Shown piece after piece: positions 1 to 64,000 of a DNA stretch of 64,000 bases. The notes under the pieces were generated by a model. It was given only the letters and a program-made list of their open reading frames with translations, was not told where the DNA came from and did not search any database. The position numbers and the translations under genes are program-made. Location: positions 5,270,001 to 5,334,000 of the forward strand of contig CM120646.1 in NCBI GenBank assembly GCA_051362555.1, given 5' to 3'. How positions within the stretch are numbered: the stretch's first letter is position 1; every line of letters starts with the position of its first letter. The DNA is from Lingula anatina. Its lineage: Eukaryota; Animalia; Brachiopoda.

Positions 1-686
1 CCCCTGTTTTCAACGGGCTTCCGATCACTCAGAGAACAAATTTTGGTCCACTCTCACAAATGTCACAAAAGAAGATGATGCGATATTTAATATAAAGTAC
101 ATTAACACTGGTGCAAGCGTTTGATGTTGATTATCAAATATTATCAAAGCTATTTAAGGAGGGGAGAGTGAGTAAAATCTGTTCTCTAAGCAGGGATAAC
201 AGAAGCTTAAGGTGCTATTGTAAAGGAAATCCCTTTCTCTGAATAACGGTGTCCTATTCTACCTATCATTGCTATGTTTCTTCACTTTTGCCTTTTGTAC
301 GAAGAAAGAGTTAGATAGAATAAAACGGAAGGTCAGGCACAGGCGAGAAAAAAATGTCTCAGAACGTATTAATAATTTTTCTACCTTACACAGTGGGACA
401 GCCGCAGCCTTGACTTTATTAAAATACAAGTAAACACAATTAAAACTTTTGAAATAATATTGGTAATCCACAACAACCGCACATGACGTAAGCGCCATTG
501 TATTCAGTGTGCTTGTGTTAGACTTTCGGGTCATCAACAACACGATAATCTCCTTCATTTTTGAAGGTGGCTTTCTTTCCGTATTTCATGTTGACTCACA
601 CTGAATGTCCTATTAGATTTTATGGATCAATGATTGTTAACCCAATTATTGATTACCTACAAATATTATTGGTATTAAATTGTCAT

Positions 687-951
687 CAGTGGCGGATTAA
701 GGCGGGTGTCAGGGGGGTCCTGACCCCCTCCTTTCGTTTTCTGAAACAATCACACCAATGGTCCCCTCTTGAAATTAGAATTTTGACTTGCTGAATCATA
801 GTTTTAAACCGTACCAAATGGCACCGTTCGCCCTCTAAAATACCAATTTTTTTCGGGCCCCGAACCCCACGCCAAGGGGTTAGGCGTGAGGGTCGGCTTC
901 GCGTCCGCGGACCCTCCCCCTCCCCTTCAAATAATCCTGTATCCGCCCCTG
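687..951. mobile_element. MITE (non-autonomous DNA transposon, 265 bp)
   Basis: Termini cagtggcggat...atccgcccctg form imperfect TIRs. Exact 6-bp TSD tgtcat at 681-686 and 952-957. Confidence 0.8.
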
Positions 952-3890
952 TGTCATCATGGATGCTCTGACAAGCCAGTGACTCGATGGAAATATACCC
1001 TGTACTAAGGCCATAGACTGATTTCACAAATATGTCTCTGACCAATTTTATTTTTTACATTTTTCTCAACTGTTCAGCGAGAATTTTTTGCGTGCAATGA
1101 ATGTCATCATTCAGCTAAAGAGAAGTGGAGCTGTGTTGTACGTTTGGACGGAGGGGTAGATAGGAATAACACGGGACCATGGTCTTTTTATTCCATTTTC
1201 CTTTTTTCTAGCGCATCTTAAACATTTTTTGGAACTCTGGTTCAAAATTATAACACATTCCCTAAGTATAGGTCACATGGCCACCGACCGCACTTGTTAT
1301 CTCTTTCAAACAGTTATGTAGCTCACTAATAACTGAACATTCTGTAGGGAATTTTAAATAATTGGCATTGGCGAAGATACAACATTGAGACATCATGTTG
1401 TACCAGAGGCCGACGTCTGAAAAGCAAAAGTGACCAGGAAAACCAACCCCTCGCCTGTTCAGAAGAACTGGACCACTATCCTGAAATCATCTTAAACAGT
1501 AAAATGTATCTGGGGAAATTTACTGACGAAAAAGTACTGCCTGTCATCTCCTACCATGTCGTTTTCATATACTTGATGCTTCACGCCCACGCCCCGTTGT
1601 TGGCGGTAGGAAAGTGACGAGACAAGCCACACGTAGGGGCCTACTTCATGTATACGTACAGACATCCAGATCATTTTATTCCTTGGACCTTTTCAATAAA
1701 ATACATACACAACGGGGGCTCCATGGGAAGGCACAGTTATCTTGGGACAACCCTTACCCTTTTTTACCTCCCCCCAAAAACAGTAAAAATAAACAAAAGT
1801 ATGCTAAAGTCTCACCCCTGCGCCTAGTGCCCCCCCCCCCCCCCCCCCCCCCCCCAATTTCAGCAGTGATACTCCTGGGGAAAATTCCAAAATAGTCACT
1901 GCCTCGTCCGCCTCAACCTGATAGATACCCATGCATGGGATTCATGGGGATATGGTGATCTTTTTTTTATCAAATTTTAATCAACTTTTTAATCAACGCT
2001 CTTGCAAGTTCACGCGTTCAATTACATTTAATGTATTCAAATATTTTATATAAAAATGATAGAAAATGACAACGGTAATGAAAAGTGAACGGTCTCTTTG
2101 ATTCTTAACGAAGCTGCTTAGATGTATAAACGAATGCAGAAATATTTCTATTTGTGTATTTCTTTGTGACATTATAGCCCTCAAAATCTCAAAATCATAT
2201 TTCGCGTCTCAAGTATGTTTGTGTACGTCACTAGGTGCTTATAACAAAATATCAGGCAACCCCTCAACCTTACATTAAAACCACAACACATCACTAAATC
2301 GAACAGAATAAAAAATGCATTTGAAAACTGTCACTCACTTATAGGCACATACGCCTGACGTAGGTAATGAACAAATGAAATGCTGTTCGATTGAAAAACC
2401 AAACATAGAGACAAATATTGTCGCGTGTACACAGCTAGGCATCTTCGTTGTTTGGTAAAACTTGTAAATATTTATCGCCGACGTTGAAGCTGAAAAGATT
2501 TTATTTCCAATAAATTTGGGACGGAAATTTCCTCTAGGCGTCTGTCTCTACCGCGCACGGTTTCTATGGGCCCATACCCAATGAATTTTGTCGACCTAGC
2601 TAATGCCCACTTACTCCTAGGGGACTCTAGCCGATTGCAATTAGATCAACAGATTAACACATGTTTCCAACGTGCTTTAATAAACACCAACTTTTCTCTA
2701 TTCTGCTCAACGCCAGGAGGAGGCGAGTAAGTCTGTTAATCTGACTGCATTCAGCGAGAATTCCGGTGGAGTTAGTGCGCATGAGGTAAGTCGACAAAGT
2801 CCATTGTGAACGGTCCCTATGTACATATGTATCTTTCCATTTCACGAGCAATCTGCGCATTTTCCTAGGCGCAGCCTACTAACAGAATTTGGGACTTTAA
2901 TTAACTGGGTGATGTAATGCTGTAAACAGTGTTTGTCGTGTAAACTTTGTATTTGCTGTGGCCTCTGGGCACACGGAGTGGTTTCCAAGTTTTAGTTAAA
3001 AACAGAATAATATTACAACGCCGGGTTTTGACTTGTAACTGCAAACCAGAGATTTCATTTACTTAATCGGAAATCGTTTTGAGAATTGTTTAACGAAAAA
3101 GTTTGTTTTTTCACAAAGAAAAAGTCGGAATTCCGGCTCAAAATTTGACATCTAGACAGACTGTAGGATACTGTGGCTAAATAGCTAAAGTTTCCTACGC
3201 GGGCGTTGTTTTATGTGTTAGATAAAGAAAGGCCTTGGCCTAATTCACTCCGTCCTCAATCTCTATTTTAGCTACATTACATAGCTACATGCTCGTTATG
3301 TCTCTTCATTAAGAAACATCCTGAAAAACCCAGGAAACTCCAATAATTTTCCCCAATAACAAACACATACTCTACCCAAAACTGTTACTGTTAAGAAAGT
3401 AAAGCCTATTTTCAAATTAAAAAATGTCAAAAAACTATTTATTTTTTCTTTGAATATGATGTACCTCATTTAGTGTCAAAGTTTCCAGAAAAAAATTTTT
3501 TTTTTCGCTACACATTAGTCATATGTTGATTGTGTGTCCTAACTAAGGACCTAGACCTACTCGGCTGCGACAGTTGGTGCAATTGTATCGTATTGTGGTA
3601 GATGTGCAACACATTGACACGCACAAACACACACACATATATAGCACCTACTGCATTCCAAAAAGTGTTTAATCCTGAGCCTACTACTCGTAAAAAAAGA
3701 GGGGCGAGTTTATAACAAATAAATTATAAAAGAAATTTAAGAAAATATAATTTTGTCGAATATTTACCTTACTTTATTATAATCATAACTATCACTCAAT
3801 ACATTTCTGTAATCGTTAATCATTCGTTAGAAATATCCGGCGTCATTATGAAACTTTTGAATATGGGCAATCTGAGAGCAAAACGCTCAC

Positions 3891-3947
3891 CTTGCAGCCC
3901 TTACATAAACATGATGCACCCAAACATCGTCCAACACAGGAAGACAT
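3891..3947 (-). CDS. Candidate first coding exon of a divergent gene (MSSCVGRCLGASCLCKGCK), unverified
   Basis: caaaATG context, 19 open codons, donor AAG|gtgagc. A possible phase-matched next exon lies at 1480-1327. Confidence 0.25.
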
Positions 3948-4231
3948 TTTGAAGTCTAGGCCTCATAATTTTTTTTTTTTTTTTTTAGCAAACTTGTGAA
4001 TAGGTAATGATTGACTGCAATTTACATCTAGACTGTGCTTCTTTGCCGGTAGTGTGATTAAACAAGAAATTTAAAATAATAATAATTAACACTGCGTTGT
4101 TAAATTTTCAAAAATGAAGCATAGACACACGAGCGGATAATATCCTATATTATTGTGTTTACTTTATCTTACCCGCGCTTATACCCGCCCGTTCAGTTGT
4201 AAATGGAGCGTGCGCTGAAATCTACATGCTG

Positions 4232-4247
4232 AGGTCAAAGTAGGTCA
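4232..4247 (+). promoter_or_regulatory. Perfect nuclear-receptor DR4 element (AGGTCA-aagt-AGGTCA) overlapping a RORE (AAAGTAGGTCA)
   Basis: Two exact AGGTCA half-sites with a 4-nt spacer, about 250 bp upstream of the putative TSS. Confidence 0.5.
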
Positions 4248-4467
4248 AATAGTGCGACGTTCTTGATTGCATTATATTCATCCGCATATTTCCCACGGCA
4301 ATTATATATTCTTTCTCAAAGTGCAGCTCAGTAAAGATTGTTTATGAAGCACATGATTTGTTCTGTTATTCATCGATTAGGTTGCCAATGCTTCAAGTGT
4401 CTTATGTATAATGTAACATTGAATAGCGTCTGAACTTTTTTCTCGCATCTAATTTGTTATTCGGTTC

Positions 4468-4487
4468 CATCATGGCGTCGGCCATTT
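4468..4487. promoter_or_regulatory. Two opposed YY1-like motifs near the putative TSS
   Basis: catcatggcgtc and cggccattt resemble the YY1 core (A/C)ATGGCG / GCCATnTT. Confidence 0.35.
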
Positions 4488-4489
4488 AA

Positions 4490-4732
4490 CACATAATTTA
4501 TTTTATTTGAAGTTCAAATTAAAATTATTTGCAATTCCGTTGAATGGTGTTGATCGGACTTGCCAAGGAGAGAGGAGAGGAGGATATGCAAGTGCGAGTT
4601 GAGTCTTGCTGTCATTAGCGCAGCTATAGTCTTAGAAGAGGACGCCGACTGCGAGCTCGACTGATCCTCAGTGAAAACGACCTGCCCAGCCCTCGGCTTG
4701 TCCGATTTCTTGTAGATTTCACTCCTTTTAAG
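4490..4732 (+). other. Putative non-coding first exon (5' UTR) of KMT2C; the 5' boundary is approximate
   Basis: CpG-richer segment after YY1-like motifs, ending at donor AAG|gtgggt (4732). It would splice to tttttgtag|6011, the exon carrying the ATG. Confidence 0.5.
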
Positions 4733-6060
4733 GTGGGTTGCAGATAAAAATGTGTCATGTGCTTCAGAAAACCTTTGTTTGATTTTTTGAGTAGAATATC
4801 AGTCCAAAAGCCGAAGTAATTCAGTCTGTTCCGTAAAGGACTTCTCGTTTTTCTTTGTGCGGCCTACTTCATCGGCAAATCCATTTGATTGGAGAGCCAT
4901 CGATTGGTTGCGCGGAGCTGCGTTGCATAGAATTTATTTTTAATTGAATGCTTGCAGGAAAGGCTTTTACTATCGTCAGTGGAGCTGTTTATTAATTTCT
5001 ATCAGGCCCGTTACTGTTAATTCATGTTTGAACTAAAATATACCGGCAGTAGTAGTAGTCGTAGTAGTGCAACTCGACACTACCTATTTAGTTCGAAGAT
5101 CAGACCTTACATATTGTTCGTTCCCAAACAATGAACAATTATGATAATGGTAATGACTTTTTCCACAGCTGGGATTTTGAGTTTGCTCTCTGCATTTAAA
5201 ATTTACACATTATTTCTGTTTTAAAGGGGGTTGTTCATTGTATTTACTCGAGTATGTTAATAATTGGTAATAACTCAAGCTTTGCAATGATATGATTAAT
5301 GTGTCTCCATGCTTGCATGTTTGCCACTAAACTTTTTTTTATTTCTGATACATAGTATTTTGTAAACACAATTATGTGTTAGGGTTTTTTTTTCTAGAAT
5401 ATACTCATATTGCTAGTTGATAGTGCTAGTTCAATGCAATTGCAGTACTGGCTGATACATATAAGACCTTCAAATACTTGAAGCTTGTTTTCTACATGAA
5501 GGTGGCTAATTCCGCATGGATAATTGCGGGAATATCCTTTCCACCCAACAATCATGAGAGTTTTAATTCCAGAAAAAAACTAGTGCATTCATTCATACAT
5601 TGCATAGTTTCTTTAGCACTTATGATTCTCTGCATGCTGGTTTGAGGTTCATTTCCTTTCATTTCCCGAAATATTTTGAAATCATATCAATTTTTTTGCA
5701 TGCCTTACAAATATCCCTCCTTGCTGCATACTCATTCTGCTTCCTGAACCCCTCTTCTTCTTCTAACTAACAGTCAGGTGTAGATGATTCTCCCTTTCTT
5801 TTTTCCCCAGTCTGCAATTCTTCCTTCCTTCTATCCCATTCCCTCATTCCTTCCTGCTAATTCTTAAATCATTCATTCATCATTTTCTTCTGAATGCATG
5901 ACTTTCACCTTTGTTGCTGTCTGCTCTTCTCCTGTGACAGTATACCGCTTTTCATGATTACCTGCACTGCTTGCATTACCTGCAGTAAGCTTTGCCTCTG
6001 CTTTTTGTAGGTCTCCCTCTCCCTCCGCACTGCAAGCTTGAGTCTGGAAGATAACTCAGC

Positions 6061-7264
6061 ATGTCAAGTAAGTGATATCATAACCAAACCAATATGTAGA
6101 TCTCTTTCTAGATACTAAATCATCCATTGATAAAGGAAATCATATTCAGCATTATTTGTGTCCTCATTATCAATTTTTAGAGTGGGCAGTCATTGTTATT
6201 GCAGGAGGGTCAAATCTTATGTCATCTGACGTGATTCTAGTTAAGGACCTGCTTGACCAGGTGTTGATTATGATCTTGATACTAAATGACTGCCAGAGAT
6301 AATGTATAATTTGATTTTGTGGATTAGATTGAAATGTTCTGGCTAATTATGAATTGCTGCTTTCGTAGTTTATATCCATTGATTCATACTTTTTTGGTAT
6401 CTGAATTTGCACCTCTGATCATTCTTATCATATTTAGGTATGGTATTAGTCAGCATCATATATGTCTGTTCTTTTCCAAAGGTGACAAGATTGGATTAGA
6501 AATTTTGATTTGGATAAACTGAGAAATGTAATAGTTTATAACTTATTTTTGTGGAATTGAAATCAAAATTGTTGCATTGGCCTACAGGCAGAAATAGGCA
6601 GCGTTTGCGCAAGCAAGACCCAGAAAGGTCTACGCCGACACCAGAACCCCCAAGTGGTCAAGCAGTTGGAATGGAAGGTGATGACATTGCTAAGAAGGTC
6701 AGTGGGTCAAGGTCACAGAAAGATGCATCGTCTCCCACACCAGGGAAAAAGAAAAGGTGAGTAGTATATTTAAAGGGCAAACTGATATATCAAATTTGTA
6801 TCATGCAGCTTTTGCTGGTTTCAGACTTAAGATTTTATTATATATAGTCATTTTGGAAAAATAAAATACTTCAAAAATGTTTGTATTATAACTAATTTTT
6901 TTTTCTTTAACATAGCTTAAATACATTAAAGTACTTAAAATGAATATAATTAAATTTCATTTTCATTACAAAAAAGAATACGGCCCCCCAAAATCAAGGT
7001 CAAAATCCCCGAACCTCCCCCGCCATCTGCACAACCCTCCACCACAGAGGTCGGAGCAGAGTTAGAGATATCTACCGCAGAATCCGAGCTTCTGGAATCT
7101 TCCAACCCGGCTTCCTTGGACTCGTCCACAGTGTCTCAGTTTGACTCCAGCAAGGAGGAGGTGGTCGAGTTGGGCGAGGATGAGGGGTCCAAGGGTCTCT
7201 CTGGAAGCACGGGCTGTCTGTCGGGTCTTGGCGAGGAGGGCGGATCAGAAGAGGGGGATCAGCC
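6061..7264 (+). CDS. KMT2C: KMT2C N-terminal exons ([17 protein letters not shown]...GDQP)
   Basis: ATGTCAA|gtaagt joins cag|GCAGAAAT in frame. Exon 6977-7264 is open and ends CC|gtaagt, but its acceptor (aaaaag|) is atypical. Confidence 0.7.
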
Positions 7265-10200
7265 GTAAGTGTGATGTTGATCAATATTTAAAGTGTTGAT
7301 TTTGTATCTCTCTTGCTCTTTTTCCCCCCTTTTTTTTAGATAAGTCAGTTTCAGTTTTTCTACTGGCAGCAAATTTGAATATCCTTTTAAGCAAAAAGAA
7401 GACTAATTATGTGAATTAATAGCCACTAAATTACTGTTGCCATCAGATATCAATTTCGCCACCAAGTTTCAGTTTTGCTTTGATCCTCTAGGTTTATATT
7501 CAGTAAACTGTGAAGGTGCTCTATGGTTCCTCTAGTCTAGGCTGTTACATTTGCTAGTGTACATGAAGAATCTGCATATATCTTTTCCAAGAATTTGAAG
7601 ATGAAAAAGGGAAAGAATAAAAAGACAAGCAAGGTTAAAATCAGAACCTTTGAAAAGATATTTATGTTACCAGATCAATGTCTGTTAAGATCAATCTTCA
7701 GATTTTCAATTTTTTTTTAAATCTAGGATTTGTTCATTATGTGCTTGTGGAAAGAAGAGTCTACTAGGTCAGGGGGACTTAACACGCTATGAACCTACAC
7801 CAAATTTCAATCCTTTCAAAAAACAACTTGCCAAAGCTAATCGTAGAAGCTCTTCTGAGCTGGATGATCGTTCGGGAGAAAAGAGTCCAAAACATCTGAC
7901 ATGGCGGCGTGCTCGTGGGCCCTTAAAACCAGGAAGGTGGGTATCAATGACCCTTGTTTCAAAATTGGAATTAGATAGGCTAGTTTTTGAGCAAGAACCA
8001 GTACAACTCAGAATCTCAATATTATATATTTGAAGGACATAACTATACACACTTTTTGTAAAATTTTGAATTTTAGATCAAAGTTAAGCCTAGGACTGTT
8101 ACTGTATTTTTGTCTGTATTCAGTAACTTGGCCTTACACAGCGTTTATTTTTAACTTTGTATTGGAGGAATTCCATTACAAACTGAATTCGAAGAAACAT
8201 CTAAATTTACAAAAAAAAAAAAGAAAAAAAAAGAAAAAAACATCCTATTAATCTATTAAATCTATTCTCAATGGAAATCATTTTCAGAGAACGCAGTAAA
8301 TCCCCAAGACGGCCCAATCCTCACAGTATAACAGACGCTGATGGCCGCCCAATTGCCACAGTGGATGAACTGAACACAGTGGGATATCCAGAAGACACAG
8401 ACATACACAGGCTATTTGAACCCTCGGGTAATAATAATTGTTGTGAAAATTTGAGATTAAATCAGTGACTTAGCAGTGAAGATGACAAAAAAGATACAGG
8501 TTATAGTATAAGGCATGTGGCATGGTATTTAGGAGTTTAGAAGCCACTATTGAAATTGTTGAGTGTTTGTCAATGGTAACAATTGTCTTCCTTTGATATC
8601 AGGTCACACTTCTGCTCACCACTGTTGTGCCGCGTGGTCAGACGGTGTGATACAAGCTGAGGACTACACTCTACAATATGTGGACAAGGCTGTGTTTGCT
8701 GGAACCAGTCAGGTAATAGATATGTTGTTAGCTGGAACAAGTCAGATATTATAACAGATGTTGCTGGATGAGATTTTATATTGACTAACAAGGTGTTGGC
8801 AAATATTTGTCTTCTTGTATTTCCTTGTTTAATGCTAACCATCATGGTTTTTGTGAATAAAGGCTTAAGCATCAAGGTAGTTGCATCTGCTAGCAAAATG
8901 AATTGGCAGTTACTGTGAGATATATGTGATAATTGTTGTATTGTTTTATTAATATGATTTTTGTGCCTTTTTAATAGGCAGTCTATCGAAAATGATGCCA
9001 TATAAATATTATAATTTTTTTTCATCCCAGAAATGTGCCTACTGCAGAAAGTTTGGTGCCACTATCAACTGCCGCTACCAGAAGTGCAATAAGAAGTACC
9101 ACTACCCGTGTGCCTCAGGCGGAGGCTGCTTCCAAGACATCAAGACCCTGTCCCTGCTGTGTCCAGACCACACTGACCAGGCAGTGTCCATAGCTGGTCA
9201 GGAGGCTCTGTGTGTGGTGTGTGACCAGGCCGGGGATGTCCTGGAGCAGTTGTTTTGTACCAGCTGTGGCCAGCACTACCATGGGACTTGCCTGGATCCC
9301 CCAGTCCAGGTGAACCCCATTGTGAGGGCAGGATGGCAGTGCCCAGAGTGCAAGATATGCCAGACATGCAGGTAGAAATGTTATGATATATTGTTAGGAT
9401 CTTGAAACCCTTTAACTTTCGTTTTGAGGATTTTCTAAAAGAAAAATGGGAATGTGGGTGTTCAAAAATGGCGTGCATCTTCTCTTTGGAGGGTTGCTTT
9501 AAAAAAGTTTAAAAAAAATGCATGATGGTTGTCAAAATGTGATCTATAGCCAGGAAAATTGGTTGTCTCTTTTCTGTGGATTACTTTTAGAAAGAGAGAT
9601 ACAGAATGTGACTGCCAGTCAAATTTAAAATTCAGTTTTGAAGACTTCCCTAGCATATAGATGTGGTTCCCATAGATAATGTTCAGACATTTTTTTTTTA
9701 AACCCAGGCATGTGATGAGGAAATACAAATATCTAATGTCTGCATTTAAAATTGATTCCTAATGAATTATATTTTGTTGCCTAGGCAACCAGGGGATGAC
9801 AATAAGATGTTAGTCTGTGACACATGTGACAAGGGCTACCACACCTTCTGTCTCCGGCCAGTGATGACCACCATACCAAAGAATGGCTGGAAGTGTAAGG
9901 TAAGAGTGACCAGACCTTTCATGATGCCGATGACCCCTTGGTCCATGATATATAACACTAGATGCCCTTTAATCTGTTGCCGATGTTCGTTAGATATCTC
10001 AAAATGCAGTAGAAATGTTTGGCCTTGTGCATGCCCTTAATTTGCCTGTGACAAAGTGAAATGTGGATTATGCATAGCAGGTTTGCACCACACCTTGTTG
10101 ATGCTTTTGGAAGATCATTGCACATGCTACAAATTGTGTCAGTACATAAACTTTTTTCACGTTTGTTCATGTGTTAAGAAGAGTGAAATTTTTTTTGAGT

Positions 10201-13200
10201 GAACTTTCTTGGTTGTATTTGCATCTTTGTGTCGCAGTAGATGTGAGTAGTCTTTTTCATTTGTTTCACAGCGCCTTTCCAATTTCATTAATTCTTTTTA
10301 TTGTGGTTCTCCAGAACTGTCGCGTGTGTGGTGACTGTGGTTCCAGAACGCCAGGCAGCGGTCCCAGCTCCCGCTGGCATCTCAACTACTCCGTGTGCGA
10401 CAGCTGCTATCAGCAGAGAAACAAGGGTCTGTCGTGCCCAGTGTGCGGCAAAGCCTATAGGCAGTTTACGCAGAAAGCTATGGCACAGTGCAAGACTTGT
10501 AAGAAGTAAGTGCATTGGTGGCGTTGTTAGTATTGTGAAGTTGAATTATACATGTAGAGGAATGCAGAAAGCGATAACATATCGTGTATAACTTGATTCG
10601 GTACATAATTTCTATCTAGTGTAGCTGTGAAATATTCATACAGGTAGAAGAATATAATACAATTTACAGGCAGTTGATACAGAAGACTTCAATACAATTG
10701 TAAATGCTTTTGTCAAGAAGTACATAATTTCTGGTATTAAAATAAAATGAAATAAATACAAATAGAGGAATATAGTACAGTTCCTCAAATAACTGGCACA
10801 GTAAATCTTAGTATAGTGTGCAGTTGAATGGTTAGTTATAATAAGATTGTATTTATGCTAGGATGTAGTGTGTGACCTCTTCAAGGCAATTATTATGCAG
10901 ATAAAAGGGTATAGGAAGAATCAGCCCAGCTTACTTGAAATGTAGTTTAGGCAGTTTGTGATCTGCAATAAGTCAGTTATGGATGGTGTTGTAATTATAT
11001 GTAGATATTAAGTTGTATATTCTATGTAAGTGGTAACAGCAAGGAGAGTAATAAACTCAGAGGAACCAGTTGGAGATCATAATTTTTCCACAGGCAAAAC
11101 ATGATAAAAACTCACTTTTTCTAATGGTCGTTCTTTGTCCCTGTTACTGAAATTGACCACCAGGTGGTACAGTGGTCAGGACAACCCCCCTCCACTCTGC
11201 ACACTTTTAAACTAATAAAGTTTTTCATAAGCTTTCATAATAATTTACTTATGCACAAAATAAAAAAAAAATGGTCTTTGAAATGATGAATATTTCTGCT
11301 GAACTAAGACGTAAAATATAGAGAACTATTGTTTAGAATGAACTTTCATGAAACCATTTTTCCTTTATTCTCTTAAGAAGACCTGATTGTGTATTTCTAA
11401 TTTCATCTATTATTTCATTTTTTTTTCAAGTTTTTCCCCGTTGTATAGACTTTAAAGCAAGATAAAAATAAATTTAGAAAAGGAAAACATTGAAGCAACT
11501 TTGTAGACCACTCATTTCAAGGCTGCATAATTTAGATGCTGCTGGTAAGCAGATGTTACCACTAGCATCATCTTATAGATCAACCAGTTTGATAAATGTG
11601 ATTATTCAGGTGGCGTCCTGATTTTCAGACCTTTTAATCTGAAACAATCACATTCCTAGAAAGTAGCTCATGCATGGTGCATGATGTTACTGAGAAATCA
11701 TTCTCTGTTTCAGGTATGTTCACAACGACTGTGACAGCGCAGTGGACTTTGGAGCCTTTACTCCTCAGCAGCAGGCAGAGTATGTGTGCTCTGTTTGCAA
11801 AGACAGACCTCCAGACGATGTGCCGGTAAATACTGACATTTTAAACTTTTTCAATATAAGAGTAAATCATAACTATTTTACATAAGCTGGATTTTTTTTC
11901 TTCCAGCTTGTCTCAGATAGTTGTGTATTCAAATTCCAAGCTAATCAATGAACTTTTTTCTCAAGATTAGTCTGATTTTATGTTGAGATTACAATATCCA
12001 GTTATGAAGGTTTTGTATAAAGTTAACTTGAGTTATTTAATTAAAAAAACAAAAAATGAATTGTTGACAAAGAAAAACATATTCAAACATGTTAGACGCT
12101 ACTAGTCTGTCTGTATTTTTGACATGATGTAGCTGGTAGGCGTAAATGTCAACATAGGTCTGTATTAGAAATGTGACTGATTGCAGAGAATAAGAACATA
12201 TGAAGAACTAAATATCCTCATTTTCCAAGCCTGTCCAGAAATGCAAAAAAAGGTGCGGGTTGTGATAAAGATGATAAATTCTTCCACTTTTATCCTTAGA
12301 TTTGGATATGAAACATGTATCTTATGGTGGTCATTGGAATTGCTTGTAACATTGAATTTAATTGACCTATTTTTCCAGATGGAGACCAACCTGACTGAGA
12401 GTCTGAACAGTATGATTGAGGAGACAGACCTGGTGGACATGCAGGACTTCAGTATATTTCAACGTAAGTTCAACTCCACTTTAATTAAGAGGCATATCAT
12501 GGGTATTAGACGTTTTTAAAATGTACGTACAAAATTTAAATTTCTAAAAATATTTGCAATTTTTCCTTTATCAATAAGGTAGGCCCAGCCCAGAAATGTT
12601 GAGGAAATTATTATTAAGTATTATTATTGTTATCAATTCCAGAGACAGAGGGGTCAGTCAATGAGGAGAGCCTGCAGGAGGCAGACCTGCAGAGTTCCCA
12701 GGAGTCCCTGCTGCTGGATGATAACTCCATGTCCAGTATGGACATTGATCTCAACGTGCTGGAGAAGGTGAGGAACTTTGTTATATATCAAAGTTTGATG
12801 CGTATGATATCCAGAGAGTTTTACACCTATGTCAGGCTGTTGACAGCTTTTCTGTGGTTCACCTGCTCACTACAAAAATAGATAAATGAATAATAATGAT
12901 AAAAGAAATATATATATATGAAATAGAATGGGTACATGAATGATTGGGTGAATAAATACATTAATGAATATACCAAGTAAATAAACAAATTTAAATTTTA
13001 TAAAAAAAAGGTGAATATGTTTATGGAAAATTAAAAAAAGATATGCTGAGAAATAACTAGATTTTCCAAGTCCTATAGTCTCAGTGCCTGAACCATCTTA
13101 TCTTGTAGGGGGCAGCACAGTTAGCACAGTTAACCAATCAGCAGTCCCCTCATCTGTCCGCCATGTTGAAAAGTGGCTCTGGGGCAGTGGCGGCAGCTTC

Positions 13201-16200
13201 CAAGATAGCAGGTCCTGGCAAGGGGAAGCCGTCTTCTGTAGGGAAGAAGAAAGTTCCCAGCACGACCACTGGGAGAGCCAGAGTATGAAGATATTAATCT
13301 TGTTTTATGTTATATTATCTTGTCAATGAGAATATATACACCATTTGTGACAGTGGAATATTAAGCAGAAATACCCAAGTTCTTTCTGTATTTGTATAGC
13401 ATCCAAACTTTATATTATAAAAGCTGTAGAACATAGCTATAAATGAATTTGTCTGTTTGTATTCCTTTGTTCTGAATGAACCTTTTAAAATATAGATTGA
13501 CAATTATCTCATCTAGAAGAAACAGAATAATGAATGACTTTCTGTTTTGGAAAACGCCTCCAACATAAAATATTCACTTGATTTCTGTTACATAGGGCTT
13601 GGCCCCATATAAATTCTCACTTATGTTAATGTTTTGAAATGCTCATGAAACTTAAGTCTTAAATGTATTAATTTTTTGTTTCAGAGCACTGGTAAAAAGG
13701 CCCAGAAGCGCCCCACTGGGACAGGGGAAAAGAAACGTCCGGCGGTGAAGTTAAAAAACAAAGGTGGTGGCGGGGGTGGTGCCAGCAGTGGTGCCAGTGG
13801 AGGACAGGCGGCAGCTAGCACCACTCAGGTATGGGACAGTGTTCAAAAAGAGAAAAAAAAAATTGGATTTGAAAAATGTTTATCTTAACAAATCTTTAAA
13901 TTTTGATGTGTAGCTTAGCAGTATGTGCTTTCATTTATAATTTTTAATATTCAATATGCATTGCAGTTGTCTGTGGCCATGGTTATCTTCTGGTTAATAA
14001 AATTAACAACTAGAACACCACATTAAAGAAACAAAAGGTTCTTAACATGTGTATATTGATTTGACTAAGAATTTCCAACTTTTTCAGTAGATTGTATAGC
14101 ATTATGTAACCACTGTATTTTTGAGACAGAGAAAAGGCCAGTAAAAAATTTTAAGATCCCCCAACTATTTTTTTCTCCCTGGTCTTCTTCCAGGTGAGCG
14201 CCTCCTCTAACACAGACAGTGGAAAGGAGGATGACCATCACTCCACTGTGGTGGTGTGCTCCAAGGATGATGACTATGTACTCAAACAGGTATGTGATCA
14301 CAGCACTCGGTCTCACGGTTTTGATATGCTAAAGAAATGTATGATGTAATATTCTTTTTTCCAAATCTTTTCATTGGTTTCACTCAGAATTTTCTTTAGG
14401 GTAAATAAATTCTACTATATTGTTTGGGTAAAATAGTTTTAAACTAGGGATAGCCTGTATATTTATTCTTGTATACTGAAAAGGTTGAATTTTTTTAATC
14501 TAAAAACAATTGTATTTATCAGCAAAAATGTTCATTAGCTTGGTAGTTGGATCATAAATGAAAATTATCAAACACAAGTAAAAAAACTTTCATAACTGTT
14601 TTATACATAAAATTCTATTTCTATTCAGGATATGTGTTATAGCTGTGGTAGCTATGGTAAAGGAGATGAAGGCAAACTGATAGTGTGTACACAGTGTGGA
14701 CAGTGCTACCACTCTTACTGTGTGCAGATCAGGGTGAGTTTGACTTTATTTATTTGTTTGTTTATATGACCATTTATTTGATTACCTGATATATGATATT
14801 TAAATGGTTAATTAATTTTTTTGGGCATCTGTTTTTTTTTTTTTTCCTAAAAGAAATGTTGTCTTCTTGAATAACTCTGGTATTCCTTACAATATTACAA
14901 TACCCGTCTGAATTGTTGACTGTAGCTGAAATTCAGGCAGAAAATAAGATCCTTCGAAGAATATGGCGATTTTAAAACTTTGCCTTTTAATATTTTGCTG
15001 TGTTAATCCAGCCTACACAGGTAGTATTAAAGAAGGGCTGGCGTTGTCTAGACTGCACCGTGTGTGAGGGTTGTGGGAAGCCACATGACGAGGGACGTCT
15101 CCTTCTTTGTGATGATTGCGACATCAGCTATCACATCTACTGCTTAGACCCCCCTCTGGATCATGTGCCCAAGGGGAACTGGAAGTGTAAATGGTGAGTT
15201 ACTGGACCCCAGAATTGTTGAAATTTGTATCCCCCCCAGTACATGTGCACTTGTGTGCATGAGTCTAGTTATTTCTATATTGTTGATATAATTCTGTTGC
15301 CTTTGTAGAAGTAATGTTATTATCATCCAGTATTAAATGCCTATGCAGTGAGAATATAATGTCACTTAACTGTAGGACATTTGACACATTTGGAATCATG
15401 TTGTGTGTGTGAGTGAGTGAGTTCTCTCTCTCTCTCTCTCACACATATATTTACTTTTTTTTCCTGTCCATTCCAGGTGTGTTATCTGTTACACCTGTGG
15501 CTCCACCACCCCAGGATATGGTGGTCAGTGGCAGAGTAACTACACCCAGTGTGGACCGTGTCATAGCCTGACCGCGTGTCCAGTGTGCAAGAAACATTAC
15601 AAGGAGGAGGAACTCATTATACAGTGCTGTCACTGCGACAGGTAGTGTATTATGAATATGTTGCATTAGTTATCCAGTTGTACTTTATATACATATCAAA
15701 GTTATAAAATAAGATATGTGCATGTTGGACATGGAATGTCTATACCTATTGAAGTGCAATCTTAACTGAAATTAGAAAAGCTCTATTACATATATCCCAA
15801 ACAAAAGTGTTGATTGTTTCTCCCACCAGGTGGCTACACAGTATTTGCGATGGAATGAAGAATGAGGATGATACGGAAAGGGCAGCGGATGCAGGTTATC
15901 ACTGTCTTATGTGCAGACCTAAAACTGGGGCGCCGCCGCCTCCTCGTAAGTGGACACACTATGTTAAAACTGTCACTAACTATTAATAAATCAAAATTTC
16001 ATTTAAAAAAAAAATTCAATCAAAAAAAAATCATCATCTACTGTTAAATACACTAAATGTAGCCTTCACCAGTCAGATTGCCACTGAAAATGTATTTGTG
16101 TCAGTAGAAATGCAGAACACTTAATTTGATCTAATTGAAGTGCCATTTGAATATATCTGGTTTTAGCATCTTCATCATTGTCTGTCCTGCTACCTGCACA

Positions 16201-16604
16201 TCATTTGATGTATTAGATACTCTGATATCCTTTATATAATTGATATCATGTTAAACTTGCCTTTTCTAATTCTCAGCCCCACCTCCGCCACCCAAAGTTG
16301 AGTCCCTCCCAGCCTCCCCTATCCACAAGGAGATGGACACCCCAAAGAGCCCCTCTGTCCAGTTTGTCGTGGACGGGATATGTCTGTCCGAGAGTGGCAT
16401 GGAGCAGATTAAGGCACTGACCGTACCTCCACCTCCAGCCAAAAAGAGACAGCGCAGACCCTCCAAACTTCCTGGGGACTCGTTTAAACACCCCCATATG
16501 GCTGGTCTGCTCAGCCCAGGGGAGAAGTCGGAGCAAGGGGACTTCATTGAAGGAAAAGGTAACTCCCATCAAGAAAATCAATAGTAGTATGATTTCAACT
16601 AGTG

Positions 16605-16649
<45 letters not shown>

Positions 16650-19600
16650 CTGTAGTATTTTGTAAAGAAAGAGATTTTGTTCTTACACAACCACTATTCT
16701 CTGGTGATGTGAACTGAGTGGTTAGATGCAAGATAGAAATGCAAGAAAGGCAATGACATTTAGAAGTTGGAAGTAAAAGAAATGATGAATATAAGTTGAC
16801 AGGATAAACTAGGAAATTAATTTAAAGTGATATTTGTGTTACAAAGATGTAATGTAAGGTTGTTTTCTAAGTACTTTTATAATCTTTTTGTGGCTGTTAT
16901 AGTTTATTTCAATATTTTTTCAGAGTATGATCATATTATGGATGAAGAAACAAAATCCATAGCAGAAGAAACTGCTGAGATAGCAGCAGTGAAGTCCCCC
17001 GAGGTACCTGGAATACCAGAAAAGAAAAAACGACAGAGGAAACCTTTCAAGCCAGGAGTAGGGGGCTTCATTGCCAAACCTAGGGCTAGAAGTCACATGA
17101 TTAAGAAGACATTGTTGGCAAAGGCTGCTGGGATAGATCTACCTCAGCAGAGAGATACCTCACCCACAAAAATGGAAGGTGGAGGTACATGTTTATTATT
17201 ATTATTATGCTGAAATACTGAAACTCTTTTGAAAGTCTGATTAATGTAAATTGTGATATCACTACACTTTTATTAAGATTTAAATGTCATTCATATGCAT
17301 TTAGTATTTGTCTCAAGGAATAAATCATTCTGTAAATATTTCAGAAAAAAAGCAGTTTAAACTAAAATTTTTGTTTTGTAATTATTTCAGATGGGGAAGG
17401 ATTAGATGATAAAACAAAGAAAGCCAAAAGACAAAGAAGAATAAAAAAGAAAAGTAACTTGGAAGAAAATTTCCCAGCTTATATACAGGCAAGTAATTTT
17501 TAAAGAGGGAATAACTTGATTTTACAGAAGTTTTTATTTACATATTAAATGGAACCTTGTATTAGAAAACGGATATCATGTAATAAAATGTCCCAACAAA
17601 AATGTAACAATTTTTGTTTTGTTAATCAGGAGGCCTTTTTTGGCAAGATCTTATTGGACAAGAGCAAAACTCCTGACGAAGGTAGTCAGTTGGGTGGGGA
17701 AGCCCCTGCGGTGGCCGAGACAGGCGAGCAGTCCCCGCAGAAGGCGGCCAGTCTAGAGCGCAGTGATGGGTTCACTGTGAACATCTCACCTACACAGGCA
17801 GCATCAGCATCAACAGCTTCCAACACACAGAAACAGCAGCAGCAACAAGAACAAGGGGAAGACCTAGGTGAGAGAGAGAGATTTTACTGGCATAATTCAA
17901 GTATCTAAAAGAATTGCTGTTTTACCTTTTAAATATAAACCAATAGTGTATAGAAACAGAAAATATTATTGGAGTTTTATGTGCATCTTCTCGTGTCAGA
18001 CTGTAAGTAATATTTTTCACATTTACATTGATTCTATCAATGTTAGCTCGCCTTTCTTACCTAATTTATATATCTGTCAGACAGTTGAGGCTGAATAAAA
18101 CAGTCTGAGACCCGATTTCTTGTTTGTGACCTTATATCTCATAATTTTGACCTTATGCTATATTTGTGACCTTATCTCATGTTTATGACCTTTGACTCAC
18201 AGATGACCTGAAGGACATCTTGGGTGGTGTTGACCTCAGCCACGATGTCCATGATGATGAGCTGATGGACATCTTGGACAGTGAGGACATCTCTAAGGAC
18301 GAGGAATTGATGGGTGGACAGCACGGGGAGCAGGACATGGACAAGATGGACGTGGACAAAGTGCTGTCTAGTAAGTTTTAGCTTTCAAAATAACGAGGTA
18401 TTGAAAAAGATAAAAATTCCAAACTTCAAAGATTGTAAATAATTCTCTGTATTTTTTCTGCTATGTAACTTTAACAGGCTCCAGTTATGATATAAATATT
18501 CTAAAAAGTTTTTTAAAAAGTAACATTTTCCTAAATGACAGGCTTATCAAGAGGGTTACTATCCCATAATTACAATATATTAAGAGGTTAAAAATACTAT
18601 GTTTTTAACTGCTTTCAGGTCTTGCCCAGATTGACAGTAAAACAGTAGAGGATTTATTCAAAGGAGTCCTGGAACACAATCCCCTGACTAGTCCAGGTGC
18701 AGAGGGGGATGGTAACTTTAACCTTCCTCCTCTCATGAGTCCCACATTGCAGCAGCCTCAGCAATCACAAGGTCAAGTTCAGATGGAAGGTCAAGGTCAG
18801 GCAAGGCCAAACCAAGGTCAGCGGCAGCCAGAGACTGGGTTGCATGTGCACAGTCCAATGCAAGGTAAGCGTTGATATATATTTTTTGCCTTTCAGTGAA
18901 ATTTGAGCCAATTTCAATTGTTGCACACGAGCCCTGTTGCTGTAAAATAATATACAAATGGTGTTTACATTATTAGAAATGTATAATTGTGTGGTATGGG
19001 ATGAAGATTATGTAAATAACATAGCTGAAAATATAAGTAGTGACATGATAATGTTGGGTTTTTTTTTATAACATCGTTTTGTTCAGTGTATTGATAAGAA
19101 AAAGTTAAATTGCTGTTGCAGTTGCTTAAAAAAGTTAATATTTATAGAGGACTTATCGTAGCTCAATATTCCAGAACCAGGCAAACATGAATTTTTTCCA
19201 ACTCAGAATATTATAAAAATTTTCACTGTCAGTGTATTAAATTCTCTGCAGGTCAGAGCATGATGCCAATGCCACCCCAGTCTGGTCACGATCAGCAGTT
19301 AAGGCTTCCAGGTCATGGACCCATGCATATGGGTCAAGGTGAAGGTCACAGTCCTGGTGGGATGTCACCAAGGTCAGGTCCACCACCATTTGGAATGCCT
19401 CCACACTCTCCATATGGAGGGGAAATGGGCAGGTCAGTGAACAGCATTGCAGCCCTGCTGTCTTTTAGTATGTTAAAGCAATCTTGTAGTGTATTCTAGT
19501 GTTTTGTTAGTTAATGAGAATTAACTGAATGACACAGCTTAATCAAATGCTTTGAATGTGTATGCTGCCTATGGTGTCAGTGCCTCGCCTTCATGACAGA

Positions 19601-22600
19601 TGTTTACATTGTTTTAATTGTCCTTCAGTGGTCAGTTTAGCCCAGGCTTTGCAGGGGGTCCAGCCACCCCCCAGTGGCCCCACCTTCCAGGTGACGACTT
19701 CGAACCAGACAGCGCCTCGCAGAACAAGCGCAACTTGGCCAAATGGGAGCATGATGAGCCAATGGGAGACAAGGCGACTATTACACCGGTCCTGTACTGC
19801 AACATCATGCACCCTGAGCTGAAGACGCAGTACCCTGAGTGGTCGGAGAGGATTAAACAGATCACTAAACTGTGGAGAAAGGTCCCAACAGAGGAGAAGC
19901 AGCCATATTTGGTAAGTCGTTATTGTTGATGAATAATTGTCTGTGTGATATGAAGGCTGTGCCTTTCCATAGGTCTATTGAAATATGGTAATTATATCAA
20001 TTACACTGTTTTACCTGAAAAAAGATTGGGGTCTAAACTTAAAATGATGTTATTAACAAGTGATGCATGAAAATCCTTACAATATCTGGATTACAATTTA
20101 TGCCAAATTGATTTTATATCCAACAGCAAAAAGCCCGAGAGAACAGAGCCAGCAGTCGACTCTCCAAAGCCCAGAAGGTAAAAAATGTCAGTATCACTTT
20201 TCTTCACTTCTGCATGATTTTTATGTTTTTGTTGATTCTTGGCACTTCAGTCACACGTGCTGGTATTTTGTTAGAGTGTTTAAGATTGTGTAACTTGGAG
20301 GCTTAACATCAGAATAATTTTATATTAAGAATGCATTTGAGTTACTGTTGTTCAATCCACGCTTTTTGCTCTAACTGAAATTAAACATTAAATTTGCACT
20401 GTTCTTTCTTGACTGTTTTAGTTTGTTTTAATTTGTGAACTTATCACTTTGATGATGCTAATAATCTTTGCCACATGTTTTTGCTAATTAAAAAAACACA
20501 ATATGGTATTTGTACTAGCCCACTTTCTAAAAATTCTCACACCTCTTCTCCTACTTCAGATACAGGACATCAGGAAGAAGCAGCAGGACCCCTCAGCTGC
20601 AGGAGGGATGCCACCCCCTGGTATGCCTCCCCCTCCCCCAGGGATGCCACCCACGGGCATGCTCCCTCCCCCACCCCCGCCCCACCCCCAGGCTCATGTG
20701 CCGGGGCCGAAGAGCCAGGAGCAGTTGGAGAGGGAGCAGAAGTTTCAGGAGCAGGAGAGGCAGTGGAAGCTGCTGCAGCAGATCCGGGCACAGGAGAGGA
20801 AGATGGAGTTGGAAGCCCTGAACTCGGACAGTCCACGTGGGTCCATGACTCCTGGGAGTACACAGGGTATGTTCTAGCACTATTTTAAGTATTGAAACTG
20901 GTGCTCATGACTCATAATTGTGAAAGAGTTTTTGACCACTACCCATACCCTTGGATCACTTTGATGTATGATATTGATGATGTTATTTTGTGGTCAGGAA
21001 TGCCGTTTACTAAATTATGATACGCTTTCATGTGTAAGTTAGTGGTTAATTCTCTTTGAGACCAGAAAGTAATTAGATATTCGAAAGATGATTACTGTAA
21101 GACTGTATTGGATTTGGATTAGATAATGATAGATTGAAGATTGTGAAGCATTGTAGCATCAAATGTAGTCTGTACAGTCTGGGCAATGTGTTCATGAAAT
21201 CTGTGGCTGATATTTTAGGTTCACCACACCCCAGCACTCCAGAGAGCCAAGGTGTGCCCCCATTTGGGCCCCAACAACAGCAACAACAGCCTCCACCCCA
21301 GCAGCAGCAGTGGGACCCTTACGCCATGCCCCCAGGGACACCCAGACCAGGTAGTCAAGATGGAGGGAACGCCAATAAGCCAGACAACTTAAACAACCAG
21401 CCAGGGGCCTCTCCCCAGTACTCTCAGTCTCAAATGGGAATGCCCCCAGGAAGGCCTGGAGAACAGAGAATGCCCCCTGACCCATACAGCCAACCCCCAG
21501 GGACCCCACAACCTGGTGGGCCACATCCGGGCCAGGGGAGGCCACAAGAGGGGTATCCAGGCCCCCCGCCACAGCAAGCCCTCAAGGGCATGCCTGATCC
21601 GTATGCCCAGCCCCCTCACACACCAAGACCCCCAGGACCTGAGGACCCATATGCCAGACAGCCAATGACACCAAGACCACAACAACAGCAGCAGCAGCAC
21701 CCTATGGCTCCTCACATGCAGGGCCCACCACATCCAGGCCATGGCCTGCCCCCAGGGCACCAGCAGGGCCCTAGACCAGGAGTACCTTACAGCCAGGCCC
21801 AGGGTATGCCTCCACACCCAGGGGATCCCTTCAATAGACCCCCTGGTGGGCCTAGACCCCCTCATGAAGTGTGGCATGGGCCCCACCCTGGGATGCCCCA
21901 CCCCTACAGCCAGGCAGGGGCAGTACCACACCCAACCAGCCCCAGAGAGTTTCGGCTACCAGGGCCCGGCATGATACGCCCCAAGGAGGGAGGGTACGGA
22001 CAGGGTGGCATGACGCCCACTCCGCGTCCCCCTACCAGTGGTCAGAACAGTCAGCTGCAGCAGATGCTGTCCACCGCGCCCAGGTTTGCTGACCCCAACC
22101 TCCAGGGACTGGACCCCAGCACGTCCACTGCAGTCGTAAGTCATCCTGAGAGTGGTACTGTTCTTAATCGCTAACGACTGCTCTTTATACTTGCTGCAGT
22201 TAATAACTTTTTCTCTCTGGTCATCGGAAAAGTGATGCTTCATAGGCATGGTGACATTATTTCATGTCTCTGCAAATTGTAGGATATCATGGCCTTTCTT
22301 GATTATTTGAAAGGATTCTTTAAAAATTCCATTTCATTATTTGTATCAAAATGCATTCATTACATTAAGAAAATTTACGGCAAGAATCTTAACAGGGGGG
22401 GTTAATACTCTCAAATTTACATTGCCGTATGAAGTGTCACTTTGCAGGTGACCTGCTGGGGTGTTTGTCCAGTGATGGTCAGGCTTTGTCCACTTCTGGT
22501 CAGACATAAACAGCAGCAGAGCCTTAATGTGTGCCCAGTCTGTAACCTAGAGGTGGTCAGTAACTTGTAGAATCGTGTGAACTACTGGTTTAGCAGTGGG

Positions 22601-25600
22601 AAGTAGTTGTGTAAGCAAGTGGTGTTTTATTTTATTTATAATTTTGATGTCAGACTTGGATTTTATCTGATGTAGAGCATTGCCAGCTTCTTGGGAGGTT
22701 TATCTCCTTCAAATTGGGGGTATATATAAGATATATTGAAAATGAAATACTAAAGCATGTGTTGTACATCCATAATTTTTCAGTCAAAAACAAAAACAGA
22801 CAAATCAAAATGATTTTAGCTAGCAGATCTAGTGGACTTATATCTTTGATATATTTAAGAATTCTTCGTTGCAAATCGGACATATGTATATGATACTTTG
22901 AAAATTACATTCTTAAAATATTAACCATACTTTGACCAAAAGGAACTCCACACAGTGTTGGTATATGTTATCTACCAGTTGAATCCAAGTTTGACTTTGC
23001 TTTGCTTTTGCAGTATTCGCTAACTGACTGGCGTGTCTGTTGGGGAAAATGCCGACAACGTGTCATGGTCAGCTAGTGTATGCTGAGTTGCTATGATCTA
23101 ACTTTTTAAGTTTGCTTTCAGTCTGTAAGTTTTTAGGGTGTTACAGTGTTCTCCATTAACTGGTTATAGTGTGTTAAGAACATTTTTCTCTGGGGTTAGA
23201 TGAGCAGATCCAGTGGGTGGACATGTTAGGGGGGTTTGCTAGCTAGACAGATTTAGTGGGCGGGCTTTTTTAAATATTATAAGTGGACATTCAGACTGTT
23301 TCAAAGGGTAGCAAAAGGCAAATAAGTCACAGATGAGACATTCTGCTAAACCATCAGTTTAATTGACTTTTTCACCACCCTTGGGGGAATCAAGGAATTT
23401 GTCCTATTTGTGATTTTTATCAAAGTTCTGGTGACATACTCTTTGGTCTGTCAGAGGAAGAGGTCAGTGAGGGACAAATGGGCCATTGCTCTTGCTCCCA
23501 CTCCTTTTTGAGGTGTGTTTTACTATTTCCTCCCACACTTAGAGAGAGGATCCCCATCAGTGCGAAATAAAAGTGGTTTGTAAAATGAAGGAAAATTGTG
23601 TTCTATAATACTAAATATTACACTATATTTGATCTGGTTTGTGATTCCTTTATTAACAAACCATCATAGAGAACAGCCGACTAACAGACCCACGGATCAA
23701 ATATGGCGACCGGCTTAAAAGCTTGTTGCTTAATTTCCGATAAGATACTGAATAGATGCCCTGCGGGGATTATGCAACAAGCATTCAAGTGGGTCGGTCT
23801 TATTTGATCCGCAGATCTGTTAGTCCGCTGTTCTGATTGTGCTCATAGAAAATTGTATGGAATGAGAGGGTGATACAGGGGAAGAGGAAAAGAAAAGATT
23901 TCTGTGGGTGAAGTTAATGGAGAACATTGTGCCCCCTTGTGTGTTTTTCCATCTCTATGTGTGTGCTTTCTCTCTCTTCCATCCTTCTAGCTTCACCAAA
24001 TGTTCTCCAGTCAGAGGTTATATTACCTCAGTCAAAGACATCAACAGCCACAGGGTAGAAATGCCACTGACTCTACCGTGTATAAAACAGGGGCAGGGGT
24101 AAGTTGTCTCTGTGGCAGTGCATTCAATAATGTTTCTTTTTTCAACACGGCGGCCCAGAACTGTGTGAAATAGATGCATCTTTTAGGAAAAATACAGCTG
24201 TTTTGTGACTTTTTTACTCTTTGAGCAACGGAAAGATAAGGACTCACGATAAATGGATTAAGTGTATGAATATTTATCACCAGTGTTAGTTCAGAAAACA
24301 CTCTTTCAGTAATGTGCATCAGTGGTCATTCCAAAATTGCATTTTTTATGAACTTTTTCTTGTCAGAATAGTCTCAGAAATTTATAAGTACACATTGCAG
24401 AAGGTATTAACTGCAGGTTCATTTAAAAAAGAAGGGAGGGGGAGAGCTTAGCTTTTAAATGTGTGAGATTAGCATGGTGGGTACAGTAGAACTAAACTCT
24501 TCTAGTGGGGCTGGATAGATAACTTTGCCTTTATATGGCAAATGGTCCTTATATGGAAATATATACCATATATAGTCATTAGTCCATATATGGCAAGATG
24601 TGGCTTAATAATCATGCTTCAAGTTATATAAAGAGAAATAGATGATTAGAATTTTTTCCTGTTTATAGTACTAACATTATTAGATGGCAGCTTTAAATAA
24701 TCAAATAGTTAAGTATATATGATTTATAAATTGCCAGGTTTAAAATGTGATATTAAAGGTTTTGAAATTTCAGATATACTTTATTTCCAAATAATGAAAA
24801 TCTGTTGAAAAATAAGTATCATCATGTGTCAGAGCAAACAAATTAAAATGTCCTTTGAAATAAGGGAGGTTCACAAATTGAAAGAAATGCACTTGTTTGA
24901 ATAGGGACTTCATCCTACAACTAAACAAATGTCACACATGTTGATTGTCCCTTTCTTTTTTATGAATTTATCGTTGTTCAGTAAAATGAAGTGAATTTAG
25001 ATTATGTTTGCATGGTATCTAGTCTACATTGACTGTTCTCTCGCGTGACTTGTAGGTAATAGTTTGCATGTGTTTTGGTTAACAGATGAAACCACACTTC
25101 ATATAATAAACCTGACCAAAAAAGCAAAAGTGAGTGTAAAAAGTCATTCAAAACATTTTTTTATTGTAACACTTGGTTAAGATATTCATCATCTGTGTGA
25201 TCACCTGTATAAAGCTCCATTATTATTATTGTTATTATTATTATTATTATTATTACTGTATTATAATAGCCAGGAGATGGAGATCCCAAGTCAGATGCAC
25301 ACCGCCAGCACCTGCGTGAGCTCCTTGCCACCAAGGCCAAGGAGAGCCAGAAACAGAAGCAGATGGAGCAGCAGTTCAGAGATGGTGGAGGAGCCAATGT
25401 ACCTTTACACCATTGGCCCAGTGAAGAGGAATTAGGACCACAGCAACCACAAGGTAGTCTACTTGGTAGTCAGTTCTCAAGTTGACAGGATTACAACTGA
25501 TGGATTTAACAAAGTGCCATAGGTGTACTGCATCTCTAAACTCATATAAAAGTTTATCAGTACTGTGAAATTAAAGGTTTAATTATTCAGTTTGATAATT

Positions 25601-28600
25601 CAGCTTTTAAGTAGTCTTTTTAAATTCTTCCAGGTTCACAAGGTCAAATGTCAGTATCCCAAGGTCAGATGCCAGTATCCCAAGGTCAGATGCCAGGCCC
25701 CCAAGGTCAGATGCCAGGCCCTCAAGGTCAGATATCAGGTCCTCAAGGACAGATGCCTGGTCCTCAAGGACAGATGCCTGGTCCTCAAGGACAGATGCCT
25801 GGTCCTCAAGGACAGATGCCTGGTCCTCAAGGTCAAATACCTGGTCCTCAAGGTCAAATGCCAGGTCCTCAAGGCCAGATGCAAAGGCCTCAAGGTCAAA
25901 TGCCAATACCTCAGGGTCAGATGCCAGGTCAGATATCCGGCATGCCTAGGCCCCCACCCCCAGGGTATCCAGGTGCTCAGTTTGGCCCACGTGGACCCCA
26001 GGGAGAGGGGGGCTGGCAGGAACAAATGATGAGACCACCACACCCTGGACAAATAAGACCAGGTGAGTAGCCTCTACAGTTGATTATATATTTCAAGTTA
26101 TATATCCCAGCTTGTAGAAAATTACATTTCTTTTTGTCTATTCATCTACTAAGAAAAATGGAATATTATAAACAAGCCAGCCTTATAGGCTCAGTTTTTT
26201 GCCATGGTAATTATTTAGGTTATAGCTTATTGTATATAAGAATGATGTGACTAGAAATTTGCACCTTCCATCTTGCAAGAAATCTAGATGATGGCACTTT
26301 TTCAAATGGGATTAATCAATTTATTTTGTACAATTCAAGGTAGATAGCTAATTGATGTAAAGAAGTAAGGCATTAAATAAGATAACTTTTATATTACTTT
26401 TATTTGTATTGATTTTGTTATTAATACTATTATTTCATTTATGTAATTTTGATGTGGATTTGTGTGTTCCAGATATGGAAGGTTTTGGCCCCAGGGGTCC
26501 CCAGGGGGAGGTGATGAGAGGTCCAGGTCCTGAGATGATGAGACCAGGGTACCCAGGTCAGTGGAGGATGACACCCCCTGGAATGCAGGGACCCATGCCA
26601 CCCCATGGTGGACCCTATCCACAGGGACAGTATCCCCCAGGGTTTAACCCCAGACACCCGGGACAGCCCCCATGGGAGTTCCATCCTCAACATGTAAGTT
26701 GTGTTGGTACAGTGTTGTAGGAGAGTATTTTTTAACTCTCGTGGTATTATAGATTTTTCCTCCATAAAATTGAATTCTGTAGACACTGAAGGGAGTTCAC
26801 TGTAAAGCTGTGCTTTGCATTGTGTTTTCTAAAGACAGTTTCGATTTCGCTAAAAAAAATAATTAGCATAATGTACATCTATATTTTTCTATCATTTCTC
26901 ATATAATAGTCACCCTAAATGAATGAAATTTGTTATCTAGATGACGCCAGCTGAACAACACAGGACACCATATTTGAAGATGTTTCAGGAGAGACTGAGG
27001 CAAACACAGTTACAAGCTGCCCAACAGCAACAACAATTACAGCAGCAGCAACAACAACAACAGCAACAACAACAACAACAGCAACAGCAGCAACAACAAG
27101 GAACTCCTGGGACACCCCCTCACACCTCGGGGAATCCTCTAGACCCCTATGACCACCTGGTGCGGCAGAAGATGCAGGGAACACCCCCTGCAGTAGGTGA
27201 AGCAAGGGTACCACCACACCCGCCTTCTAGACCCTCAAGTCAGCAGGCTTCACCCAGGGGGACACCCTACTCTACACCTCCTACAACTCCTCACCCGGGT
27301 CAGTCTACACCATCTGCCAATCACGGACAGCAAGGTCAAAGTCTGCAAAGTCAAGGACAGTCAGGTCAAGGTCAGGCAAGTCAAGGTCAGGCTTTACAAG
27401 ATCAAGATCAGATGACGCAAGGCCAGAGTCAGCAAGGGCAGAAAAAAGATGGATTAGATGAGTTACTGCGTAAGTATGAAATCAGTTAATGAAATTTTTG
27501 TTGAAAAGATTTGAAAGACATCAAACAGGAAGTTAACAATCACACTAGAATATAACATTATAATGTTTCAGTTCACAGTCTATTGTAATGCATGGAAAAT
27601 TTAATAATTTTTTTTAACTTTTTCAGCTTCAGATAACCTGAATCTATCAGATTACTCTGACCCTGAGATCCAGAGGGCGCTTTCAGAGGCCCAAGACAAG
27701 ACCATCTTTGATGAACACCTAGGTCTCAGAGAAGATGCAGAGAAATCTGCTGCAGAAGAAACCTCTGGAAGAGTGGGTGCGTTCCAGGCACAGTTCCTGG
27801 AGTTCAGTAAAAAGAACAGTAATAAGGAGAGTGAGGGAAATGTGGAAGATTCTGTAGGGCAAGAAATGCCAGGAGATAAAGCATCACCAGTTGCTGATGT
27901 GGGGAGCCAGGAGCAGATTGCAGGAGGCGAGCCTAGTTCTGCTGATGCAGATAAGCCACCTGAGACTGAACCTTCTGAGGCTTCTGAAAGCACACAGTGC
28001 CCAGACGGACATAACTGTCCTGGAGATGAAAATGGCCCTGCCACTAATTCTGGTGCTGGACAATGCCCAGATGGACATAACTGTCCTGGAGATGAAAATG
28101 TCCCTGCCACTAATTCTGGTGCTGGACAATGCCCAGATGGACATAACTGTCCTGGAGATGAAAATGTCCCTGCCACTAATTCTGGTGCTGGACAATGCCC
28201 AGATGGACATAACTGTCCTGGAGATGAAAATGACCCCACCACTAATTCCGGGGCTGGACAGTGCCCAGATGGACATAACTGTCCTGGAGATGAAAATGAC
28301 CCCACCACTAATTCCGGGGCTGGACAGTGCCCAGACGGACATAACTGTCCTGGAGATGAAAATGACCCCACTACAAATTCTGGTTCTGGACAGTGCCCAG
28401 ATGGACATAACTGTCCGGGTGATGAAAATGACCCCACCACAAATGCTGGGGCTGGACAGTGCCCAGACGGACATAACTGTCCTGGAGATGAAAATGACCC
28501 CACTACAAATTCTGGTTCTGGACAGTGCCCAGATGGACATAACTGTCCTGGAGATGAAAATGACCCCACTACAAATTCTGGTTCTGGACAGTGCCCAGAT

Positions 28601-31600
28601 GGACATAACTGTCCGGGTGATGAAAATGACCCCACCACAAATGCTGGGGCTGGACAGTGTCCAGATGGACATAACTGTCCGGGTGATGAAAATGACCCTA
28701 TCACAAATTCCGGACCTGGACTATGCCCAGACGGACATAACTGTCCTGGAGATGAAAATGACCCCACCACAAATGCCGGGTCTGGACAGTGCCCAGATGG
28801 ACATAACTGTCCTGGAGATGAAAATGACCCCACCAAAAATGTTGGGGCTGGACAGTGCCCAGATGGACATAACTGTCCAGGGGATGAAAATGACCCCACC
28901 ACTAATTCTGGTTCTGGACAGTGCCCAGATGGACATAACTGTCCTGGAGATGAAAATGACCCCACCACAAATTCTGGGGCTGGACAGTGCCCAGATGGAC
29001 ATAACTGTCCTGGAGATGAAAACGACCCCACCACAAATTCTGGGGCTGGACAGTGCCCAGATGGACATAACTGTCCTGGAGATGAAAATGACCCCACCAC
29101 TAGTTCTGGTGCTGGAACATGTCCAGATGGACATAACTGTCCTGGAGATGAAAATGAGCCCACCACTAATTCTGGTTCTGGACAGTGCCCAGACGGACAT
29201 AACTGCCCTGGAGATGAAAATGACCCCACCACAAATGTTGGGGCTGGACAGTGCCCAGATGGACATAACTGTCCTGGTGATGAAAATGACCCTACCACAA
29301 ATTCTGGTTCTGGACAGTGCCCAGATGGACATAACTGTCCTGGAGATGAAAATGACCCCACCACAAATGCCGGGTCTGGACAGTGCCCAGACGGACATAA
29401 TTGTCCAGGGGATGAAAATGAACCCACCACAAATTCTGAGGCTGGACAGTGCCCAGATGGACATAACTGTCCTGGAGATGAAAACGACCCTGTTACTTCT
29501 GCTAGTAGTCAATCCAATACCACTTTAACTTCCACAGTGCCAACTAGTGACCAGCATGTGAGTCCAGGCCCACATGAAGCTGCCCCTTCCTCCACCACAA
29601 CCTCAGCTACAGCTGTAGATGCCCAGTCAGCCACTGGTGTCTCTGATACTGCAATACCTGTGGCTGGTGGTGCAGAACCAATGCCAGGTAGCAATGTACC
29701 AATACCAGCAGCTCCAGTATCCATGCCACAAGCCACAGTTTCCATGCCATGTGTTCCAGAGGTCTCACAGATTGGCCATTCACCTATGTCAGCTTCCTCA
29801 CAAGGTGCCCAATTAACAACACCTTCTGGTGCACCGGTTAATACAGAGGCACAACATGCCATCCAAGCTACCATTGCCAGCACTGTGTCTGCACCTGCAA
29901 GTATGGAAACAACAAGTTCTCCTGCTGTACAGACAACTGCATCTACTACAGAGCATGTCGCTCAGCCTGTGGTGACTAATATGCCACCATCTATACAACC
30001 TGTGGTGCCCTCTATGGGCCAGGTAGAACACCCGGGGGGAAGTGAGGTGAAGGTTGAGCCACAAGGGCCTACAGCAGTCGGTGAACAGGTAGTGCCAGGG
30101 CAAGCTAGTGAGGAACCGGGACAGATAGAACAGAAAGTAGCTTCAGGAACTGAGATACAAAAATATATAAAGACGGAAGCAGACTTGACTGTACCTCAGA
30201 CATGCCAGGAAGAGACTAAACCACCACCAGCCCTAGCTGTTGCCACAACACCTCATTCAGCTGTACCAAATACCACACATCCTCCGATGCCATCTGCTGT
30301 TGCAATCTCTGGATCTGCTGGCACCAAGCCTACAACCAATGACATGATGTCATCTCTAGCTGGCATGATGCCCACCACACCTGGCATGATGCCAGCCTCA
30401 AATACTTCAATGTCCATGGCTACTGGCATGATGCCCTCTTCAGGTGCAGGGCCTACTTCAGTTGGTATGCCAACCAGTGCAGCACAGGGTATGCATATGG
30501 TAACAGCTCACCAACAGTATGGCATGCCACATTCTAGCATGCCACACACCAGTATGCCACATACCACAGCGAGAGCATCTACGCCACAGTCTGCTGCAAG
30601 CCAGCCTCCAACTGTCCAATCCATGCCAGGTATGCCACCACTGTCCATGATGCAGGGGATGCCAAGACCTGGCATGCCAGTGGCAACATCTGGCATGGGA
30701 GCCACTCCTCATCCTGGCATGGGCCCTGGCATGCACTTCCCTCCTGGGATGAGACCCAGAATGATGCCCCCAGGTATGCATCATCAGCCAGGACCCCCCT
30801 TTCCGCCCCACCCAGGACAGTCCAGGATGCCAGGGTCAGGCATGGTGCCTCCAACATCTGGCATGGTACCTCCAACATCTGGCATGGTGCCTCCAGGCCA
30901 GCAGCCACAGTTCAGTCCACAGATGCCAGGTGGCATGGGAGCACCAAGGAAAGACAAGCCAGTGCTGCTTGAAGAACAACCGTTATTACTACAAGAATTG
31001 CTTGAACAGGTGGGTTGATTTATAGTCAATGTCTGTCACTTGTGTATAATTTGTTGTAGTAGGTTGGTGAGCTTTTGTGTATGTGGTTGCATTAAACTTT
31101 TATAATAGAGGCCACAAAGCCGATTTATCAGTAGCATTTAGTTTTGTGTCATGCTGCTTTGCTGATAATAGATTAAAGATAACCAGCCATCTTCCTCTTA
31201 TTGTACAATGAAAGTGTTAAATGTGTTGTATCTATCTTGCACTTTGTTGCTATGATAGAGCTACTTTTGAGTATATTCACACACGTCCTCCATCTTGCTC
31301 TTTCTTGACAGGAGAGACGGGACCAGCAGAAGCAGGCGGAGCAGCAGGTGTTGATACAGAAGAGGGACAGCGGATTGATGTCCGACGCAGAGTTTGAGAA
31401 ACGCAGGGCTGAGTTGGCCATCACTGAGAGCAGGCGGCCCCCCATGCCAGGACCTAGAATGCCAGGCATGGGCATGGAAGGGATGCCAAGGTATGATGGG
31501 TAATTTCTGGCATGGGATTGTGGTGTAACCGCTGCATCATATTCTTTGAAGATTAAAACTGAGAAACATTTAAGGAACTGTTGTGGTTCATTATAAGTCA

Positions 31601-34600
31601 ATGTCATAAAATTATTGATCATTAGTACATACTGCTGTGTTACTGACTGTTAAAGAAGACTGAAAAACAGTCTGGCCTTCAAAGTAAAATGGTGAAGTAA
31701 GAAGGGCAACACAGTAGGCCTGCAGCAAGTTCCATTGCTGGCAGTATCTGCAGCAGAACCTGTTTATCAAACATGAATAAAGATGAGCCACAAGACAAGC
31801 TGCAGGAAGAACACTACCAAGTTTCTAATTGAAGCATTCGTTGTTATTGCAAATATTATAGCTTCTGTAGTTAGTAATCAGAATTGTATTCTTAAGAGTC
31901 TTAATTCAACAAGGTGGCAAGGTGAGCCCAGATTTATAAGAGGTGATCTTTGAATTCATCCTTTTACTGTATTCTTGCAGACCTGGTGATCAGTGGCAGG
32001 GGCCTATGGGTGGCCCCAGGGAGGGGATGTTTCCACCTCCATACCCAGGCCGCCCCCAGGGACCCCATATGATGCCCAGAACCCCCTCACCCTTTGGTAG
32101 CTCACCAGCAGAGGGAGGCATGGGACCCCGCCCACCTCCACCTCAAGGTTTGTGTACAGTTTTATACATACAGTTATTCATAACTAAGTCTGAATAAATT
32201 CCATAGTTCATATTTCTATATTTTGTCAGAAATGCAAGGAAAAGGGGGGGGGGGGGGGGATTTAAAAGTTTTGAACTATGAGTTGGTTTCTGGTCAAAAT
32301 GTGTTCTAGTAAGTAATGAAAATGGTTGATCTTGATTTTGATTAATATTGGCATGATGGGTACAAATTTGTGAGTATAATATTCCTTCATTATTAGAAAT
32401 ATCTGAACAAAAAGTTAATAAAGATATTTATGTGAAGATGTTTCTTGCTTGGAATTTTTGTTCTAATAAAGTTGATGTATCTATATTTATAAAAGAAAAC
32501 ATTCACTATTTTCCTCAAACTTATGTAAGTCCTCTCAAAAGATGTGTCCCAGCAAAGAATTACAAAAATGATTTTGAGAAGCAAATGTTTATCTAGGTCA
32601 TACTTGAATTTTTCCAGGCACAGATCCTCTCAGTGAGGCGGAGAGAAGAGAACAATATAAGTACGAGGAGTGGTTGATGCAGCATGCTCATCTGCTCAGT
32701 ATGCAAGTCAAGTATTTGGAACAGCAGATAGCTAAACAGAGGAAGACAAAGAAATCTATACAAAACAAGCAGAAACAGGTATGCAAATAGTAGCTGATAG
32801 ATGCCATGTTAGATTTGGCTGCCATTTTGGAAAGTTTATTTCCTAGCAGGATGTTTAAACAGAACTGTCTTATTTGAAAATTTTTGGTAAAAAATGGTTG
32901 TAGTTTATTTTAAGTAGTAAAAATCATTATGAGACTTAGCGTGAAAGTATTTCCATATGGAAATGCACAGTTATGTAAACCATAAATACACCATGTCCCA
33001 TTTTCACAAAAAAAAAGTAAACTGAAATCAGGTTCCCTGGCTAAGAACTTAATTACCAAGGTTACATGGTCACATGGGTAAGTCTTACCCTATCAGGAGC
33101 AGTGTAACAGCACTCTCATGGGAATCTTAGTCAACTAAGTTAGGTAACTGACTTTTTTTTTTTTTTTTTTTTTTGTGAATCTGGGGCCAGTATAACCTTG
33201 TTTAAGGTCATTAACCTGAATGGTTTCTCAAGATTTCTAGTACGTCACTAGTAAAATGACTAAAATTGTCCAATAAAAATAATCTTTGAATTACTGCAAT
33301 GTTACATAGAGGAGACTTGATTCAGTATAGCAGACAGGCATTTATCCTAACAGATAATTTTTAATCTTGGGTTTTCACCACTTTTCGGTGTGGCCTGACT
33401 CTGCCTCTGGTAATGGTGGTAGGTGTGAATAATTTAGCCTGAAAAGAAGTAATGCCATATTCTGCTTCTGCATAATTCATTTTGTCAGCTGAATGCAGGC
33501 AGCTGGATTTGATAATTGTTTTGCAAAAACTCTATAGGAAAAATCAAATTAAATGTATAATGTTAGATATACTTGACTTTAAACAAGCAGAAAAGGAATG
33601 AATGAGTTCACTTGACTTGAACAATCTGTGAAGAAGTATTAAAAGTTATTTTGTCAGAAAAATATCAGTTAAATATTTGGAGGTCAAAAAATATTTGTAT
33701 ATGATGTCAGAGAAATTTAATTTTTTTTGTGATTTGTCTAGACAAGCAGTCTCAGTTGTTTATTTTTTCCCCAATAATACTGTTGGGCATGTTAAACTTT
33801 ATTTTATTAGAATCAAGTGTTATTTCTTATCACACTTTTTTGGTCGTGTCTTTAATAAAATATTCCACAGCAAAGCTAAGGCTGTGATCTGTAAAACGTA
33901 ACATTTAACCAATATGCACTAAGTACCCAGAGATAGCTGTGACTAAATTGCAGACATACCAGCATATGAACAAGTAACCTTGATGCTACAACATTAATCT
34001 GTCATCTGACAGTAGTAGGGAGTCCTTTTTGTGTCACAGCTGGTTTGCTTCTTTTACTTATTTATATTCGCTGCCTGTAAAAATTTGATAGAGATTTTAC
34101 TGAGTGGGTAAGTTTACACAAGGATGTGTTTATCACTGGTGTGAATATTTGTTTGTGCATATCTGTGTATATGTGTATGTACATGCATATGTGTGCATAT
34201 TTGTACTTTGTATGGTTGTGGATGTGCATAATCAGTCCAATCCTGGATATTACACCAACAATCTTTCTGAAATCCATTCTTTTGCTTCTAGGCCCGTAAA
34301 GCTGGGGCGGAACTCAAGCCAGAGGAACAGCAGGACCTGGACAAGGCCAACCAGGAGATCACCCTTGTCCAGAAACAGCTTGACCAGGTCAGAAAACAGC
34401 AGAGACAACACCAGACACTCATACAGGAGTACAGGCAGAAGCAGCAGGTGAGCGCAAGGGTCTATGTGCAAAGTGTGGATTAATATTGCAGTTATGACTT
34501 GCACTTTTGAGCAGGCAAATGTACTGGATGAGGTTTCTGTTTCATGTGAAACATTTCAGTATAATTTTTCTTAAGATAGAAATTATCAGAGTATTGCCAT

Positions 34601-37600
34601 TACATAACAAGTATTGAATTCTGTTACATGTACAAATTAAAGGATTTTGTTATTACAGAAATTATTTCTGTCACTGAATGATAATTCGCATTTGTTTCTA
34701 GGAACGGTATGGTGTGAACTGGCCAGCACCCACCCCTCCCACTAAGCCAGGTCAGAATCCCATGGGGGCACAGCAACCTCCCATGATGCAACAACCCAAT
34801 CCCATGATGCAGCTGGGCCCAGGTCACATGATGCAGGGTCAAGGTCACCCTAGACCCATGGTTCCCGGGTCACCCCAGATGCAGCAACCACCTACCACCA
34901 TGATGCCGCAGCCGCCATCTTCCATGATGCCACAGTCCACCACTGGCATGATGCCACAATCAGGAGCTGGCATGATGCCACAGCCGCCAGGAGGTATGAT
35001 GCCACAGTCGCCAAGTGGCATGATGCCACAGCAGCCGCCACCTGGTGGTATGATGCCACAGCCACCACCAAACATACCCCAAGGTCAACACGTCCCTGTA
35101 TCTTCATCTGCTGCAGGACCAGGGATGTCAGTTGCTCCCCCTAGAATGCCAGGTCAAGGCCATTCCGCCAGGCTAACAGCAGCGCAGAGACAGGAGTATG
35201 ACCAGTACATGCAGCAGCGCCTTGGGCTCTTGAATCAGCCTCCCACCCCTACACAGCCGTCATCAGTGCCAGCACCATCTACTGCAGCAGCGTCCCAGCC
35301 TCTCCCAGCAGCACCAGCGGCCGGCACCACCGTGGTACCATCTGTACGTGGGATGCAGGGACACCATGGAGTAAAATACCACTTTATTACAGCATGCTAT
35401 CTAGATCTAAGCTCTGTGTGGTGTGTCCGTCTTTTCTAGCGACTATACTTGTGTGTGGCTTAGTTGACAAGGCAAGGTTCAGATATTCCATAAGCAGACT
35501 GTGCTCTACTTCTGGAGAACCTGCACCTTGGCCGACTAACAAAACTAATGCAAAAAAATGTTTTTTTTTTCATTCTTCATTCTGACTTTTCTTCTCTTTG
35601 GCTGACATTTGATGTGAAACTATGGTGTATTGTAGTTTTTAGGCATGTTTCGTGATTAATGTTTTTTCCCAAAATATATATAACAAAATGGGCCTATGAT
35701 GCTGAACTGAGACACAAAAGTAATGGAAAAAATTTTGACTAAAACTGTGATAAAAATTATGGCAAGAAATGTAGGCTTTTTTTATCATCTCTTAAAACAG
35801 TCAATGCCATAAATTATTCTTTGGGGAAATTTATTAAAAAAAACCTTTAAATTGTCAGCTGTTTTTATCCCACAAAGTGGAAGATCACTTTCCAATTCTT
35901 AGAATAACAAGATTTGAATGGTAGTGACTTTCTCAAAGTGGCAAAATCTATCCATGATGTGTACTGAATAGTTTTCGGCCATATTGTCCTGTGACGTGGA
36001 AGCTATTTTAACATACAAAGCTGCTGTAGTAAAGTTGTATTTCACTACTTTCTTTAACACTTTTGATTTTGTGTTTTACTCAGGGCTTGACAGAGTTCTG
36101 CTGGATGAGTAACTTGTTTTTGAAAATTTAATTGGAAGAGAAACAAGCTTCAGTTTGTTTATTTTTGGCCACCATGACCTTGTAGTTAAGAAAGTTTCCA
36201 ATGTTGAGCCCTGTGTAATGCATATTTATTTATTTTGTGATATTTTTAGGGTTTAAAGACAGCAGAGATAATAACAATTTGTTCACCTTGATATAAGTTA
36301 ACACAAAAATTAACAAAGGTCACTTTTGTATTTGCTTTGTGAAAAAATACTAGGGAAAGTACTAATTTTCTAACCATAACAAGATGAGATGGGTCCACAT
36401 GTGAGTGTGTTATTTATACAAAAGTAGAAACAATGTTAAGAGACTTTAATGATATCAGTTCATTCTGTTAGTGGGAAATACAATAAAATTTAGGTTTTTA
36501 TAAGACCATAATTTGATCCATGCCATATCATACCACAATATGTTTAAGATTGTGGTGTCATTGAATCTTGAGATTGAACAGTTTTTGGCATTTAGACATT
36601 ATTATGTACAGACACAGATGTGTCTGTACATATTGCCATCACCTGCGTCTGTCGTCGCCGTCGCCGTCGCCGTCGCCGATCATGTCGCCGTCGCCGTCGC
36701 CGTGCACTTTCAGCGTTAACACCGTAAGTTGAAGACAGTTTTACTTTTTGGTTTTATATTAACAGAGCTGACTAATATTCATAAAACGCAGGTCAAGTTC
36801 GAAAATTAGCATGATCGGGCCATTATTGAAGAATTTATGCTGTTTTTTCACTTTTTAGCATATATGCAACACTGTTAACACATTTCAAGGAAAACCGATA
36901 GGCTTGTTGTCATGAAACTCACAGGAATAATCAATCTTACTAAAACACAGATCAAGTTCCAAAATCGGCATGATCGGGCCACTATTTTAGTAGTTATGCT
37001 GTTTTTTCACTTTTCAGCATATATGCAACACCGTTAACACATTTCAAGGAAAACCGATAGACCTGTTGTCATGAAACTCACAGGAGTAATCAGTCTTACT
37101 AAAATGCAGGTCAAGTTCGAAAATCAGCATAATCGGGCCATTATTTTATAAGTTATGCTGTTTTTTCACATTTCCTCAGATTCAATTCTTAGGCATGTTA
37201 ACAGTCTCATTATTTAACTAATAAGATTCGTAAAAGTGTTTGTTTGACATTTCCTGCATCTTTACAACATTGTTAGTTGATTATGTAAAAATGATGGTAA
37301 ACTTGTCATCATGTATTGTAAAATAGAGTTTCAAAAATGGAAAAAAAAACTCATATCATTGCAGTTTGTCAGATTCATTCATTCACTATGTTCAGAAACT
37401 CAGAATGGAGGAAATTGGACATTAAACACTGTTCTATTGATATTTTTCCCATCTCATCAATTTTCTAAGTTGATCATATAAAAATGGCAGTAAATTGTTA
37501 ATTTTGTTATATGTTAAAAAATTGTTAAAAATGGAAAAAAAACATTTCAGGACAGTGCTGTCTTGTCTACATTTTGGCATTTTGAAGGTATGACTTTGAA

Positions 37601-37873
37601 GTTCCTTGGGTCTGAAGACCTTTGCTAGGCACATTTTCTGAATATCCATGATACTAATATTTTATTATTAAAAATTGATGGTTATTATCCTGTTAAACAT
37701 TATGTAATATTGCATCAAAATTTGAAGAAACCCCTATTTTTGGCACTGCTCCCATGATGACCATTTAAGGAAAACCTGTCATTACTGTTCTCAAACTTAC
37801 AGGATAGAAACATGGGACATGAATAAAGCTTCAGTGGCCAATGCAGTCTGTTTGGTAAATTTTTCTGGCAGTT

Positions 37874-37913
<40 letters not shown>

Positions 37914-40900
37914 TGAAAATTTAATTTTTATCTATTGGCATTTTCAAGGTGTGACTTAAGAACCTCCACGAGCTTGAAGACCCATGCTAATCACATTTTC
38001 TGAAAATCCATGATACAGATCTTTAATATTAAAAACTGAGGGTCATTCTGCTGTTAAGCATTATGTAATATTGCATTAAAATAGAAGAAAACACAATTTT
38101 GGGTGCTGCTGCCATGATGACCATTATGGGAAAACCATGTTACTTATGATTGTCAAACTTTCAAAAAAGAAACTAAAGACTAAAATGCAGCCTGAGTTGG
38201 AAAAGCAGTCTAATTGGCTTCTTTTTCTGGAAGTTATACATTTTAGTAAAATATTCACTTTTATCATGTTGGCATATTTATTGTGGGACTCGAAGCTCCC
38301 ATGACCATAAAGCCAAATGGTAATCAAATTTTCTACATGCCCATGCTATTTATAGTCAATAATCAAAAATTGGTGATAATTATTCTGTAATTTATTATGT
38401 AATGTTACATCAAAATTGACAAAAATCTTTTTGCACTGCTACTACAAACATTATGAAAAGAGACTGTATTACTTATTATTATTTTCAACTTACAAGTATG
38501 ATTTGTAGGATTGGCATGCAGTTCAAATAAGAAAGCCAGCTCAAATGGGTTATCATTTATTATTGAATTTAAGCAGTTTTATGTGAAATTTTCATTTTTC
38601 TCATTCTGGCATTTTCAAAGTGTGAACTTAAACTTCCATGGGCCTGAAGCCTTACGCTTGTTACACATTTCACTTACATTGGTATTACCTGTTGAGCATA
38701 ATTAAAATTTGATGTTGAATTTGCAGTTAAGCATAATGTACTTTTGCATCAGAATTGACAGTAGCCTATTTTGTGCATTGTTATTGTCTGCTTTTTGTCT
38801 GTACATTTGACAGCTTTGCTGCCTTGTTTATTAATTGATTGTGAAGAACTGATTGCTAAAATGTGGTTGCCATATTATTTATTTATCGGTGAGTTCAATG
38901 GCAGCTTTCAATAACATACAGGGATGAATTACTGCATGAATAATTCAGGCAGTCTCAGTATACAAGAATGAATTATTTTTAGGGCATGATGTGTTGTAAT
39001 GGTGTATTTTATATAAAACTGTCTATGGCATTGGATGTATGTCATGAATACTTTATTGGTATAACATTACTGTAGTCACAGGATGAAAACAACACAGCCA
39101 GTGACAATGACTTCAGAATTGAAATGAGTAATGAATACTTTATATAGTAGGTCTTTTCACAAAGTATATTGGTCTTATTGCAGGATGAGAACAATCCATT
39201 CAGTGACACGTACATGCAGAGAGAACATCTGGTGAAGATGCAAGAGAGACACAAGCATCTTGAACAACAAAAACAGCGCATCCTGCAAGAAATGGAAAAA
39301 CATGGTGCGCTGACCCCTGAGGGTAAGTGATGAAAACAAGATAGAAACTCAAACTGTGGGAATTTTGAGAACATTTTAATTCCACCCTCAAATCAGTCTT
39401 ATGGTGATACAATCCAATTGTTTTTAATGGAAATTTGGATATTTTCCAACTCCAAATAGCCTCTTTACATTTAAGGTCACACCTTTGATATGATCAAATG
39501 CCCTCTTATTTATCAAACATATATTTATTTTGTGATTGAAAATTACAATGAAAGTCATTAGCAGTTTGTGTGATAATTTTGGCATTTTCTTTTGACAGAG
39601 AGACAAAAGTTCATCCAGCAAATGCAGATGTTCACCCAGCAAGTGGGTATGCCAGATCCAGGTCAAGGTCAGGGCCAAGGTCACGGGTTCCCTGGTCCAA
39701 GAATGCCCCAGGAGGGAATGCCGAGGTTTCCAGGGGATCCTTCCCAGGGAATGAGGCCCAGGTTTCCAGGGGACAGTGGGTTCCCAGGTGAGTGGCCAGG
39801 TTTGGGTATAATTAACATCATGGTCACGGTATCGGACAGTATTTCTGTGGATCACATATGCTGTTGCTTTAGAAGTATGCCCCCAGAGAGGATGTGTTGT
39901 TTCAGGATAATACAAATCCATATTGACCATGCATAAATTGTAAATCTGGCTGATCTTGATGAGTTAGGATGCATATATAAATCCAACCTTAACCTTTTGT
40001 ACTTTGCTTCAACTTTTTAATAATTGTTTTGTGGGTTTCAGCCTGATAAGTGATTATCTTTGGAGGTATGTATTGATTAGATGAAAACTATTGCTTTTCA
40101 GGTCCAAGGATGCCAGGTGACCCTGGTGGTCAGTTTCGGCCTCCGATGTCTGCTGACCAGCAGCAATTTAGGTCACCATTGGATAGTCCTCATGGACAAG
40201 TGAGGTCACCTTTCAGTGGTCAGTTAAGTCCTAGCACTAGTAAGTAGTCTGATGGGTTACTGGTGTCATTTGTGACTAAAAATGACTTGTCTTATGTTTT
40301 TGTATAGTTATCTGACTTTTTATTTACTATTTGTGTCTCAAATTTGGCAAACTTTGACAATTTGTATGTGAAGTATAAAGGTTGAAGTACATAAATGAAT
40401 GATTTATGCAGTTCTTCAACAATTTGCTTTGTTTCATGCAGCCATGATATTCTGTGTTGAATGTATAAATAATATATTTGTATTTTGATGGAGCCAGTGA
40501 AGTTGTATTATAATGATTGGAATAATGCATAGATATAGGAATACTTTTTATGATTTATTTCATTTATGTGAAAAAATCCTCTAAACACGTTTGATGCTGT
40601 ATCTGTTAAGGTATGCCACTGCCGCCACATTTCCCTCCAAGTGACAACTTCCCCCAGTTCCCAGGGACGGAGGAAAAAACTAAGAAAAAACGTAAAAGGA
40701 AGAAGAAAGACCCAGAAGAAAGTCAACCACCTCCGCCTCCTGTGCCAGACGTCACACAGCAGTCCATTGAGCAGATTCTTGGTGAGTCTGAGAAAGAGAA
40801 TTTGACAGAATGTATTCTGATTTTTTTTTGTCTTCTTTTCTGTTTTACATCAGTTGTCCTGGTTTCTATCAATTTGCTATCGTTGTCATGGTTTTTGTCA

Positions 40901-43900
40901 TAAAAGCAGACTATTTTTTTTTTGTCACTTGTAATTCCTGTGATGACCTAGGCATGAGCACAGAAAGAAGACCCTTGCTGTGCCTTTAGTAGAGTTATCG
41001 TCATAAAGAAACGAGTTATTGACTTTATCAAAACATTGTTTGGGTTTAGTTGAAAAGGTTTTTTGGAAATTACTAGACAGTGTTTTAAATAATGTGACCT
41101 GACCACATATATGTTAGGCCTGGGCTACCAGATCTTGCTAAGTAAATGTTTTTTTTTTCTGTAATATGTAAAAATGATTTTTCCCCTTTTTGTCATCTGT
41201 AACCTTGGTTCCTATTTGTTCCTAGCCTCCATACCAAAGCTTCCCACTCCTCCTCCTGCTGGAAGTATGGGCCCAGTTGGAGGTCCGCCGCAGCGCACGC
41301 AGATGTTAGCCATCCCGGGTCCCATCTGCACTCCGTCTGTGTTCTCCATGATGCAGAAGAAACCTCAGGCTACTGCAGCACCCTCTGGTGAGCAGGAAGG
41401 AGAGAAAACTGAAGGTAGGCTCAAACTGTGGGTAGAAAGAGAAGGTTAAGTTTACATTTTTCAGACATCAGTTACTTGTTTGTTTGAAGTTATGATGGTT
41501 TGAAAATAAACATTTATGAAAATAAAAGAAATTTTGAAGTAATTAAGGGAGAAATTGAGGAAATGAATCATAAACGTGAAAAATTATTCAAAGTGCTTCA
41601 AGTCTTATTCACATTTTCCCCCTTTCCATATCAGATGCAGATCCAGAGATGCGTCCAGAACTCTTAGAGCTACGGGAACCAGCGAGAGAGGAGGGATCTG
41701 CTTCCACCCCCGACACCATCTCAGGAAGCGGCCCGTCCACTCCAATGGGACGGACCTCACTGGACGATACTCTGGACGCTGTGGCCTCTGGTCACTTTGA
41801 CGAGAAGATGTACGAAAGAAAAGAAACATATCGGCCGCCCAGTGCGGCGTCGCAGGATAGCAGTGGATATGGTATGTACGGAGGGAAGAAAGGAGACAGG
41901 GGGGTAGCAGAAATGTGAGATTGGTGTGGGTCATTGTACTGAGAAGCTTGTCTAGGTTAGTAGGACAAGATTTGACAATCCAACTTGGCTTGTGTCAACA
42001 TGCGATTGGGATCCATAATATCAGGGCGTCAATTTCCTATTTTTTAGAGATCTTCTTTTTTTTTTCCTATTTTCTAGAGAAAATTCCTATTTTTTCCTAT
42101 TTTAAACTGACTGATGTTTTATAGGTTTGTTTACTTTTTGTCACTTGGCTAAAGCAAAGACCATACTAATAGTTATCTTCACTCCTTTAAACAAAATTTA
42201 ACTTGAAACAAAACTGTAATTTTTGAGATAGGATATTATTTTATCACTAAAACAAAAGACATGGATATTGGCTGTTTAGACAAATACCATAATGTTACAA
42301 ATGATCCCTTTTATGCAGTAAAATAGAGATTTGGCTATTATGACAGTGGAGTTACAATTGAGCACAAGCCACTTAGTTTAATTCTCACATGTATATTTAT
42401 TTAATTTTTTTCTTTCGTAAAATTCCATTATCTTGCTGGAGATGATCGTCTGATCTCATACGTCTGCTGCCTGGTGCAGCTGGAGTGCAGTGTAGTGCAG
42501 ATTGAAAACTAACATTATGGGCATCCAATACCTCTGTCGACTACAAGACTTTTTAACTAATGTTTTGTTGCATCTTTGATGCGACTGCATTTTTTTAAAA
42601 ACCTTCATCTTCATGTTGAAATATACACAAACATGAGAACTTAAGTTTGGGGAAAGAACCCATAATACTTACTTCTGTAGGCACAGTTAAATTTTGAAGC
42701 ATGTAAACCTCTGTTTACCAGGGTGTTGTATGCCCAACAGTGCTTTTTTGGTGCAGATTATAGGCTAGTGTTCACTGTAATTTACTAATTTTATTTTTGG
42801 TTGATTTATTCCTGACACGTACAGCACTTATTCCAATCTCTTTTGTTTCTATCTGAAAACTTAATTGAAAATGCTCTTCAAATTCCGATACCGTTAATCC
42901 AAGCCGTGATCAGTCAAGTCCTTTTATCTTTTAAAATGACTCATGTATTATCACTGTTTTGATTGGAAAGCATATTTGATTATTACCAAGGTGGAACAAG
43001 TGCTGATAAGTTATAATTATCAAATAATTTTCAATAGAAAAAAATCTAGATTCTTCAATTTTATGGGGTCATATACAGGAGAGTGTTAACAGCCACTCAC
43101 TGATAAAGGTAGGTTGAGATTTCAGGCCCAGAACTTTCAAGTTTCCTTTCATTGTCACACCAAGGTCAAGGTCAGGGTGGTCAAGGTCAAGGTGGTCAAG
43201 GTCAAGGTCACATGGTGTGGCCGTCCTCGTCCCTAGACAACACCTTGGACAGCACCCTAGATGCAGTGGCTGCTGGGCAGTTTGACCAGACCCAGTATGA
43301 GAGAAAGGAGGTGTTTATAGGAGAAAGTGTGAGCTTACAGGATGAGAGTGATGGTAAGGAATGTGCTCTGGAAGATGGTGACGGAGTTGACGGCCATGTA
43401 TATGTTTTAACATACACACATATATTGTTTGTGATACGGTGTTGTATTTTTGGACTGTATCTGTAAAAGTGTCCCATCTCTCTCGCATTTTGCTGTTGTA
43501 TTCAGCTGATATGGACAGATTGTTTATGTTATAACTTGTGGTTTTTGTTGTTGTTTTCAGGGTGATATATGAATATATTGTAACACCCTGTCCAAGTAGC
43601 CCTTGGGACCCTGTGTAACTTTCTTGGTGTAGAATGACCTCATTCCTCTGGTGTATCCAAATTCCTTACCCATAATCTGAGGATTAATTTATTTCTCATT
43701 ATTATCCTCGCTCCCTCCCCCCCCCTTTTTCCTCGATAGTTGCCTCTTAAAAATTGTAGCTATATGTAAGAATGCATGATTTTTGGAAATATGATGTCCA
43801 AGAATATTCGTCGTAGGAGCTTATATAGTGCATGGCTTACTGCATACAAGGGATATGTGTATATATTATCTTGGATGTTCTACTTCATCTGTCTTGGTGG

Positions 43901-46900
43901 TATTGTTCCCTTTATATTATTCTTCCTAATACGGATACTGAGTGGCAGTAAGTGAGTTTGGAAGAATGTTATTATATTCAGTGAGTGAACTTGTATGTGC
44001 ACTGATCAAGTCCAAGGTGGAAGAGGACTTTTTTTTATTTGAAAGAATAAATAAAGATACACTGGGGTGGTAAGAGTGGCACAGCACTTTTCAGAGGGCA
44101 TAAAAGGCAATTTAAGCATGGGGAGTTCCTACGCAGTCTCCCCCTAGTGTGTGTTTTCTTGGTATGGTACCATTAAACAGTGCATGGTGTATGGTCCAAA
44201 TGTGATGTGCTCGGGTGTATGTACCTTAGGTGTGGTCTTATTAAAATTGAGGATATTTCAACAGGTAGGTATGGAATGCAGTTTACAAATGGAAAGATAT
44301 TCAGATTCATGTTGTTAAAAGTATACAGAATATCTTTACATTGTAGAGAAAATTGAAGGGGTCCATATTGAAAGATGATTATGTTGAACCCAGTGTGTGT
44401 GTGCATGTGTGCGTGCATATGTTTGTGCCTGTGCTTGCGTGTGTGTGAGAGAGAAAAAGAAGTTATTTGTGAATACCTCATGCTTTTAACAGTGGAAGAC
44501 TTTCATAACACATGTTCATGCATGGGTGATGGAAAAATTAGTTTGGAACAGAAAAATGGTAGGTCTGATAGCTTAACTACGAAAACCTTATTTTTTCTGC
44601 TTGTGGCACTTTTAGATGTGTATTAATATATATATGTTCTTCTGTACCATAGAATGCTCTTCAACATTGTTACTTATCATATAGTGCTTGAATTGATTTT
44701 CATTTAACAGAAGAAAGAATTTGTATCTAACATATTTCTTTGATGGGCAGTGGTGATTGCTTGCCCTGTTGTTGCTTGTAATCGGAATTATAGGCCCTTT
44801 GCAGATAGATGACGCCATGTTGACTTGTCTTGTTTACTGAAGAGCTTGTTCTCCAACATGGCAGTGTCTAGAGGTATCTAGTCACATGGCATCAACCTGC
44901 AAAAGGTCTATTACTGATTGATATTGAATACCAAGATATTTTCATGAGTTTTTCATTTACTTAAATTTTCCTTGATCGTGTGTCAAATTACTTTTGTCCA
45001 ACATGAAAATGTCCAATTCATTTATGCTAATTTCTTAGTGGGTTTTGGTTCTAACATTTCTTAATAGTTCAAACATGTATAATTATTAACAGTGTTTGTG
45101 GAGCACCATGCTAACTATTATTTGGTTTGTCAGATTAGTATAATTTTATATACTTGTTGTTAAATTCTTACCAATAAAAACTTCACACTGATCTTAAATA
45201 TTTTATACTGTGCTTTCTTTATGTGTCGTGTGTACTGTGCCAAGACTATTGAGATAAGATTTTATCTCTGGTGTTTTCTGTTGTAGATCCAGACAGTTCT
45301 GCCACCCAGAACCTGTTACTGAAACAGCTGTTAGCCACCACCCCCAGGGCAAACCTACCCCCTGGGGCTCTGGCTCGAAGGATGAGCGAGGCAAGTAGAC
45401 GAAACTGCATTATTGTGGACATGTTGTGAAGCGGCATGTTTTTAAACAGGACATATTAAATGTCTTTTAACGTTTGATTTTTCAGAAAGTTTTTGTTGGC
45501 AAAAAATTTTGTTAGATTAGAAATCTGTTGAATCATTCTACAATGTGGTATTTTTGCTTGAAGGACATGATGTGAAAACAAATTATAATACTGGGGTAGT
45601 GCTAACACTCGCCAATTTAGCCAAATGCTAAAACTGACTTAAATTGGCTAAAGAAAAAGGGCTTGAGTTGACATGTTTTTTGCAAATTATAACTATTTTG
45701 GTAACAAATTGGCAAAAAATGTGGTGATTTGGCTAAGCGAAAAAAATTACTAGTGCTACCCCAGTAATAACTAAGACCATTGCAATGTTTTCAGTTATTT
45801 ATAATGAACATAGTTAAACTTGTAGCAGCGATTGATTGTTCACCATAATCAAGCAGAGATTTCAACATGGCTCCAAAATGAATAATGGTATAATAAATGT
45901 TATCAACATGGCGATGAAGATCTCTCTGCAATGCCACCAATTATCTGTTTGTAGATCAGTGGTTTATTTATGCAGGATGACATGGACATGGTCAACCTGA
46001 CCCCAGAACAGCGGCGCCAGCTGGAGGAGATCGACAACATGCCGCTGATGCTGGAGAGGGAAATATCACAGGAGGAGTGGGATTGTCTGCCAGAGGAGGA
46101 GAAATTTAGAATCAAAGGTAGAATATTGGAGAAAATGAAAGAATAAAGTATTTTTTTTTCTTCAATCAACAGCTTAATATTGAAATAGTTTACCTCCAGT
46201 GTTTCAAATATGATTGAAGAAAAAAATGATTATTCTTATAATGTAACACAGTTGAGCAGATTCTTTTCTGGACAAAACGTGTTGTGACAAGAGGAGAGAA
46301 CTGAAGGAGTTCCTTTATAAGTGATGAATTTTTCATTGGGATGATCCTTCCTAAAGATTATGATTGAATGTGGTTCCGTTGAAAAAGCTATTTTAAATTT
46401 GTCTACTCAAGATTTTGGCTTTGGGACTAGTGTTACAAGCATTGTAATAAGACTGTCATGGGAGTGAAGATTCATTGTGTTGCGTACTACATAAATTTCT
46501 CCTAATTTTCTTTTTACAGAGTTGCAAAGGCAAATGCAAAAGTCCAAAGAACTGCTCTCACCAACATCCAAGCTAAAGAAAATGAAGGGCAAGAAGTCAC
46601 CAAAAGAGGGCAGCAGCAGTAGTGGCAAGGACGGGCCACCCAAAAAGAGGTCAAGAAAGCCCAAACCTACAGAGGACTATGAGCAGTATATTCAGGGTAT
46701 TATTCAACACTTGCGCACCATGCCAGCAGTACATCTACAGGAGCCAGAAGTAGCAGTCAATCATAGCTTGTGTCCAGCTTATGGCAGTGGAGAGGTCATG
46801 ACAGGTAGAAATACTTTTATCACATAATATAATAAGAAAAGACCCCGTGCAAGCAATTTCAAAGGAAGGGGGGGGGGATCTTTTTCTGGAAAAGTGTACC

Positions 46901-49900
46901 TTTTCCCATGAAACCTTTTTGTGCCTTTACCAAATTTAGCTCAAAGCAAACCTTTTCCTGGTAAAAAGAGCAGTTCATTCAAACTCCCTGAACCCCCCTG
47001 GCTATGGGCCTGATTCACGTGGGATGGTTGTGACAAAAATAAAAATTCACTGATGAAAAATATTTAAGCTTTTTGGATATTCTTCAGTCACGCAAACTTT
47101 TGTTAACATATGGTGGGTATTGTACAGTATACTAGATGATTATGGGTTTGTATCTTAAATATATCAAGAAAAAATTTATCATGTTACGATCGAATATTGT
47201 TTATCACTTGGATGTTAATATATATTTTCATATTTTGTAGGAGAGAATCAGCTTCGTGGTACCTTTGGTTCCTCCCAGGCTGGAGACTTCCCTGACTACT
47301 ACGGTCATTATCCCTTCACAAACGTCCACCCCTTGCCTTTGGCTCCATCTGGTGGGCACATTTCACGCTTCATGACAGAAATCGCACAAAGGCGACAGAT
47401 GATGGGAGAGATTGCTAAGCAGAATCAAAGAGGTATATTAATGCTGACATCTGTTGTGGAAATAATAATTTTGCCGATTTCTTGTTTTTCATTTCAAATT
47501 GTTCTTAAAATTTACTATTTAAGATATGAGGTGCTTGGATATCTGTAATAGGTCTGGGTCTGAAATTTGTGCTCAATCTTACAAAATATTCACTTTCATG
47601 ATAAGTGATAAGCACTATGGCGGCATTGTATGGGTTTGGTTTTAATGTGTGGTATTTGCCATTGTAATTGCAGTCATTTCTTTAAAAACTTTAGATGACA
47701 TTCCCATTACATTGATTTCAGCTGGAGACCAGCAGCAACAGCAGCGTTATCGCCTCCTTCCAGGCACCAGTGGTGCAGCAGGAGAGGGCGGTGCAGCAGT
47801 AGCTGAAGAGGGCGCCACTAAGGAGCCAGAGGCCATAGCGAGGCTCATCAGTCGGGCTGGTAGCATCACAACCTTTGCGCCTTCACCTGTTCCATCTCCT
47901 CCTATCATTGGCCCTAGACTGGATATACCTTCACGGTAAGGGCTATGAGAACTTATGATAGAGAATAATCAAATACTGAGCTGGTGTATATTGAGATTCT
48001 ATTTCGTATAAAAATATCGGTCAGTCTTAAATGAGATATGCTTGCGCATGCATACTCAATTATCTTTGAATTGGACATGGAAGACTCCTTCCTAACTATT
48101 TGCACCAGTTTCATGCACACCTTCATTCCAGGCTGAGCAACACCCCCAGTTCCATAGTGTCATCCTCATCTCCAGAGAACCTGGAAGAGGACGTGAAGTA
48201 CCCTGCCCTCAGGGTGATAGACCCCGTAGATAATACTCAGGAAGATAACAGAACCTCTCCTGCCATACCTCTTATCAAACCCACTCCTGTCAGAGGTAGG
48301 GCACAGTACTGTGTTAATGGAGGAGACATTTCTATGGTGGATTCTTCATTTATTATTCTTCATTATTTAATAGTAAAATTTTTCGAACATGTTGAAACCT
48401 GTGTATTATGACTACCTGCAGATCAGCCATGAATATTTTATTGATATTTATAATTTCAACATACAATATTGTTGTTGTTATTTGAAGGCTGCCATTAATG
48501 ATATATATTATGTATCAACAAGTGAGAGATAATGGAGAGATTATAATTTTGTTTACTAGCCACTCAAATGAAGGTAGAGAAAGAAGAAATGGAGGCGGAG
48601 GTTAAGATGGAGAAGATGGAGTCTGGTCCAGCGTCCCAGGCACTGGCACAGATTATAAAGGTAGAATATAATTATTATTTTAATGGAGATATTATGTTTT
48701 GTTGTTTTCTTGATTTCCATCAGTTTTCTTTAACTAAAATGCTGCAAAAGAGTTAAATTCTGCACATGTGAATTTACATTTGAAAAGTTAAATGTTAATC
48801 AATAGCTTACATACACTTAGTTTACTTGGTTTAAAACACCATGATTTTCTCCTTGAAGGATAAAGAAAATATGGAGATGATGGCAGACAAGCAAAGTATG
48901 GCCAATGAAAAATCTGAATCATTATCATCCGTCCTTGGGAAATCTTTTGCTGATTCAGTGGAGAAACAGGTGAGAATGTAGATAGCATGGAAGAAAACAG
49001 TGTGTGTGTGTGTGTGTGTGTAAGCATGTTCATGCACAGGCATACACGCTTGGGCACTTATTATTTGTTCATGTGGCAATGGAAAAGGCTGTGCTAACTC
49101 AACTCAAATGTCTCATCTTTTTGAACAGTAAAAGATCTGTTACAACTTTAAAAGATGGGCATTTTTTTCATCTGATCATCTTAAGATGAAATACTAGAAA
49201 AATTACTTAGCCCAACTCAACAAATGCTAGCAATCATTCCAACAATCATTTTACATCTGATTTGTTCCCCAAGGTTTCTGTGACCTTGACCCTGTCTGCA
49301 GCTGCGGCAGAAGACATGAGTGGTGTCATTGCGCGGTTGGCCAATCTGCTAAAGATTGCTGTTCCACCATCCTATGAAATCAGTCGGAGCCCATCGCCCG
49401 ATCTTTTCAGAACTGGAAGAAAACGTAAGAAAGCCTTGCAAATTGTAAAGCAACACAATTCTGAGCTAAAAGTGAAATAGTATAGGAATGTTTAAATTGG
49501 AAGGGAGAATTAGTTACGTTCAGAGTTTAGTAAAAAGTAGTAAAAAAGTCTGCTTGAATTTTTAAAAAAAGTTTGTCATGTTTCTTATATTTTCATATTG
49601 TTATAAGAGTGCTTTAATGACTTAGACAGTTACAAATTATTTTCAGTATACAATTTTGATTGTTGTAAACCCAATGGAAATATGGTAATGTTTACTATTA
49701 TTCTATGCAATTCTGTGCAATTTGTGAGAATTTTTATCCAGTTGTATGGTTATGTTTCAGATCGCGAGGAAGCCATTAACATTCAGACCCTGATCAAAGC
49801 CAAGCAGAAGTACTGCCGCCATTGTGATGTCCTCGTGCCTCGCTCTGGCATCCAGAAGAAGGTGTCAGAGATGCCGTTCCTGAGTAAAGAGGAGCAGGAG

Positions 49901-52900
49901 TCCCTGGACGAGGATGATGTGATGTTCTGTAGCATGAACTGTTATATGCAGTTTGCCCTCAGTCATAGGACCTCTGCCGGGACAGCAGAGTCTAAGGTAT
50001 GTAGTAGTCCAGATGAAATATGGAGAAATGCTGTCATTCTTTGAGTTTTTAATTTTAGATAATATAATAATGTTAACATAATTTTTTTTTTCAGGTTTTA
50101 ATACAATATTTAAGAGAAGTTGAAGCTTTTTTGGTGTCTCTTCATTACTTTTCAGATAGAATGATAAGTTATTTTAGTTTAAGTTATTTAACCAAATACC
50201 TAGTTTGCTGTGAACTTTTTGAAAATAATTAAATTATAAAGGATATCTTGCATTTGACAAATAACATTTCATCTTCACGTAATGATAGATAATTTACTGA
50301 CAGCTGAAATAGTTCACATTAAAACAACATGCAACATGTAGTCTAGATGGGTACTGATATGAAGCGTTTGGTTTTAGGAGGCAAGTGACGTAGTCGAGTA
50401 CAAAAGCTCCTCTGCAGTTCAAGATGACGCCAAGCTTCCACCTCCCAGCATCCCAGCCTCTCTCTCAGTGTCACTAACAGAATCGGGAACTGGGGTGGTC
50501 ATCAAGAAGGATGTGAAAGCTTTAAAACACCGGCGGTCAAGCAGTAGTCTGGACGGTGTGCCTGCTACACCAAAGGTTGGTTTTTGTTCTAATAAAATGT
50601 GCTTTTGTTAAGTTTTGATAATATAAAACAGACCTAGTGATATATTTGTTTTCTTCAGATTTTGTTTATTGTGCCTTATCGCTATTTACTTGCTTGCTTT
50701 AACATGCGAAAGAAAGTGTATGGGAAAGTACAGAACAGTTGCATTAATGTGTTAAATTTGAATCCTGTAATTCAACATTTTTACGAGATTTTTTTATAAT
50801 GACGAATTGAATGTGTACAGACACCATAGCTGAAGAAAAACAAATAAGGTCATGCCTTAATTTTCTAATGCACCGTGACATTATGAAATATTTCCTGTAT
50901 TTCCAGCCTTTGGAGAAGAAATGGCGTGGCAAGTGCTACAAACATTGGGAACCTAAGATGGTGCCCAAGGCACAAGCCTACACACCTCCATCTGATGAAG
51001 AGCTCACCAAGCTGATCAGGAAAATTGCACTGGCTTTGGTCCCCAACCCAGTTCCCGAGGACACCAGGAAGTGTGCTTTTTGCCATGAAAAGGGGGAGGG
51101 AGAGACGGACGGCCCAGGAAGGTGAGAGAACAAATGAGTTTTGTTTTTGTTTTATCATAGCTTTGACTTGAGAGGTTACCAAAACATTGAGAGTCATCAG
51201 TGACATGAGTTGGACTAAATGCATTGATTAACAGATAGGCCATAATAAGTGAATAAATGTTGAATAGTTGAATGTTTGAAATGAAAGATGGTAATTTTTC
51301 TATTTATTGTAGCTTCCTTAGCATGTCACTAAAATGAATGAATAGATATATATATATATCAGGGACAAGATACCTGTCCAAGTGAATCAAAACTAAATGC
51401 ATATTTGTATTATCCGTTACTGTAGACTTCTTAACCTGGACACAGACAAGTGGTCGCACCTGAACTGTGCACTCTGGTCGCACGAGGTCTACGAAACGTG
51501 CGCGGGTGCTCTAATCAACGTGGATGCCTCACTGAAGCGCGGAATGACATTGGAGTGCGTGCTGTGTAAGAGGAGCGGGGCGACACTGGGATGTTTCAAG
51601 GTGCGATGTACCAACATCTACCATGTTGGGTGTGCTCAGAAAGATGGTTGTGTCTTCTTCCAAGATAAGGTGAGCTGGACTTTTCGTTTACATCTGGGGT
51701 TTTTATGTTTTACTGTCATTTTATGTGAGGGAGGGGGACCTCACATGGGGACAGGCCCAGCACATAGCCAGAGATAGGGCCAAATGGAAAGAAGTGACTG
51801 TGGCCTTATGTCCCACGCGGGACGAAGAGCAATGATGATTATGTGATTAACAGGAGCTTCACTTATCAGAAAGTGTATCAAAAAAAGTTCATTATTAATT
51901 GAAAATTATTTATAATTATTTATTTTGTTCTGTATTGTTTAAGTAACAGTGAAGTTAGCTTGCTAGTGTCAAGTTTTTCTAAAAGTAGCTGCTTAGTGAA
52001 GTGTTCTCCCAGTGCCATTAAATTAAACTTCATATCAGTACATGTCTGTGTTTCTAGAATGTACAACACTAATGGACTTCACATACAAGTTATTTTGGAT
52101 TTCAGACAATCTTATGTCCAGTTCACAAGCCTAAGGGGGTGATAGAGGGGGAACTGAAGGATCTCACAGTTTTCAGGAGAGTGTATATACAAAGGGAAGA
52201 GAGCAAACAAGTGGCTAGGTAGGTACCCCCCCCCCCCCCCCCCCATCATGTCACTGTTGTAGTAAAGACTAAAAAACATGTCAGAATTTTATGTTACTAA
52301 AAAAACTCTAATTGAACAGGTATTGCCTGAATGTCTTAACATCTCCAACATTTCAAATATGGCGGTACAATGTATATACTGCTGAAATATTAAACTTGGC
52401 AAGACAGTAATAATGCTGCTTATACTATTGTAATACAAAGATGAATACATAATGTACAAAAAATTTTGAAACTATGACCTCAGCTTATATCTCATGTTTT
52501 TCTGATTATATATGGTGCTTCTAGTAACTCCTATTGTGCCTTAACAAACTCGTTGCTTACTGTGCTTTAGAAACTATAAAGACATAATATGGGAAAAACT
52601 GATTGGGAATTCTTTGTCAGTTATGTGTAATGTCACTATATGATTGTTATAGAGACATAACAATCATCAATGCAGTGTTGTTCATGTAACTCAATTATTT
52701 TGGGACTGAAAACTTTGTTCAGTTTATCAAAATTTTTAAGTTGACAGTGTCCATAAACTTGAGCTAAACCAGAGCTGTAATTTGTTCTTTCTTGTGATAT
52801 AAATCAAATTTCAAGGTAACAAGTTACTTGGAGCCCCGTGTATACCCTGATAACATGTAAATTGGGCATAATTACATTTTTAATTTTATTTAATGTATCA

Positions 52901-55900
52901 TTTGAGTAAAATTTGTTGAAAAAAAAATAGAATGTCTAAGTGAATCTTTTATCTAAATTTTGAAGCACAGGCTTGTTACATAATTTTACTGTTTTGTAAG
53001 GTGTTGTTTGTTAGTTCTGCAGCAATGCTCTCCATTGGTCTCCATTGTTTTTCTTCTCATCAGTAGTCACAGGTTTCAACAGGCATTATATCTTTGTGCT
53101 ACAGCTTGCTGGCTTAAGCTTCTAAAAACTGACTGATATCTTGAAATCTGCTAAGAAGCTATTAATTAAAAACCTCACCCCAACCTCCTTATAAGAATAT
53201 GAAATAAGGGAGAAGTCCCTCAAAATTTTGAAACTTGGAATTTATAAATACAGCCAGTAAGGTTGTGGTTTTTGAGGGTAACCACTGAGCTCTACCTATA
53301 TACAATTTTGTAATACTGAATTCTATTAAACTGGGATTTAATGGGCAAACTAACTTTCAAAATATAAACATCCTGATTATCTGTTTTTAACTATGAAAAT
53401 ACCAGATTACTTCCTGTTACTGTTCACAAATTGATTGGTTGGTTGGTTGATCGGTTGGATGATTGAATGAGGGGTTAGGTGGGTGGTTTGTTGGTTGATT
53501 GGTTGGATGGATGGTTGGTTGGATGGTTGAATGAGGGGTTGGATGGGTGGTTGATTGGATGGATGGCAGGTTGGTTGGTTGGTTGGATGGATGGTTGATT
53601 GAGAATGGATAATCATGGGTGACACAAACCACTTCAATAATAACTGCCTATAAGTGTATAATGGACAGGGGTTCTTCAGACATTTAAATCCATAAACTTC
53701 TGTGTGTGTATATATATATATAAATATATCATACTCATGTATTGCATACAGGTGGCCGGTGCATCACCGCTTTCTGTCTGCTGCTAGCTGCTAACTAATC
53801 ATTAACATGGCCGGACCACTTTTCACCATTCAGCTTTTCCAGGATCGTTCACCGCCAGGATACCCAGCATGCTGTGCGTATCGGCTCTTTAATTCTTCAC
53901 AGCGTAGGTCAGCTGCTGCCCCACCAGATAGCGAGTGGGAAGTTCCACACGCGGGACACTATATATCCTGTAAGTATTTGGGCTTCAACACTTACAAATA
54001 TCTGGATATATCTTTTACTTTGATATTGAGAATTGACCATTTCTAAGGAATTGTTTTAATTACTGAAACAGTGACAAGTAGAAAGAAAGTAGTAAAGTAT
54101 CAATTAAACGGTGCATTTTGCATTATGGATAAAAGCAACGAAATTTATTCTTATTTACTCATTCAGACATCATCTAAATGACAGTGAAAATTCCTGTTTA
54201 CCCTTCTCCCTTTGTTGGATGTGGTAGAGTTTTGTTATGATATAGATATTTACCCATGGTTTCCTTTCCTGCCAGGTTGGATTCCGTATCACCAGGTTCT
54301 ACTGGAGCATGCACCACCTGAAGAAACGCTGCAAATACATGTGCAGCATCTCCGACAAAGACGGGCATCCCGAGTTTGAGGTCAAGGTCATGGAAGAGGG
54401 AATGCCAGAGGTCGCTTTCAAAGAGGCCACGCCAAAGGGTAAATAAAGCCTACAAGATCCCCTATTTTGCTAACCAACTTTATTCAGTACTATGAATTTC
54501 TTAAAATAAATTTATTAGTCAAGATTGTAAAAATTGGCCAAAAAAAAAAAAAAGAGTTAATTTTAGTCCTTTTTAATTGACATCCACAAATTAGGTAGTG
54601 GGAAAAGACTGTCATTCAGATTCTTAAACAACTAAGATTATTGGCTATTTGGTTTCATGGGAATGGAGTTAAACTGTTGGAAAATAGTTAACATAAGTTT
54701 TCCTACTTAATGTGTATGTACCCCCTACTTATGTAAATTACATCTAGAAATTCTTAAGTAGCTTAGAATTTGTTAATAATTGAATTTGCTCATAAAACCT
54801 CTCAATATTTCCACAGAGGCGTGGATGCACCTGCTGACACCTATGGAGAAGATGAGGAGGGACGCCGACCTCGTCAAGATGTTCCCTGCTTATATGGATG
54901 GAGAAGATCTGTTTGGACTTCATGAACCAATCATTGTGCAGCTTATAGAGTCTGTAAGTCATATAGTTGGGACAGGATTCTTAAACAGTACATTATAACC
55001 AAATGCCACTGAAATAATTTTTTATGAAAGAGTCTATGAATCAGATATATGTGATTGGCCCTAGTTTTATTTGTAGCATGCTGTTTTTACCTTAAACTGT
55101 TCAGTGTAAGGGCATGACACCGAAATGGGTTTTCCTACATAGAATATAACTTGACATTTAACTTCCTGTGTTGCTAATATTCAGATAGTAAAAAAAGACA
55201 AAATTTTTTCCAGTGATTAGTAATCCGATTGAACATAAATTTGGTGCTTCTCATGCCAACATTTTAATAATTTTTATGTTTCTTTTTTCATCCCCCCTTC
55301 AGCTCCCGGGCACAGATCTGCTGCATAACTACAGTTTTAAGTTTGGCCGCAGCCCTCTGATAGAGATGCCTCTGGCCATTAACCCCACTGGCTGTGCCAG
55401 ATCAGAACCCAAACTCAGGACACACTTCAGGAGGTACGTTGAAAATCACGATGAAAATTTCTTTAAATAACAAAACTTGGGCCCTTTTCACATTTTAGGT
55501 AGTTTTTTTTTTTCTACCGCACCATTTTGACTGGACTTAAATCACTCTGCCAAATCACTCTCCCAAACTTCTTCAATTTTTGACATTTCATAAGAGAATA
55601 TAATATATGATTTGATAAAATATAAATGAGACCTTGTTTTTTTTTTTTAGACCTCATACATTCCACAGCAGCAATACCCAATTTTTTACATTAGATGAGA
55701 GAAAATAATCTGTAATAATGTTTTTTTAATGTTGTTTGTTTTAGACCTCATACCCTCCACAGCAGTAAAACTCACTCCCTCCCCAGTACAGTGACCGGAG
55801 TGACCAGTGAGGTGGACTCTCCATACTTCAAACAGTTTGTCCACTCCAAGTCTCAGCAGTACAGAAGGATGAAGACAGAGTGGAGAAGCTTGGTTTACCT

Positions 55901-57357
55901 GGCTAGGTCAAGAATTCAGGTGAGAAATTAATAGATATATTTTTTAAAAATCTTTGCGTTAACGTTATGCGTAGCTAGGTCAAGAATACGGGTAACGAAG
56001 GACTTGAAAATGCATTTATGTCTTACCTAAGAAGACCAAATACAGGTAATGAATAAGTAAATAAATAGACAAATGAAAAACATTACCTGTATTTATGTCT
56101 TACCTAGCAAAGCCAAAAATACAGGTAATGAATAAATAAATAGATAATTGAAAATCATTGCATTTACGTCTTACAATGCTAGGCCAAAAGTGCAGGTAAT
56201 GAATACTAAATGCAAAGATAAATGAAAAACATTGCATTTACGTCTTACAAAGCAAGGTTAAAAGTACATGTGATGAATAGAAATAAAAAGTTAAATGAAA
56301 ACATTTTTTTAAAAGTGAACAAATTAATAGATAAATAAGTAGACAAAAGTTACATATATGGTCTTATTAGCAACCTGAAAAAATCATGTAAAAAAGAAAA
56401 AGAAACGATGTATTGATCTCTTCCTCCCACCTTCCCTTCCAGGGCCTTGGCCTTTATGCTGCCAGAGACACTGAGAAACACACAATGGTGATAGAGTACA
56501 TTGGGGAACTCATCAGGAACGAGACAGCAGAGATGAGAGAGAAGATCTACGAGGCCTCGGTGAGTGCTGTCTTCTCATATACATCAAGTCTTATAACCAG
56601 GTCACTTGGTTTGGTTATTTATCTTTATGCATAGCTGATCATTTTTATTAGCTGACTTGCCATTTGTCCACAAACCCATGATGGATCTTTGTACTGAGAT
56701 ATTATATAGTTGCTATGCTTCACTCCCTTTAAAATAGCATTTATGACTGCTTGGCTTTTATAGTGATGCTGATGAATTACAATGTGCAGTTTTTCTCCTG
56801 TTTTTAAAGGGTTTTTTAAATCACAGCCTTGTTGTGACTAGATTTTTGAAGAAAACTGAATTTTTCTCCTCAGAATCGTGGTATCTACATGTTCCGTATC
56901 AACGATGACACAGTTGTGGATGCTACAATGTCTGGCGGCCTTGCTCGCTACGTCAACCACTCCTGCAACCCCAACTGTGTAGCGGAGGTGGTGCCATTTG
57001 AAAAGGAAAGCAAAATCATTATTATTGCCAAGAGAAGAATTGCTACTGGGGAAGAGGTAAAACAAAATAAAGGAAAACAAGTGTTTGATTGATCATCAGT
57101 ATTACAATTTTTTCTGATAAACAAGCAATGTACTACTATCAGATGATGATGACTACAAATTATAATTTACCTAGTTAAAGGGAATTACAAAATGGTTAAG
57201 GGAAAGCTTTGTGGCTGCACTTTTTCAGATGATTGTACACCTTTTTGATGATTTATTCTTTTAGCTCACATATGACTACAAGTTTGACTTTGAAGATGAA
57301 CAGCACAAGATCCCTTGCTGTTGTGGGGCACCTAACTGCCGCAAGTGGATGAACTGA
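6061..57357 (+). CDS. KMT2C: Histone-lysine N-methyltransferase 2C-like (KMT2C/MLL3, KMT2C/D-Trr family), multi-exon, about 5,614 aa
   Basis: Manual exon chain with consistent phases, total 16,845 nt (divisible by 3): 6061-6067,6588-6756,6977-7264,7727-7936,8288-8427,8603-8712,9031-9371,9785-9899,10315-10505,11714-11825,12379-12463,12643-12767,13109-13282,13685-13828,14194-14289,14629-14733,15012-15193,15477-15641,15830-15945,16277-16558,16924-17184,17391-17488,17630-17867,18203-18370,18619-18864,19252-19432,19629-19911,20127-20177,20560-20866,21219-22135,25270-25453,25634-26062,26473-26693,26941-27469,27627-31009,31312-31490,31981-32147,32618-32778,34292-34447,34702-35343,39184-39322,39599-39787,40102-40239,40611-40781,41226-41414,41635-41871,43126-43353,45287-45390,45976-46117,46520-46804,47241-47432,47722-47935,48132-48295,48560-48660,48859-48969,49274-49424,49761-49996,50378-50575,50907-51121,51426-51669,52106-52218,53843-53969,54276-54438,54817-54953,55303-55433,55745-55919,56443-56559,56874-57056,57265-57357. 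KMT2C/D hallmarks: [48 protein letters not shown]-terminal CRKWMN. An in-frame TAA at 6052 upstream supports ATG 6061. Confidence 0.95.
7727..11825 (+). CDS. KMT2C: KMT2C first PHD cluster (extended PHD1, PHD2, PHD3, zinc knuckle plus PHD4), 7 exons
   Basis: [17 protein letters not shown]; [12 protein letters not shown]; [14 protein letters not shown]...YHYPCA; CVVCDQAG...[11 protein letters not shown]; [13 protein letters not shown]; [15 protein letters not shown]...WKCKNC; CPVCGKAY...YVHNDCD...YVCSVCK. Confidence 0.95.
12379..14289 (+). CDS. KMT2C: KMT2C acidic/basic linker exons between PHD clusters (5 exons)
   Basis: Canonical GT-AG sites with matching phases. Ends [16 protein letters not shown], similar to the KMT2C sequence preceding PHD5. 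Confidence 0.8.
14629..15945 (+). CDS. KMT2C: KMT2C second PHD cluster (PHD5-7), 4 exons
   Basis: [32 protein letters not shown]; [14 protein letters not shown]...[20 protein letters not shown]...WKCKWC; CPVCKKHY...[14 protein letters not shown]...YHCLMCRP. Confidence 0.95.
16277..19432 (+). CDS. KMT2C: KMT2C post-PHD region exons (7 exons), including conserved KPGVGGF and [16 protein letters not shown] blocks
   Basis: [33 protein letters not shown]|[10 protein letters not shown] resemble KMT2C/D conserved blocks. The intron at 17489 has a GC donor. Confidence 0.88.
19629..20177 (+). CDS. KMT2C: KMT2C HMG-box exons
   Basis: [57 protein letters not shown]|QKARENRA, typical of the KMT2C/D HMG box. 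Confidence 0.93.
20560..27469 (+). CDS. KMT2C: KMT2C Pro/Gln/Gly-rich disordered region exons (6 constitutive exons)
   Basis: EQERQWK, repeated DPYAxPPxTPRP motifs, RQHLRELL, polyQ, DGLDELL. Phases are consistent. Confidence 0.85.
22448..22555 (+). CDS. Candidate alternative cassette exon A of KMT2C (108 nt, phase 0-0)
   Basis: ctttgcag|GTG...GTG|gtcagt, open in the KMT2C frame: [36 protein letters not shown]. Confidence 0.35.
23670..23834. repeat. Fold-back inverted repeat (about 70-bp arms), probably a MITE
   Basis: agaacagccgactaacagacccacggatcaaata...gcttgttgcttaat pairs with attatgcaacaagc...tatttgatccgcagatctgttagtccgctgttct. Confidence 0.8.
23991..24098 (+). CDS. Candidate alternative cassette exon B of KMT2C (108 nt, phase 0-0)
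   Basis: Long polypyrimidine tract plus ttctag|, perfect donor GGG|gtaagt, open frame: [36 protein letters not shown]. Confidence 0.55.
25220..25256 (+). repeat. (TAT)n microsatellite just upstream of an acceptor
   Basis: tattattattgttattattattattattattattact. Confidence 0.85.
25636..25929 (+). repeat. Coding minisatellite, 14 x 21 bp, encoding (P/S)QGQMPG heptads
   Basis: cctcaagg(t/a)cagatgcc(t/a)ggt units in frame within exon 25634-26062. Confidence 0.95.
27022..27099 (+). repeat. CAA/CAG polyglutamine tract (Q5-L-Q20)
   Basis: Mixed caa/cag codons in exon 26941-27469. Confidence 0.9.
27627..31009 (+). CDS. KMT2C: KMT2C giant internal exon (3,383 nt) containing the 22-aa Cys/His repeat array
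   Basis: Open frame from tttcag|CT to [17 protein letters not shown]|gtgggt. The 3' end matches a conserved KMT2C/D block. Confidence 0.88.
27995..29491 (+). repeat. Coding tandem array, 23 x 66 bp (last copy partial), encoding [22 protein letters not shown]
   Basis: Unit starts at 27995, 28061, ... 29447, an exact 66-bp period without indels. Confidence 0.97.
30836..30897 (+). repeat. 3 x 21-bp coding repeat (SGMVPPT)
   Basis: tc(a/t)ggcatggt(g/a)cctccaaca repeated. Confidence 0.8.
31312..35343 (+). CDS. KMT2C: KMT2C coiled-coil and Met/Pro/Gln-rich exons (5 exons)
   Basis: [34 protein letters not shown] and ARKAG...[27 protein letters not shown] resemble the conserved KMT2C coiled coil. 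The donor at 35343 (TCT|gtacgt) is the best phase-0 site. Confidence 0.85.
34880..35070 (+). repeat. Degenerate coding repeat of about 24 bp (xxMMPQxx), about 7 copies
   Basis: Repeated atgatgcc(a/g)ca(g/a). Confidence 0.75.
36603..37170 (+). mobile_element. Helentron/HINE-like non-autonomous element with terminal hairpin, (GTCGCC)n microsatellite and 159-bp tandem repeats
   Basis: Palindrome tatgtacagacac-agat-gtgtctgtacata at 36603-36632, GTCGCC run at 36654-36702, ca(g/a)gtcaagttc anchors at 36789, 36948 and 37107 (period 159). This layout is known from mollusc satellite-carrying Helentron/HINE elements. Confidence 0.65.
37540..38790 (+). repeat. Degenerate tandem repeat, about 340-360-bp period, about 4 copies
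   Basis: tggcattttcaaggtgtgact...gaagacc...ttatgtaatattgcatcaaaat recurs near 37572, 37934, 38269 and 38607. Confidence 0.7.
39184..48969 (+). CDS. KMT2C: KMT2C central-distal exons (15 exons): DENNPFS block, basic NLS-like [31 protein letters not shown]
   Basis: Canonical splice sites apart from a GC donor at 45391. Several short blocks resemble vertebrate KMT2C. Confidence 0.8.
45591..45764. mobile_element. Small MITE (174 bp)
   Basis: TIRs ctggggtagtgcta / tagtgctaccccag, flanking direct repeat taata (45586-45590, 45765-45769), internal ttggctaa/ttagccaa motifs. Confidence 0.6.
49274..50575 (+). CDS. KMT2C: KMT2C exons with [14 protein letters not shown] block and CxxC...FCSxxC zinc motif
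   Basis: [36 protein letters not shown]; YCRHCDVLV...[10 protein letters not shown]. Confidence 0.9.
50907..52218 (+). CDS. KMT2C: KMT2C C-terminal extended PHD (3 exons)
   Basis: [45 protein letters not shown]...[27 protein letters not shown]...FFQDKTILCPVH. Confidence 0.96.
53431..53602 (+). repeat. Compound tetranucleotide microsatellite (TTGG/GATG/TGAT)
   Basis: ttggttggttggttgatcggttggatgg... in an intron. Confidence 0.85.
53843..55433 (+). CDS. KMT2C: KMT2C FYRN, FYRC and WDR5-interacting (Win) motif exons
   Basis: [17 protein letters not shown]...[14 protein letters not shown]; [23 protein letters not shown]; [11 protein letters not shown]. Confidence 0.96.
55745..57357 (+). CDS. 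KMT2C: KMT2C SET and post-SET exons (4 exons)
   Basis: [18 protein letters not shown]...[10 protein letters not shown]...YMFRI...[20 protein letters not shown]...EELTYDYKF...[15 protein letters not shown]. Confidence 0.98.
55896..56285 (+). repeat. Degenerate 55-77-bp tandem repeat derived from an exon end and its 5' splice site
   Basis: tacctggctaggtcaagaattcag|gtgag is followed by about 5 decayed copies (tacctagcaaagccaaaaatacaggtaatgaat etc.). Confidence 0.75.
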
Positions 57358-60300
57358 AGAGGTCACCACTTTTCAATACACTACCAGCATAGAGTTAGAA
57401 CAGAAAAAAATGTGATTTGGACCAGTTCTGATTGATATTTTTTAAAAGAAAAACAAGGAGAACAATGAAAGGAACAAGAACATCCTTGGTTTCATAAGGA
57501 GATTATGTGAAAAGAATAAAGAAGGAAGAAGAGTGATTCAAGTTCGCAATCATTGGAGGGTATTTAAAAATTCATAGGGCCTGTATATAAGCTGGAAGAA
57601 AACCCAGTCAACTCAGTGTGAATATTGGCCACAAAACATGCTGCATTTCACATCTGATGTTGATTTATGAAAAACCAGTTTGCCACAAAATATCAATACT
57701 GTGGCTCACCACGGACAGATAAAATGCTACAAGGGAGCTATGGTATTGTCTATGCCTGTCATAATTCTGGAATACCTCATTATTAATCACCGAGTTAATG
57801 TATGTCTCCCTTGGAAGAGGGCAAGAGGAGTTGGAGACATGAACTTAATTATGTTATTTTATCTCAAAATTGTGAATTTTATGATATTGCAAACTGCACA
57901 ATATATGATCATGCAAGAAAACAGCTGTCAAGCGCGGTAAAGCTCCAGTGAACCTTTTTTAGATAGTCTGTGGCAGAAGTTCAGTCATGAGTAATTGAGA
58001 AGGTTGTGGCAGAAGCTGACTTCTGGTGAGTTATTGGTTGGCTATGTTGATTTGTGCAGAATCTGCAGAATCCTTGTGAGTCAGCCACTTGGAGGTTACA
58101 TCCCAGAAAACTTCTACATAACAGAAATTGTGATCGAGTAACAACAAAAGGGAGAAACACAGTGCGGTAACAGACGTGCAGATGCATTGAAGTGCTGGGA
58201 CTGTTTGGAAACTCTACAGCTAGCGTGGGTGTGATTTGAATGCTGACTCCAGCTCAAAACAGTCCTAGACCATTGTGTTTCTTCAAAGACACCTTGCAGC
58301 TGTGGTTACCTGCTCTCTCTAGTTTATTGTCTACAGCTATGGTGTCTTTCCCTTGGATATCATTGATAAACATTTCAACATACTCTTTGGTATGCTCCTT
58401 GTTCTATAAATATTGATTTTTTTTTCAAATGTAATTTATAGCCATTGAATGGGGAAGGCATTCAATACCTTTAGAGTTTTGTCTTTTGACAAATTATTTT
58501 GCAGACATAAATTAATGTTCACAGAGTCAATATTTGTTATTTGGAGAAAACCCAGACGTCTGGATGGAATTGATGTTTGAAATTATTTCTTTCAATCTCT
58601 GTGGTATGTTATTGGCATTATTTCTTGGCACATTGTGCTATTGATTTCATTATTATATTTTCTTGCTGCCTTTATTTTCTCGTATTTTTCATTTTGTCTG
58701 TCATTTTTTGTCCAAATAGTTTCCCCATTTATTGAACCGCCATTTATATCAAACATTGTTTGAACAAGTGAATTATTTGACCTTTTTCAAATAAGCAGTA
58801 GTGCGTGTAAATATGTTACAGAATTATTATTTCTGGTTGATATTTTGGATCGTTTATTAAGCGCCTCCACACTGTGGATGGTAACTGATGACGTGGTAAA
58901 CATTTTTTTGGCTGTCTTTATTGAATTTGTGAGTTTGATTTATTCTGCAGATGATCTCATCTCAATTATTTATTAATAGATTGAGTTATTCATTGTTACA
59001 ACTGTTTTTTCTGGCATTGAATTTTTTGTCATTATTGTTTTTTTGGTGGGACTTAGTGTTATAGGTACCTCCAGCAGTGTTGACTTTGTTTGTTGACATT
59101 GTTTAGTAACATGTTAGTTAAAATGACTGTGTCGTAACCATGTCATTTTGTGTAAGGTTGCATTAAGCTAGCCAAGAGAATTTTTATAAAATATTTGTTT
59201 ACGTGTCATGTACTTTTTTATAGGAAAAAAATAAAGAAATTTCTGCTGTTGAACAAACATGTCACAGCATTAGATGATGCAGCCCAATTTACTCAGCCTC
59301 ATTAACATGTGGATTGGACAAAAAATGCGCGTTTATGTAAATGTTAATACCATGGTGGGGCAATAATTGTGGAAATGATTGCAGTCAGTAATGTTTATGT
59401 TCAGTCATTAAGGACCTTTATAAAGTGTATAAAAAACTTGTACTTTATTATGTGTACTGTAAGGCTGATGACATGTAAATTGACGTTCAGCTGTACTTTT
59501 ACTATAACCTCCTATGTAGATAAACTAATAGAACAACATCTCACTTATTGCCATTGAAACTTCTGATTGGTGAAGTTGAAAGAAATTTGGGGATTTCTGA
59601 CTATGGAGCCAGACAGTGTTAATGTTGTATGGTATAGCTTTCTCCACTGATGACATCAGTATCAAAACCTGTGATGTCATCATCATAAAGTGATGATGTT
59701 ACAATCATGAACTGATGATGTCATTATCAAAATTAATGATGTCACCTCAGAATTGATGAGGTCATGGATAGCACCTGTGTGACTCACATTTTTGATACAT
59801 TTATGGTTAAGTATGGTAAGGACAGTCTTTTCTCTTTTATTACGTTTTCCCCCCTGTGTAATATACCCCGGGGACCTGTACATAGGAAGGTAAATTATAT
59901 ATACACCACAAGCTCTGGGAGTCCTATTTTCTACTACCTGTTGTACAAGAATTATGTGTATAAGTATTTGTAAGTAGTACATATAATATATATATATATA
60001 AATATATAAATATAAAGAAAGATATGTATATGGTGAAGTAAATGGTGAGACAAACAGGTTATAACAGGGATGCTAGTCATCCTAATGTATTTACTTAATT
60101 ATTTACTTTGTTATAGTTTAGATTTTTTGGCAAGTGGCTAAATGGCAGCATAGTCAATTTTTTTAGGGATGTTACCGACAGACACTTTAGAAATATGTAG
60201 ATTTGTGTATTAGTTATTCAGTAAGCTTGTTTTTCTACAATCCATTAGATCACCCATATGCCATGTTTGAGAATTTTTTGGCCAGTAGGTGCAGACAACA

Positions 60301-61050
60301 TTCTTAGTTAATGGACTTTAAGTGACCAGTCATAAGTGGACAAAACTGGCCATACTGGATCAGTACTGGTCAAGGAAACTGACCATTGAGGGTCAGAGAG
60401 GGAGGGTACTGAACTGGTTTGTGGGACAGTGAATGATTAATATGTCACTGGAGGTCTGCTCTGTAGAAAGCAGTTAATTATGCTAGACATGGCATCAGTA
60501 TGATTAGAAACAGGTGTACAGTGAAATGCAATCATCACACTTAAAATAATAAACATTTATACTTACTGAAAAAATCTTGTTGTTTACTAAACAATATTAG
60601 CAGATAAGTTTCTAATATAATGAGTGAAGTTGTGAGAAAAGAAATTAATAGATCTAAGATCCCATTGCAAATATGCTCCAATACATCTACATTATTATTA
60701 TTTTTTTTTGGGGGGGGGGGGAGTTTTTTAAAATGCATAGCTTTAATATCAGTTTCATAAGACATGACTAATTTGATTACCCTCTCTACTAACCACATTT
60801 CTAAATATTGATCGAGCCTTTCAGATAGTAAAGGAATTCCTTTTGCTCTGTGAAACTAAGAGTAATAATTTCATAGCATTTTATTTAACGTGTAATATCA
60901 TAAAATCCACCCTCATGCATTCAAACTGGAAGAATCCTATCCTGAAAGGTACGAACCTGTATATTTGAATTCACTACTGCATTAGAGTTTTTGTTGTACA
61001 TTGTCCTATTGAATATTAACGTATATAAATAAACTAAAATAAATATGTAA
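57358..61050 (+). other. Putative long 3' UTR of KMT2C with candidate poly(A) signals
   Basis: U-rich, ORF-poor sequence. AATAAA at 59230 and tandem AATAAA at 61028/61038, preceded by TGTA elements. Confidence 0.45.
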
Positions 61051-61989
61051 GCATAAACAATTTTGTGATTTAAGACACAATACCACAGTGCATAAATAAT
61101 TTAATTTGGGTCCACTTTAGATTATTATAATGTGTCATTGAAAACAATGGATAATAAATTCTACCAGGCTGACGGCAGTCGCCCAGGTGCTACGGGGGTG
61201 GGTGGGTGGGGAGAGAGGAGGGGGTGGGGGTACAACCTGCAGTTGGCCAAAGGGCTGTTTACACAAAAGCAAATGGCACTTCCAACCGCACATCCATCAC
61301 TTTATACAGCGTGGCAATTACAGCTGACTGTGTCACACTCACTATTTCATTAGCACAGCAGTGGCAACCAAGGTCGCCGTAAACTACGCAGTTCGCAGCC
61401 TCTGCCCCACAAAACTTAACTAACTAAACATTGATCCTCACTATAAGCAATGGGCTCTGACGTAATAATATGTCTGGGTCTGCGTGCATATTGCACGCCG
61501 CCGATTCCACAAATATTGAACTCTGACAGCAACTTATGTTATATGTATCTTTTTGTCTGGATTAGTCACGTAGAGAAATCAATAAAAACGAGCCAAGTTA
61601 ATGTGCTCAGTGCCTGGATCGATGGAGAGTCGCCGTGCTGCCACTGCACCCAAAACATGCATACAACCTATGGACTCTCTCAATCAAAAATGAACTCGTC
61701 CGACTGTCTGGCTCGCTGTAATCTATTTCGACGGGCTAGCTTTCCGTCTGGGTAAGATTTTATCCCGAAAATGACAAAGTATCGCCAAAAATCGTAAACC
61801 AGGGTCTTTGCCTGCTTCTCCTTGACCCTCGGAGGCTATACAGTGGCCGAAGGAGAGAGGGTTAAACGAGAAGAGACGTTAGAGTGTTACTGAGCCCCGC
61901 GATCAGCTGGCGTCGGCCACAGCCACTGCTAATATCTCCTCGCCGCCATTGTATGCATCGGATATGTTGTTTTAACCAGGCCACGATCA

Positions 61990-62062
61990 ATGGATTTATC
62001 GAGGAAAATGCTGAGTTTTGTGGCCATATTCTTACATTGTGGTTTATTACACATCGTATGGG
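61990..62062 (+). CDS. First coding exon (signal peptide) of a downstream secreted or membrane protein gene
   Basis: MDLSRKMLSFVAIFLHCGLLHIVWG: basic n-region, hydrophobic h-region and VWG cleavage-like end, then phase-1 donor G|gtaagt. It sits in a CpG-richer segment (about 61370-62110) with TATA-like ctataa (61441) and CRE-like tgacgtaa (61458). Confidence 0.55.
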
Positions 62063-62947
62063 GTAAGTGACACTGGTATTTTGCTGCTATGTTAAAGGGG
62101 CAAGCGGCCGAGTGGTGAAATCTACACTGTAAATATCCACCGATTACTTCATAAAATTAGGTCATCATCTTTCTCTCCAACTTGAAGTTCAAGTCCTTCA
62201 GCTTCCACCTAAAAATAGAATACCAGACTATTCTCATATCTTGATATCTGCCAAGTTCCTAACATATGTCTTATGATTGTGCAGTAGTTTAAATGTTTGA
62301 AAAGCTGACTGTTAATTGTTATTGGCATTTTGTGTTGTCATTTTTTTCTTGTGAGCCATATTTTTCTGGTTATAAACTGGATGTGGAAAGGCACTTGCCC
62401 TTTCCTCCACAATGTCATATTTTTTTTAATATCTGTCCAAACAAAATTGATGACAGTGTGTTTACCAAATTACCAGTGAAGAACTTTATTGATATCAGCC
62501 ATGGTGTTATAAAGCTACATATGGTTACAAAATTACAATTACACAAATAAATAGTAACGTATACTGTTTGATATGATGAGTAATATGTAATGAGTATGTA
62601 TACTATGTAGCAACCTTCCAGGCTCGTACCTAATACCAATATTTGAAGACCCAGCCCATATAATATTGTTGTCAGATACCATGTACTTGGTTGTTTGATG
62701 TGTGGACACAGATGATGGGGAAGTTTTGCTTGTGATCAAGGCGATAGTGTTGGATCAACCTAACCAAATGTCTCATTTGAAGATCGAAATAGCAAAACTC
62801 TAGCGATGACACATAAACCCATCTAAATAGTAAAAATTGAATTGTTACACAATTCCTGTACTAACCCTAAGCTTGGATAAGACCAAAACAATACAGTTCT
62901 TACCCAGTCGGAATCATTATCCTATATTGACATAAGCATCGACACAC

Positions 62948-63065
62948 TTCTCCCCTCCCTCCCTCTCTCTCTCCTCCTCTCTCTCTCACACGCACGCACA
63001 CACACACACACACACGCATATTAATATTGTCATTAGCATGTAAACCTCTTCTCCTCCTCTCTCTT

Positions 63066-63109
<44 letters not shown>

Positions 63110-63112
63110 ACG
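62948..63112 (+). repeat. Duplicated (CT)n(CA)n microsatellite cassette
   Basis: Two CT-then-CA blocks about 95 bp apart. Confidence 0.8.
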
Positions 63113-64000
63113 ACAACCAGCCATCCCCTGTGACTCTCCTCCTTAAACATAAGCACACTCTGCTTCCATACATTAACACCCTGGAAATGCGGTTATGTAA
63201 TGTGTGTTTTCTTTCTGTCTCGGTCCATTCTACCACCTATTAACATACCTGTCTGCCTTGTGCTGCTGTACAATCATCATGTTAGGTGCAGAAAGATTCA
63301 TTAGCAACTTAATTGTCAGTTCACACCTAGAATATACCAAATTAGTAGCCGTCTTGTAAGGGGTATTGTAATGGCTGATTTTATCCAGCTTATTTATTGG
63401 TAATAACATAAGAACTTGGATTGTAGTGCATGTAGACACCGACAGCAGCTTTTAGTATTTATGGAAAGGAATACACCACAACTGGCATTATTTTAAATGA
63501 CAAAGGTGATTATGATGTATGGATAATTGGTGTTGCTGTTTTCTTCTCATACTGAATGGCCCTGAAGGCTCATTATTACATTATTTTAGGCTTGTAAGGG
63601 CCATCCTTTTTGTGTCCTCTGTATATGTAAATGATTGATATAAATATCCATATGTCTGCTGAATGTATGTATGTATATGATTGTTGTTCTTGAGGTTCAA
63701 TGTCATTAGAGGTTGTTGAACTTTCTCTTGAACCAGTATTACTTATTTATTTAGAGACGAGGCTGTTCAAGGTTTCTCTTTCTTTCTTTTCAGTCATCAC
63801 TTCCCTCTCTCCCTCTCTTTCTTTCCCAGGTTTTAATGTCAAAACAGAGGCGAAGTGTAAGGCATATTTAAAGAAAGACCTTTCAGCCATTTGCAGGCAG
63901 TCGACTACCCATTCTCCCTCTGAGTGGACTGCACCAATTCCCCATAAATCACATGAAAGCCCTTCATTGCTTGGCTAGGTGGATTATGCAACTTTTCAAT

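Follow-up and report, generated by a model that had tools for sequence, protein, structure and literature searches.

A selected Cys/His array in the KMT2C/D gene of Lingula anatina shares its core with mid-region repeats of invertebrate HCF-1

The KMT2C/D gene of the brachiopod Lingula anatina carries, within one giant coding exon, a tandem array of 23 Cys/His units in which the core of the unit is under purifying selection and the linker is neutral. Judged from sequence comparison, the motif itself is old, because its core recurs in bivalve HCF-1 and modified forms of it are known from the HCF-1 of snails and spiders and from non-HCF proteins; the array inside KMT2C looks lineage-specific, on weak evidence. 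We propose that the array consists of selected copies of an HCF-1-type motif, likely zinc knuckles, and that KMT2C would thereby have a multivalent docking patch as in HCF-1, a proposal that we hold tentatively, at slightly under an even chance. The relevant features of the window (the whole 64,000-nucleotide stretch of DNA that was analysed) are as follows.

7725..15938, + strand: exons encoding the N-terminal clusters of KMT2C/D PHD fingers (Pfam, shark KMT2C alignment)
19660..19911, + strand: HMG-box exon (Pfam, shark KMT2C alignment)
26941..27469, + strand: Q-rich coding exon upstream of the array exon (sequence; RNA depth over part)
27470..27626, + strand: 157-nt GT..AG intron before the giant exon, whose phase selects the Cys/His frame for the array (seen in 1 of 4 runs, X7, with 5 junction reads; phase check)
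27627..31009, + strand: giant coding exon of 3,383 nt with the array (acceptor from spliced reads; donor and phase from sequence)
27995..29491, + strand: Cys/His array, 23 units of 66 bp (the last partial) encoding a 22-residue repeat; core common to invertebrate HCF-1 mid-region repeats
30959..31009, + strand: conserved 17-residue KMT2C anchor (matches shark KMT2C near residue 2849)
50958..57354, + strand: exons for extended PHD, FYRN, FYRC, SET and the C-terminus (Pfam, shark KMT2C alignment)

The host was described at the outset as an MLL3/KMT2C methyltransferase, and this was borne out at the level of KMT2C/D. The gene is a complete KMT2C/D gene (MLL3/4, Trr/Lpt): nine of ten exon-sized stretches match Pfam PHD, extended PHD, HMG, FYRN, FYRC or SET domains, which follow in the order N-terminal PHD clusters, HMG box, extended PHD, FYRN, FYRC and SET, and shark KMT2C aligns collinearly from 7725 to 57354. 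Invertebrates have a single pro-orthologue of KMT2C and KMT2D. As the anchor at 30959..31009 matches shark KMT2C, the array can be located: it follows the HMG box and precedes the anchor. The motif was not found in the 1,110 residues of the corresponding region of shark KMT2C, so that its presumed absence from vertebrate KMT2C/D holds for the single full-length vertebrate KMT2C compared. Behind the array, the giant exon continues with low-complexity sequence, first S/T/A/P-rich and then M/P/G-rich, and RNA depth stops at 31009, the exon end.

Tandem Repeats Finder reported the array at 27994-29490 (period 66, 22.7 copies, 91% matches, 0% indels, score 2355), and CPDGHNCPG occurs 23 times in the open frame 27608-31018. 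The 23 phased, in-frame units of the preliminary description were thus recovered, with 499 amino acids, 46 Cys and 23 His. The 12-residue core is identical in all 23 units, and all of the synonymous codon variants previously named in it were found again; P3, G5, H6, D11 and E12 are unchanging also in the DNA. Amino-acid changes among units are confined to the flanking Q and the linker, as had been stated, and within the linker P15 and G22 are the same in every complete unit, of which there are 22 (the last unit is partial). Mean similarity between units is 90%; there are three identical pairs, and 19 of the 22 units are distinct. The array is also open in two other frames: a shifted frame on the + strand, with just 6 of 22 residues fixed, and an antisense frame that has its wobble positions in common with the coding frame. 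The Cys/His frame is preferred because of the RNA strand and splicing, the splice phases on both sides agreeing with it. RNA reads covered the repeat unit in 8 of 8 runs, and some of them connected it to the unique flanks of the exon; the array is therefore not an artefact, and it is retained in the mRNA rather than spliced out, the outcome that the preliminary description had named as counting against it.

The distribution of variants supports selection on the C-x3-H-x-C motif, as was originally suggested. Counting distinct alleles among the 22 complete units, we found 9 synonymous and 0 non-synonymous in the core against 7 and 16, respectively, in the linker (Fisher P = 0.0008); the probability that all nine core alleles would be synonymous is 3e-7 to 1e-5 for transition/transversion weights of 1-8, both P values being indicative as repeat units are non-independent. 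Stronger homogenisation of the core fails as an explanation because core and linker have diverged equally at synonymous sites (0.255 and 0.243 per site). The linker omega of about 0.8 is that of neutral sequence.

One claim of the preliminary description was not supported, namely that the module is lineage-specific. Bivalve (clam and oyster) HCF-1 repeats this core in its middle region, in a form of ten residues followed by Glu or Asp, with 3-19 copies and free linkers, and variants of it occur in gastropod and spider HCF-1. A protein search with the motif returned 16 matches: 13 bivalve proteins with the Kelch and FN3 domains of HCF-1, two unnamed fragments with the same repeat, and one unrelated protein (E 0.34). 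The KMT2C unit is identical to the bivalve majority unit at 10 of 13 residues, and the probability of meeting the 10 fixed positions by chance at any one site is about 8e-13. All 23 KMT2C units have a C-x5-C core that contains Asp-Gly and His and leads into an acidic tail. Across species the periods range from 14 to 24 residues and the linkers vary freely, while the core is constant. In protein L001, 11 units follow one another at periods of 17 to 30; as an HCF-1 it failed the profile test, 157 of 1000 shuffles scoring at least as high.

Searches further afield were largely negative. Four pattern matches in viral contigs were all unconfirmed, so a viral carrier is unsupported; the available text of one paper proposes a viral origin for the vertebrate PRO repeat for want of a related cellular sequence (PMC4840301). 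Among 11 matches in prokaryote genomes, one was a weak single copy in a sigma-factor-like ORF, judged to be chance. In the ESM Atlas, an oyster array query gave nothing above 0.76 and the query with a Pomacea protein (LOC112558296, discussed below) nothing usable, and a text-only search of the literature, in which the invertebrate alignments of HCF-1 papers sit in figures and supplements, found no published description of the motif.

We hypothesize that in the reducing nucleus the two Cys and one His of each unit bind Zn2+, the fourth ligand coming from an acidic residue, from an adjacent unit or from a binding partner; this step seems to us somewhat better than evenly likely. In such a Cys2His knuckle the chain would turn at the invariant Asp-Gly. 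Metal binding by the units is plausible, the more so as C, H, C and D are kept across species. The candidate Cys, His and Cys ligands are conserved in motif units, with His lying within the core in 281 of 285 C-x5-C/DG units, at position 4, 5 or 6 depending on the lineage, and Potamilus has the intermediates CTDGHHC and CTDGLHC. Two AlphaFold2 runs gave low-confidence models that are uninformative on fold (mean pLDDT 36.5 and 42.2).

The units may act independently, like beads on a string, gaining avidity for a partner of the HCF-1 array or for other such arrays, a step whose chances we regard as evenly balanced. The free linkers and periods between species, with the core kept, support such an arrangement, as do the uneven periods of L001. 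As to origin, the unit was probably copied from HCF-1 and then amplified: it would have come from the HCF-1 gene of the animal itself, the candidate donor, or from a third carrier, into an exon that is disordered and tolerant, and spread there by unequal crossing-over, which we think somewhat more likely than not. Both hosts, KMT2C and HCF-1, are chromatin regulators. A passage of one source states that HCF-1 recruits KMT2A/B and KMT2F/G, and KMT2C/D is not named there among its partners (PMC5870349). Position 2 of the core is Pro in KMT2C and Thr in 171 of 183 bivalve units, an observation that counts against the proposal.

One alternative is that an old protostome linear motif resides in several nuclear proteins, or that these have converged on one partner, the KMT2C array being a local expansion of a resident copy with no copying from HCF-1. 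We consider this unlikely, though it deserves some weight. Three low-complexity non-HCF proteins (Pomacea LOC112558296, P0098 and P0089) bear arrays of the form CxDGxHCGTDD, as the idea of a scattered motif would have it; no similarity of their flanks connects them with KMT2C, and an attempt to assign them to it on that basis failed. The Pomacea protein has a compositional layout similar to that of the array exon (array, S/T-rich, then P/M/H-rich), and from this layout it may be a snail KMT2C exon. The spider HCF-1 form agrees with the snail non-HCF form at 11 of 13 positions, and the snail HCF-1 form is a third type; this crosswise spread of variants also fits an old scattered motif or convergence, as against recent copying. 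On the other side, shark KMT2C is without the motif in the residues concerned, and no array was detected at E 0.001 among 7,990 scored candidates of 1,989-5,000 aa, which is weak evidence that other KMT2C proteins are without it. Convergence in particular does not require the H-N-C-P-G that KMT2C shares with bivalve HCF-1, a stretch that varies between lineages.

A further alternative is that the array is a proteolytic-maturation signal in which the Asp-Gly bond, or a nearby modified residue, is cut, so that KMT2C would be cleaved like HCF-1 or MLL1; this also appears improbable, to a like degree. All seven HCF-1 proteins compared have their array at the junction of basic and acidic regions, the place to which the available text of one study assigns PRO repeats and the fly Taspase1 site (10.1101/577890). 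Every [QE][FILVM]DG site of 15 HCF-1-type proteins falls within the array, 8 of the 15 having one or two such sites (QFDGAGD in P0048). It also speaks for this reading that Asp-Gly is invariant in the three motif variants. Against it, Asp-Gly is a common turn as well, and we know of no report of KMT2C/D as a cleaved protein. The Taspase1 consensus has Q at P3, a hydrophobic residue (I/L/V) at P2 and Asp at P3'/P4' (PMC3102056); the unit reads C-P-D-G, without the Q or the hydrophobic residue, and has Asn and Cys in place of the Asp. Q[FILVM]DG was not found in the giant exon. In the vertebrate HCF-1PRO repeat, as given in the available parts of two papers, OGT cleaves at a P7-P8-C9-E10 region with Glu directly after Cys (PMC4549301, PMC5493779); the array has 0 Cys-Glu pairs and lacks the P-P-C-E region, which argues against OGT cleavage.

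Less probable again is a wider reading, in which an ancient Cys/His micro-module has moved more than once between chromatin regulators as a zinc-dependent tether or processing signal linking KMT2C/COMPASS to the HCF-1 machinery, and was the cellular forerunner of the vertebrate PRO repeat. The bivalve form occurs in HCF-1 and KMT2C, and the spider form in HCF-1 and a snail nuclear protein.

We also think it unlikely that the array is, along the lines of the preliminary description, a lineage-specific metal buffer or redox sensor, similar to metallothionein, through which H3K4me1 activity or condensates would be adjusted to the metal or redox state. Its 46 Cys and 23 His, very acidic tails, purifying selection and position in a disordered nuclear region would suit such a role. 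Against it, the motif is not restricted to one lineage, and Cys and His would suffice for a buffer, although the fixed residues of this array include Asp, Gly, Asn, Pro, Gly, Asp and Glu too, all of them nearly fixed across bivalves; a chromatin enzyme of low abundance would also make a poor bulk buffer. Lastly, a neutral coding minisatellite or assembly artefact is largely refuted and very improbable: the high similarity of the units, the identical pairs, the neutral drift of the linkers and the differing copy number of oyster records (3 vs 12-13) would agree with it, but the unit and its head-to-tail joints are present in RNA reads, most units are distinct, and the core is selected and kept across molluscs.

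What is new is that bivalve, snail and spider HCF-1 own a conserved Cys/His array where vertebrates have OGT-cleaved PRO repeats, and that the same module is placed in an enhancer methyltransferase and amplified 23-fold under selection. In the available text of the HCF-1 literature, the invertebrate counterpart of the PRO region is only a Taspase1 site or no evident site. The invertebrate array is a concrete candidate for a precursor or analogue of the PRO repeat, to which it may or may not be homologous. The KMT2C array points to a functional motif that may be exchanged between chromatin regulators via disordered exons, and its binding partner, once found, would establish it as a short interaction module of a new type and might reveal an HCF-1-like control of KMT2C.

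Judged by their defining residues, which it lacks, the array is no PRO repeat, Taspase1 site or ephrin-receptor-like repeat. In Pfam, nothing matched beyond a Lustrin score summed over the array and TGF_beta_GS below threshold. The Lustrin cysteine-rich domain (PF14625) reached 29.3 bits in total (cut-off 27), yet this is a sum over repeats in which no single stretch passes, and the alignment is limited to positions 23-38 of the 46-position domain. The array shares the C-x-x-G-x-x-C-P spacing of the extracellular CPxGxYCP repeats of Ephrin_rec_like / GCC2-GCC3 (PF07699), which made up the majority of weak matches in a separate search. The likeness is loose, as first described: there was no Pfam match, the extra cysteines and secreted context are missing, an aromatic residue precedes the second Cys in 88% of 1,140 ephrin-receptor-like units vs 0 of 267 motif units, and Asp stands at position 3 in 2% of the former. 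A PDB search with the array sequence gave two weak unrelated matches and a profile search none.

Cys2His zinc knuckles and zinc clasps are known from the C-x-H-x-x-C segment of RING domains and the CD4/CD8-Lck clasp. The unit resembles them in having three potential ligands in seven residues, with a fourth required from elsewhere, and differs in matching no Pfam or PDB family; zinc binding here is predicted. The invertebrate HCF-1 mid-region repeat is similar in its acidic tail, tandem array, free linkers and setting in a disordered region of a chromatin regulator. The KMT2C array differs from it in a strict 22-residue period, 23 copies against 3-19, Pro for Thr at position 2, and the lack of an embedded Taspase-like or DEVDG site. 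With the Taspase1 sites of MLL1/MLL2, TFIIA and fly HCF the array has in common the Asp-Gly pair and hosts of the KMT2 family and HCF. Neither a search of a bivalve HCF-1 against the PDB nor the profile search matched a PRO peptide at E up to 10. Like the vertebrate HCF-1PRO repeat, as described in the available text of three papers, the KMT2C array is tandem, contains Cys, His and acidic residues and has a Thr-containing tail (PMC4840301, PMC4549301, PMC5493779). This tail, T-T-N in the neutral linker and different in other species, is short; the PRO repeat has a conserved Thr-rich region that binds the OGT TPR domain. The invertebrate HCF-1 relatives of the motif share with the vertebrate HCF-1PRO repeat its position at the basic/acidic boundary.

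The array appears to be an undescribed HCF-1-type Cys/His repeat module that was installed in KMT2C, and its function we can only infer. In the host gene, nine of ten exon-sized stretches matched PHD, extended PHD, HMG, FYRN, FYRC or SET, and full-length shark KMT2C was collinear with window positions 7725-57354. Among proteins of 199-2,000 aa, the nearest named matches of one PHD exon were Capitella (79%) and Helobdella and Ptychodera (both 74%), a tentative pointer to an annelid-like lophotrochozoan. The HMG box and a conserved anchor, LEEQPLLLQ(D/E)LLEQ, bracket the array; the corresponding stretch of shark KMT2C (1,110 residues, 8 Cys) has no such motif. Splice phases were consistent at both ends of the exon that bears it:

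27627-31009, + strand, array-bearing exon

Further coding repeats occur within the gene: a 21-bp GQMPGPQ-type unit in ~14 copies at 25630-25930, a polyglutamine tract at 27022-27099 and a 24-bp MMPQ-type unit at 34899-35067. Intronic repeats are at 36782-37174 (2.5 copies of 159 bp), 53431-53601 (a TTGG run) and 56011-56305 (four copies of 74 bp).

Tandem Repeats Finder placed 22.7 copies of a 66-bp unit, with 0 indels, at 27994-29490, and CPDGHNCPG recurs 23 times in the open frame 27608-31018, over 499 aa that include 46 Cys and 23 His; the unit length, copy number and residue counts of the preliminary description were thus all recovered, as was its invariant core with varying synonymous codons. 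That core, [12 protein letters not shown], has zero amino-acid changes across units. When each distinct allele in the 22 complete units was counted once and scored against the majority codon, the core had 9 synonymous and 0 non-synonymous alleles and the linker 7 and 16, so that dN/dS between units indicates purifying selection on the core and an omega of ~0.8 in the linker. The core and linker differ at Fisher P = 0.0008, and the probability of all nine core alleles being synonymous is 3e-7 to 1e-5 (transition weights 1-8), values that are indicative only because the units have a common history. Synonymous divergence per site is equal in the core (0.255) and linker (0.243), so the pattern reflects selection on the peptide and not tighter homogenization of the core. 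Two other stop-free frames over the array were rejected as shadows of the coding frame:

27858-29528, + strand, stop-free frame of 556 aa, overlapping the array
27652-29508, - strand, stop-free frame of 618 aa, overlapping the array

The array is real, under selection and expressed as RNA. Reads were mapped on two stretches with one array unit each, in eight of nine listed runs overall. On the first (53 reads, 4 runs), head-to-tail 66-nt joints were present in all four runs, the three stranded runs all indicated the + strand, and the junction 27469-27627 was spanned by 5 reads in one run; in run X1, 6 reads passed from an array unit into unique exon sequence downstream. On the second (265 reads, 4 other runs), the array exon and the next exon were covered and intron bins were empty. 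The concern that the array might be spliced out or an assembly artefact is largely answered by these reads. The last-unit bin had 5- to 17-fold the mean RNA depth of the exon, with 13- and 17-fold in runs X8 and X9 at an 85% threshold. Counting against elevated repeat depth is run X7 of the same study, where unit 1 was only at about flank level at a 90% threshold, with reads mostly 90-95% alike. The X7-X9 reads at 29447-31560 and 27110-28060 mostly share 90-99% identity with the window and carry many fixed differences, which suggests a divergent population; by four X9 reads, the variable second residue of a unit would be Leu (C-L-D-G).

A scan of metagenome contigs gave nine pattern matches and one confirmed locus, L001, a gene with introns whose 11 units, [10 protein letters not shown][ED], have linkers quite unlike those of the array. 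At L001:441-1100, an animal gene with a unit period of 17-30, the final unit agrees with the majority core of the window in 34 of 36 bases; when tested, its identity as HCF-1 was not demonstrable. When a profile of both arrays was searched, 16 of 7,984 scored proteins matched: 13 bivalve HCF-1 (Kelch + FN3), two unnamed fragments carrying this repeat and one unrelated weak match. The bivalve-type proteins carry 3-19 copies, with a period mostly of 14-24 residues, and Mytilus units are even of the form [17 protein letters not shown]. Of 183 units (chosen as C..G..C with >=6/10 core matches, counting isoforms), all have Asp3, 180 have His5, 180 have Asn6 and 181 have Pro8. Oyster HCF-1 record P0045 has 12-13 copies and P0050/P0051 have 3, an allelic, splicing or annotation difference. 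The window and bivalve majority units are identical at 10 of 13 residues (chance ~8e-13 per position). The donor-family search suggested in the preliminary description thus found repeat kin, and its view of a lineage-specific invention was not supported.

Searching 1.84 billion representative sequences gave 69 matches, 10 with arrays of this motif family; representatives were clustered at 50%, which hides members, so absences mean little. Three of the ten carriers were bivalve-type fragments. The form CDG[VI]HGCPG was present in HCF-1 of the snail Nucella and one similar unnamed fragment, and CxDG[IMV]HCGTDD in the HCF-1 proteins of two spiders, Trichonephila and Caerostris. Pomacea LOC112558296 and the database proteins P0098 and P0089, long and of low complexity without HCF domains, carry spider-form arrays; tested as KMT2C, their identity was not demonstrable. 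They have 11-27 copies of CxDG[IK]HCGTDD (P0087/P0154 for Pomacea), matching spider HCF-1 at 11-13 of 13 residues, and P0098 additionally has IPPLRIRM and LKLVLRK motifs. The other 59 matches were mostly read as extracellular CPxGxYCP (ephrin-receptor-like) repeats, from which the array had been set apart, and the defining residues do differ. Of the 285 units from all carriers, 281 have His within the C-x5-C/Asp-Gly core; the other proteins collected in the analysis gave 4 hits of this kind in 84,671 residues.

Since lineage-variable residues are common to the window and bivalve HCF-1, we tentatively favor an origin of the array by copying from a bivalve-form HCF-1. It seems unlikely to us that the motif is old and scattered, or convergent, with no copying from HCF-1. 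Pfam has no family describing the motif, and GHNCPG and DGIHCG were absent from the texts of the open papers searched. Topic searches, at the level of listings, gave nothing on such a repeat, and an alignment displaying it may exist in subscription journals, figures or supplements.

As to function, the cores are fixed while the linkers are free, neutral and of any length, which argues for independent short modules. Metal ligands would fit because Cys-His-Cys falls within seven residues, with His shifting between positions; in the nuclear environment, these cysteines would be reduced. A shaped binding surface would fit because the constraint on Asp, Gly, Asn, Pro and Gly, and on the acidic tail, goes beyond the needs of a metal buffer. 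We tentatively prefer, among several readings of the sequence, that each unit is a putative zinc knuckle and that the array may serve multivalent docking. Two AlphaFold2 runs were of low confidence and uninformative.

That the array is a cleavage signal is improbable, in our view. A [QE][FILVM]DG site occurs in 8 of 15 HCF-1-type proteins, every time within the array. In mussels, oysters and pearl oyster, one array linker contains DEVDG (P0038, P0042-P0047, P0088), which is absent in scallops; this sequence resembles a degenerate Taspase1 site and also matches the caspase-3 DEVD-G site. At a similar place, QFDGAGD and QFDGACD occur in P0048, an unnamed fragment. The array unit itself was rejected as a Taspase1 site by the consensus in PMC3102056, and as a PRO repeat, the vertebrate HCF-1 repeat cleaved by OGT, having 0 Cys-Glu and 0 P-P-C-E (cleavage features from PMC4549301 and PMC5493779).

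A metal or redox sensor, as first proposed, is less probable still: the ligands would be suitable, but the constraint on non-ligand residues exceeds what buffering needs. A neutral repeat is barely credible given the selected core and the RNA-supported array.

In all seven HCF-1 proteins examined, the array sits between the basic region and the acidic one, with the upstream part in the spider being less purely basic. Vertebrate PRO repeats and the fly HCF Taspase1 site are likewise at the basic/acidic boundary of HCF, according to 10.1101/577890 and PMC4840301; HCF-1 recruits KMT2A/B and KMT2F/G, according to PMC5870349. Section 13 of PMC4840301 describes PRO repeats as vertebrate-only, without related cellular sequence and of possible virus origin. 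PDB sequence and profile searches gave no link between the array motif and the PRO repeat. Two Cys, one His and acidic residues are nevertheless common to the PRO repeat and the array unit.
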